Shown here: positions 1 to 55,776 of the stretch, piece by piece
Position numbering within the stretch: position 1 is the first letter of the stretch
How the letters are laid out: each line of letters starts with the position of its first letter
Origin: Hydrurus foetidus
Taxonomy: Eukaryota
Direction of reading: 5' to 3'
Assembly (NCBI GenBank): GCA_900617105.1
Contig: UYFQ01000604.1
Span: 1-55,776, forward strand
Length of the DNA: 55,776 nucleotides
The notes under the pieces: model-generated
The model's input: the letters and a program-made list of their open reading frames with translations, nothing else
What the model was told of the DNA's origin: nothing
Databases searched by the model: none
Program-made: the position numbers and the translations under genes

Positions 1-1849
1 CAAAAGACGTCTTTAGACTAATCTGATGTCTCCAGCAGTGGAACCGGTGTCCAAATTGCCCGTGGAGAACTCCTTAATTTCGAGTTAGGAAGCCTCTCGC
101 GACTTCGATCAAAAACGAACTTTTGAAAACACCTTTCGGAGGTTTCAAGCAGGAAGCGGCTATGACAAACTCCTGTAAACTTAAACCAAGTTCTCGGAGC
201 TTCGGGCTCAGCGAGAAAGCGACTCCTCGGAAGTCGTGGAGAGAATATACTCCTTTGGAAGTCTATCTAAGTTTGGGACGAGTAGATGGGTAGGAAAGAA
301 GAGAAGGAGGATGAGCGGCAATATCGCTATTATGGCTCGGATGGAGAAAGGAAGAGGTGGAAGGCTAGAGAGGTAGTTAGTTACAGCGGGAAAGCTAGAA
401 GCTAGGGTGAACTTCTACGTGGAGGCTGTAAGTGGCTACGACGATACAACAGACTGTAGTGTACGGTGGGTAGTGTACCGTAGTACTATCCGGTAGGATC
501 GGGACCTTGGACCCGGAACTACCACAACTCCACTTTTCGACTCGCTCCACTCCATATATAACTGCGCAACCATTTCAACATCGTATCAGAAGTTGAGTGG
601 TGCAAATTAAAGCTGATAGTCTGTGATTACTACTGGTAGCGGGAAATTTTTGTCGAAGACAAGATCGAATTGTGAGAGACTTTGCTAGAAGTGCCGTCAT
701 TTTCATCTGGGTGAGCAACTTGTTCAATATCGTAGACATCCATTCCTCGGCTGTCAATCTACAGCTGAATCTATCTTTTGAAAACTCTGAGAAACCATAT
801 TCTGAGTTTTCCCGCACGGCAAATTATTCAGTAGAATTGCAACTGATGATTCCGTCAATGACATTGTCTTTCAGCGATGAACCACCTGATCGACTTCGAC
901 TGTCAAGCGAGCGGACTCTTCGCGTTGGACAAGACTATCAAAGTACGGAAAGGATCGATATGCCAACTGAAGCGCAATCCGGACAATCATCACGGTGAGC
1001 TTATCGTGGTTAGACGATCCTGAGTTTCACCATATTTTAGGATAAGTTTCCCTCAGAAAATTTTGTTTCCAACAACGTCTTCTTTTTTAAATGCCGACCG
1101 ATGACTAGTTAGAGATGCAAATGCATAGCGAGGTGAAACGCTGGCCAAATTTTCCGTTTATTTCTTACTTAGAGGTTTCATCAGCATTACGTCTACTATA
1201 TTGATTATATTGCTGCTCATCATCAATTACTCCGAAGACAGAACTCTGATTTTTCTTGGAACTGACATGTTGCCTACATGTCAAACTTAGATTCCAATTG
1301 CATCCAAGTCCTTGCGCCTAGTAATATGGAGGGCTGTAATAGTGGACGTTACGAAGCTGGAGAACATATAGGACACCTCCGCAAGGAAAGTTCATCAAAA
1401 TTGGCTCCCATTCTTGATATGCTTATCAAAACTGATATGTTACATTCATTATCTTTTGACTGCTATCTGCGAGACAATGACACAACGCACGCCAGGAATG
1501 GTTACTGTCTGCATATTGTTGTTATGAGTAGCAACACGATTGAGTTCAATAGTACGCTGTTGTCTCTCTTTAGGGAGAGCGAATTGTAAGTTCAAATTAA
1601 TCCGTAATAATTTAGTATCGTGTACAACAACGTGTGACACCTATCATGTCTGATCTGTGGATTTTATTGTGCTGCATTTATGCGTCGTAATTAAATATTC
1701 TCAGTTGTACATCTTACTCGTACATCTTATTTTTACCTTGCAGAGAATTTTCAATGCCCAAAAATGTCGAGCGTCTTAATACTACAAATAGGGGAAATCA
1801 ATTAGAAAAATAGTGTTTTATTATTGATCGAAAAATATTTAATGCCTAA

Positions 1850-4470
1850 TTACAAATTAGTGATGAAATTCATTGCTTCTGTAATTTCGTGATCATATTC
1901 TAGCATCGCACTATCATACTCTAACATGACATTCAGTTCAGGTATCACCCTGCTTGTCTCGCTTATTACAATGTCACTGTCATTGTTACTATTGTTGTCT
2001 GTATATTGTACTGTCCCTGTTGGAACTGATTTCATTGTACCGCATATGTTGTTTTTAGAGTACTCTTTAAATATTGGTGCTGATACATCAGAATCATCAA
2101 GTGGAACACATCCTGTACTAATAAATGACCTTTTCACCCCTTCTATAAACTTTTCTTTTTTGAATCCATCAGCTATTAGGTCAAACAGATCTTGGATACC
2201 TTGCAACATGTTAGGTTTGGGGGGTTGAAAAACAGGTAACGTACGTTCTTGTACATCTTTTGCTGCTTCCTCTTCATACAGTGTCTTGAACTTTTGAAAG
2301 CTTTCTACTATTCTAGCACCTCTTAAATTTCTTGTGTGTGCTTTGAGTGGTCCATTTACTACCAAATCCAGAACTTGTAGAACACCCGTCATGTTAGGTG
2401 GTAAACAGGCTATTTGGACATCTAATTCTTCAATGACATCATCTACATTACTTGTTTTATGACATCCACAATTGTCAAACCATATCATCAACTTCCCTAA
2501 CTTCTCTTTCAGTGGCTTTACGACTGTTTCTAACCACATAATCATTCTGATTGTGTCATTCCATGCTTTATACTGACTAGTTATTACGTGGCCTGTAACT
2601 GAATTAATGATGTAGTAACACGCATGAGTATTTGTTACGCCTTTTATTGTTAATTCTTTTGACCACTTAATTAGCTCCCAATTGTCATGGACACCAAATC
2701 CCTCATTCTTATTGTACATGTCTTTTATTACTCTCATATTAGTCTGGTCTGGTCTATCAGCTGAATTGACGGAGTGCTTGATTATAATAAATAAAGGTGC
2801 GAAATTACCATTACCACTCACCGCAACCACTGCTGTAATGCGAAGCATTGTATTAGGTGTTCCAATGTTTTGCGCTCGATTTTGATCAGGTGGGCAGTAC
2901 ATATACTCAGGTCCAATAGCATACGTAAACGCTGTTTCATCCATATTGATTGTCGTGTGTCTTTTGTGTGTCCGTAATCTCTATTCATTGTTTGCCCAAT
3001 ATTCATTATCCTTTGTATTTCCTCATCTGATGGGACGTTTTTATCGTCAGTCGTTATTTTTCTTCTCCGCATGTTTGCCCTCTTCAAAAAATTTCTCACC
3101 CAAGTTGAACTGAACTCTAACACCTTTATCTTTTCATCATTGATCCACCTGTCACTTGCTTGAACAGTCCTGGCAGCTTCCTCGATTATATTGTACGAGT
3201 ATACTACGCTCACAAGAATTCGGTGGACATTGATGCTGATGCCGTCAACCTATTATAAGGTACATGGACATTAAATTACGTTATTATCATGCTATAATAT
3301 GTTTTCAATATCAAAAAATATATTCAACATAAACAAAGCAAATCATTTTCATTATTGAACATAAATCGGATGCAATTATTAAATTAAAACGGTGCAACAT
3401 ACCAATTGTTTCTCAAATTCACATATCATTAATTTACCCCATACATCAGCTTCGAACTCAACCGATATCTTACGGCCAGAAGTTTTTTTCACAACATCTT
3501 TTTTATTAACCCATCTAACAATTGACTCTATGACTAGCTCTGAATATCTTGTGTACTTTGATAATATTTCCTTTGTGAATGTAGCGGTTTTATGTGTATC
3601 AATTTTGTATTTTGTCCCTTCCAATTCAATCCGAGCTGAAGCTACGGAATCGAATAACGCTATGACCATCAGAATCTCATGCAACTTAAATGTAACATTC
3701 TTATTCGGAAATTTTCTTAGAGACTCGACCACTGCAGGATATGATAGGACTTGACTCATTTGCAAATCGGTGCCATCCTCATCGCAATCGAAGATATTTC
3801 GACGGACAGCATCAAGCCCACCAGAGCTCCTGTATGCAGACTATTTTACTGCTGCATTGATGTATATTGTTGGTGACTCATCAGCAGCACATATAGAGCT
3901 TGATACAAACTCATATACTTGTTTCCCATATCTGTTCATCTGTCTATATCCAATTTCTTCACCCTTCTTCCTCCTTTTGTTGCTCTGCTCCGATGCTTCA
4001 TCAACATCACTTATCTCTTCGAGCCACATAACGCCATATATTTGGCTTATTGAAACATACTGCGATTTTACTTTATATGTTCTATTAAGTAATGTGTTTA
4101 CTGTCATGTAAATTTCTGTAACTAAGTAGTCCATCGTCGTTTCAGCACTAAGACCCTCTGTTTTAAATATGATGTCTGCGCCTCTGCACTTAGCTGGCAG
4201 ATCCATAAATTCATGCATCATATTCACTCCTTTAGAATGTACTGGAACTATGGCGCATCCAAACTGCTCGATTGATTTCTTGAATATTGTGAGCCCTTGA
4301 TGCAGAGCCAATTTATCGAATCGAAAGTTGTGATTCGAGATGTATTCAAAGCTTTTCAGCTCTTCACAGAGGGAATCAATCGACCACTGGCGTATTGTAG
4401 TAGGGCTAGGACGACAAACTAGAGCAATGGCGACAGAATAGGCGCACAATTCGGCTGAAAGAGATGCCAT
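1850..4470 (-). pseudogene. pogo-type (Tc1/mariner superfamily, DDE_1) DD35D transposase, disrupted
   Basis: Four minus-strand ORFs join into one protein. 4470-3841 continues in frame through a single TAG (3843-3841) into 3765-3403, then a GT-AG intron (~3402-3251), then a CENP-B-like HTH region (FSSTWVRNFLKR..RRRKIT), then a frameshift in an ACAC run near 2955. Catalytic motifs NMDET, WFDNCGCH and PPNMTGVLQVLD have 35 residues between D2 and D3. TIRs were not convincingly found. Confidence 0.85.
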
Positions 4471-5273
4471 CTGTATGAATCGAATGTAATAGTCAAAATT
4501 TCACATTCGAGAATGATGGGATCAAACAGGCGTGCGGGAAAATCTCAATTGACTTGATAAAGGTGCTGAAAAAGATTCTGATCGTGTCAAAAGATGACTA
4601 GCGCTTGAGAATTCAAAGTCATACGGTCCTAAACATGATAAACTCAAAAAATGGTTGTTGCAACGTTTGCAGCAAAATCTCAACTATTTTTCACCTATTC
4701 AATTTTGTCTTGCTGCTCGACAGAGATGATAAGCGGAAGATTCAGAATCACTACAGGTCACGCAAAAGCGTGGACAATTGACTGATATATTGTCAACTGA
4801 ATGATTGGTGATCCATATTGTACAGTAACAGAAGAGTTGGCCAAAAAGAGGTCCTATGTCAACAGTCCACACTCGAACCCCCGCAAACAAAGGGTCGGCG
4901 ACGGTATACATCAGTTTTGCAAGCTGACACCCCGAACGTTACACTGCGATACGGACATACGGACACAGAGCACATCTGAGTCGACTCGACACGATTGCAA
5001 TGGGCTGCCCTATTATTTGTTTGACATGACGATGGATGCTTTCAGTTGCATCTGACAGTCTTGGAAGTCAACTCCGACAATCAAAACACCCCTTCCAATT
5101 TCTTGTAGGATTTGACAGGTGGGTTTTACTGTGATTCAAGTTCTGACCTGCGTCTTGGCATTTTATTTATGATAAGTTATGACCTGCCCATTGCGTTAAA
5201 ATCTGATAACCTGTTTATTATCTTTCCTTCGTCACTTCTCGTCCTTTTTGCACTTCGCTTCGACGCAGGCAGA

Positions 5274-7886
5274 ATGTCGATCTCTCGCAAGGAAATGGCG
5301 TTCATAAACGCGGCTGCGGCTGTCCGTGACTACAATGTTGAGCCAAGACTTGAGTACAGGACAATTGCAGGCGTTCAAGGCCCTCTCGTCATTCTAGAGA
5401 ATGTCAAGTCCCCAAGATTTGCAGAAATTGTGAACATCACCTTAGGCGATGGCGAATCTCGTGTTGGCCAGGTTCTTGAGGTTGCAGGAAATAAAGCTGT
5501 GGTGCAAATTTTCGAAGGAACGTCGGGTATCGACAACAGAAAGACCAGGTGCAAGTTTACCGGAGATGTGCTCAAGATGCCAATATCAGAGGAGATGCTT
5601 GGACGAAGTAAGTGGTCTTCACTGATGTCAACGTTATTTATGTTCAACATTGGACATGTCTTACTTATGTTGATTTTACGACATATAATTCATGGGACAG
5701 CTTTCAACGGCTCCGGAAGACAAATCGATGGAGCACCAGCCGTGCTTGCAGAGGATTACTTAGACATCATGGGAATGCCAATCAATCCTTCGTCAAGGTA
5801 ATACTCCTGTTCTGCTATTCTGCTATTTTGCTATTTTGCTGCATGGAGAGGAAAGGACAAGATATTTCCGGCAGTGATGAGTTCTGACTATTGACAGAGA
5901 AAATAGCAGCGAGGATTATGAGATGCTGATTATATTATGAGGATAAGAACGTGCTGAGAAATAACGCTGCACAAATATGTGCGATAGAAAGATTTAACTA
6001 GATAATTAAATGGGTACGAGGGAAAGGGTAAATGGTATGCATCAACTTCAACATCTCAAGGCTCCTCGTCTATCGCTGATCAACATCTAATCTGGACTTA
6101 CCACTATTAACTACAATCCACACACACTAACTGTACCGCACTGTTTTCAGTTTTCAGTGTGGTACAATTGGTGTGTGTGGATTGTCGTTTATAGTGTTGG
6201 GGTCCAGATTAAGCATTAAAGTGGATCAGCAATAAATGAAGTGCCTTGAACTGCATTTGAATCTGTTAGCAGCTTCACTAGAAGTAAAGAAATGTCATCC
6301 AGCCCAGTGACTCAGCACTTCTACACAGCCTTTCAGGATTACGTTAGGGTTGTGTGAGGGATACATTCGGCTTAGGGTAGGGGTCGAAGTGAATAGAAGA
6401 CTCTCAATAAAAATGCCTCGTTGTGGGGTCGTGTTTTCTTTCTTATCGAAGTCTCCTACTTGAATGTTTAGGAAAACAAGCCGACTACCCTACATTGCCT
6501 ACCTCCCTCTAACTCTTTCCCAACTTTAATAGCCTGACTGTTGTTTGTATTGCTATGCAGATATTTTATAATGGCTTTGATTCAAACATGCACTTTTGTA
6601 AGCTGTTGTTGCTGCATTCTTCATCCGCTATCGTTAATCGCTGTGTCGTAAATGTGAGTTATCATCTATTATTTGGCACCCATTCATCACACATCATCCA
6701 CTTTATCCACCTCATCACTTATCCTCTCCTCCCATCTCCTCTCCTTTCCTCTTCTGTCCTCTACTGTCCTCCCCTCTCCTCTCCTCTCCAATTCCTCTAT
6801 CACAGAGACTACCCAACGGCCATGATTCAGACAGGCATCTCCGCCATCGATGTGATGAACTCGGTGGCGAGAGGACAGAAGATTCCTCTCTTCTCTGCTG
6901 CCGGTCTTCCTCACAACGAAGTCGCGGCTCAGATAGTGCGTCAGTCCTCCCTAGTGCAGCTGAAAGACACACTAGACGGCCACCAGGACAATTTTGCAGT
7001 GGTGTTCGGAGCGATGGGAGTTAACATGGAAACTGCTCGATTCTTCCGATCCGATTTCGAAGAGTCAGGTGCAATGGAGAGAACCGCTATGTTCCTCAAT
7101 CTCGCCAATGACCCCACTATCGAGCGCATCATCACGCCCCGTCTCGCCCTCTCCACTGCTGAGTATTTGGCGTACGAGAGAGACCTGCACGTGCTGTGCA
7201 TCCTCACCGACATGTCCTCCTACGCTGACGCTCTGAGAGAGGTATCTGCTGCCAGAGAGGAAGTGCCCGGTAGACGCGGCTACCCCGGCTACATGTACAC
7301 CGATCTGTCCACAATCTACGAGCGTGCTGGCCGTATTCACGGCAGAAACGGTTCAATCACTCAGTTCCCCATCCTGACCATGCCCAACGATGACATCACT
7401 CACCCTATACCGGATCTAACCGGATACATCACAGAGGGGCAGATTTTCTTGGACCGTAAGTTACAGTCGAAGGAAATCTTCCCCCCTATCAACGTGCTGC
7501 CATCTTTGTCTCGTTTGATGAAGTCTGCTATCGGTCAGAATCTTACGAGAGAAGATCACGGGTCGGTCTCCAATCAGCTGTACTCTTCTTACGCGAGAGG
7601 AAAGGACGTGATGGCGATGAAAGCTGTGGTGGGTGAAGAAGCCCTATCCGCTGAAGATCATTTATTCATCAAATTCGTGGAGAAATTCGAAGGCAAATTC
7701 ATCGCCCAGGGTGGTTATCAGAACAGAAGCATTTTCGAATCTTTAGATCTTGCCTGGGATCTCCTCAGAACATTCCCTCAGAACCTTCTCGGGAAGATCG
7801 ATCCAAGTATGAGAGATAAATATTACCCAAGGGGCAAGACTTTTGGACGCCCGCCTTATGTCGCGCCCACAGAGAAGCACCACTAA
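5274..7886 (+). CDS. VMA2: V-type proton ATPase subunit B; exons 5274-5607, 5701-5797, 6806-7886
   Basis: Motifs [82 protein letters not shown]. Both GT-AG introns keep the frame (GRTFNGSG; NPSSRDYP). Confidence 0.97.
6056..6249. mobile_element. MITE/foldback element family A, copy 1 (V-ATPase B intron 2)
   Basis: Imperfect inverted repeat along almost its whole length (TCAAGGC...GCCTTGA; ACAATCCACACACAC/GTGTGTGTGGATTGT). Related to 37139-37421. Confidence 0.7.
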
Positions 7887-8766
7887 ACACTAAGTGGGAC
7901 TTGGAAGGAGGTTAATGCAGTGCTGCCAATCATCACGCTGATGTCGATATGTCTAGTCGAAGTCATTGTCATTGGCAGTTTGTTTCTTTGATTCGACTTG
8001 ATATACTAACTGACTGACTGGCTGATTGACTGACTGACTGGCTGATTGACTGACTGACTGACTGACTGATGGTGCATAGCACACCACACCACACCGTGCC
8101 ACTGTATAGCCTACTACGCCACGCTATGCGATGTAAAGCGATACAATACATTGTGCCTGTCAGGCAACAGACTGAATTAATGAATGACTGACTGAATGAT
8201 TATACAACAATGACGAACGCAAATCCGGATTTTTGATACTCTATCAGAAAATTAGATGCAATATCTGAAATTTTGACGCCACCGTTCAATTTTTTCATCG
8301 TGCATTGCTTATTCAACACTTTCTGAAATATTCTTGATGCGGCATGGACAGTATAGTTTTACGGAAATATTCTTCAAGTTTAGTCACCTCTTGTACATAT
8401 GTGATTTCAAAAAGAAATGTAAAGTCGATGTGTTTAATTTTTTAATCTTTCCTAGCAGGAATTAAAAACAGTGATGAGAAAGTTGTCAGAACAATTTCCG
8501 ATTGCGCTACTCACCCTGTGATTCATGGCAACGTGACGGCATCTTACGTGGCACCAACATGTGATCTTTTGCAACGGAAAGGCGATGCATGCGGGACTTC
8601 TGATAAGTGGTTCATTCTGACGCGATTCTGTACGATGACTACAAATTATCTTACCAGAAAACTAAAAACGGGATCATAGCGCTGTCCGTATGATGCCTGT
8701 ACCCACTGTTCGCGTCACACCGATACCGTACGTGCTGTACGTACACCCCTCTCCCAAGGATTGAAT

Positions 8767-11057
8767 TCACTTCACCAAGGGTGTCAGTTCGGTTTCATCT
8801 GTCCTCTCCTCCCCTTTGATCGATGTCTCAGACTGATTTCAAAAATGAAGAAGATCGCATTTCATTACATCGAAGAATCAAATGATCGGATAACATCCCC
8901 ATATTTCTTCTCATTCCTCTTTTCTTTTCTTTTCTTTTCGATTCTTTTCTTTTCTTTCTCTTTTCTTTTCTTTTCTTTTCTTTTCTTTTCTTCTGATCAC
9001 AGCTCACATCTAGCGAAATCCCCCTGCTTCGAAGACTGATACTGGTACTGATAGAATTAGCATTGGGCGCAATAAAGACCCAAGCTGTAACGGACGAATT
9101 CAATTACGTTACGTATTCACAGTATGAACAAAACTACCCCGAAAAAAAAGAAAATAAATAAAAAATAAAAAGAAGGCAAATGACAATTCGACTTATTAAA
9201 CGTACGTACATCTTCCGCATATACAATTTCTTACGGTGCATTCTCAATATCAGCAAAAGTTATTTGTCTTTCATTTTCCACATCTAAACTTATGAAGCTT
9301 TTATCTAACACGAAATCTTCACTCTCGCCAGTCACATCGAATGATTGGGTTGTTTCTAAAATGCTCTGGATGATTAGATTAGATTCTGCTTCAGACGTTG
9401 AAGTTGGAGTTGGTTTTCTTCTTTTCATCAGTTCCGTTGTTAGTTGGCCGCATCCCGCTTCAATATCAATTCCTAGGGTATAATACGGTACAAAAATAGT
9501 ATGGCAATAAGTACCAATATACTAGACGTAAAAGTAGCGTAGGTAGAGCGAGTGGAAGTTTAACGTAAACCGCAAAACACAATGGAATCTACGGATCCAT
9601 GATCTGCAGAATTATCTGCACACGAACGTACGTACCTCTACGTGTTCTGGGAGTGGCGGTTATACCGTATTCGCCCAGCACCCTGATGAACTCATCCACA
9701 CCGGCCTGAGGAATGTACAACACAGTACGTTAGAGTAAGTATTCATCAGTGGTAGTGTGATAAGGTGTAGTATGATGTGATGTGATGTAGTGTGATGTCG
9801 TGTAGTTCGGTGTGAAGTAGTGTAGTGGCGTGGAGGGTGTGTAGATTAACATGGTGCGATATGAAGAAATTTGCCCCCGCTTTCATCTCAGTATACTCAT
9901 TTCATTTGCTTTAATGAAGTCATTTTATATCACCTCAGCAAAACGACTAAAAAAACTGACAACAGTGACACACATAAAATCAATCTTGTAGTCTGATAGT
10001 CATAGAAAAGAAAAAGAAATAGCTGTCGTACCTTAGAAGTGGGTTTGCCTCCGTATAGAGCGGTAGGATTGAGAGGAATAACGTTTACATGGCAGTGTAT
10101 TCCCCTTAGGAGCATTCCGAGATCTCTAGCAGTCTGGACCGTGTCGGTTTCGTTTCTAATGAGAGCCCATTCGAAACTAATCCGTCTATTCGTTTTCTGC
10201 ACATAGTACCGACACGCATCTAGTAGTTCTGGGATGGGATATCGCTTGTTCACAGGCATGAGTGAACTTCTTTTCGCATCATCTGCTTGGTGAAGACTGA
10301 CGGCTAATCCAACCTGCATGTCCTCTTCTGCCAGCTTCCTGATACGAGGCGCAAGGCCAACAGTAGATATCGTGATATGACGCGCACCTATTCCTAACTC
10401 TGTATTCATTCTCCTAACAGCTTCCATGACGTTGTCGTAGTTAGCAAGTGGTTCTCCCATACCCATCATCACAACATTGCTCAGACGTTGTCCATCTCTC
10501 TTCAACTCACTAGAAAAGCGCTGCACCTGCTCGAATATCTCCGTGCTTGTGAGTTGGCGGAAAAAGCCCATTTGTCCTGTAGCGCAAAATACGCAACCCA
10601 TTGCGCATCCTGCCTGGGAAGAAATGCATGCAGTCCGCCGTCCATCTTCATATGGCATCAGAACACTCTCAATTAGTTGACCATCATGAAGCGCATATGC
10701 TCTCTTTGTTGTCCCATCTTTCGAAACCTGCTCTGATGCCATCTTTAAATCCCCGACGCTAAAGTTTTCAGTAAGCTTTGTACGGAGAGCGATCGGCAGG
10801 TCCATCATTTTGGCAAAGTCGTCGACTCCTTTCTCATAAACCCATGACCTCACTTGCCCCACCCGAAATGAGGGCTGTCCCCAACTCTTCATAGTCTGCT
10901 TTAGCTCTTCCTCAGGCACAGCATAGAAGTTTTTCAAAGCGGAAAGTTTTGTGGTTGAATGGAACTTACTCCTGACCACATTCAAAGATGCCCGCAAGGA
11001 AATAGAAATCGGAACGATCGCGCATAACGACATTGAAAAACAGATAACCCTCAACAT
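8767..11057 (-). CDS. rlmN: RlmN-family radical-SAM 23S rRNA/tRNA methyltransferase, probably plastid-targeted; exons 11057-10032, 9705-9636, 9472-9235, 9047-9008, 8832-8767
   Basis: Motifs IESVLMP, CISSQAGCAMGCVFCATG (CxxxCxxC), MGMGEP, ISTVG, VSLH, VNVIPLNP. The C-terminal RRGIDIEAGCGQL is reconstituted across frame-preserving introns. N-terminal hydrophobic signal plus Ser/Arg-rich transit-like stretch. The last two exons are less certain (alternative stop at 9231 if intron 3 is retained). Confidence 0.93.
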
Positions 11058-11607
11058 AATCTTTTCAGATCAGGGAGATATGGCCACAGATTGTGCGATT
11101 TACCTCTTGATGCACCTTTCAATCTCTCTCATCTCAAATTTCAATCTCTGAACTCTGAACGATGGATTGATGTTCTTGATTGCGTGTCCGTACTGAAGGC
11201 GCACGTACATATGGGTATCGTTGATTGGTCGGGAAAATGAACATGATAAAGATGTTCGAGAATTCGAATAAAAATTGCTCGAATTTTTATCAGATAACGC
11301 CATGTTGTCATAAATTTCTTATAGCGTCGATTGGCTTACTCGGATTCTATTAAATCGCAAAATTGCGAAAGCTATCAACTGTTGAAAAAAGAGCTGGTAA
11401 GCGCCGATGAAAATTGGCAAATAAATAGTTGCATTTTTACATTTCGATACAAAACGAAAATAGAGTAGTTTCTACGGAGCATTTTTTTGTTGGGAAATCT
11501 GCACTGGAATAAGAATGCTGTCACAAATGGCTAATGACGTGGTGAGGAATGTTCTTAGGAATCTCTTATTGCTTATTCGCATTAAAATCATTCCCAATCA
11601 TTCCCAA

Positions 11608-13517
11608 TCATTCCCAATCATTCCCAATCATTTTTGTGGATGAAATACCACCTGTTCTTACAGAAATCATAGGAGATTCCAATCTGTTCATCTGAATAGC
11701 TGCTGAATCGGATTTACTTCGATAAGAAGAAATATTCCGGGTAGCATCAAGGGATGCACTTACTGCTCTACTATAGTTACCCCTATCACTTCTTCCTGAT
11801 ATTCCAAATGAACCGAAAGAATTGACATTAGACGTCAATCTCATACTCTTCACTATCTTCTCATTTGTATTCGCATTGACATCACTGGCTGAATGCGTTC
11901 TGCTCATTTCTCTTCCGATAGGAATAGTACTCGGTCGCAATGACGAAGAACATTCCTCAGAAAAGAACGTTCCATTCTCTCCACTTTCCGCATTTTCTGT
12001 AATATCTTGAATCTTCCTGATAACGATACTACTGGGATTTGAATTATTTATTATATCACCAGGTCTTCTTGCTGTGTAGACTGATGTTGATGCTCTGTGG
12101 ATATTCATTCCGGTGCCTTCATGAGTTCCCAAGAAATTATTTTCTTTTATTGTCGTTTGTAAAGGTGCAATATTCTGAGCATTCTGCAGAATATGCCATG
12201 TAGAAGATGGCCTGTATGCAGAAGGCATGTGCATTCTATCCGTCTCAAATGCACAGTTGTTCAGCATATTATACCCCCTATTCATTTCTCTCTCCCATCG
12301 TTTATACGTAATTTTCTTCAAACTTTTTTCCTCCGCTATTAATGCGTTTAAATCGCCAGTTATATGTAACATATCGTCCATTTTTTTTGCCTTTATTCTG
12401 TTCTTAGCGCGTATGTCATTAAACATAGGGCCGTTATTGAGTCTTTCTTCATCCAATATTGTGTGATTCAGTATATTATATGTCTGTCCTTCTGAGTGGG
12501 ATAAGCTGTACAATATGAGCAAAACACCAATTTTAGTGATACGTTTGTCCCTCAGGAAATACAGAGTGATGAATGATGTTCTCAGGGGTTATTTTTGAGT
12601 ATGAAAATATGATGTTCCTGTTGAGTTGTGACGTCGACATGCATAGTTCCGTAATGAATTAGGTGATGTTAATAAAAATGTGACGGCAAATATTCAATAA
12701 ATAAGTAAATAGTGCTTACCAGTGGGGATATCTCGATGCTTGTGATACTCCTTGAATTTTCTCAAGGGCTTTATATTTGTCCAAAAACTCTTCTTCTTTC
12801 CTAAGATCATACGATTTTACTTTGATAAAATCGTAATCATGAGTTTGCCAGAACTTCTTCTCACAACCCTCTCTTATTTGCGATGCGATTCTTTCTTGTT
12901 TCGCCTCATCATCGATTTTGAATTTTCCGCTAACTACGTGGAAATCCCGACCAGAATCTCTTCCCTTTCTGATCGGAACAGGATTTTTTTTTTGAAGCTC
13001 TAATCTATCATCGTCAGGATAATGGACAGGAAGCTTCGTATGGATATCATGCTTCAGATGACTCAGTAAATGCCATTCACGACCTTTATCCTTGCGTCCC
13101 ATTGCTGCATCAGACGAAACATCTGAGTCAATTTTCTTCATTTGACCCTTATGACTAACGAAATCAAATGTCTTCCTCGAAATTTCCTCACTGCGAGCGA
13201 GAAGGTTAGCGTTCGCTGTCATCTGCATCTTTGATGCATTACTTTCCCTATCTGAGTCTCTGTAAACCATTGCAATAGGGTCAACATCTCGCTCTCTCAG
13301 CTTCCGCTGTGAAATTTTCATTGTATTGGATAAAAACTTGAGCTTGTTTAAAATACAAAAGCTCTTGGGATGAAGTTGGTGATACCTCAGCCAAGCTGAT
13401 CGTGTGACCAGGAATGAAGTCGCCAGACTTCCATGGTAGCGTTCTTCTTCCTGCATCTATCGATCTCAACATATCCCCCCAGCATTGACTGTCGGGTGGC
13501 TTCGCTGTGCCTACCAT
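11608..13517 (-). CDS. Uncharacterised protein; exons 13517-13386, 13306-12720, 12505-11608
   Basis: Three ORF segments join in frame by GT-AG introns (LAE|RKL; PHC|LSHSEG). Recurrent short aromatic-polar-hydrophobic motifs and a Ser-rich tail. Confidence 0.75.
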
Positions 13518-14442
13518 CCTGCCCCGTTATTTGATGCAGCTTTCGCCAAAATTCAGTCAACTTATTCCAACATATCGTCGGGAGATGATGGACTCTCTGT
13601 TCTTCAGTATAAGGGGAAGTGAGATGTCAGCGAATAAGCATGCCTTCGCTCTCAGTCTGAGAGGAAAGTCTGAACAACGAAACCGGCAATTTCCAGACTC
13701 CAGTACTATAAACTGTGACACTGTATGGATAACTCTCTTTGTGACAGTTTGTCCGTGGGAAAATATCTGTATCTACTATCTACTATTTGTTGAGACAAAT
13801 GTGGCTCCATATTTGGAACTTGATATCTTTCTTCTAGGTGAACTTAAACATGAAAGTCTATGTATCTCTAGAGTGTTCTACCAGTCATGCATTGTATACG
13901 CAAGCTTTTTTCTTCACGTTCCGCGTTTAAAGTTAAAGTTCAAGAGCGCTTGAAAGAACTCTATCTGTCTCCATAAATGTTCTTCAATTTTACTTATTTC
14001 AAATCCTGTGTAAAAATTCTTTGCAGCAAAGCTCCATTACCCTGTATTTGATGAAAATGTCCTGATCTAATCCCACACATCTTTTATTTCTCCTGTTCAG
14101 TGTAATTGCATCTACTAATTTTCGACCACATTTCTGGTTCGTTGCAGTTCCTTCATCCGTATCATTTCCATAGTACAGATAAAAACGTTTCAAGTACATA
14201 GGAACATCCGCCCGATTCATTTACGTCTGAAATGAAACAGCTATGACTCTATTGCTTCTTGAAAGTTACTTTTCCGCGACGGATTACCAAATTGTTGTTG
14301 ATTTTTGTTACTTGTCCTAAGATCAATCATAATGAAAAGTAAGTGTGACCAGCCAGCAGCATTTGTTCTGAATTTGCATCTGTTCTGTGGAATGTGGAAG
14401 GGGGTACGGTCTTGGGTATTGGGTCATTTGGAAGATCCACAG

Positions 14443-14806
14443 TGTTGTGAAAGTGGACACAAAGGTGATACGCGTACGTCTGTACGGTCGTTCACACGCT
14501 CCCCACTGCTAGACTCTCCGACTGCTTCTCTGTTGGCGCGCTCCGGCGGTCAAGATCACACGAGTTGGCTACGAGTTTTGGGTTAATTAGCACTGCCGCA
14601 ACGTAGCAGTTATCGGTGGTTGTGGTCTGAATTGCAGTGATGTTGTAGTAGTTGCAGTTGTACTTCTACTACGTGTACATCACATCGTTTGCAGTACGAG
14701 TTTGAACGTGAGTGTTCTTACGTGTACATGAAACGACATACAGATACACAATTCATATACGGAATATCACAATTCAAATTCGATTTATATAATAAGTACG
14801 ACTACA
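14443..14806 (-). repeat. 3' LTR of the copia element (364 bp)
   Basis: 14443-14717 is identical to 20340-20614. It begins TGTAGT directly after the PPT and ends CAACA. Confidence 0.93.
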
Positions 14807-15247
14807 CACCCCTATGATGTGTACATTATCGAGTTAGTTCAAGTGTTCGGCTTACATTTCTTACTTAACTTAACAATGCAATTTTAATTCAATTTTTATT
14901 AATTTTTATTTCAAACATATTCATTCAATTTATGACTATGGCTTATGTCTAACTAATGACTCCGGAATGTTACGTCGACGTCTTCTTTCTTTGATCCTTG
15001 ATCGGAAATTAATCGTTTGGGTTGGTAGAATTTAGTAGAGATAGATGTAGTTGAAGGTTGGAAGTCTTGGTCTTGGTCTTGAGTGTTCAGGTCTTGGAGG
15101 TTGGTAAGGAAGGTAGAAGGTTTGAGATTGAAGGAGAATTGATTCACACATAAATATAATACAATGCATCAGGATGATGTTGGCCAAAGTGGTAGAAAAG
15201 ATTTAGGAAAAGCGTAGGTAGAAGGAATTATTTATGGAGTGGAATAC

Positions 15248-18200
15248 TCAGGTGGTGTTGAGTAGTTGGTTTCGTTGAGCTCTGAACTGCTCTCCTTGGA
15301 GTGGTTTTGTTAGCATATCTGCTAACATGTCGGTTGTAGGTTTATATATGATGGTGATGTCTTTTTCTTTTATCCGGTCATGCAAAAAGAAATACCGGAT
15401 ATCAATATGTCTTGTACGTTCACTGTTGGACCGACCGTTATTGATGAGTTGGATGGTGGATTTGTTGTCTTGAAAAATGATGGCGCTCCTGTCTTGATAT
15501 CCTTGGTCGATGAGAAATAGTCTTGTCCATAGCACTTGATTGGCAGAGTCACTCAGTCCCACTAGCTCCGCTTCCGTGCTTGATTTGGTGGTGAGTTTCT
15601 GTGTCGAACTCTTCCCATAGATTGCTCCCTTGCCTAGCGTGATCACACTCCCCGTATGGCTCTTCATGTCTTGATGTACGCCATAAGATGCGTCTATGTA
15701 GCTCGTGACGGTGATAGGTTCGTCAATCTTCAGCGTTAGTCCAAGGTCTTTACTGCCTCGGATGTACTGGATGGTACGTTCCAATTTCTTCATATCCTCC
15801 CCCTTGGGCTTCGTTACTCTCTTTGTCAGGAATGCTACCGGCGTCAGGATATCCGGTCTTGATCTTTTACTTAAGTATAGTAGCTTGGCTGTAATAGAAT
15901 GGAAATACTCACGAGCATAAGTGGTTAACAAGGGGTCAATATTATCCGGTTTGACTAGAAATAAATCTGTCTTAGCCGGTGTGGGTGACACCCCTAGAAT
16001 CTCCTTGCAATCTTCAAGCAGCTCTTTAATAAATCCTTCCATAGTTATCCTAACTTGTCCCGCTGTTTCAAAGTTGAAAGTCATACCTATATAATTAAGA
16101 ACTTTTCCTCGATGTTTGGTTAGTCCAGGATATAGTTTTTCAATTTCATCTATCACCATATCAACATGTTCATCATCACAACAAGTTATCATCATATCAT
16201 CAACATGAATTATTAATGTAGTTTGTTTATTATTATGTTCAGTTCGATTAAACACACACATGTCATAAGCATTAGCATTATAGCCTAACACCGACAAGTC
16301 ATGTGAAATTTTATCATACCATAGTTTTGCAGATTCAACACATCCATACAATGCTTTTTTCAATTTCACAATGCATGTTCCTTTATCATTAACATATCTC
16401 ATATAAGATTTATCAATCGAAATCAACACGTCAGTTAAATATTTATTCAGTCTCATAAATACAGTGTGGCTACCTTCAAGTGGCATATCACTGTTCAAGA
16501 ATGCACCAGGAAAATCAATCGTAGCTAATGATCTATTCTCTTTGGCAGCAATCGATGCAATTATAAACACACTAGTAGTACTGACAGTAGGTGAAGATCC
16601 GTTATCATATATCTCTCTATCTTGTAAATGACCTCCTGCAACTAGTCTAGATTTTAACTTATCAAATTTACCCTCAGCTGTATACTTATCTTTTAAAAAC
16701 ATACTGCTAGTTATGATGTTGTTTCTCTGTAATGGACTAAGCGAGTTGATCAGTACTCCCTCCCACACATCTTTATCACACATCTGTTTCATTTCTTTTC
16801 TAATGGAATCTACTGCTATATCACCTAGCTTACTTATTCCATCTTTAATTGTCATATTAAAATTATAAGAGATATCATAGTTGTGTGACATGTCAGTTAT
16901 ACAACATCCTATGTTATTATTTCTTCTTCTAGTTACCCATCTACCTGGCTGATGGTTTCTAGCACTACTTCTCAAAGCAGGCTGTTCAATCTCAGGTAGT
17001 TCATCGGTAAGTACGTCATCAACAGTGTACGTATCATCTGTTACATTATCAGGTACGTACGGTGTAAGTACATCATCTTCGATATACGTGCTCTCTACTT
17101 CAGGTGTGTCATATTCTATCATAGTATCGTCATACTCAACAGATTCAATATTCACATCATCAGTCTCTAGCTGTACATCATCAAAATTATTTATTTCATC
17201 AACATCATCAATTACCTCATCAATATCATCAGTCACCTCAACGTCAGTCGGTTCATCGATGACAGGTAATTCATTTATGACAGATTCAATATGAAGTTCA
17301 TTGTTATATGAGTCATCATACATTTCATCAGAATATTCATTAACATTATTACTAACAGCTCTCTTATTATATCTATGCATTAAGTCATCATCATAGTCTA
17401 ATCCATCATCAGGTATTAGTCTTCTATTCTGTTCAAACACAGGCTGATTAGTATTGTTAATCTTATTTAATTTTCTCTTCTCTGATAACTTATTAATATA
17501 CATAATCACTTCATCAGGAACAGGTAATGGTGTAGCTTTAGTGCGTTTGACTATCTGTTCATTACTGAGTAACATATAATACCAAGATCCTTCTAAGTTG
17601 CCCGCACTCATAAGAGCTATAGCACCTGAAGTTCTTGATTTATTAGAGTTATCAATATTATCAGAATGAACTTGCACATAGTCACCAAAACCGTGTTTTA
17701 ACTCTTTGTCTACGTTAATCTTTCTACCGTAAAGTTTTTCTCTCGGGCTAGCATACTCTACGGTATTCCTGGTTGGTACCAGTACTATTCTGTTAACTGC
17801 ATATCTAACTAGCCATCCTTCTAATTTCTCAGTCAGATTATATGGTAACGTATTTACAACTGCTCTGACCTTCTCTTTAACTTGTCTTATCTTACGCTCT
17901 ACTACTGTCACCGCTTCTCCTGCACCTGACGTATCTAGAGCTGTACCTATGGATGCTAACTTAGTCTCAAACCAGATTGAGTTGATGGCTCCTTCACCAT
18001 CTACCCTCACTAGGTCTATACTAAAGCCATACTTAGTGATATGTCTTATATCGCTCTCTAAGCTAGTCCATAGTGTAAGGTTATCTCTCTTAGCTAACTT
18101 ATTAACCATAACGTATTCTAACGGTTTAACAACGGCAATTAAGAATGGGTTGCCGTTAACAAACATAAGGTCTATGTACATGATCTGATTTCTATCTTGT

Positions 18201-18640
18201 ACAATATCTAACAAAGGTTGCTCTTCTTCAATCTGTGCCTGATGGCTTGGCGTTTTCCCTTTTAGGGAGCCTAAGTCAGGACCCCAGATATCCAAAGCTC
18301 TAACTACATCTTGCGCTGTTATGTCTGATTTAACTAGTTTACCCTGTCCTATCAGCTTAACTAACTGTCCTGGACTGGCATATCCTAATTTCCTCTGATA
18401 TTCTCTAGCTAACTCAGCTTGTTTAACTTGTCTAACTGTATACTTCTTCATCTTATCATTAACTGTAGTAACTAACATTAACTTAGGCTTACTTACCATA
18501 CTGTTGAGATCGCATATATATATATTAAACTTCTTATCTCTGTTAAAATAATAACAACATCCGCCTTTGCTCACTTGCAAACTGTAAAAATCATGTTTAC
18601 TACTATATGAAACTGAGTAACAATTATTTACCATATTCAA
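15248..18640 (-). CDS. pol: Copia pol: integrase, reverse transcriptase, RNase H
   Basis: IN: YIDLMFV, VDGEG, VERKIR. RT: KSRLVAGG, DFPGAFL, LKKALYG, IHVDD. RNase H: YIDASY, SSTEAE, QDNKS, HIDIRY, ADMLTKPL. Open for 1130 codons. Confidence 0.96.
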   Translation of the reverse strand: MNMVNNCYSVSYSSKHDFYSLQVSKGGCCYYFNRDKKFNIYICDLNSMVSKPKLMLVTTVNDKMKKYTVRQVKQAELAREYQRKLGYASPGQLVKLIGQGKLVKSDITAQDVVRALDIWGPDLGSLKGKTPSHQAQIEEEQPLLDIVQDRNQIMYIDLMFVNGNPFLIAVVKPLEYVMVNKLAKRDNLTLWTSLESDIRHITKYGFSIDLVRVDGEGAINSIWFETKLASIGTALDTSGAGEAVTVVERKIRQVKEKVRAVVNTLPYNLTEKLEGWLVRYAVNRIVLVPTRNTVEYASPREKLYGRKINVDKELKHGFGDYVQVHSDNIDNSNKSRTSGAIALMSAGNLEGSWYYMLLSNEQIVKRTKATPLPVPDEVIMYINKLSEKRKLNKINNTNQPVFEQNRRLIPDDGLDYDDDLMHRYNKRAVSNNVNEYSDEMYDDSYNNELHIESVINELPVIDEPTDVEVTDDIDEVIDDVDEINNFDDVQLETDDVNIESVEYDDTMIEYDTPEVESTYIEDDVLTPYVPDNVTDDTYTVDDVLTDELPEIEQPALRSSARNHQPGRWVTRRRNNNIGCCITDMSHNYDISYNFNMTIKDGISKLGDIAVDSIRKEMKQMCDKDVWEGVLINSLSPLQRNNIITSSMFLKDKYTAEGKFDKLKSRLVAGGHLQDREIYDNGSSPTVSTTSVFIIASIAAKENRSLATIDFPGAFLNSDMPLEGSHTVFMRLNKYLTDVLISIDKSYMRYVNDKGTCIVKLKKALYGCVESAKLWYDKISHDLSVLGYNANAYDMCVFNRTEHNNKQTTLIIHVDDMMITCCDDEHVDMVIDEIEKLYPGLTKHRGKVLNYIGMTFNFETAGQVRITMEGFIKELLEDCKEILGVSPTPAKTDLFLVKPDNIDPLLTTYAREYFHSITAKLLYLSKRSRPDILTPVAFLTKRVTKPKGEDMKKLERTIQYIRGSKDLGLTLKIDEPITVTSYIDASYGVHQDMKSHTGSVITLGKGAIYGKSSTQKLTTKSSTEAELVGLSDSANQVLWTRLFLIDQGYQDRSAIIFQDNKSTIQLINNGRSNSERTRHIDIRYFFLHDRIKEKDITIIYKPTTDMLADMLTKPLQGEQFRAQRNQLLNTT

Positions 18641-19058
18641 AAGACAAAATGTTAGCTATACAACTAGGATCATAATAAACTACGCCAAAATCAGTATTCC
18701 CGCATTCTCTTATAACCATCGGCTTGCCTTTGCTATTTACTCCGTTAACTACTAAGGGTGTGTGTGTGCATGCAATGTCATAGAACAGAGTTCTAGTTCT
18801 AAACACAGATTCACCAGCACATGTGTCTAACAGGAGTTGATAGTCATGGAATACATTAACAGAATTCGATAAATCTAAACTAAATATTACTCTATCCGTT
18901 TCGGTGACATCCTCCTCTTCATCCTCTTCATCTAATTGTTTTACATATTTAATAGTGGAGAATTTTACATGTCTATCAACACTGTCACATTGCACATTCA
19001 TTTCATCACTGCTAGCTAAGTCATCATGTAAAGAATCATATAATCCACTTACTTTCCC
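18624..19058 (-). CDS. Copia aspartic protease segment of pol (in the -1 frame of gag; out of frame with IN-RT at ~18640)
   Basis: LLLDTCAGESVF active-site-like motif, then VNGVN and ANILS. No convincing independent start codon. Confidence 0.8.
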   Translation of the reverse strand, partial: GKVSGLYDSLHDDLASSDEMNVQCDSVDRHVKFSTIKYVKQLDEEDEEEDVTETDRVIFSLDLSNSVNVFHDYQLLLDTCAGESVFRTRTLFYDIACTHTPLVVNGVNSKGKPMVIRECGNTDFGVVYYDPSCIANILSFEYGK

Positions 19059-20287
19059 TTTGCAGGTGGTGGTGTGCCTTTGCCGCCCGGACTCCTGGGA
19101 CCAGCCTCCTTCCAGTACTGTTCCTCCATTGGCTGCGCTTCTTCTCTGCACTCTTGCGCGAAATGTCCGTACTTGTTGCAGTTATTGCACGGTCCTCTTT
19201 TGTATCCAAAAGGTGGTGTTTTGCTGGCAGTGTATACTGCTACTGTAGATCCTTTCTCGTTTTTGTATCCCTCAGGGGAATCGGGTCCCGGACCGTCCCT
19301 CACCCACTTCCCGTTAGGTGTACTCTTCCCGTTGCGTCCTCCCGGGTACCCTCTGCCTCCTCTTCCACCTCTTCCGTGGAATGCGAATGCATTGGCACGT
19401 TCAAATGCTGCTGCATTTGCTTGTGCTGCAACTCGACGATGAATAGGGTTGAATTTTGTTGCCTCAAAGTTGGCATCGTTGAGGTTGTTCGGCCAAGGCT
19501 TCAGTCTATTAATGTAAAAAGATTTGAACTCATCGTAATGATGGTTCAGTCCCATAGTAAATTTTATAGCCATTTGGCTTTCTGGATACATGCCATCAAT
19601 TTCATGTTGGCCAATCCTCGCGTATGCCTGCTCTATCCCAGTCAATGCTGATCTAAAGTTTATGTAATAGTTGCTGAGAGACTCATGGGAGCCCATAACT
19701 AATACGTTGTATCTCTGAATGATGTTGAATAGTTGATGGTTCTCCTCTAGTGTCGAATCTCCAATATGTGTTGATAATATTGCTTGGAGTAGCTTCCGCG
19801 GATCAAATTCAGTGACGGCTTCCTCACCGACCGGATCCTCCCGTGCTCGGATCTTGGAGCTTTCTGACATTTGTCCTAGCATAAATCCGTACAACTTTCT
19901 CTTATCATCCTTCAGTTTTGTAACTAGCTTCTTATACTCCGCGTAGTCAATCTTCCATTTCTCCTTCTCGATCGGCGTTGCATCCACTCCTGGGTCCAAC
20001 GGCACCACGTATACAGGATAATCTCCAAGAGTTCCATCTTGCCCAAAGATTAAACTGATCGTGGTGTCGTTATTGGACATTGAGTACTCCTTCAATTTGA
20101 TCATCCACTTGGTAACCGCGCCCGGGGCAATTTCCTTCCCTGGCGGTAGATCCAAGTATGCACCAATCTGAGGTATTGTCCCTCGTTGATGGTTGTTCGC
20201 TGGTGCATTTCCTCTGCCACCACGACCGAAATAACCTCGTCCACGACCTCCCTGCTTCTGTTGCTGGGGAGATCCACGTCCTTTCAT
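19049..20287 (-). CDS. gag: Copia gag (RGG-rich ends, CCHC zinc knuckle)
   Basis: First ATG after the LTR (MKGRG). Zinc knuckle CNNCNKYGHFAQEC. Capsid-like MGSHESLSNYYINF and FTMGLNHHY segments. Confidence 0.9.
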   Translation of the reverse strand: MKGRGSPQQQKQGGRGRGYFGRGGRGNAPANNHQRGTIPQIGAYLDLPPGKEIAPGAVTKWMIKLKEYSMSNNDTTISLIFGQDGTLGDYPVYVVPLDPGVDATPIEKEKWKIDYAEYKKLVTKLKDDKRKLYGFMLGQMSESSKIRAREDPVGEEAVTEFDPRKLLQAILSTHIGDSTLEENHQLFNIIQRYNVLVMGSHESLSNYYINFRSALTGIEQAYARIGQHEIDGMYPESQMAIKFTMGLNHHYDEFKSFYINRLKPWPNNLNDANFEATKFNPIHRRVAAQANAAAFERANAFAFHGRGGRGGRGYPGGRNGKSTPNGKWVRDGPGPDSPEGYKNEKGSTVAVYTASKTPPFGYKRGPCNNCNKYGHFAQECREEAQPMEEQYWKEAGPRSPGGKGTPPPAKGK

Positions 20288-20328
20288 CGTTGCAATGTTT
20301 GGTTGCAAACTTCAAATTGGAACGATGA

Positions 20329-20339
20329 AGTGCTAATTA
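20329..20339 (-). promoter_or_regulatory. Non-tRNA primer-binding site (TAATTAGCACT), complementary to LTR positions 20491-20481
   Basis: Lies directly after the LTR-terminal CA, lacks TGG, and is a perfect 11-nt reverse complement of AGTGCTAATTA inside the LTR. Confidence 0.75.
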
Positions 20340-20705
20340 TGTTGTGAAAGTGGACACAAAGGTGATACGCGTACGTCTGTACGGTCGTTCACACGCTCCC
20401 CACTGCTAGACTCTCCGACTGCTTCTCTGTTGGCGCGCTCCGGCGGTCAAGATCACACGAGTTGGCTACGAGTTTTGGGTTAATTAGCACTGCCGCAACG
20501 TAGCAGTTATCGGTGGTTGTGGTCTGAATTGCAGTGATGTTGTAGTAGTTGCAGTTGTACTTCTACTACGTGTACATCACATCGTTTGCAGTACGAGTTT
20601 GAACGTGAGTGTTCGTACGTGTACATAATTTAAACGACATACAGATAATAGCATCACAATTCATATACGGAATATCATAAGTACGATTTTATATAAGTGA
20701 TATTA
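20340..20705 (-). repeat. 5' LTR of the copia element (main part; its outermost bases lie at 24569-24573 beyond the Harbinger)
   Basis: Direct repeat of 14443-14806, interrupted at a TTA by the Harbinger. The remaining CTACA and the TSD CACAG follow the Harbinger right end. Confidence 0.92.
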
Positions 20706-20928
20706 GGCCAAACCTTATAGCGCCACGGATTACACATTTTTAATCGAAAATTCGTCATCCTGCCAACTTTCAGACCCATATAGCGCCTCGGAATCGTATT
20801 TTGAATTTCGTATTGACTGATTTCAACAATTCGTAACGAGATATGGGGCACTTCTTCGTAATCCAATTCTCGTTTTGGATGACGATATTGAGATTACATT
20901 CAAATCACATTCAAACACCAATATCTCA

Positions 20929-22643
20929 ATGGCGGCAACAAAGCGCCAGTTGCTGGTCGTCAGATCCAAACAGTTCTTGTTGATTGCCCGAGCGGGCATG
21001 TCAATTCCATCATATGAAATGTCGCTCGGGCAAATCCAAGACAAAATGATGACGCAAATGCATAGTCATGTATCATCCTTCATCCAGCCGGCTTCCATAC
21101 GCCTTTTGAACAAAGACAAATACCTTCGGACCTGCAAATTTATGAATCCTAGCGTCGAAGTGGATGATGAGCACACGGGCATCAGTTTATGGAGGAAATA
21201 CGCCGATATCAAAAAATATGTTACCAATAGCATTACTCCCTTCTATTTCAAATGTCTGGGGAAGGATGGTCTTATTCCTTCGGGAAAATCAAAGGAGGAG
21301 ATTCTATACAAGACTCGGGAGTTGCTGTTCAAGTCTGAACAGGAAGCTGCGAAGAGCCGTTCGAAGAATCCTAGAGGATACGTCGTGAAAGAATTCTCCC
21401 CTGATTGGTATCCTACAGAATGGGAAGTGTTTCTTTTGTATGGAGCAGCTTCAGAGAAGCCTGATAAAGCCTTCTACATGGAGTAAGTTGATGTCTGCTT
21501 ATTTTAATTCTTAGATACATTGCTAATGATAATTGTACGTCATCAGGAAGTCCTCTGGTCCATCGTCTCTATCCTCCTCCTCCCAAAATCAACCGACCAA
21601 GTCTCAGAATCGCAAGACTCAAAGACATTTGCAGAGGAAAGAAGAGCTCCAAAAGATTAATGTGGAGCTCAAGAAACCATCCAAGCATGACCAACTTATC
21701 GATCAAGAGTCGAAAGTCAGTGCCAACAACTTGGCCATCAACAAGGCAATGGTGGAGCTGAAGTTGAGACAACAGGTAAATTTTATAATCGAATACAACT
21801 AAATCACACTTTAATTCATTGTATTTTCTTCCGCAGAGAATCCTGGAGCTTGAGAAGTTGCTGAGCCTGGAGTTCTTGCCGGATCTGGACCGAGGACCAT
21901 TGCAAGATGAATACATGAATTATTTAATGAATGGCGGACCCGGTATTCAAAATTATCAGCCAATCAGGGAAGATCCACCTGAAGCTGAGACAGAAGTACC
22001 TATTGCAACAGTCCTTAGTGATGTGGAGGAGCCCAATCCCATGGATACTAGCACCCAGTCCATCACCTCTCGCATAACATTAGAGAAGTATAACACAGAC
22101 GCAGACACGGATGAGGATGACAATGCGGGAGAGGAGGGAGGCGAGGGGGATAACGGAGAGGAGGATGAGAATGGAGAGAACCTAGAAGAGAATGAGAGTG
22201 AGGAGAACAAAGATGAGGCAGCTGACGAAGATGAGGGAGAATCTGGAAAGAGATGGGAAGATGATGGCGAAGACGAAGAAGAGAAGGAGATGATTGAGAA
22301 GGAGAAAAGCTATGGAACCATTAGAACCAACCCATCGAAGTCAAGGAATGCTGTCTTTACTCCAAGTGAGCCTACACAAGACTCTTCTGAAACCTCCTAT
22401 GAAATGTTCGAACGCCGTCAAAGTCAGGTTCCAATCACAAGACCTTTCGTATCCCGAAACACTTCCTCCTCTTCATCTTCTTCGTCGAGTTCATCTTCTG
22501 CTACAAGTGTTGAATCCGGAAGGGTGACAAGAGGCTCGGCCACCAAGAGATCAAAGGGCGAGGTCAACGTTACTGTGGAAGAGGAAGATAATGAGGACTA
22601 TTTCTCGGTGCCAAAAAGGGCAAAAAGGGGAAGAAATAATTGA
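20929..22643 (+). CDS. Harbinger accessory (putative Myb/trihelix-like DNA-binding) protein; exons 20929-21482, 21547-21775, 21837-22643
   Basis: Lies inside the TIRs. Two short GT-AG introns preserve the frame. SLWRKYADIKKY helix, acidic and Ser-rich tail, C-terminal NLS-like PKRAKRGR. The Myb-like assignment is by position and analogy only. Confidence 0.78.
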
Positions 22644-22832
22644 ATTTCATATCAAATGATGTCTTTTAAATTACAATTGTATGTCACATGATATCAATAA
22701 ATATTTACAGAATGTTAAATGAGCTTATATTCGACGTAGGAGGTAAATTTGTTTTTTTTTTTAAAATCAGTGATCAGGATTCAGTGATTCGTTAACGGAT
22801 TTTCAAATTACTTAAATTATAAAAAGTTATTT

Positions 22833-24284
22833 TTAAACACATTTCTTCTTTAACCACTTCACATCATTGATTGAATGTTTATAGGCAAAGTGATCTACCA
22901 ATTTCTTATTTAATTGACTATAAGAAGTTTCATATTCTTCCACTTCGTCTCCATGTGAAAATTCGAAAATATCTCTGTTACGTTCTACTCCTATATAACT
23001 GTAATCACTAATGGATGTTAAATTTCTAACTCTGCTCAAATGCTGACGAAAAATAAACATATCTTCTGCAGCATGTTCACCATCTCTACCAGCATAATTA
23101 ACATCTTTTTCCCAACGCACATCCAGACCATCAAATGTAAGTAATAAATTATGAAAGATACAGCAAGTGAAGAACATATTATCAACTACATCTCTTGTAT
23201 TATAAAATATAGGTACTTTTAAACAACGAAATCTACCTTTTAATGAACCAAATGTACACTCAACATCTTTCCGCACTGACTCAGCCCATTCGCTCCACAG
23301 AGCTTCTTTTTTAATAGCTGAGTGTCTCAACGGACACTGAAGACACCTCCACTTATGATACCCTCCATCAACAAGAAGATAACATCCCTTCTCCAGATAT
23401 TCTTCTCCATTTTCTTTGCACATCTTGTATCTCACATTCGAATAAAGATCTTCGTCATGAATTGCTGAAACAAATCCATCAAAACGAACAATCGTTTTGT
23501 CATTTTTCGCTCCAGGAAATCCTTTCGTAGCAGAAATAATTTTAGAGGTATGATCGACAGTAACCTCATATGATATTGTTGGGTAACCCTCCTTCCCTTT
23601 GTGTAAAGATCTATCTCCCACTGGACACCTTTCCCATCGGATATGAACACAGTCTGTACTGCCAATACATCCAGGGAAACCCAATCTATCGTAGACGCTT
23701 AAAGTCCTGTTAACCTCATCATCAGTCAAAGGTGCGTTGCAGTAAATCTCGAAATATTTCTTTGAAAAGAGAGAGCAAAAAGAGTGAAAGAAAATCCTGT
23801 TGCATTCAGCACTGATAAAGGAAAGCTCCTCAATTCCATCGAAACAATAACCTCTACCCAGAACACGTAAAACTCCAAGAATTTTAAGCTCTAACGGAGC
23901 ACCTCTTCTACCAGACGCATCTCCTCTCTCCGTAAACCAATTGTTCTCTCTCGTAAGTGCAACTATTCTTTCGAATAGAGGAAAAGGAACCCGAAAGCGA
24001 AGTCTAAATAGAACTCCACCTTTCCTATCACCAGGATCACGAGTTCTCGGATTAAGAAGCATTCTCCCCCAGGTTGAATACTCGTACATTGGACGGTCCT
24101 CTGACTTTCGCATACGGAAGACTATCATCTTATACTTGCTATCATTGACTTCCTCATCATCGTAAGGATTCATAGCTAACATTTTGCGACGTTTAGCGGA
24201 TGCCTCTTCCGCTAGATTAATTGCATACATGACCGCCGCAGAGTTAGCATACTCGTTCACCATAGAGTATTCAGAGTCGTACAT
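22833..24284 (-). CDS. PIF/Harbinger DDE nuclease (HARBI1-like transposase)
   Basis: Motifs FRLRFRV, GFPGCIGSTDCVH, GAKNDKT, LVDGGY, RKDVECTFGSLKGRF, CCIFHN. Uninterrupted 483 aa. Confidence 0.94.
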   Translation of the reverse strand: MYDSEYSMVNEYANSAAVMYAINLAEEASAKRRKMLAMNPYDDEEVNDSKYKMIVFRMRKSEDRPMYEYSTWGRMLLNPRTRDPGDRKGGVLFRLRFRVPFPLFERIVALTRENNWFTERGDASGRRGAPLELKILGVLRVLGRGYCFDGIEELSFISAECNRIFFHSFCSLFSKKYFEIYCNAPLTDDEVNRTLSVYDRLGFPGCIGSTDCVHIRWERCPVGDRSLHKGKEGYPTISYEVTVDHTSKIISATKGFPGAKNDKTIVRFDGFVSAIHDEDLYSNVRYKMCKENGEEYLEKGCYLLVDGGYHKWRCLQCPLRHSAIKKEALWSEWAESVRKDVECTFGSLKGRFRCLKVPIFYNTRDVVDNMFFTCCIFHNLLLTFDGLDVRWEKDVNYAGRDGEHAAEDMFIFRQHLSRVRNLTSISDYSYIGVERNRDIFEFSHGDEVEEYETSYSQLNKKLVDHFAYKHSINDVKWLKKKCV

Positions 24285-24842
24285 TTTGTCTGCTGAAGGT
24301 TACTTTTAACGAAGTAGAAATTGTGTCGAGGTTTGACTTATAGCCAACCTTTCGAAGACTTTCAGAAACAAGTAATTCAGAAAAATGTTTCAGTGATCCT
24401 TATAAGGGCTACAAAAAGCCAAAACGAATTTTAAAATACAGATTTTAGGATTTCGTTTCAGTGATCCTTATAAGGGTCAGCCCGGGGTCAATCACCAATA
24501 CGGATTGTTGATCACGATTTTTTTGAAATCCGTATTCCGTAATCGGTGCGCTATAAGGTTTGGCCTTACTACACACAGATCGGTCAAGATCGGATTCCAT
24601 CATTGCCAGCACAGCACGACGATGGATGATGGATGACGGCAATGGACAATGGACATGGCAGTACTAGCAAAGGTGCACTAAAAACCATATCTGTGGAGGA
24701 CTGGAGACAAGACTCCTCGAGATCACAAGCGAGGGAACAACAGTTCCATCTAAAACAGATAAAAATCCAACGTAACTTCTCTGCGTTACACTATATTCGA
24801 AGGACTCGATTGTGTCGACTTGGAATCAGCGTGACTCCCTCA

Positions 24843-25343
24843 ATGTTGAACCTTTTGCGAGTTGCAATGATCGCTAGCGCGATCATGCTACCCACAAAGT
24901 CCTTCATGTTGAAGCAGACTAGACACTGCACAGCATCTTCCTCAAGCTTCAGCAGAGCGAGCATGTTTAAGGCTAATGGTGGCGAACCGAAGTTTCCGTC
25001 CATAGACGAAACATCTCGACAAATCAAACTTGCGAACGTTCTGAAGGACTATAAAGAAGGCAACGAAAACAAGAACTCAGTATTTGAAGACCATGTAACA
25101 TTCCCTTCTGAGTTCATGATCAAGGTGATCGGTCTTAATGAGCCAACATTTGTTCTGGACATCGTCAACAGTGTTGCGACCATTGTCAACCAGGCACCTG
25201 AGAAAATATCATTTACAACGAAAGAAGCAGCAGGTGGAAAATATCTTTCAATATCTATCAAACCGTTCTTTAATGATGCAAGTGAGGTGTACGCGGCTTA
25301 TGATGCAGTATCGAAAGACACAAGAGTGAAATTCGTTATCTAG
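24843..25343 (+). CDS. DUF493/YbeD-like protein with bipartite plastid-type presequence
   Basis: C-terminal FPSEFMIKVIG...GGKYLSISI...VYAAY...RVKFVI is typical of the YbeD/HP0495-like fold. Start chosen at MLNLLRVAMIASAIMLPTKS|FM (signal peptide with Phe at +1). The upstream ATG at 24633 is less plausible. Confidence 0.8.
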   Translation: MLNLLRVAMIASAIMLPTKSFMLKQTRHCTASSSSFSRASMFKANGGEPKFPSIDETSRQIKLANVLKDYKEGNENKNSVFEDHVTFPSEFMIKVIGLNEPTFVLDIVNSVATIVNQAPEKISFTTKEAAGGKYLSISIKPFFNDASEVYAAYDAVSKDTRVKFVI

Positions 25344-26022
25344 GCAACTGGTGGTGATTATTGTTCGAGATGATCAATGTGTGAGGTCAGCTCTATTGAT
25401 GATGCAGTCGGGAAACGATTATAATGGAATCCACTTGTGTCAGAGACAGAAGCAGAAGGCTACATCTATTTTAGGGAGCACATACCGAAGTCTTTCGTCT
25501 AGTTTGCGCAACATCTCTTCCTCTACCGACTCAAAGATCATTGGCACTGCAACGACCTCTCAATTTCTTACGAAGTAGGAACAATGTGTTAGCTTAGTGG
25601 CCTTGTAAAGCAATTGCCATCATGTATCCGCACCAACAATAGAAGTAGAAGAAAAAGAATTCGCTTAACTTCGCCAAGTCGTATTTATTTGTATCACAGC
25701 AAGAATAAGAATGCAACTGTTTACTACACGAATCAAACTTTTTAATTTTCAGAGATAACGATCCCATGTGAAGCACACACCACGTGTCGCTGAAAGAACG
25801 GTGACTTCGACTGTAAAGGTGTTGATGGCATGTACTGGTGAGATTATGTAAACACGATGTGGTTAACCATGACGAATATGGTAATAGTCAATCACAACGA
25901 TTAAGGACCTCCGAATATCAAGTAAAGAAACGGCATACAGAATACGTCGCATGTTGACCGTGTGTGACCATAATGGACACTCGTTACTTTGTCTCAATGA
26001 TGTCACCATGTGCTCCGTATTC

Positions 26023-26166
26023 TATTGTCGAAGTCAAAGCGAAACAGTAGTTTTGAGGATTTTCTTGAAGCACATTTCACGAATATGGTGTGATATACGT
26101 TGATTTCAGCGGTCATTTTTGAGTACGAAAATACACTTTTCCTGTTTAGTTGTGACTTCGACAACA
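26023..26166. mobile_element. 144-bp MITE family B, copy 1
   Basis: Termini TATTGTCGAAGTCA...TGACTTCGACAACA. Same length and interior (TCATTTTTGAGTACGAAAATAC) as 35645-35788. Confidence 0.8.
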
Positions 26167-26288
26167 GCATTCTCTGCCCTCTTTATTTTGAGCAACGGAA
26201 TAGAACTAGTGAACAGTGATAATGACCCTCTTCTCTCTCCCCCATGCTCCCACACGCGCTCAATCATACTGCCAAACTTCATGGAGGC

Positions 26289-29200
26289 TTAAGGCGACTT
26301 CATAATAAGAGCGGCATTGATGAGTGCATCCGAACTTGTGCTTTTGTATCTCGCACTTGTAGGAGAATTTGACAGATCCACGAATCCCGATTCATATGCA
26401 GGTTCTGACAGAGGTAAACTCGCTTTGGAAAAATCTTCGTAGCGCACTAAAGATGAAGCGTTCACTTTGCCAGTATAACTTTTTTGTCTGCTTAAAAATT
26501 CCAATAGCTGTGTGTTGTCTGATGCGTGTGTTTGGGTAACCATGACTTTGCCAAGTGCTATATCTGCAAGGGATGTGACTACATTTTCGGGCCCCGAACC
26601 CGTTCCGGCCACCCCTCCGGACCCTCCCCGTCCTGTTGCTTTTTGACGCCATTTATTGCTCTCAGCCAATATTCGTAAATTTGAAGCAGAGATGAGGTCA
26701 TTTGGTCCGGTGCGCTTTATTGAATTTGATCCGATCAGTTGAAGTAATTTCTGTAACGGTTTCGTGTCAGAAAACCATTTCAATCCTCCAATTGCGATTT
26801 TCTTTTCGAGCACTGCTATATCTTTCAAATCTCGTGCCAATTGTCTAAATTGAATTTGGTCCTTAAATAGGACGTTAAGAATGACTAAGATGCCATCTGC
26901 CAGTGCTTGCGTGAGCTGTGGTAAAAGTAGTAGACGCAATAAAGTCTTCAATAGCGACCGCGATATTTCTTGAAAGGCTGGGGTTGAGGTGAGTATTTTT
27001 TGCACTTCCTGACTTCGTGCTGCGAATAACAACATTCCTAAGCACAGATCGAGTAGCACCAATAGCTCTTGAGGCACCACATCAAATGTAGCGGATGAAA
27101 TAGTGAAAGGACCGGTCGTGATGGAGGAGTCGTCAGTCGCGCTTCGAGACGTGTTTACTCTGCTTTGCGACTGTCTCTTCGCGTCTAATGAGAGGGCAGC
27201 CATGCCAATGGCTACACTGTCATTCCCGACCGCTTCTCGTGTTACTTTAGAGTTGCTTGCAAACGCTGCTGCAAGTATCTCCATCAACAGAGAGAAGAAA
27301 GCTTGATTGAGCCACTCAAGCGCACCGTCCTCCACTATCAGAAGCTGTAAATTATCTGTTTTCGCTGCATTTTTAGTGTTCTGAATATCACTGTCAGCAC
27401 TGCCGCTTGTCGCTGCAAGCACAGTAAGTGCTAGTATGCACCATAGTCGTAAAGATGAGGCGGGATTGGTGTCAGTGTCTGAAAAATTGGTATTTCTTCT
27501 CTCTGATAAAGATCCGTTGTGCGACCCCGTGTGGCAACTGTCAACATTGCCAATGCTGCAACTCTCAGCATTATCCATGGAGTAGCTCTGCCCTATTACA
27601 CCCTCTGAGAACACCGCTGTGCTGGTCTTTGGATCATAAAAACTGAAGTCGGAAGGCAGCTGTATGAGAAGTTTTGTCGTGTGTGAAGTGAGTTCCGTCC
27701 CGGATGTGTGGAGATATTGCCGGCCAATAGGAGTCGATCCGATAGCAACGATAAGTCGATACAGCGACTCACACAGACACTGTGAAGCCTCTAAAAACAC
27801 CACTGTGCTATTTTTTTCCAATTTCAACTCTCCCTTGCTTGTGTCATCATTTGCCCTCCCTCTTGATCGATGGGAAGAGTGAGACAACGACACTGCCAAG
27901 GAGTCATACATCCTCGATTTGACTGGGAGAAAGCACCGCAATGCTTCTATGAACCCAACGACCCCCTCATTGCGCATACTGGTCGCAATCAACTGTGCCC
28001 AATTGCTCGTATCTGGTTCCATTCTTTCTATGCTGGCTCTCCTCTTGCACCGTTTAACAATTCCGAGGATGTCATTACGCACCAATACAGCCACGACAGA
28101 GTCCCTCGACTTCTCTGTATGGTCCTCTTTGTCCGGTCTGACGATAATGTGGGCTAGTGTGCATGCTAATGAGCTGGCACTCATAGCAGCAGTGATAGCA
28201 TATTTCATTTTGGTAGCTTGGGAAGGCTCCAATATAGAGTCGTGTGTCGTGTGTGGGGTAACAATGTTAACATCCTCAGTGCATTCAATTAAGAAATTCT
28301 CCACTTCATGCACTTTAGAGTATAAATCCGACGCGATTTCTTCGAATTTGAGTGAGTGTACGTCAATCTCCCTCACTTTTTTTCTTCGTTTGTTTTTGAG
28401 TTCACTAGGTGTTGAGCGCGCTGCATGTCTGTGTCGTCTACTGGTGGCTAATGCTGTAGCAGCTGATGCTGATCTACCCTCCTCTCTGTCCCTATCTCTA
28501 TCCCTGTCTCTTTCCCTCGCCTTTACACTGAGAGATGGAGGTGTACGTGATTTATAATGTGGTTGAGCCTCATGCAATACTGGCAACGCTTCACGGAAAA
28601 AGTCGAATTTCCGTTTAAACGTGGTCAGAAAAGTCTGATCCAACGCATCTCCAATTTCTATAGCTCCCAGGAGATCTGAAGTAATGTCGATTATAGCTTG
28701 ACTGAATCGCACAAGTTTGTCCTCTCGATCTTTAAATATCTCCACCACTTCTTGTGATGTCGCTGCATATTTCGCATCAGAAGATGTTGGTGCGTTAATA
28801 CCAACTGACCCCGAAGATTTTCCTGAATCTTTTCCAGAATATTTTGCGTACATATTGTATAGATCAGGTAGAGACTTGTCAAGACAACCCACTCCCATTG
28901 TCGCAAAGAAATTCGTTAGGAATGTTTCAACTCTCAGACGTGATGATGGTACCCAGTCCTTGAATATCAATGCGATGTAATCATAGTTAGTTGTGTTGAG
29001 GTCACAATAAAACAGCAACTTTTGGGAATTTCATAAAGCATACTTTGTATTTTGAATTCGACGAATATAGAGTGGTACGAGATGGTCTCAGTGATCATTT
29101 TATAAAACGAGAATATGATATTCCTGTTATGGTGTGGCTTTGACAATAAGTTGCTCACAGATAATCAGCAGGTTTCGTTGATCAAATTTAATGGGAGATA

Positions 29201-30082
29201 AACATTATTCCAATATTACACAGTGGTGAGACAAAATCACGGCAGAGGGAATACTGATGAACATACAGTGATAAATTGTTGACAATGTTAAAAAAATAGA
29301 GGAGGAAGTTACACAGCACTAGAAATGAAATATAATGAATTAAAACAAACGAATAAAAAGAGAGGTCAATAAAATAAAATGAAATAAATGAACAAACCTG
29401 TAAGAAGAGTTCTTTGCACTGAGGATGTGTTGGAGGAAAAGCTATCTTATGCAATCCGCGGTAATTGTGGAATTCACTACCTTGAGTGGCTACACAAGAT
29501 CCACGAGATTCATAGAAATGCTTGAATACAGTCATCGATCTGGCAGCTGCTTTGGCAGCAGCGTGTGGTGCATCTATCATGTTACAATTTTAAGTATTTT
29601 GAGATGGGAAATTATGAGACGGATATCATCCTGTAAGAATCAAAGATCTAATTCTGCGCTGGCAGATATAATAAGCTATTAATTTTTTTAGACATAGGCA
29701 ATCACTGTGAGTCCTCACCGACTTTCCGGATGACTTCAGCTCGAAAAGGATAGACTGCGCAGTGAAGGTTGCATAGGTATTCGACAGCCTTCATTTCGTA
29801 GGCAAGCGTAGTTGACAAAGATTCATTCGAAGATTGTACGACGTAGCTTTCCCAGAGAGATAGCAGCAAGGCGTAATCGCCGGAGTCAAAGGCAGCTAGA
29901 ATTTTGCCTGCGATGATTGGCTTCTCATCATCATTTTGGTATTGATCTCGAAAAAAATCTCTTTTCCGCAGAAGAGATAGACTTGCTTCACCACAATTGC
30001 GAAAAAGAAGATAATCTGACACCATCTTGTCGAGATCGAGTAAATTAGTAACTTTTGACGGGGGCGAACTAGGTGCCATCAT
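26289..30082 (-). CDS. ARMC9: LisH/armadillo protein ARMC9-like (ciliary); exons 30082-29719, 29573-29398, 28958-26289
   Basis: N-terminal LisH-like (LDKMVSDYLLFR), AFDSGD..LWESYV, EYLCNLHCAVYPF, FKHFYESRG, THPQCKELF.DW match the ARMC9 N-terminal signature. Introns are in frame and the C-terminus is helical-repeat-like. Confidence 0.82.
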
Positions 30083-31153
30083 AACATATGCTTTAGTCGG
30101 TTAAAAGTTTTAATTGGATGAACATCACATCAATTTATCAGCTGCGTCTTTTGCTCATCGAGCAGCTGCGCTTTCTTGCCAGCTTTAGATGTAGATTCTT
30201 CGTCGTAGATAACTCTTTGAAGACAATAGATACCTACTCAACTCAGATCAACTCCTCCCAACTCCAAACTCAACTCTCCCCTACTTTTATTTGAGCAGTT
30301 TCGCAGTTCCACTCTTCGGCATATTATACCGTCCGTGCCGTGACTACCGTTTGGAACTGCCGACAAGTACGTAGTTACCAACTTTGTTCTGATACAGCAG
30401 AGTTGTGTTCATATTACGGAGACAGAATAAAATGTCCAAAACAGACAGGTTTGAGCACTGTTGAAATCACCCTCTCCACCTTGGATTCGTTTGATCCAAC
30501 TTGGATAATTTATTCTGTCTCCGTAGTACTGACTTGGGTATGGTACTGACTGAATCATTGGACAGAAATTCTCCATCTGAAGATTGCGGTCATGAAAACT
30601 GGAACATTTTGCCTTCTGAGATACTTTACAATACCACTGACGCACTAAAAGATTTAAATACTTGTTTTGTATTATCTAAGTCAGAGCAAAAGAGCAGTTT
30701 AAGGATCATCTATAAACACATTTCGCGATTATACGGTGCGAAAATTTGTTCTCACAGTAATTATTTTCGAGAACAGAAATACCATATTCCTGATTACTTG
30801 TGACTCGGACAATATCCGTGGGAAATAGAAATAAGAAATTCCAGCTTTTCAGTTTCAGCACAGTACGTAAAAAAGTCTTTTTAATTTGGTAAGTTTTCTA
30901 TTGGTTTACATGTTTAATTCATAATTATGGGATGATCGGGTGTATTCCACATCTATTTTACTGGTAAATTATGTATGGAGTATTTGTAACTATTCGGTGA
31001 GAGTTATTATAGTGAGAGTGCATCTCAGATTACTTATCTTCTCAGCATAACAAAGTACGGGAAGAATAGCAGAAAAATGAAATATATATGATACAAAGAC
31101 AATTTCTATTAGCTATCATCTATCAAAGTAAATAATGCAAACGGTTGACTTCA

Positions 31154-32317
31154 TTAAACTCTAGACGTGTTGTAACCCTTGCAAAACTTGCACTCCATTC
31201 CTAAGAAGTGAAAACTCGCGGTTGATCTTTTCTCGCAGTCATTGCAGCTGATGAGAGTGGTGAGATCTTTCTTCAAGCTTCTCAGATGAAGTGTTGCCGT
31301 AGCTGTTCTATTACTATGTCTCCCTAAAGACCACCCTAAAAGTCTGCCATGGTATAAATTGACGTCAGGAACAAGGGTGCCGTCTTCAGATGTCTTATGA
31401 ACCGCTGCTTCTATTCGGTCTACCACGAACTGACCGTATGGTGACGATACCTCGTCTCCGATGTTGATAGCTATGAGTTCGGACGGTATTGGCTGCATCT
31501 CTATTGATGACCGTATTGCATCCCAATATACTCGCATGGACTCGGCTGGTAGGAGGGATTTCCTGCATGTGGGGCACTTCGGCACCATTCCTCTGTCGTG
31601 ACTCCACGCACGTTGGAGACACTCGTAGTGACCCACATGGCCGCAACGCAATATGACACAGCGCTTTTGAGAAGAGTGGGTGGCTTCTAGACACAGAGGA
31701 CATCGCTGATGCTTCATGGAGAGAACCGTGCAGATGTGCGTTGGTTTCGTTGAAATGTGGAAGCACGCCTCGCATTTGTTGCAGTGGAAAAGGGAGTCAG
31801 AGGAGCCCACTCTGCAGAGACCGCATCCGTGGCAGTGGTGAATGTCTGATTGAGTCCACACGAGACATTCCGCGCAATAATTTGCGCTGAAAATAGTCCC
31901 GCAGCCTTCATTGATGCAAATTCGGCTCGGAGGCTGCTCAGTATCGCAGGTGTTGCATTTTACTGAAACAATCTGAGGAGGCGAGATGTCACAGCCGGCC
32001 TCGAAATGGCAGCGATGGCAGGGATCGACAGTCCCGCAACATGAGAATGAAAAGTTGGAGCACTTCTTTGAGTAGTGTCTGCAAAACTTTGTGCGGTTGT
32101 CCTTCGATGTTGAAACTCTCGATGTTGTCGATGTGGTTGTCGGCAGCCCGTCCTCCCCTCGTTGCGACGATCTGTAGCTTCTAGTCATTATTGTCTGAAT
32201 CGCGCGTGTCTTCTCGTTTGGAGAAAGGCTCTCATTTTTCCTGACATCCTGGATGAGCCTTCTCAATTCGGAATCACCAGAAAAATGGGAGCTGTCGAAG
32301 CCACAAGAGCTGCGCAT
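31154..32317 (-). CDS. RCHY1: CHY zinc finger / CTCHY / RING-H2 / zinc-ribbon E3 ligase (Pirh2-like), intronless
   Basis: CRHY..C..CC...CHRCH, CNTC..Q..C, HHCHGCGLCRVG, CPLCLE..CGHVGH..C..CPTC, and terminal CNDC..FHFLGMECKFCKGYNT. First in-frame ATG at 32317. Confidence 0.9.
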   Translation of the reverse strand: MRSSCGFDSSHFSGDSELRRLIQDVRKNESLSPNEKTRAIQTIMTRSYRSSQRGEDGLPTTTSTTSRVSTSKDNRTKFCRHYSKKCSNFSFSCCGTVDPCHRCHFEAGCDISPPQIVSVKCNTCDTEQPPSRICINEGCGTIFSANYCAECLVWTQSDIHHCHGCGLCRVGSSDSLFHCNKCEACFHISTKPTHICTVLSMKHQRCPLCLEATHSSQKRCVILRCGHVGHYECLQRAWSHDRGMVPKCPTCRKSLLPAESMRVYWDAIRSSIEMQPIPSELIAINIGDEVSSPYGQFVVDRIEAAVHKTSEDGTLVPDVNLYHGRLLGWSLGRHSNRTATATLHLRSLKKDLTTLISCNDCEKRSTASFHFLGMECKFCKGYNTSRV

Positions 32318-32647
32318 GGCGTGGATTGGCAATAGAAGAGTTTCTGAAAGAGCTTCAGGACCGCTGGCTAGGAGATAGGCCGACGTTGTATTGAATGTTT
32401 GGCACCGACCGGATCTGTCATGAGCAATGTCAAGTCAGGTCACCATGCCAAACTTCGAATCAAGATCACTTCGAGGACTCGAAATTGCAAATTATACTTC
32501 TCTCCAAAAGTGCTGTATGCGAGGAAGGTCGTCACCGATTCGCATGTCGCAACAATGAAGGGGGTATAAAGGAAGAAGGGAAAGTCCGGATAAAGTTCTG
32601 GACGTACGTACCCCCTTCTGCTTCGAAAAAAAAACCCTTTTTGAATA

Positions 32648-33099
32648 CCGTCGAGTGCCCTATGTTTTATTTTTTAGGTGGACATAAGGAACCCATTTTT
32701 CACTGAGAATCACGGATTTACCTTTTTTGGAAAATTTCCGGATTTCCATCTATCTTCATCAATATTGCGATTCAAGACCGCAAAATATGATTTTCGGATT
32801 CAGCATGATTTTTTAAGCAGACAGAAATCTCTAAATATTGTCTTCGGAAGAAAATCGATGAAGTGCAGCTATCCAAAGTGGTGAAGGTTGAAAAATCAGC
32901 CGCATATAACTATTTTCCAACTTATCGATAGCAAAATGTAAATTGAGCAGAATGCGCAGATAAGCTAGCGCATTAATCAGAGCTTTCGAGCGACACGATT
33001 GGATTCGTAAAAGTGCATAATTTAGCCAAAAAACATCCAAAAAAGCAGTAAAAGTTGATATTTTCCGAACACGGAAATAAAAGAAAGGGCACTCGACGG
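32648..33099. mobile_element. 452-bp non-autonomous Tc1/mariner-type element (MITE family C)
   Basis: TIR CCGTCGAGTGCCCT(A/T)T(G/C)TTTTATTT (14 bp perfect, 25 bp with 2 mismatches), flanked by TA on both sides. No coding capacity. Confidence 0.88.
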
Positions 33100-33225
33100 T
33101 AGGCGGAGGGGAGGTATCACGAATGATTTTTCAAGTTTCTTTCTGCGATAATCAATGACACTGACGCAAAGCGGAAAGATTACTGATAATGATTAATTCA
33201 ACGATTCTTTTGCGTTAATCCAATT

Positions 33226-33529
33226 TCAAAGAATGCTGATGCTAATTTTGGCCAATAGATAAGCGGTGTCAGATGGAGTGATAATATCTGCATCATCTGC
33301 CCATGGCAAGCAGGAATTACTTATAACGCAGGAATTTAATAATTGATTATCAGGCTGATTAACGATGATATTGCTGCTGTTTTCAGATGATTGAACTTGA
33401 CTGTACTCCATTAAGTTTAATTTACTCGCTACACCATTCTTATTCTTTGCAGTTTTTGCAGATTTTTGATTTGATTTTTGTTCGAATTTTCTCTCAGCAT
33501 CGAAATTGATATAACTTGTTCTCTTTTCA

Positions 33530-33584
<55 letters not shown>

Positions 33585-36500
33585 CATGATTATTATTACT
33601 ACTACTATTATTATCACTGTTATCATCTTTAATACGATCGCTTTTCAAATAAGCAGGACTTAATCTGGAATCCAAAGGTGCAAGATCCTTGGCAAGAAGA
33701 TCTTTTCTCCTTTTCAAATTTATCTCCGCTTGTTTCTCCACATATTCCAAACAATGCAGAGACCGTATGCCGGATATTTCCGCGCCACTTACGGCCATTT
33801 CCGGTATAATGTGTTCGTGGACATTCATACCTAAAATATTTGAGTGCGTAAATGAATTAAATCAGTTATAGCAGTTGTGTAGTATTCTGAATGATTCAAA
33901 TTATTTGTGTATCTTTTTTTGTGTCTCTAAAATTATTCTTATTTTCTCTTATTTTTTCTATCTTAGTCTTCAGTATAAACAGCACCTACACTACATCTTT
34001 ATCGATCGTGACAAATGTGCTGATGTATTCCTCCTATCGGCAAGGTCATGCAAACATAGTACACACATCTATTCTTAAGTGCGTCATTAGCGGATCAATA
34101 AAGACCAGTTATGTTACATTTTACCACAGTAACAAAACCAAATTACGGTGACAAATTGTATTCAAAAATTGAAATACATAAATTCTGGTAGTATAATCTC
34201 TCCCTCTCACCTTTTGCCAAAGAAATGGAATTACCATCTAATTTTAGGAATTCTGGAGCAATGTATTTTGTTCTTTCAATTTTTGCTTTCGACAAAATTT
34301 CAGCGTCTTTTATTACAAGATTTTTATTTCCCATTCCGCCTTTTTCAGATTTTCGATTTTTTTCTACTGGCAAATCAACAACATCTAATTTGTTCATTTT
34401 AGAAATATCATTTTCAATTTCAGGAATATTCATAATACGTCTCGGAGTATGAATAATTGTAAATTTTGAAATTATGAAATCTAATTCTCTTTGCAATATT
34501 AACCCCTCCGAATTTTGTTTTTTCACCACTACCTCATTCACTACCTTGTTTATTATCGCTGCATTCAAATTGCAGCTTTTTCTGATTACTGTTGAATACA
34601 AAGTAAGGCAATGAAACAAAAACAATTAGACATGAATGAAGTTTTAATGACTTTAGACGATTTCAATATTAGGGATTGCAATGGATAAACTATCACTTCA
34701 GAATTTTCATGACGCCCAATCGTATGATAGCATCCAGTGAGATGTCGTATCTGAATCATCTTATATTCCTTGCTGTATAACAAGTACAACGAATAGAGAT
34801 GTGATGGGAGGTTACATTTAAAATATGAAAATATAATCGTACGTGTGCTTGCAATATGACATCAAGTGAAGGAACATATGAACCATCCCATCTCCTTATC
34901 CTCCTATATCGCGTAGAAAACACGTCTGAGAATATCGGATTTTCGTCAGTAATCGTTAAATGGACTAACGTTACTGACGAAAATCCGTTATTCTCAGATG
35001 TGTTTTCTACGCGATATAGGAGGATAAGGAGAGAGGATGATTCATATGTGCCTTCACTTGATGTCATATTGCAAGCACACGTACGATAAAATTTGCACAT
35101 CTAAAATGTTACCTTACCTTACCTTACTTCACAACACATCACATCACATCACATCACATCACATCACATCACATCACATCACATCACATCACATCACATC
35201 ACATCACATCACAACATATCACATCATATCCCATCCCATCCCATCCCATCCCATCCCATCCCATCCCATCACAACACATCACATCACATCTCATCATATC
35301 ACATCACATCAAATCACATCACATCACATCATATCCCATCTCATCACATCACATCATATCACATCACATCACGTTATCTCAACTAAAAGGGAAAAGCTGT
35401 ATAAAGCAAAACAGTCATCAAAGATTTTTGATGCAGATTCAGAAGAATTAACCCTACAACCCTCAATTAATAAATCTAATAAGTAGGAAATTAATGCAAC
35501 TTTCAGTAGTTTACCAAACTTTTCACTCACATGTTTGCACAAAAACCGTAAAAAATGAGGAAAACATTTAAGAAATGAAAGTTTTGATATCTTCAAACAC
35601 GAAAATTATTTTGTGAAGTGAGGATTTTTGGACAGAAATGTGACTATTGTTGAGGTCAAAATAACAAATATTCTCACGGATTTCTCGAAGCACATTTGAT
35701 GAAGATATCAAGTATCAAACGTCACTCTAAGCGATCATTTTTGAGTACGAAAATACGACAATCCTGTTTGGTTGTGACTTCGACAATACCGTACCTGGAT
35801 TTAATAGTCGGTCAACACGGCCAAAATCATCCGGTATAATGGGCAGTTTATTTGAGATTTCATTTTTTTCAAATTCTTCAAATGCTCTCAATATTTGGAC
35901 ATTATTTTTGTCCAATGCAATTTCTTTCGCCGTGAATCCTGTCAATTATAATGGACCATTGCGGTACATTTTAAATCAATTTCAAATATTTTTACGGTGT
36001 TCGTAACGATGATTGAAATTGAGCATGTTCAAGTTGTTTTAAAGTTTGATTGAAAAATGAATAAATGCGAAGACGGTGAATAGATGAGAAAGAAAGAGGA
36101 TAGAAAAAAAAAAAGTTAAAAATGAGAGAGTAAGAACGACAGAAACTAACAGCAATCGGGAAAGAAAGATGAGGATTAATAGAGATATAAGGCTTTCGTT
36201 TTAAACGGGAAAAGTTAACGTGAATCCGGCAAAATCTAAAACTAATTCAGCAGTACAATGTACAAAAAAATCTAGGAGTACGGGATAAAAAAGAAATCAA
36301 TACAAGAATGATTCATAGAACGTATGTATTTACATGCGTACCATCTTTCGATAGAATGGATCTATCCACACCGAATAGAAGCAGAGTGTAGCATATGCGA
36401 TGGGCACTTCTGATGGGACAGTCGAGGGCTGCAAGGTGAAGGGCAGTGTAGCCTGATAGAGAGGGAAAGAGAGGAGAGTGGATTGGAGGTGCGGTGATGT

Positions 36501-38064
36501 GAGGGAAGGGAACGAAGGGAAAGGTAGAGAGGGGAAGGGAAAGGAACATGCAGTGAAAAAATGCAATCGGAAACACATCTGCATGCTATGCGATTCTACC
36601 TTTGGCTGATTGGAGGTCGATTGAAGATGTTTTTATTCCATCACTCCGAACGCCTTTAGAGCCATTTGCTGCATAAGGAAAATCGAAGTTGAAGTTGAAG
36701 TTTGAAAGATAATGACTCACTGCATAATTATACCGGAACATAATACTCCATTTGATAATCCTTAAGAAAAACCTTAAGCTGTTAGTCGCTCAAGGCTACT
36801 CAAAAAGAAATAATGTTACACATAAAATCGAGATTTAGACAGGACCGATGCTTCCGATATGAAATGAGGCGGTAGAGAGCGGTACAAACATTGAGTTATT
36901 TACCTAGAAGAATTGTGGTGCAATCGACATGTCCGTTCCAGACTGCACGGAAATAATTTAATTATTAGATAGATAAACAATAAATCAATTAAACAAATAA
37001 GTAAGTAAGGAATGAAAGAATCCGCCAACTAAATAATCAAATGCTTGAAGAATTCATTGAAAAAAGAACTGACTAATTAAAGAATTCAGTAATCAAACCA
37101 GGTAAGTGAGTTTACAATCGGAGAGTTCTAAGGAAATAGCGAGGCTCGCGTCCTAGGAATGAATTGATTTTATTTGATTTTATTCATTTCAATGCTGGGC
37201 CCAGACCACCACACGGCAAAAAACGACAATGCACACAATTTTTTAAGTTCTTTTTCGAGTTTACATTCTTCGAAAGAATGAGGTGTGCATGTATGTACGT
37301 ATGTGTGTGTATGTGCTTGTGTGTGTGTGCGCGTGTTGTCGTTTACAGCTGTGTGGTGGTCTGGGTCCAGCATTAAAATGAATCAAATCAAATCAGATCA
37401 TCGATAAAACACGAGCCTTGACTTCCCAGAATAGATGGTGTTATAACTAAAACTGTAATAGCTCGCGTCAATATCAATATGCTAATCTATCCCTTTGTTG
37501 AACCTGTGCCCATCTTAGTGTCAATACATGTAGATACAGATATGCACCAATCCATCTTTTCTAATAATCAACAGAATGTCTCTGAGGGAATACACCATTT
37601 TGTCAAAGTTCAAAAAATCGATCAATGACATCCAACATCAGCAAGCAAAATTCGCCACCGCAAAAGATTTCTCGCTCCGAAGAACAAGATGCAATTCTGC
37701 GAGTCTCGTCGTAAATTGGGAGCTTGAGATTCAATTTGAATCATCTTCATTCCCAAAATGAGTCTAGTGAATCACATGCAAGATTTCAGTGAGAAACATA
37801 ATGATGTCAATCTCAGTCGTCCATTTTATTGCTACGGTCAGCGTAGCTGGATTGAAATCTACAGTGAGAGTCTCCAGAATTCTATATTGGCATCCTCCTT
37901 GGCGTCCATTTAGAATGCACAAACTCACCAGCGTACATCAGAGGAGAGAGGCCATACTGATCTGTAGAGCAGGGATTTCCTTTGCCCTTTAGGATTGACT
38001 TTATGACTTCTATGTCACCAATAGTGGCGGCCTCTCGCAATTTATCCCCCATCGATGACTGCAT
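33226..38064 (-). CDS. Ankyrin-repeat protein, multi-exon (3' exon boundaries approximate)
   Basis: Exons splice to give LREAATIGD.., YGLSPLMYA|VWNGHVDC.., KG|YTALHLAA.., DG|FTAKEIA. Later exons lie near 35400, 34600-34150 and 33830-33226 (poly-Asn). Confidence 0.78.
34809..35114. repeat. Long near-perfect palindrome / foldback element (intronic)
   Basis: Arms of about 145 bp around a ~9-nt loop near 34960. The core ~120 bp differs by only a handful of substitutions. Confidence 0.92.
35134..35371. repeat. (CATCA)n/(CATCC)n pentanucleotide microsatellite
   Basis: Directly visible. Confidence 0.95.
35645..35788. mobile_element. 144-bp MITE family B, copy 2
   Basis: Termini TATTGTTGAGGTCA...TGACTTCGACAATA. 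Homologous to 26023-26166. Confidence 0.8.
37139..37421. mobile_element. MITE/foldback element family A, copy 2 (ankyrin gene intron 1)
   Basis: Inverted arms AATGCTGGGCCCAGACCACCACAC / GTGTGGTGGTCTGGGTCCAGCATT with ends AGGCTCG...CGAGCCT. Shares TTGTCGTTTA, GGGTCCAG, GCATTAAA and GCCTTGA with copy 1. Confidence 0.72.
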
Positions 38065-38822
38065 GACTTTCGCCCCCTTCTGCTCCCGGTAATGCCGTTA
38101 CTGAGCGGAAAGATTGATCAATAGATGCAGCATGGCACCTCTAATCCGATGCTTGAGAGGCTGCAGCCAGGCAAATAACTTGGCTGAAACACGTCTTATT
38201 GTGAGTTGTGCTGTCAATCCAATCAGACTGGATGAAACATGAAAGATTGGAGATTGTCCGTATCTATCCGGTAAGTCCGGTATATTCTACCTTTGGCACG
38301 TTAAATACTCCGTACTTCACGGGTACACGGCTTTTTCATGTCTTGCACGTCATTAATCGCTAATTTGTCGTCCAAATGGCCTTATTTTAAATCACATCAA
38401 CTTCATCATATCATCACCTCCTGTAACCAGTAAGCTTAGTTCAAGCAAAATCTGCGTCATCCGTGAAGTTCTCAACTTTTCCCCTTCACGGCTTCTACAG
38501 CTTTACAGACCCTTAAGTCTCAAACACTCAATTCCCGGTTGAAAAAATAAATATTTATAGCTAAAGTATTCCACAAACGCGTCATACAATAAGAAATAAG
38601 ATTACGTCACATATTACCAAATAAGTCAATGAAGTGAAAATTCACAAAAAGGAAAAGACTGTCTGAACAATTCAATACAAAAAGAAAGAAAAATCTTAAT
38701 TGCCATATAAAAAATCAAGAAATTCTTCATTTCAGAAATTTCCCATCTATAATTTCCCAAAATGTAGCGTCAAAGAGGAGGCACATCTGTGGCAGAATAA
38801 AATATCACGAGATGTCAAGTTC

Positions 38823-41800
38823 CTAGTGTCTAAAGTGACACTCAGGATTCGTCTCCGGGTAAGGATCTGCGCAATCATATTCTCCTTGTGTAAAGTGAGT
38901 GGAGGGGCTAGGGTTTAGGGTCTGAAATACGGAATACAGAAAAGTTGGAGATCTAGGAACATAGACAGTACCGTGAGGCTTTTTTTGAGACATTCGTCTC
39001 TCTGTCTTTCCAGCATACCCGCATTTGCCCTCAAAGATGCGCCTGCATACAGAATACGGAATGCGGAATAATATAAAGGTTGTCTTCTCATATTCGTATA
39101 GCGTACAATGGTAAATCAAACTTTCTCTTCGTGATGACCAAACCATTATATACTCTACAATCGTTCACTTTGATCGCGTCGGGGAGAGCACAATAATACG
39201 GATTGAGAGAGAGGCGAGTAATGCAAAGGTAATACGGAATACAGAAAGCTGCCGAAAGGAGGTGTAAGCAGGAAGGCAAGGGGCAGTGCGATGCTGTGAG
39301 GTAACAACTTGTGAGTAAAGCTGAGTGCGCTGATGAAGATAAGTGGGAAGTGTTAGATTGTAAAGTGTGATTGTTTTGCGATGGATCGAGATTGTAAGCA
39401 ACTCCCACAATTCATCTTACTCGATAGCACATTTCATGAAATGAAACTCATCACACTGAACGGCACAACATTACACTACATCGCACCATATCACAACTCA
39501 TTATTGTCACATCAGACCACATCTCACCTCACCTCACCACATTACATCACACCGTACCACATTATCATCACATCACATCACATCACATCACATCACATCA
39601 CATCACATCACATCACATCACATCACATCACATCACATCACATCACATCACATCACATCACATCACATCACATCACATCACATCACATCACATCACATCA
39701 CATCACATCACATCACACTACACCTCACCACACGACATCACACCATACATTTTCATATATATCACATAAGCATCACATCACATACATTACATTACATTGC
39801 ATTATATTAGACAGACATATTACATTACATTACATTATATTGCATTTATTGCATTACATTACATTACATTACATTGTATTGGCATTACATTACATTACAT
39901 TGCATTACATTACATTACAGACATTACATTACATTACATTACATCACATTGCAGGACAGACAGATATATTACATTACATTACATTACATTACATTACATT
40001 ACATTATATTATATTCATCATTATATTACATTGCATTACATTACATTACATTACACAGACATTACAGACATTACAGACATTATCATTACATTACATTACA
40101 TTACACAGACAGACAGACACAGATCACATCACATCACATCACATCACATCACATCACATCACATCACATCACATCACATCACATCACATCACATCACATC
40201 ACATCACATCACATCACATCACATCACATCACATCACATCACATCACATCACATCACATCACATCACATCACATCACATCACATCACATCACACACACTA
40301 CACCTCACCACATCACACCACACATTACCACATCACACCTCACCACACCACAAAACTGACCTGTTGCACTGTCAATTTCGAAATTTCCGGCCAAAAGAAG
40401 AAGGCCCTGTGCCGCAGCATGCAGGGTAACGGCAGACACGGCCACGGCTTTTTGACAAGGATACGTATTCCGTATAAATTGTGCAGTCTACAAGTGGGAG
40501 AAGTTGAAGAGAACAGAAGAAAGGTGAAAGGTGAAAGGGTGAAAGGAAAGGAGAAAGAAAAAAGAAAAGAATAAGAATAAGAAAAGAAGGCAGCCAAAAA
40601 GTTAAAATAGGTAAAGAAAGAGAATTAGTTAGGAGTCACAAGTAGAAGTGAAGACTGTGAAATTTCTTGGAGTCTTGTGATAGCACGACTCTATCGTGCA
40701 AGCCACTGGATGCATATAGATACAGAATGTGTGGAAGTACGATGTGATGTTGTACATGATACTGCAACACAGTGTAATGTAACGTTATGTTATGCAAGAG
40801 AAGAAACGAACGGCACTAAATATAGCCTAAAATAAAAACAAAATAGAAATGAAATAGTAATAAAATAGAAATAAAACAGATATGAAATTTAAAAAAGAAA
40901 AGAAAAGAAAATAATTTCTATTACTGTACTTCATACAATGCAATACGTTCTACTCACTCTTCTGATGGGCCGCAATAGAGCGGGTAGCGGAATTGCCTTG
41001 TAGACTTTCATACCAATTCCATCCCTAAGGGGCCAGGGACGATCAACGGAAATGCAGAATTCCTAGAAATGAAAAAAAAGAAGATCGACTTACTTCGCGA
41101 AATGGATGAAACTTATTAGATCGGATTAAAATGGAGCATGCTGAGAATGCGAGTGTGTGAGGGAGGGGGATAGGGGTCAGGATTCTGAACCAAAATTATC
41201 CAAATTTGTACCGAATTAATGCTATTTGCTTTATCGATAGTTAACATCCAACTCAAAAATACCATGATCCGTAATTTAAATGACAATTGGAATACCAGCG
41301 TTGTTAGCGATGTCCTGAAAATGATTCTATCAGATTGTAAGTGCATCTGATGTATCACTGTATCTGCATCACTGTATGTGAGTCGGTGTAAGTGTGCATG
41401 TGTGGAAGTATGATTGGATGCACATTCGAGTATGAGTGTGCGTGTGTGTGTGTGTGTGTGTGAGTGTGAGTCAGGGTGACTACGTCTGTCTTCGCGCGTA
41501 CGTGTATGAGGAGAGGGGTGAATGTGTATCTAAAAGTGTATTTATACAGGTATGTACGTAAGTATGTAGGTATGCAAGTGTATTTATACAGGTATGTACG
41601 TAAGTATGTAGGTATGCATACACATGTATGTAGCTAAGTATCTTACCGTGTGTTGTATTTCAGTGTATTTCTTCGAATACATCGCGTCCTCACTGTCACT
41701 GTCACTGTCAGAATCACTATCGCCATCACTCTCTGTCCCACTGCTATCATCTTCTGAGTCCTTCTCTACCTCACTCTCCACCTCACTCTCATCATCATCA

Positions 41801-42283
41801 CTCTCTCCCTCTTTCCTCTCTTGACCACTCCTTCTCCCTTTTCTTCCTCCTCTTTTATTTTTTCCATCTGAACTAACTTCGGGCGATACTTTATTGGTAC
41901 TATTAAAAATATTCTCGCCTATATTTGTCACTTTCTTTTTTCTACTTGGGGCATAGAGAGCGTAATCATTTGATAAAGTGTCATTTTGTGAATTACCATA
42001 ACTTTCTCGTTCACTTTTTCTAAGCTTTGATTTTTTGTAATCTTTTTTTTTCTTCATTAAATATTTGTCGAGTTGATTAAATTTTGTTATCATTTCATCT
42101 CCTGTTTTTGGTGCTGTTTTCATTATTTTTAGTCTTACATTCTCTATCATTATTTCGTCCCCTTCTTTTAGATAATCTCTCCACCTCACTTGACTATAAT
42201 GACTTTGAGTGTAATCATTACGAGTTCGATTGCCATCTCCATTATCATCATTATTATTCTTATTATAGTTGTTATTATTATTC

Positions 42284-42329
<46 letters not shown>

Positions 42330-43364
42330 TATCATTATTATTATTATTATTATCATTCTTATTACTATTCTTATTATTATCATCATTACTATCATTAGCA
42401 TTTTTACCATACTTGTTATTTTCTACACCAGTATCTACGCCATCGCTTGTGTACTGCCTCTCTTCGATACCGTCTACATGTCTCCTCCCTTCAGCACCAA
42501 CTGCAATATCATCTTCGCCACACACACCCTCATAACTCCTGCCTCCATCAACTACACCCCAACCATCATACACACAATTATTATCACCATCAAAGTCAGG
42601 CAATAAAAGAGTTCTTCCTCGGAAGACACTAACTCGAAAAGGAAGAAGAACTCCTTTTTTTCTTTTTTCAATTATCATTTTCTCAAGTTTTCTTGGTCCT
42701 TGGAAAGACTGATTTTCGTCAATTTTCTTTTTTAAATCAGTACGATTTAATTCCACCTGAAAGTTCGGTGTAAATGTTATTACTAGATATAAGAATATGA
42801 TGCGGGAAAATTAGATTTGATGGCGTTTGATTATAATTGCTGGTCGTTGTAGTGCGTGCTGAAGAAGGATTAATTCAGAAATGAGGTGCTACATAAATAA
42901 ATTATACATTTTTGCAGATATGATTAAATGACAAGCAGACCTACGCATGCATACAGCACACATACGTGCATGCATACAAAAACCAATCAACCAACCGACC
43001 AACCAACCAACCAAACAAACAAAAACAAACAAACAAACAAACGAACACATTGCAAGAATATAATGTAAGAAAAATCGTGTAAAAAACAATTCGTAAGACA
43101 TAAGTGTAACACGCATAGTGTAACAAACAAAGTGTAACACTTTTCTTACCCTCGAGATAGCAGCCGTCTCAGATTCCAAACACAGGTCCAGGGATTTTTG
43201 GTACCTCTCCACCTTGATGTTAGATGTCACCCCTGGAGACGACTCAGATCGGGCCTAGTACGAGTGCACGAGTGGAATGAGGGTGTGTAGTGCAATGGTG
43301 TAAGGAAGGATGGGGATGCATGAAGGATGTGAAGTATGCAAGGATGGTGATGGATGGATGTATG

Positions 43365-43398
<34 letters not shown>

Positions 43399-46300
43399 TG
43401 TATGTAGGTATGTATGTATGTATGTATGTATGTATGTATGTATGTATGTATGTAGGGGTGTGTGGTGAAGGGATGTAAGTGTCGTGAGTCAGTGATCTCG
43501 AGCTAGCAATCGTGAAGTGAAGAGAAATATGAGCAGTTATGAAAGCCAAAAAGTACACAAGTTAGTAAGTGAGCAAGTGAGATAGTAATTACAAGTAACT
43601 CATTCATACTGCAAGTGAGCAGATGAAAAGAGAGGTAGCGAGCAAGTAAAATGGATCTGCACTTTTGTTCAGAACTCTAACCCTGACCCCCCTCCTCCAT
43701 TCACAATTCCTCCATAGTAGTCCAATTTGATACTGAGAGCTTGAAATTGTGACTTTATGTGATAATTTCGATAAATTTAGCACTGCAGAGGGTTGTTTTG
43801 TTTTGACCCTTTTATATCATTCGATAAGTGTGTTTCATAATCATGTTTACCTGTTGTAATCCCAGCTCTGCTCTTTCACTTATCGCATTTGCCGTTTTTA
43901 ATTGTCCTTCACTCACTAGTAATTTTCTTTCAGCGTCCAATATTTTTGCCTCCATAAAATATGCTTTATTTTTTTTCCTGATAAATTGAATATTTCCTCT
44001 AAAAAAATTAAAAATTCTGGCCCGTGCATTTTTTTACAAATTTCCTTCGCTTTCTTTCTGATTTGATCTTCCGAAATTGGGATGTTGCGAAATTCTAAAC
44101 ATGTAGTAAAGCGGGAGAACGAGTTTCTTTCTTTTTCTTTCCGTTGAAAATCTTGTGAATTAGATGGTATTTCAGATTTCGTTTTTTGGCTGACGATTTT
44201 AAATTTCTGCAATCTTTTTTTCAGTTTCATGTCGAGCAGTACTTGTTTCGCATGTTGTGTATGAATTTCTTGCTCTTTCTGGAATTCACAGGCCATGGTC
44301 CACTGTTTGCCAATGCACTCTAATGTATAAAAGTGTACGAAAATTAAAAAAGTGCTGAGGAGGTGGATTAATAATGAAGTAAATAAATGTATGAGTTCAC
44401 GCTCGTAAAGAATAAAACGAATAGTTCGAATTTGTGATAGAATGGAGATGAAATGTCACAAGGAATATAAGAGAAGAGGGGAAAAAGAAAAGGAAAGAAA
44501 TCCTCTCAACGCTTGACGGTAAAATAACAAGACCGTGCAAAAAGCGATCACTCGAACTAACAAATTTGTAATCAAATAAATGGATAGATAATCAAGAAAT
44601 GAAACAAGAAAAGGAACAAGAAATGGATGAAAAAAGTAAATACGTAATCTACTACATCTACCAAGAAACTTGTTTTGTTTTTTATCGTAAATAAATGACT
44701 AAATTTGGCCGATTGTTACCGGAAATTACGGCATGTGCGTATTTTGGATATTGTTTGAAAATTCTTTCGCAAGGAGTGTCGGATATAAGAATTGGCGCAA
44801 ATCCGAAAAAATCCAAGAAACCGTATAAAAAAGTATCACGGATTTCGTTTTCAAGCAGACGAATAGTGTAGTATGTTTTTCTTTCAGTTATGAATTCACT
44901 GAATTTCTTTCTGTTGACGAATCCTCTGTATACGCGTTGTATCGTGATGACGCTGCACTCTTCTTTTTTGTGTTGAAGTTCAGCAACCCTGAGAGGACGA
45001 GCAGTGAGGAGAGAAAGAGGGAAGGAGAGTGGAGAGGCGAGTGAGAAGAGAAGGACGAGTAAAAGAGTGAGGAGAGGATGATTGAGGAGAGTAGAGGGGA
45101 GGAGGGAGAAGAGGAGGGGAGGAGAGGAGAGTGAGATGATCAGTGCGAGGAAGAGGGGAGGAGGGAGGAGAGGGGAGGAGAGAAAAGAGGAAGAGAGAGA
45201 AGAGAGAAGAGGAGAAGAAAGGAGAGGGGTGGAGAGGAGAGGTGAGAATGAGAGAGAGAGAACGAGAGAAAAGGAGAGGGAGTGAGGGAGAGGGAAGGAG
45301 AAGTGGATAGAAGAGAGGATAATGTATGTCACGTATTTCACACATGTGTTCCGTATTCAATGTTCGTACATTGCGTGTGGTATACATTTCACGCATTTCA
45401 CGCACATGTTACGTTCTTGTCGGATGGAAAGGACTGTGGTGAGATAATGCATTTTCTTGGTAAAAAACTTTACTATCTTGAAAGTTGGTAATTCGCAAAA
45501 AAAAAGAATAGTTAAAAACAAATTTTGTAAACAACTAATGTACTGTCCGTCATTTAAATCTTTTCAAAAGTAAAAAGTAAAATAGTTAATTGATGAACCA
45601 CTAAGACTAATACCACCCCTCTACCACTGCCTTTACCACTACCTCTATCACTACTTTCAACACTACCTTTTTTTATAAAAGAATTGCATCGCCTTGAGCG
45701 ATTCTTTGTGATCTAATTTGGACTTCAATTTCCTTGCAGCCAAACCACGAAAGGTGATTCTTTCCACAGGAGATAAATATACTGTTTTTCCGGCATAACC
45801 GTTAGTTTTAGCGGCGTAATTTATGTAGTAGTTAGGATCACCGAAATAATATTTATGACATGCCAGACATAGGTTATTGAGGACTTTTTTATTGTCCAAA
45901 TTTGATACCGTTTCTAAACTTGGATTTACATTTTCATTGAAAATTTCAATTTCGTTCTCACTTTCATTTTCGTTTTTATTTTCAAGAATCGTTTTACTCT
46001 GTTTTTGTAAAATGTGAACATCTTGTGCTGTGTCTGTACGTCTGTATTGCGCAGTACGTACATAACAAGAGTCACAAGCATCACCTATAAAGTACGTAAT
46101 GTAAGTTATTTAGTGCTACATTACACTGATCAGTGGCGACAGTTATAGGAATCAGTACACGGTAACGAACTTACCACAGATAAGTATGAATGATAAGATC
46201 AAATAATACTGTAGTTAATAAATCACTGCATGAAACTTTACATAAAAAATGGAATGAATAATAAAAAATACTACAGAATCAAAAAGCAGAAAAATAAATA

Positions 46301-49300
46301 AAAATCAATCGGAAAAGATTTTCAAATGAGAGATATAAAAAAGATTCAGAATCTTCTTTGAATGAAGGGCACATAGGAAGATAAAAAATATTAAGTCAGT
46401 ACTTACCCGCTCTTGAATAGCTGTGTATAGAAAGTCTTCCTTTGCTGTGCATGAAAGTGTAGCAGTTGTCGCAGTAAAAATCTTCGCACTGTATGCAGTA
46501 CTTACTACCCATCTGCATAGAAAAAGAGGGTCGTATTCAATCAAAGAGGACTTAGCGTAATAGCATAGTGTAGTGCAGTATAGATTTGTCTCATCACTAT
46601 TCTTCTTTTCCTTTTTTACCCTCTCTACTCTACTCTACTCTACTCTACTCTACTCTACTCTACTCTACTCTACTCTACTCTACTCTACTCTACTCTATTC
46701 TCCTCTATTCAACTCTCCTCTATTCTCCTCTCCTTTCCTCTATTCTACTCTAAATTACTCTACTCTATTCTACTCTACATTACTCTATTCTATTCTTATC
46801 TCATCTGATATCACCTCACCTTACCTTTACTCGCTTTATTTAACCATTTTACTTTGTCAAATTTATCACATCACATCAAATCACATCACATCACGTCACA
46901 TCTCTTCCTCTCTTTCCTCTTCACTGTATTTCTTCTTTCCTGTTTACCTGGAATTCGCATTGCACACAGGCAGGCAATTCAAATGGCACGTGGCCTTGAC
47001 GCGCCTCACCTGTGCACGTACGTACGTGCGAATATACGAATATAAAAATACAGATTCAAAGTTGATGCAATGAATGTAAAAAATACAATAGATGGAATAA
47101 ATAAAATCAAACAGAATTGATAAGGGAAGAAGTATGGAATCTTAAAAATGATATTTAGTGTAATCAAATAGAAATGAAAGCACAGAGTGTGACAGGAATA
47201 GGTTGAAGTGTTGTGTGTAATAACATCGAATAAGATGGAACCAAAGCTAAATTAGAATAGTATCGATTAGATGAGAATGTGTAAGATCAAAATGTGTTCA
47301 AAATAAAAAGATAATCTGTCATGAAAATTGAAATATGCAGAAGGAAGAAAAACATTTTCAAATTCTTACTTTTATGAATGTTCTGGTAGCACTTACGACA
47401 CGTGGAGATATTGCATAAATGGCAAAATAACTTCGCTTGTCTTGTGTCGCATATAGTACAAGATTCAATGAATTCTTCATCTTTACTAGGCATCAGAATG
47501 GGATATCCAGAATCCGTATTTTGAAGCAATTTCGGTTTTTTCCAAAAGGATTTCCGTGTACGAGGATTATACCAAAATTCTGCATTCGTTTCTAAATCTA
47601 TGTATTTCCGAAATACTTCTTGACTTCTCTTCATGGCAATCAGTATACCAACATATTGTCTGTATTTCTTTTGAATTAGAATACACGCACATAACATCAC
47701 ATACTCAATATTCTCTTTTTTTAATCTTGCTACTTTATCACGTTTTTTTCTTACATAACGGTAATATATGTAAAACCGTTGGATAATTTCCGTATTTTTC
47801 TCTACTACGGATAATGCTTGACGGAATGCAGAATAAGAAAATTTCTTTTCTTTCTTCCCTGAATGTGAGAGTGAATTTGTATTTTCGTTTTCGTATTTTT
47901 CTTCTTTATTATCAATATCTTTTACGATTTTTTTATATTCCACTAAACCGTGAAAAAAATCTAAAATGAATTTTATCAATAAAGCTGATTTTCCGTTTAG
48001 CATAGCATAGCGAAAGGAAGATATCGTTTGCTCAGCTATTACTTTATTTGCACCTTTAACCCTAATATGCGGATCAGATACAGTGTTAGGGGTGTTTTTT
48101 GTGTTATCATCAGTACTATTATCTATATCTTGATTATCGTGACTATCATTACTGTTCTTATAATCTTTATTATCATCACTATGAGTATGATTTCTACTAT
48201 TCTTGATGCTGTAACTATGGCTACTCTCATCGTTCATGCCAACATTATTATCACTATTACCATTATTATAATCATTGTATGAATGAGAGGGAGAAGAGGA
48301 GGAAGAGAAAGGAGAAATAGAAGAAAGGATAGGTAAAGATGTACGATAAGATTCACTATTCGTAACAGATGAAGTGGAAGTGGGACGTTTGTTTGCGGCT
48401 GAAAAAGTTCGTGTTTTTAGTGTGACATTTGCATGCGCATAATTTGCGGAATTTATGTCCAGGGTCCCTGTATACGAACCTATAAAAGTAGGATCAATAT
48501 TTAAGAATTTTATGGCACCCAAATTAGCAACTAATTCGAGGAATCTGACATAGTTAATTTTTTTTTCATTTCGAGCTTTTATTTTACTAAATTGCAAATC
48601 AACGACTTGTAGTGTGAAATTATTATCTAATAAACCTATACAAGATTTTATTAATCGTAGGAATTTAGACAAATCTAGGAATCCTTGCGTGGCGTGAAAT
48701 TTAAAAAATCTCTGAAATTCAAAATATTCATTGTCTATTTGTTTCGATCTTTTCACTTGGTCCCATATAAATCGAACAGGAGAATAGAGGAAAATAGAAG
48801 AGAAGAGAATAAAATAGGATAGAAATGAAGAGAATGGGAATGATGAAGGGTGAGGAGAATAAAATGAAAAATTAATTATACAACGCGTTGGATCAGAACA
48901 GATTAGTGAAATAAAGAATACAATACAATATAATACATTACAACACAACTGCATAGCATAGCATGGAAAACATGTAAGAAACAACAACATATTTCCAAGA
49001 AACAGCATCAGCCTCAAAAGTTCTAATGCATCGCCATTGTCAACATCATGCAATAGAATATTTCAACTTTTTTTCGGAGTTTTTTCTTCTGTAACAAAAT
49101 ACAAGCACTTCAAAATTGCACAAAAAATAAAATAAAAATCAAGTTGAACACTTCGATCCTAGACATATGAACTCTTGATATGTTATGCGAGATACGGGCT
49201 ACTGTACCAATTCTTTGGGATTTCAAAGCAGCTTCGAATTGATGTAAGCCTAAATGAGAAATAAAATAGAAGACAAAATAATGAAGTGAAGTAGAATGAA

Positions 49301-50865
49301 ATCGATTAGAACAGACGTGAATAAGCAGAGCAGAGCAGAGTAGAGTAGAGTAGCGTAGCGGAGAGCAAAGTAAAGTAGAGATAAGATGAAAGAAGGAAAA
49401 ATGAAATAAGTTAAAATAAGATCAAACAAGATAAAATAAGATAAGATAAGTTAAAATAAGATAGGATACAACAAATTAAAGCAAAATAAAACAAGATAAG
49501 ATAAAATAGGATAAATAAAAAAAAAAGACAGAAGATAAAAGAAGGAAACGATAAATGTGCATATTGACTAAAAAAAAGAAGAAAATAGAAGAAAATAGAA
49601 GGGCGTAAAGATAAAGGTAATAATGCTTCTTGCGACTGTCACCTGTGGCAGCCGACTCATTCCGACACCTAAGGGTATTTCTAATCCTTCTCATTTCCCT
49701 CCTTCTACAACCATACAAAGATTGATGTCGAAAAGCACTCAACACTCGTATCGCAGCACTCCTTCTCTCTACCTCGTTCTTCTCATGCAGAAGGCGTCTT
49801 TTTGTGAGGAACATTCTGATGACACTCTGTATTCTGATGACGCTGCTCACACACACTTGCTGTCTGTTCTGAGAACGTTTCACGTGCGTACATACGATTC
49901 TGATGATGACGTCAACAGCTTCCAATTGTTCTGCAGAATATTCGCCTGATGTGTAATTTAATTCACAAAGTTTCTTTCAATATTCTTGGAAATCTGAAAT
50001 CTATCAAGTGCAGAAAGGTGTTACCAAACAGAATGAAATGTCCGGAGTGCAGACTGAAAACAGGTATGAGCAATCTTAAAATAACTATTTGATTTCCACT
50101 TTGAATTAATGTGCATTTTCGGACAAGTTATTCTGTTGCAGTAATACACTACGATGATATCAAGCACCACAATATAATCAACATAATCTATCACATTTGA
50201 TAACGACATAGTGAAATATCTATAAAGCACTATCGCTAGTGTTGAGTAATTCTTCTTGAACTCTTTCAAATACAGTCATCACTTAATAAAATTGCGACCA
50301 TACAAGCTATCAGATCTCAGTTCTTTATATTCTTCATACCTTGGAATCCTGATTGAAAACTTCTCCTAGGACGCAAGATTGCGTTCTGGAACTTTACACA
50401 TCCTTCTGCTACAGTAAGAGTCTGGTTGCTCCTTTTCGATAGTCCCGCATGATATTTACTTCTCACCATGATGTCTGGTGTTTTGGAAAGTCTGGAGCAA
50501 GAGTGGCCTTTGATCATCTTCGCCACCCCATTTCGTTTTGTAGATGGTTTTACAGTCGGTTGAGCGACTAATGCATGTCGAAGAATCCATTTGGACAATT
50601 GCCTATCGCGTTGTTGGTGTTTATACCATCTTAAGCTCAGAAACCATCTCTGAATTCGATGTGCAGCCCCATGCTGCTCGTAATAGAAGGCCACAACATT
50701 TCTCTCGTCAACATATTTTTCCTGTAGCTTCCTTCGGCTGCTGAGGGTTCTCGCTGTTTTCAAAAGCCTTTTTGCGTAATGAATTCGATATGCTCTCTGT
50801 ATGATCGATGTAGAACTTGTTTGGTGCTCAAAAACCAGTGCTGAAGTAACGACTAACTTTCCCAT
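38823..50865 (-). CDS. Large multi-exon protein with IQ motifs, p25alpha/EF-hand-like region, WW domain and B-box zinc fingers (3' end and some boundaries approximate)
   Basis: IQ motifs (IQRAYR, IQSVIR, IQKKYR, IQRVYRG). LDLSKFLRLIK..VDLQFSKIK..KKINYVRF. WW-like FWYNPRTRKSFWKKP. B-boxes CTIC..C..C..C..C..H and spliced CVQCEFQ|MGSKYCIQCEDFYCDNCYTFMHSKG. Colinear exons with GT-AG ends. Could be more than one gene. Confidence 0.7.
39560..40350. repeat. Compound (CATCA)n/(CATTA)n microsatellite, intronic
   Basis: Directly visible; source of the spurious His/Ile/Thr/Ser ORFs. Confidence 0.95.
43359..43454. repeat. (TATG)n microsatellite
   Basis: Directly visible. Confidence 0.9.
46624..46795. 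repeat. (CTACT)n microsatellite
   Basis: Directly visible. Confidence 0.9.
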
Positions 50866-51418
50866 TTGTCTTCTCTCGTTTCAAAATGACGCATCTTTTG
50901 GTCTTATGCAAAAGGTACCAGAACGATTTTTACATGAACCAATTGAACGTTTGCAGAAGAATGAATAATGAATGCTGAAACGATTATTCGTATCTGCGCA
51001 GTCGATTGATCAAACCCTCGTCCCTCGTCAGATTAATTCCTCAATCTGATCTGAAAACCGTGTAAGGAGATTGAACCCCCCTCCCCACACACGCATATCG
51101 ATTTCAAATCTCATGTACACAGGACACAGGAATGAGAACACACCTGAAAATTTGTACTGATGTACATTGCATATGTAATTGAACTTGTAATACAGCGCCT
51201 ATTTCCTTTTAATATGCTGCGTCTATTTATGAGTGTCCGTTCATGTTCGTGCAGTACGCTGCATATGAATTGGTTGATCGGATTTCACTTGATTATTTCG
51301 TTTCGGTTCATTCGAGGCTTCGAGAGGGAGCCAGAATACCGATCTCGACTGTCTATTATCAAAGTAAAGGAAGCAGTCTTCGTCAGTCTGCTGCCATAGC
51401 TTCGATGGGCCCGCTCTG

Positions 51419-51559
51419 AAAATTAAATCTAGCCTTAATGGAGTATTTACATTAGAGTGGTGAAAAAATGGGGCATAAAAAAGGAAAAATTAAATCTAGC
51501 CTTAATGGAGTATTTACATTAGAGTGGTGAAAAAATGGGGCATAAAAAAGGAAAAATTA
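51419..51559. repeat. Exact 67-bp tandem duplication, intergenic
   Basis: AATTAAATCTAGCCTTAATGG...GGGGCATAAAAAAGGAAA occurs at 51421 and again at 51488. Confidence 0.9.
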
Positions 51560-52165
51560 TCATAAATGTAAATGTTAAATAAAGATGGTCGTCGTTTAGG
51601 AAGATCATCTGAAATAGTGATTCGGTCAAGGCGCTGTAAATATTTGCTGACTAGTGCCTTATCATATCAGTGGCTAATGCCTTATTTCTCATTTTTTGTA
51701 TTATACCTGCTCTTATATCGTATCGTATTGTATCATATCATAGAGGAAATTGAATCATCGAACCGATCCATTGCGTTGTTTCACATCTTTAAAACGAGGT
51801 GACACACTTACTTGGGAGGTGGCTAGCTTGTCGTACTACTTGCCAGCTCCCCTTTCTTATCTAATTCTAAGGAGTGCAATCTCTTTCTACACTAAAAAAC
51901 GATTAATGGAGTTTCGTGGAGTCGAGCCAATGTGTTTGATGTATGAGTAAATCAGGGCTCGGTGTCAGTTGAGGTGCACACGGATTGGTGCCCGGTGCGA
52001 TAGGAGGGAGGTTAGATTCCGACGTATGGATGAGTAGCTCGGTTGTTCTACAAGCGAACACAGAGAGGGCATGATGCAACGCGATGCAGTGTGATGCAAG
52101 GCCAAGTCTGTTCGCTGCCGCGTGGTGACTCGAAGAACGGGAGGGAGTGAATGAAACAAGTGAAG

Positions 52166-54494
52166 TTATGCGTCATCATCACCAACAGGTGCAGCAGTAG
52201 GCCTTCTCTGCTTAGTAGGCCGTCTGGTTGGACGGGAACGTTTTTTGGGGGAAGATGGCGACAATGCAGTTGGCATGTCAGTAGGTGTTTGTGTTGGTAA
52301 CGCAGTTGGTGTTGCAGTTGGCTTTGGTTTGCCAGTGGGTTGTTGCGATGGTGCCGATCTTGGGGTTGATGTTGGTGCTGCGTGTGGTTTGTCTGTGGGT
52401 TTTTGCTTTGGTGCCAGCGTTGGTGTCGATCTCGGAGTTGATGTTGGTGCGTCAGTAGGTTTACATGTGGGTTTCTGCATTGGTTTCCGTGTTTCAGTTG
52501 GTGCGTCAGTGGGTTTACATGTGGGTTGAGGCGTTGGTTTCGCTGTTGGAGTTGATGTTGGTGCGTCAGTAGGTTTGAATGTGGGTTTCTGCATTGGTTT
52601 CCGTGTTTCAGTTGATGTTGGTGCGTCAGTGGGTTTACATGTAGGTTTAGGCGTTGGAGCTGATGTTGGTGCGTCAGTAGGTTTACATGTGGGTTTCTGC
52701 ATTGGTTTCCGTGTTTCAGTTGATGTCGGTGCGTCAGTGGGTTTACATGTGGGTTTAGGCGTTGGTTTCTGTGTTGGTGGCGATGTAGGACTTCTTGAAG
52801 GAATGGACGACGTTTTAGTGGTGAATGCTCCACGGTCGGTTGGTACTCTGACTTTGGCTTGCAACTTGGTCGGGTCGGATGTGGGCACAGGCGTTGGCAT
52901 GTCTGTAGGTTTGAAAGACGGCTTCAGTGTTGGGGGCTGGGTGGGTGATCTGGTGGGAGGAGGGGTCGGGACGGGGGTACTCTCTACACTGGGAGACAAT
53001 GTGGGTTGTTTGCTGGGCATGGGTGGGGGTGGTCCTACGGGAGCCATGTCCACGAAGGTGGGGAATGATGTGATGCCGCACATGTTGACACCCTAATAAT
53101 CGGAATGGAGTGATGATGTTATCAATGAAGTGCATCGGGCAGACATAAATGTTCACATCTTCGCGGGATATAGGTCGTGTTACACTTACCAGAGCGAGCT
53201 TCATGTAGCCCTTGTCTCCCCACCAGTCGCCCCAGGAGTTTCGGATGATCCAGTACTCTTCCTCGACGTTCACTCCTACAATGTTGACACCGTGGTTGAT
53301 GGTGGGTTTCCCAACGCAGCTAGAGAAGATGCCGCTCTTGTAAGGACCCCAGATGGTGGAGTCAACAACAACTGCAAGCGTGCCACCTCCCAGGACGTGA
53401 TCGATCATTTTCTGCTCTCCCCACACCGCATAGTTGTTGGCGACCGTGACTGCGAAGTCCCGCTTTGATTTATCGCATGATTCGGCAGGAATGTCGTACG
53501 GGTATACGTTGTCAAAGGTAATGCCACCCGTGTTTTTGACATAGTGGTACGCGGTTTCGGGCCATCCTCCACGGCAGCCGGAATTGTCGTACGTGCTGTA
53601 TATTTCAGATATAAATTAGTGTAGAATATCAGTTCAGGTGCCTTTGAGAGTTAGCAAAATGGCGAATGTGCTTACCATTTGGTCAGTTGTTGCACGGACA
53701 AAATGGTGTCCGGAGTAGTCAGGCCGGCTCTGATGGAGTCAGACTCCATCTGAGCCGTCGCAGAAAAGGCCCTACAATTTGTTCATCAGGTAATGACATT
53801 TGGAGTCATTCAGACGCACTGGAAGACATCATGGCATGCACTTAGACGTAGCTACTGCGTGTTGGAAAAAAATATATGTTCCGTAATGCTTACCAGCAGG
53901 AGCCGCATCCTCCTTGGTCTTTGATGGGAGTTGATAGGATTCCTCTCCAGTCAACAGATGTCGCTGTACCCTTAAATGACTGGACTTCGGCCTCCTGAGT
54001 CAGCTTTCTCTCATGTCCACTGGGTAGCACGGCACCGAGGTATTGATCATGAAACTCCTTTGGAGAGAGATCGGCGAGTTTAGTGATGCCGAATACTGCC
54101 GAGCCGTCGTCCGCTTTTTCAGCCCTGTTAAGAGTGTCGACTTCGACCAAGGTTTTTTTAAAGAGCTTGTATCGCTCCGCTCGCTCCTCCATTGTCGTGT
54201 ACTTGGATGAAAAGAAGTGCGAGGAGTGACTTCAGTGCTATATTGCAGTGCCGCAGATGGGCATTGGCATATCTGGCAGACTCTTACCTCACGTGAATAA
54301 GTGAGCAGAAACTTTTTGAAGAGGAGTTCCATCTTATCTTCTGGAAGAGAGGCGTAAGAAAAGGAACCTTTCTCCGCCATCTCCACTTCCTGCATTGTCA
54401 TGCCTCCATCTGCCGCAAACGCTATAGCGGGTTGAGTTGAGCAGAGAGCTAATAGTACTAGCAGCATCATAGGTGAGTTGAGCGAAGGGACCAT
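52166..54494 (-). CDS. Secreted papain-family (C1A) cysteine protease with I29 prodomain and Pro/Thr/Lys-rich tail; exons approx. 54494-54288, 54201-53894, 53771-53676, 53595-53190, 53092-52166
   Basis: Signal peptide, ERYKLF and FGITKLADLS prodomain motifs, VDWR, catalytic QGGCGSCWAFS, CRGGWP, INHGV, IRNSWG..WGDKGY, NMCGI. All introns are in frame. Confidence 0.93.
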
Positions 54495-55549
54495 ATTGTT
54501 GTAGTTCTGGGTGTAGAGGGCTGTATGCTGTTAAGATGTGGATATATTGTGCCAAAGCTGGTCGCCCTTTTGCTGGTACACAGTTCGACGGTACACGTAG
54601 TAGACTTAATTTGTGGCGATAGAAACAGAAGAGAATCGAATGTGCAACTTGAATTTGAGTTCTGAGTCCGCTGCAAATTTCCGATTTCAGGTCTCGAGGT
54701 GGGAGGGTAGCGGCACGTACGATTTGAATTCGTATTTGAATTAGGGCGAGTTGAGTTGCAAGGAGGGTAAGGGATAGATATGGGAGGAATGCAGAATTCC
54801 ACCTAGTCAGAAAGATAGTCAACTTGTCAGATTGGTTGATAAAAGTCAGATCACGTAGAAGTAGTAACTTTACTGAATGAAGTGGAGAGAGTTCCCATTT
54901 GCCACTTTTCGCTTTTGTCCTGAAGTACACCCATTCTTCAAACACAATATGCTCAAGTGAATGGTGGTAGGACGAGGACGAGGAGAATGGAGAGAGTGAC
55001 GGGTAAGGGAGGAGAGACAGGGTGTGTGTGTGTGTGGGTCTATACTGAGACTTCTGGGATGATATGGTTGATAAACTGCTGCGAAGAATGAATTGTTTTG
55101 AACCGTCTCAAAAGTGAAGGGTGAAGATGTGTACCCCCTTCAGAGATGAGAGAGTTTGTTAATCTAAATTTATCAGGAGGGTTCTTGAATTTGGAATTGT
55201 GTTCAAGCTACGCAAGAAGTGGGATGTGTAATGGATAGACATGAGATAACTTCTCCGATGTATCAGATGACGTTTTGCACGTAGCGTGCTGTACAGCTAT
55301 ATTCTAGACTACCGATTAGCATTTCCTATTGCGTTCTTGATGATAGATTCACGGTGTTCTTTCGACATGTCGAGAATCTAAATCGCCGTGACACCAATCC
55401 CTTATCCTTCCCTGAGCCAAAGATGATGTAGGCATTAAACTGCAACATGTCGATGTCATGTTTGAAGACTTGTAAATAAATCAAAGGTTGAGTCTCTTTA
55501 TTAGAAAAAGTTCATAGGACAGATTACGACATCAATTACGATACATCTC

Positions 55550-55776
55550 TCAGCAAGACAGAATCAAGCCGATTGCCATTGTTACGCGTGTTCTCACATC
55601 AGCTTGATAGCGATAAGAAGGAAGAGCGAAAAAAGTATTGGTAAGACTTATCATAAAACAGACATAGAAATCGGTGATCGAAGATGCAGTCCCAAGGCGT
55701 GGGTGCGAGTAGTTGAGTTGTTCAGGATCGTTGGGAAGAAGTTTCCCCTCTCTCCACTCCATCTCTCCCTCCCTTT
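55550..55776 (-). CDS. Possible exon(s) of a gene entering from beyond the window
   Basis: Open coding-like frame at the window edge (EWREGKLLPNDPEQLNYSHPRLG). No recognisable motif. Confidence 0.25.
   Translation of the reverse strand, partial: REGEMEWREGKLLPNDPEQLNYSHPRLGTASSITDFYVCFMISLTNTFFALPSYRYQADVRTRVTMAIGLILSC

Follow-up and report, generated by a model that had tools for sequence, protein, structure and literature searches.

The Ty1/copia (Pseudoviridae) retrotransposon described here, which lies on the minus strand of a 55,776-nt contig of Hydrurus foetidus (UYFQ01000604.1; the whole stretch is herein referred to as the window), probably makes its Gag-Pol polyprotein by programmed −1 ribosomal frameshifting at the heptamer G GGA AAG, directly beside the gag stop codon; judged from sequence, this is the best reading of the junction. 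The feature itself is real, conserved and functional-looking, and its mode of action is most likely similar to −1 frameshifting in retroviruses. The preliminary description of this DNA had left two mechanisms side by side, a −1 frameshift and a micro-intron that removes the stop; the former is now favoured, given a clade-wide signature at the end of Gag and the loss of acceptor or donor in relatives, and the latter is disfavoured.

A full-length copia element and its gag-pol junction

The element is full-length, extending from 14443 to 24573 on the minus strand (insertion included), and is assigned to Ty1/copia on the basis of two LTRs with TG..CA ends, a 5-bp target duplication, the domain order gag-PR-IN-RT-RH and a reverse transcriptase of the RVT_2 type. 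The 3′ LTR (14443..14806, minus strand; 364 bp, TG..CA) follows a purine-rich tract and is flanked by the target duplication CTGTG at 14442-14438, whereas the 5′ LTR is split into a main part (20340..20705, minus strand) and its first five bases (24569..24573, minus strand), displaced by the insertion of a DNA transposon and flanked by CTGTG at 24578-24574. The two LTRs share 287 identical bases but are dissimilar in the initial 80-90 bases of U3 (20702-20627 vs 14806-14730); the 5′-type U3 letters are present in contigs of two sequencing runs (X1 and X3) and the target duplication matches on both sides. The difference possibly reflects a template switch between subfamilies, or an effect of assembly.

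Between the LTRs, gag (19049..20287, minus strand; 1,239 nt, 412 aa) runs from an ATG at 20287 to a TAA at 19051-19049 and encodes a C-terminal zinc knuckle. The pol segment that continues from the junction in the −1 frame (18624..19052, minus strand) belongs to an ORF at 19181-18624 and carries the protease motif LLLDTCAGES, and the second part of pol (15248..18655, minus strand) holds integrase, reverse transcriptase and RNase H in copia order. Reverse transcriptase has an RVT_2 Pfam match (E 6.9e-21) at residues 655-883 of the last ORF, downstream of an integrase-like region that has no integrase match in Pfam; integrase and RNase H are assigned by their motifs and position. A Pfam search at E up to 0.1 detected no chromodomain at the integrase C-terminus, a trait of CoDi-A elements.

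Immediately inside the 5′ LTR, an 11-nt stretch (20329..20339, minus strand) is complementary at 11/11 bases to the element's own LTR at 20491-20481, and the pairing appears as a helix in the centroid structure. It is therefore a candidate self-priming site of the Tf1 type, like the 11-nt LTR-complementary primer sites described in the available parts of the reports on Tf1 and the plant TAR/Houba copia lineage (PMC7175516, PMC6317226); a half-tRNA-Ile primer of the Bianca kind was an alternative considered for the site, and no tRNA gene was found in the window. The LTR core at ~14616-14580 is matched by six RNA reads and by another family's very deep contigs, and is therefore shared between families.

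The inserted DNA transposon is of PIF/Harbinger type (20706..24565, strand unassigned; 3.9 kb), recognized by its inverted ends, TAA duplication and an ORF with DDE_Tnp_4/Plant_tran matches, and it splits the 5′ LTR five bases from its start; two further ORFs within it (20821-21486 and 21789-22643) have no Pfam match. Elsewhere in the window, an ORF at 1850-2980 with a DDE_1 endonuclease domain represents another DNA-transposon gene, and a 68-nt coding-like repeat (family D9) occurs in five dispersed minus-strand copies (12573, 26097, 29079, 30745 and 35719) near ORFs without Pfam matches, probably constituting a local gene family. There are also two inverted repeats, one of 144 nt (91%, 18-nt spacer) at 34809-35114 that adjoins a long CATCA microsatellite and one of 65 nt at 37165-37400.

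On the minus strand gag ends AAG GGA AAG TAA GT, as first described: the heptamer (19052..19058, minus strand) comprises the last two Gag codons and one base in X XXY YYZ phase, with the TAA (19049..19051, minus strand) directly 3′ of it. It is the only correctly phased heptamer of this form in the 1,239-nt gag, the one other, AAATTTA, being out of phase. Reading in the −1 frame passes the junction without a stop and enters the protease, with 75 codons from GTA to the catalytic Asp of LLLDTCAGES, and this open −1 frame is also conserved in relatives; when 20,000 base shuffles were read in the same way, the 69 codons past the junction remained open in 0.125%. Since the heptamer is the sole phased one and such an open frame is rare in shuffles, the layout is more than chance. 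The stop also overlaps a consensus donor GTAAGT (19052-19047), a hexamer that occurs twice in the element, and AGs that would restore the frame lie at intron lengths of 41 and 44 nt, both as the preliminary description had it. Further frame-restoring AGs lie at 71, 80, 161 and 173 nt, and an out-of-frame TAG at 37 nt, overlooked at first, precedes the 41-nt acceptor.

Conservation of the offset in the family and clade

Other copies of the family retain the frame offset. A contig of the X1 run covering 18471-20339 (depth 680, vs ~125 for host genes) and a contig of the X3 run covering 18901-20339 both lack any indel at the junction; either run may be related to the source of the window. A second frame break near 18637 (18630..18645, minus strand), absent from the preliminary description, behaves differently: here the window copy lacks 2 bases that the covering family contigs have (in X1 the whole depth, in X3 53/57 depth units), and a relative (P0073) encodes a continuous 1251-aa Pol that is 99% identical to that of the element. 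The window copy is thus defective because of a break that is private to it, whereas the gag-pol offset is not private. The possibility that the offset itself arose by mutation in this copy alone, a dead single-ORF element, can draw on this one private break but has next to no probability, given family contigs without a junction indel, KGK ends in 5/12 Gags of the element's own cluster and a two-ORF layout that extends down to ~48% RT-RH identity. A private 1-nt deletion, which the preliminary description had named as a finding that would overturn its reading, is excluded, the offset being both family-wide and clade-wide.

Evidence for the wider clade comes from the two proteins separately; sampling was centred on the query, and most of this evidence is protein-only, from automatic gene calls on short contigs. 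In a FastTree phylogeny of Pol (66 of 87 Pol matches long enough for inclusion, plus the window), the element falls inside a 46-row clade (SH 97) that contains 0 gag-fused members and reaches down to about 48% RT-RH identity, whereas 18 of the 21 rows outside it are single-ORF gag-pol. Similarly, only 4 of the best 150 matches to a Gag profile run from Gag into protease, all of them low in the ranking, and none of 7,987 longer candidates was a gag-pol fusion (a weak test). A single origin of the two-ORF design, from ancestors with one ORF, is probable. The host is a eukaryote with introns that occurs in metagenomes from freshwater, biofilm, sediment and air. Few of the Atlas look-alikes have an assigned taxon; those that do are mostly diatoms, which is a lead only. 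Scanning metagenome and viral contigs with the Gag profile gave 76 and 75 pattern matches and 0 relatives, and a protease-motif scan gave 0 hits in viral contigs, 0 in prokaryote genomes and five metagenome loci whose translations were all unrelated. Pol relatives vary in the linker that precedes the protease, but a short motif, N-x-Y/F-x-x-L-x-x-D/E, recurs in it and could be a cleavage or binding site.

Gag relatives show what is held constant at the end of the protein. We found 72 of them, 53 with a full tail; the terminal residue is K or N in 50 of these 53, and 34 of those end KGK. In the element's own cluster (P0001, n=12) the 5 KGK ends stand beside 2 members that are cut short and others that are frameshifted upstream (4, plus 1 without a full tail). 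The four have in common a shift ~30 codons ahead of the usual stop, after which they terminate in another frame within five codons; one of them lies on a contig that equals in length (5,888) that of the intact Pol P0073, possibly a Gag-defective copy or subfamily.

A more distant set consists of the 66 Gags among the best 150 profile matches that have a zinc knuckle followed by a tail of 10-60 aa, with the internal positions of the same tails as background. These Gags terminate in K or N in 48/66 cases (background 20%) and in N in 27/66 (5.4%), and the terminal triplet is compatible with X XXA AAZ in 33/66 (background 4.9%; binomial p 7e-26), rising to 44/66 when the fit may fall at the last or next-to-last position. 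All four homopolymer classes are covered, since the endings N-P-N, N-L-N, G-G-N and x-K-N occur. An in-phase heptamer is hence present in the element and, statistically and at the protein level, conserved in the clade, with exceptions: one X1 contig reads G GGG AAG instead of G GGA AAG, P0054 decodes to a non-canonical heptamer, and Gags ending E-K, V-K or S-K fit relaxed sites only. Junctions decoded from two other families continue into pol as K-K-V-S with the phase unchanged, one of them carrying an indel of one codon within the putative intron, and TAA is forced in three out-of-frame readings. A further candidate, P0610, was dropped as an out-of-frame junction because its ending is an ordinary in-frame one.

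At the nucleotide level, the constraint is concentrated in a short island (19014..19068, minus strand) that comprises the heptamer, the stop and ~35 nt downstream and is common to diverged families. In 4/4 runs from four studies, contigs of other families at 80% likeness accumulate over 19068-19014 alone and are divergent to either side of it, with depth rising from 680 to 10,919 in X1, from ~8 to 322 in X9, from 9 to 104 in X16 and from 0 to 166 in X18. The contigs placed at 80% likeness in the four runs number 27, 29, 18 and 12, of which partial fits account for 24, 20, 9 and 8; the contig tables give part of the differences, and single-base invariance of the island is therefore beyond them. 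Bins over the gag body at 90% likeness contain the element's own family alone (690-752), even though the gag body of relatives shares long near-invariant peptide motifs. The constraint on the junction therefore appears to exceed what the protein needs. All 12 of the downstream loose ends listed for these contigs, read by hand, are open in the −1 frame.

Probable frameshifting and its alternatives

We hypothesize that most ribosomes would terminate at the TAA that follows, releasing Gag, and that in the remainder the tRNAs on GGA and AAG would re-pair on GGG and AAA, allowing the shifted ribosomes to continue G-K-V-S into the protease. Ribosomes would be made to pause jointly by the adjacent stop and by the weakly folded, conserved 35 nt that follow it, not by a local pseudoknot, and a low shift rate (a few percent) would supply the excess of Gag needed by particles. 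Several observations count against this reading: the absence of a stimulatory structure, the bacterial-type A_AAG, the retention of the donor-like GTRAGY, and the imperfect heptamers in P0054 and in one X1 contig. The structure for which the preliminary description suggested folding the downstream sequence was not predicted, the z-scores on six windows (0.37 to 2.19) being in no case better than those of shuffles, in folds computed without explicit pseudoknots; a search for a long-range duplex partner likewise gave none better than shuffled controls (15 mononucleotide shuffles, coarser step). As far as folding models go, the junction fails the canonical test of a stable 3′ stem-loop or pseudoknot.

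The retained donor invites a reading that overlaps the preferred one, in which both signals work: frameshifting would give Gag-Pol, and the donor would bind U1 against premature polyadenylation or be spliced to a distant acceptor, yielding a gag-only RNA like those of copia and EVD. This would account for a GTRAGY that is kept without a fixed acceptor. Single-ORF copia elements carry a donor at the end of gag, according to the available text of PMC5580714, and the present clade has its origin among single-ORF relatives. However, GT may merely reflect the context of the stop and the V-S codons of pol, and we consider such a double role rather unlikely.

That the stop is removed by a short, inefficiently spliced intron we judge to be unlikely. 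The intron would begin at the G of AAG and end at one of two acceptors, removing 41 nt (19012..19052, minus strand) or 44 nt and fusing gag to pol, while unspliced genomic RNA would yield Gag. Its GT..AG ends restore the frame, the perfect GTAAGT includes the stop, and nothing downstream of the junction folds better than shuffles. GTRAGY is forced in two other families (P0081 and P0082, assuming that Gag stops there), to which the three forced TAAs may be added; one host intron uses GTAAGC, and in the Ogre elements, in the parts of PMC6317226 available, two ORFs are separated by an intron that is only partly spliced. The island also ends, and conservation fades, near the 41-nt AG, which is kept in 7/10 of the listed loose ends that test the position; nonetheless, the other 3/10 lack a frame-restoring AG in 30 nt (7 contigs, three runs). 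The donor is kept in close families and the pair of donor and acceptor is not conserved in relatives: in 29/66 distant Gags the donor is impossible, the terminal codon being unable to end in G and to form G-TAA, as in all Gags ending in Asn, whose codon cannot supply that G. Nor does an intron explain the fixed terminal K or N, and the stretch that it would remove has no stop in the pol frame and codes for a peptide shared by three families. Host introns with RNA support (n=3) measure 79, 214 and ~326 nt, and each uses the sole AG at its end, whereas here the out-of-frame TAG at 37 nt would come first. Two raw RNA runs (same species label, one sample, ~6% of each) contained host-gene reads and zero reads in bins 16860 to 20339, and so bear on neither mechanism; no RNA dataset was listed as carrying the element. 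Longer introns of 161 or 173 nt are rejected, since no stop interrupts the pol frame there, and in-frame readthrough is rejected because many stops follow in the gag frame.

It is very unlikely that Pol is made separately, be it through re-initiation or internal initiation past the gag stop or from a transcript of its own, with the island as the signal. A short, unstructured, conserved element beside the stop could serve re-initiation, but no start is conserved: the called Pol starts lie 7 to ~150 residues before the protease, several of them GTG or TTG, and the AUGs within the island are in the gag frame. Free Pol would be without a Gag tether for packaging, and the slippery-compatible Gag ends would be left unexplained. 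Internal promoter activity described at the Tca2 junction, in the available portion of PMC2194720, counts in favour of this reading.

Relation to known recoding systems

Programmed −1 frameshifting, the reading that we prefer, places the junction closest to the −1 sites of retroviruses and Ty3/gypsy elements, which likewise have pol in the −1 frame and an in-phase X_XXY_YYZ at the end of gag (PMC5009743, in part); the G_GGA_AAC and A_AAA_AAC types described there are compatible with many distant Gags of the clade. The element differs from these in its copia domain order, in the stop right after the heptamer, in the AAG at the A-site position (in this subgroup) and in having no predicted hairpin or pseudoknot. 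From the same partial source, the heptamer is identical to the G_GGA_AAG used by the archaeal virus HCTV-5 and resembles the A_AAA_AAG of dnaX, but here a eukaryotic ribosome and tRNA set are involved and there is no Shine-Dalgarno or stem-loop stimulator; A_AAG is described as a bacterial-type shift codon, the shiftiest of the mammalian sites listed ending in AAC or UUU. G_GA and G_GU are tolerated as XXX, and a nearby stop is required for shifting in pea enation mosaic virus (PMC5009743, in part).

Within the superfamily, the strategies described in the accessible literature are +1 shifting (Ty1-Ty4), an in-frame stop (Tca2), single ORFs with splicing to Gag (copia, EVD and BARE1) and two separated ORFs (Bianca), all meeting the same need for excess Gag, whereas −1 shifting is described for retroviruses and for 28/51 animal retroelements, a count not split by superfamily. 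Unlike the other copia elements, the present one has pol in the −1 frame, open up to the gag stop, and any splicing would yield Gag-Pol, not Gag. No −1 signal in a copia lineage is described in the available parts of PMC2806351, PMC6317226, PMC5009743, PMC2194720, PMC5580714, PMC2774666, PMC6875170, PMC5445492 and PMC7175516, although Gao et al. 2003 or the supplement of PMC2806351 may list two-ORF or −1 copia elements. The diatom CoDi elements, compared by description only, share the PR-IN-RT-RH order (PMC2806351, PMC2774666); some in which a single stop or frameshift separates gag from pol are noted in PMC2806351, and the portions of these two papers available describe no recoding mechanism for them.

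Taking the clade as a whole, we tentatively suggest, as a possibility that we hold well short of probable, that an old protist copia clade switched from a single ORF to stop-coupled −1 frameshifting without a local pseudoknot, and that in this subgroup the bacterial-type A_AAG, the adjacent stop and a conserved 35-nt element without structure, to which a protein or the ribosome, perhaps also U1, would bind, together form a new eukaryotic frameshift cassette. Such a cassette would be small (~55 nt), without the usual folded stimulator and reliant on an AAG codon thought to be poor in eukaryotes, and could reveal a new type of stimulator or a new role for the stop codon; if splicing were true instead, the junction would hold an unusually short, stop-removing intron. 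A clade-wide −1 shift would add a further route to Gag-Pol in copia elements, which are usually described as using a single ORF with splicing, +1 shifting or readthrough, and would indicate that a −1 strategy can arise inside a single-ORF lineage.

What the first reader, a model, noticed from the sequence alone, without database searches (positions are those of the whole stretch)
20329..20491. Copia retrotransposon with a Tf1-like self-priming signature instead of a tRNA PBS
Seen: on the element strand the 5' LTR ends ...CACAACA and is followed with no spacer by TAATTAGCACT (20339-20329). There is no TGG complementary to tRNA CCA and no iMet half-tRNA site. The exact complement, AGTGCTAATTA, lies inside the LTR at 20491-20481 (14594-14584 in the 3' LTR), 152 nt from the LTR end, in an initiator-like GCAGT context. 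Established: S. pombe Tf1/Tf2 (Ty3/gypsy) prime reverse transcription with the first 11 nt of their own mRNA, which anneal to an 11-nt PBS abutting the LTR and are released by cleavage. Inference: transcription starts at A20491 and this Ty1/copia element self-primes by the same geometry. That would be a convergent tRNA-independent priming system in a stramenopile copia lineage. I cannot verify from here whether it has been described for this lineage.
Basis: partly seen in the sequence, partly recalled or inferred. Interest (0 to 1): 0.9.

Follow-up and report, generated by a model that had tools for sequence, protein, structure and literature searches.

The report
Self-priming copia retrotransposon in golden alga
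This copia-type jumping gene, in what is likely a golden alga, has no tRNA-end binding site; the 11 letters after its left repeat pair exactly with a spot inside that repeat, dozens of relatives keep such a pairing with different letters, and so the group likely starts copying itself with the front end of its own RNA.

Summary
Observation confirmed: the 11 nt directly after the 5' LTR (20339-20329) are the exact complement of LTR positions 20491-20481. Among 66 metagenomic relatives examined, 39 passed an automatic test for an LTR-end sequence pairing 9-21 nt with their own LTR (one probably chance); 11 more show it under a relaxed rule, 4 do not, 12 are 3'-end fragments. The letters differ (39 distinct 10-mers in 40), so no single tRNA, including half tRNA-Ile, explains the group. 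The pairing segment starts at a CA initiator-like site in 33 of 40 (6.1 expected), which supports it being the RNA's 5' end. Best reading: Tf1-like self-priming (0.85); start site, cleavage and priming are inferred, not shown. Tf1's extra 'pretzel' duplexes were not found clade-wide. Self-priming is already predicted for plant copia (TAR; PMC6317226), and this scan found the same signature before in diatom genomes (32 notes, at least 6 genomes). New here: a likely chrysophyte host, a subclade with short 9-11 nt pairings, and a conserved -1 gag-pol slippery site. This copy has a broken pol and no target-site duplication.

The parts
20340..20705 (-). 5' LTR (left end approximate; no TG and no target-site duplication found there)
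   Evidence: contig boundary at 20705
20481..20491 (-). Predicted self-primer: first 11 nt of the predicted transcript, exact complement of the PBS
   Evidence: sequence; helix in MFE and centroid, mean pair probability 0.91; role inferred
20489..20493 (-). Initiator-like site with predicted +1 at A20491 (C at -1, T at +3; G instead of the clade's usual T at -2)
   Evidence: logo of relatives; start site not mapped
20329..20339 (-). Primer-binding site abutting the LTR end, no spacer
19049..20287 (-). gag ORF, 412 aa, with one CX2CX4HX4C knuckle
   Evidence: translation; no Pfam hit
19052..19058 (-). In-phase -1 slippery heptamer G GGA AAG just before the gag stop; -1 frame open into pol
   Evidence: in-phase heptamers also in L002 and L029; frameshifting inferred
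15248..19058 (-). pol in copia order (protease, integrase, RT, RNase H), broken by a one-base frame shift near 18638
   Evidence: RVT_2 hit E 7e-21; motifs read; tblastn with P0001
14807..14813 (-). Polypurine-tract-like motif shared with relatives, directly before the 3' LTR
14443..14806 (-). 3' LTR (TG...CA)
14584..14594 (-). Copy of the 11-mer in the 3' LTR (predicted start of R at the RNA 3' end)

Best explanation
This Ty1/copia element likely primes its own reverse transcription: transcription would start at A20491 in the 5' LTR, the first 11 nt would fold onto the complementary site right after the LTR, and a cut after nt 11, probably by the element's RNase H as in Tf1, would free the 3'-OH that primes minus-strand DNA. 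Shown here: the exact pairing, its anchoring at the LTR end, its retention with different letters across a large related group, and an initiator-like CA at its 5' end. Inferred: the start site, the cut, the enzyme and the priming itself. This particular copy is probably not autonomous (broken pol).
For: (1): 67 regions (window + 66 of 75 loci; 9 left out for too little non-coding DNA) scanned over every CA with 200 dinucleotide shuffles each; 40 (window + 39 loci) reached at most 4 of 200, with 9-21 nt pairings 92-216 nt upstream. (2) The best site is the LTR end: 31 of 40 end in the 4-mer that is the reverse complement of the usual LTR start, against 168 of 1538 CA sites overall. (3) 39 distinct PBS 10-mers in 40; PBS of one element against LTR of another reached 9 nt in 18 of 1560 pairs; none has TGG in its first 8 nt. 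(4) CA within one base of the 5' end of the pairing segment in 33 of 40 (6.1 expected), YCA 28 (3.1 expected), control at the other end 1 of 40; the logo T-C-A(+1)-Y-T-N-T-T resembles the oomycete INR YCAYTYY (PMC3599244, passages) and the diatom TCAHW (PMC4686930, passages); length from that A is 15 in 17 of 33. (5) Relaxed rule on 15 non-significant loci: 11, 14 and 15 nt in three, 8-10 nt at an LTR-type end in eight. (6) The signature occurs in both main branches of the RT-RNase H tree (quick tree). (7) Helix probability over 0.5 in 36 of 39 folds from the predicted start. (8) In run X1, a diverged sister contig matches only at 20320-20347, 20474-20493 and two other short blocks, and depth peaks at the same spots (X1 may be the window's source).
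Against: No start site was mapped. Six RNA reads in X21 from a related family cross the predicted +1 and run on about 92 nt upstream; in an oligo-dT library these fit a 3' LTR, but an upstream start is not excluded. Four of 15 re-examined loci show no pairing at an LTR-type end (L004, L017, L060, L073; LTR possibly cut or decayed, not verified), and 12 3'-end regions scored nothing (assumed to lack a PBS, not checked one by one). One significant locus (L032) is probably chance. Tf1's flanking duplexes are not conserved: 3 of 35 and 4 of 35 at p<=0.05, medians 0.48 and 0.40. One contig in X3 (depth 7.3) has an uncompensated change at 20329, though the +1 A is also unpaired in 18 of 33 relatives. 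The window's own context has G at -2. Overall fold z-score is only -1.03.
Confidence: 0.85

Rival explanations
1. The LTR-PBS helix is only structural or regulatory (it masks the site, or shapes the leader for packaging, dimerisation or translation), and priming uses something else.
For: Covariation proves selection on pairing, not on priming. gag ATG lies only 15-70 nt downstream in many relatives. No Tf1-type pretzel. Fungal GalEa copia have a conserved hairpin at the PBS position with no known role (PMC5445492, passages).
Against: The helix starts at offset 0-1 from the LTR end, exactly where minus-strand priming must occur, its partner starts at an initiator-like CA (33 of 40) and its length is narrowly peaked; no other primer site is visible.
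Confidence: 0.08
2. This element is primed by a half tRNA-Ile (inosine anticodon) as in plant Bianca copia, and the LTR copy is secondary.
For: Half tRNA-Ile priming is described for Bianca (92% of 260 elements; PMC6317226 passages and supplement MOESM5). The 11-mer is conserved among sister families in X1.
Against: Of 39 relatives none matches more than 6 of those 8 letters (15 match 3, 13 match 4, 10 match 5, 1 matches 6). The nearest relatives with DNA (L001, L002, L003) have other letters yet pair with their own LTR. A tRNA primer gives no reason to conserve the LTR 11-mer. From recalled tRNA structure, position 37 would mismatch PBS nt 2.
Confidence: 0.04
3. Chance or assembly artefact.
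For: This copy has no target-site duplication and unequal U3 ends, so it may be a recombinant or a collapsed assembly of a multicopy family.
Against: PBS and LTR are contiguous in contigs of two runs; p about 5e-5 to 4e-4 for the single element; dozens of relatives show the same geometry.
Confidence: 0.01

Closest known systems
Tf1/Tf2 of Schizosaccharomyces pombe and the Tf1/sushi group (Ty3/gypsy chromoviruses)
   Same: [quoted passage not shown] The window's pairing is also 11 nt.
   Different: Other superfamily (copia order, RVT_2). Relatives mostly use 14-15 nt. The flanking 'pretzel' duplexes that Tf1 needs were not found clade-wide. Tf1's start site and RNase H cut are shown by experiment; here they are predicted.
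TAR lineage of plant Ty1/copia (Houba, Osr-1)
   Same: Copia elements predicted to self-prime on the same criterion, 10 nt or more of LTR complementary to the region 0-5 bp after the LTR; 89% of 203 elements (PMC6317226, methods section and supplement MOESM5).
   Different: Plant hosts, single gag-pol ORF in 79%. This element sits among protist elements (Atlas neighbours commonest Bacillariophyta on 3-4 labelled members) and has split gag and pol. No TAR sequence was in hand, so kinship or convergence was not tested.
Bianca lineage of plant Ty1/copia (half tRNA-Ile primer)
   Same: No TGG; an Ile-anticodon-like stretch in this copy's PBS; gag and pol often separate.
   Different: Relatives here do not keep the Ile-like letters, and keep LTR complementarity instead.
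CoDi-like copia of diatoms and GalEa (copia branch 1)
   Same: Likely the wider group (diatom-labelled neighbours; KSRLV and RPDI-type motifs as quoted for GalEa in PMC5445492).
   Different: No primer type is given for CoDi in the passages of PMC2806351 or PMC2774666; clade membership not tested. Fungal GalEa have a local hairpin and no LTR complement.

Membership tests
Ty1/copia LTR retrotransposon | LTRs with TG...CA ends, PPT, pol order PR-IN-RT-RH, copia-type RT | tested here: met
   3' LTR TG...CA; the 5' LTR's left end is irregular
Ty1/copia LTR retrotransposon | Target-site duplication around the insertion | tested here: not met
   the 4-6 nt 3' flank is not found within 20661-20790; copy may be recombinant or collapsed
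Self-priming LTR elements (Tf1-type mechanism) | PBS next to the LTR complementary (10 nt or more) to an LTR segment, not to a tRNA 3' end | tested here: met
Self-priming LTR elements (Tf1-type mechanism) | Pairing kept through compensatory change in relatives | tested here: met
   39 of 66 loci, 39 distinct 10-mers in 40
Self-priming LTR elements (Tf1-type mechanism) | The complementary segment is the 5' end of the transcript | tested here: inconclusive
   initiator-like CA in 33 of 40; RNA reads too few to show a start
Self-priming LTR elements (Tf1-type mechanism) | RNase H cleavage releases the primer; primer found on strong-stop DNA | not testable with these tools
   needs biochemistry; RNase H acidic motifs appear intact in the translation
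Tf1/sushi group | Ty3/gypsy chromovirus RT and domain order | tested here: not met
   RVT_2 and copia order
Tf1/sushi group | Three-duplex pretzel structure around the PBS | tested here: not met
   3 of 35 and 4 of 35 flanks at p<=0.05; the window's downstream flank alone scores p 0.02 (50 shuffles); crude test
TAR (plant copia) | Grouping with TAR in an RT-RH-IN tree | not tested
   reference fasta of PMC6317226 too large to read
Bianca / half tRNA-Ile primed copia | PBS letters conserved to match the tRNA-Ile anticodon arm across the lineage | tested here: not met
   best match 6 of 8 in 1 of 39 relatives; host tRNA not available
CoDi-like diatom copia | Grouping with named CoDi elements | not tested
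   no named CoDi sequence among hits; Atlas labels only

The most novel reading that the evidence does not exclude
A large stramenopile copia lineage, spanning diatom-type and golden-alga hosts, evolved self-priming independently of Tf1 and plant TAR and does it with a single helix that begins at the host initiator. Because the self-primer can be copied into the new PBS, primer and PBS would drift together freely, which would explain why almost every family has its own letters; the window's subclade shortened the primer to 9-11 nt and added a -1 gag-pol frameshift.
Probability: 0.45. Interest if true: 0.7.

Novelty: new variant of a known kind. Interest (0 to 1): 0.52.

Why it matters
Self-priming has been shown by experiment only in fission-yeast Tf1-type gypsy elements and predicted in one plant copia lineage. 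A broad protist copia group using it would show the mechanism arises repeatedly and can work with a copia RT and without Tf1's extra duplexes. It predicts, to the base, the start site and primer of each family, so it is cheap to test in transformable diatoms. It also explains why tRNA-based annotation finds no PBS in these elements, and frees them from host tRNA supply and tRNA-fragment silencing (inference).

Tried and rejected
No genome is held for the window and the window has no tRNA gene, so the PBS could not be screened against host tRNAs. Viral contigs held no relative. Sequencing runs: no RNA holder listed; the two RNA runs laid gave 6 and 4 partial reads and no start pile-up; no further read evidence on the start site was obtained. 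TATA-like box upstream of the predicted start: 3 of 39 only, rejected as a marker. Pretzel duplexes: not supported. First automatic run picked unrelated inverted repeats in L011 and L033 from chimeric 3' ends; one search used only their 5' regions. The tree is the quick version, without outgroup, 72 rows; it places the element but says nothing on convergence. Literature: searches found no paper describing self-priming in diatom or other stramenopile copia (34: two papers, 57: one paper, seen as listings or passages); the library lacks most subscription journals, GyDB and Repbase pages, and MOESM1 and MOESM3 of PMC6317226 could not be read. Search of this scan's notes by this element's sequence found nothing.

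Full report
Observation. The element lies on the - strand from about 20705 to 14443. The two LTRs are identical over 287 nt and 95.9% alike over 341 nt, diverging at the U3 left end. The 11 nt at 20339-20329 follow the LTR's terminal CA directly and are the exact reverse complement of 20491-20481 and of 14594-14584; there are no other copies in the window. The analytic chance is 5e-5; 2 of 5000 shuffles reached 11; only 1 of 5500 internal positions, the PBS itself, has such a complement.

Anatomy. gag (20287-19049) has one CCHC knuckle; pol is in copia order with an RVT_2 match. gag ends with an in-phase slippery heptamer and pol is open in the -1 frame; in-phase heptamers also occur in L002 and L029 but not in L025 or L033, the other two split loci tested. 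pol carries a one-base frame break near 18638 relative to sibling protein P0001, and no target-site duplication was found, so this copy is probably defective or composite. A host gene in the window (9930-11069) has its nearest named relatives among chrysophytes: a cluster with Hydrurales sp. CCMP1899 at 80%, Epipyxis 75%, Mallomonas 68-71%. The host is therefore likely a golden alga; this rests on one gene.

Relatives. A profile of 62 pol proteins fetched 75 metagenomic loci (the best 80 of 364 confirmed stretches were kept). I examined 66 of them plus the window; 9 had too little non-coding DNA. The rule was blind to the answer: for every CA in the non-coding region, the longest exact complement of what follows (offset 0 or 1) within 60-260 nt upstream, against 200 dinucleotide shuffles of the same region. 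Forty of 67 regions (window + 39 loci) reached at most 4 of 200, with 9-21 nt pairings 92-216 nt upstream. One of them, L032, is probably chance. The winning CA is the LTR end: 31 of 40 have the 4-mer that mirrors the usual LTR start, against 168 of 1538 CA sites. Of the 27 that failed, 12 are 3'-end regions that I take to lack a PBS (not checked singly); the other 15 were re-run with a relaxed rule: three give 11, 14 and 15 nt, eight give 8-10 nt at an LTR-type end, and four (L004, L017, L060, L073) give nothing there. Some loci are near-duplicates (L006/L011) or close kin, so these are not 39 independent events, but 39 of 40 PBS 10-mers are distinct and the signature is spread over both main branches of a quick RT-RNase H tree. 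Crossing PBS and LTR between elements gave 9 nt or more in 18 of 1560 pairs. None has TGG in its first 8 nt.

Is the partner the RNA's 5' end? A CA lies within one base of the partner's 5' end in 33 of 40 (6.1 expected from the same LTRs), YCA in 28 (3.1 expected), and at the partner's other end in 1 of 40. Aligned on that A the consensus is T-C-A-Y-T-N-T-T, close to the oomycete INR YCAYTYY (PMC3599244, passages seen) and the proposed diatom TCAHW (PMC4686930, passages seen). The T and C lie outside the helix, so they are not forced by pairing. From that A the pairing ends at 15 nt in 17 of 33; the window's 11 is at the short end, as are its nearest DNA relatives L001, L002 and L003 (10, 11, 9 nt). 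The A itself is unpaired in 18 of 33. Folding from the predicted start puts the helix in both MFE and centroid for the window and gives probability over 0.5 in 36 of 39. Direct evidence is missing: two RNA runs gave 6 and 4 partial reads and no start pile-up; the six cross the predicted +1 from upstream, which fits a 3' LTR in an oligo-dT library but does not exclude another start. In contigs of run X1 (possibly the window's source) a diverged sister family matches only at the PBS, the 11-mer and two other short blocks; one X3 contig has an uncompensated change at 20329.

Mechanism. By analogy with Tf1, where the first 11 bases pair with the PBS and RNase H cuts between bases 11 and 12 (PMC7175516, passage seen), transcription would start at A20491, the cap-proximal 11 nt would pair with 20339-20329, and a cut would free the primer. 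Tf1 also needs two flanking duplexes (10.1101/2022.12.06.519325, passages seen); a crude test found no such duplexes clade-wide. Retroviruses copy their primer into the new PBS while Ty1 and Ty3 do not (PMC7472051, passage seen); if these elements copy it, primer and PBS would change together, which would explain the rapid turnover. That step is speculation. Half tRNA-Ile priming is real in Bianca (PMC6317226) but no relative keeps more than 6 of the window's 8 Ile-like letters; for this one family it cannot be excluded without the host tRNA.

What is known. PMC6317226 (passages, methods section 20, supplement MOESM5) predicts self-priming for plant copia TAR (89% of 203), citing Houba and Osr-1, so a self-priming copia is not new as such. 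My searches found no paper reporting it for diatom or other stramenopile copia; PMC2806351 and PMC2774666 (passages) give no primer type for CoDi; PMC5445492 (passages) reports a PBS-less fungal GalEa with a local hairpin and no LTR complement; PMC3601003 and PMC5341516 (passages) added only background. This scan's own notes report the same signature in diatom genomes (32 findings, at least 6 genomes) and none with the word chrysophyte; these are unchecked notes, read after I had reached the same view.

Verdict. A real feature with strong comparative support for Tf1-like self-priming (0.85); a new variant of a known kind; interest 0.52.

Noticed in passing
window 19052-19058 (-); L002, L029: In-phase -1 slippery heptamer just before the gag stop in three split gag/pol elements, suggesting programmed -1 frameshifting in this copia subclade; most other relatives have a single ORF.
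   Followed up: partly
window 20491-20510 (-): A short imperfect hairpin can form just upstream of and over the predicted +1; very high-depth contigs in X1 and X3 carry three changes there (20494, 20501, 20504) that rearrange but keep it, so many families or solo LTRs share this motif.
   Followed up: no
window 20639-20676 (-): Third short block conserved among diverged sister families (depth peak and joints); possible U3 promoter element.
   Followed up: no
window 14730-14806 and 20627-20705: The two LTRs differ in the U3 left end and there is no target-site duplication: recombinant element or collapsed assembly.
   Followed up: partly
window pol, integrase N-terminus (about 18200-18400, -): The usual HHCC zinc-finger residues are not evident in the translation.
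   Followed up: no
relatives: PBS helices are AT-rich (mean GC 0.19) and the two bases after the predicted primer are biased (T or C, then C), a possible cleavage-site preference; the T could extend the helix onto the LTR's last A.
   Followed up: partly
L002, L012, L027: Contigs hold tandem or circular-looking arrays of whole elements sharing one LTR (one-LTR circles or collapsed repeats).
   Followed up: no
window 22833-24299 (-) and 1850-2980 (-): DNA transposase genes (Plant_tran/DDE_Tnp_4, and DDE_1) near the element.
   Followed up: no
window 34809-35114: 144-nt inverted repeat, 91% complementary, 18-nt loop; possible MITE or foldback.
   Followed up: no
window 12573, 26097, 29079, 30745, 35719: Five dispersed 68-nt related segments and two long ORFs without Pfam hit (26289-29030, 11608-12588): probably a local gene family.
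   Followed up: no
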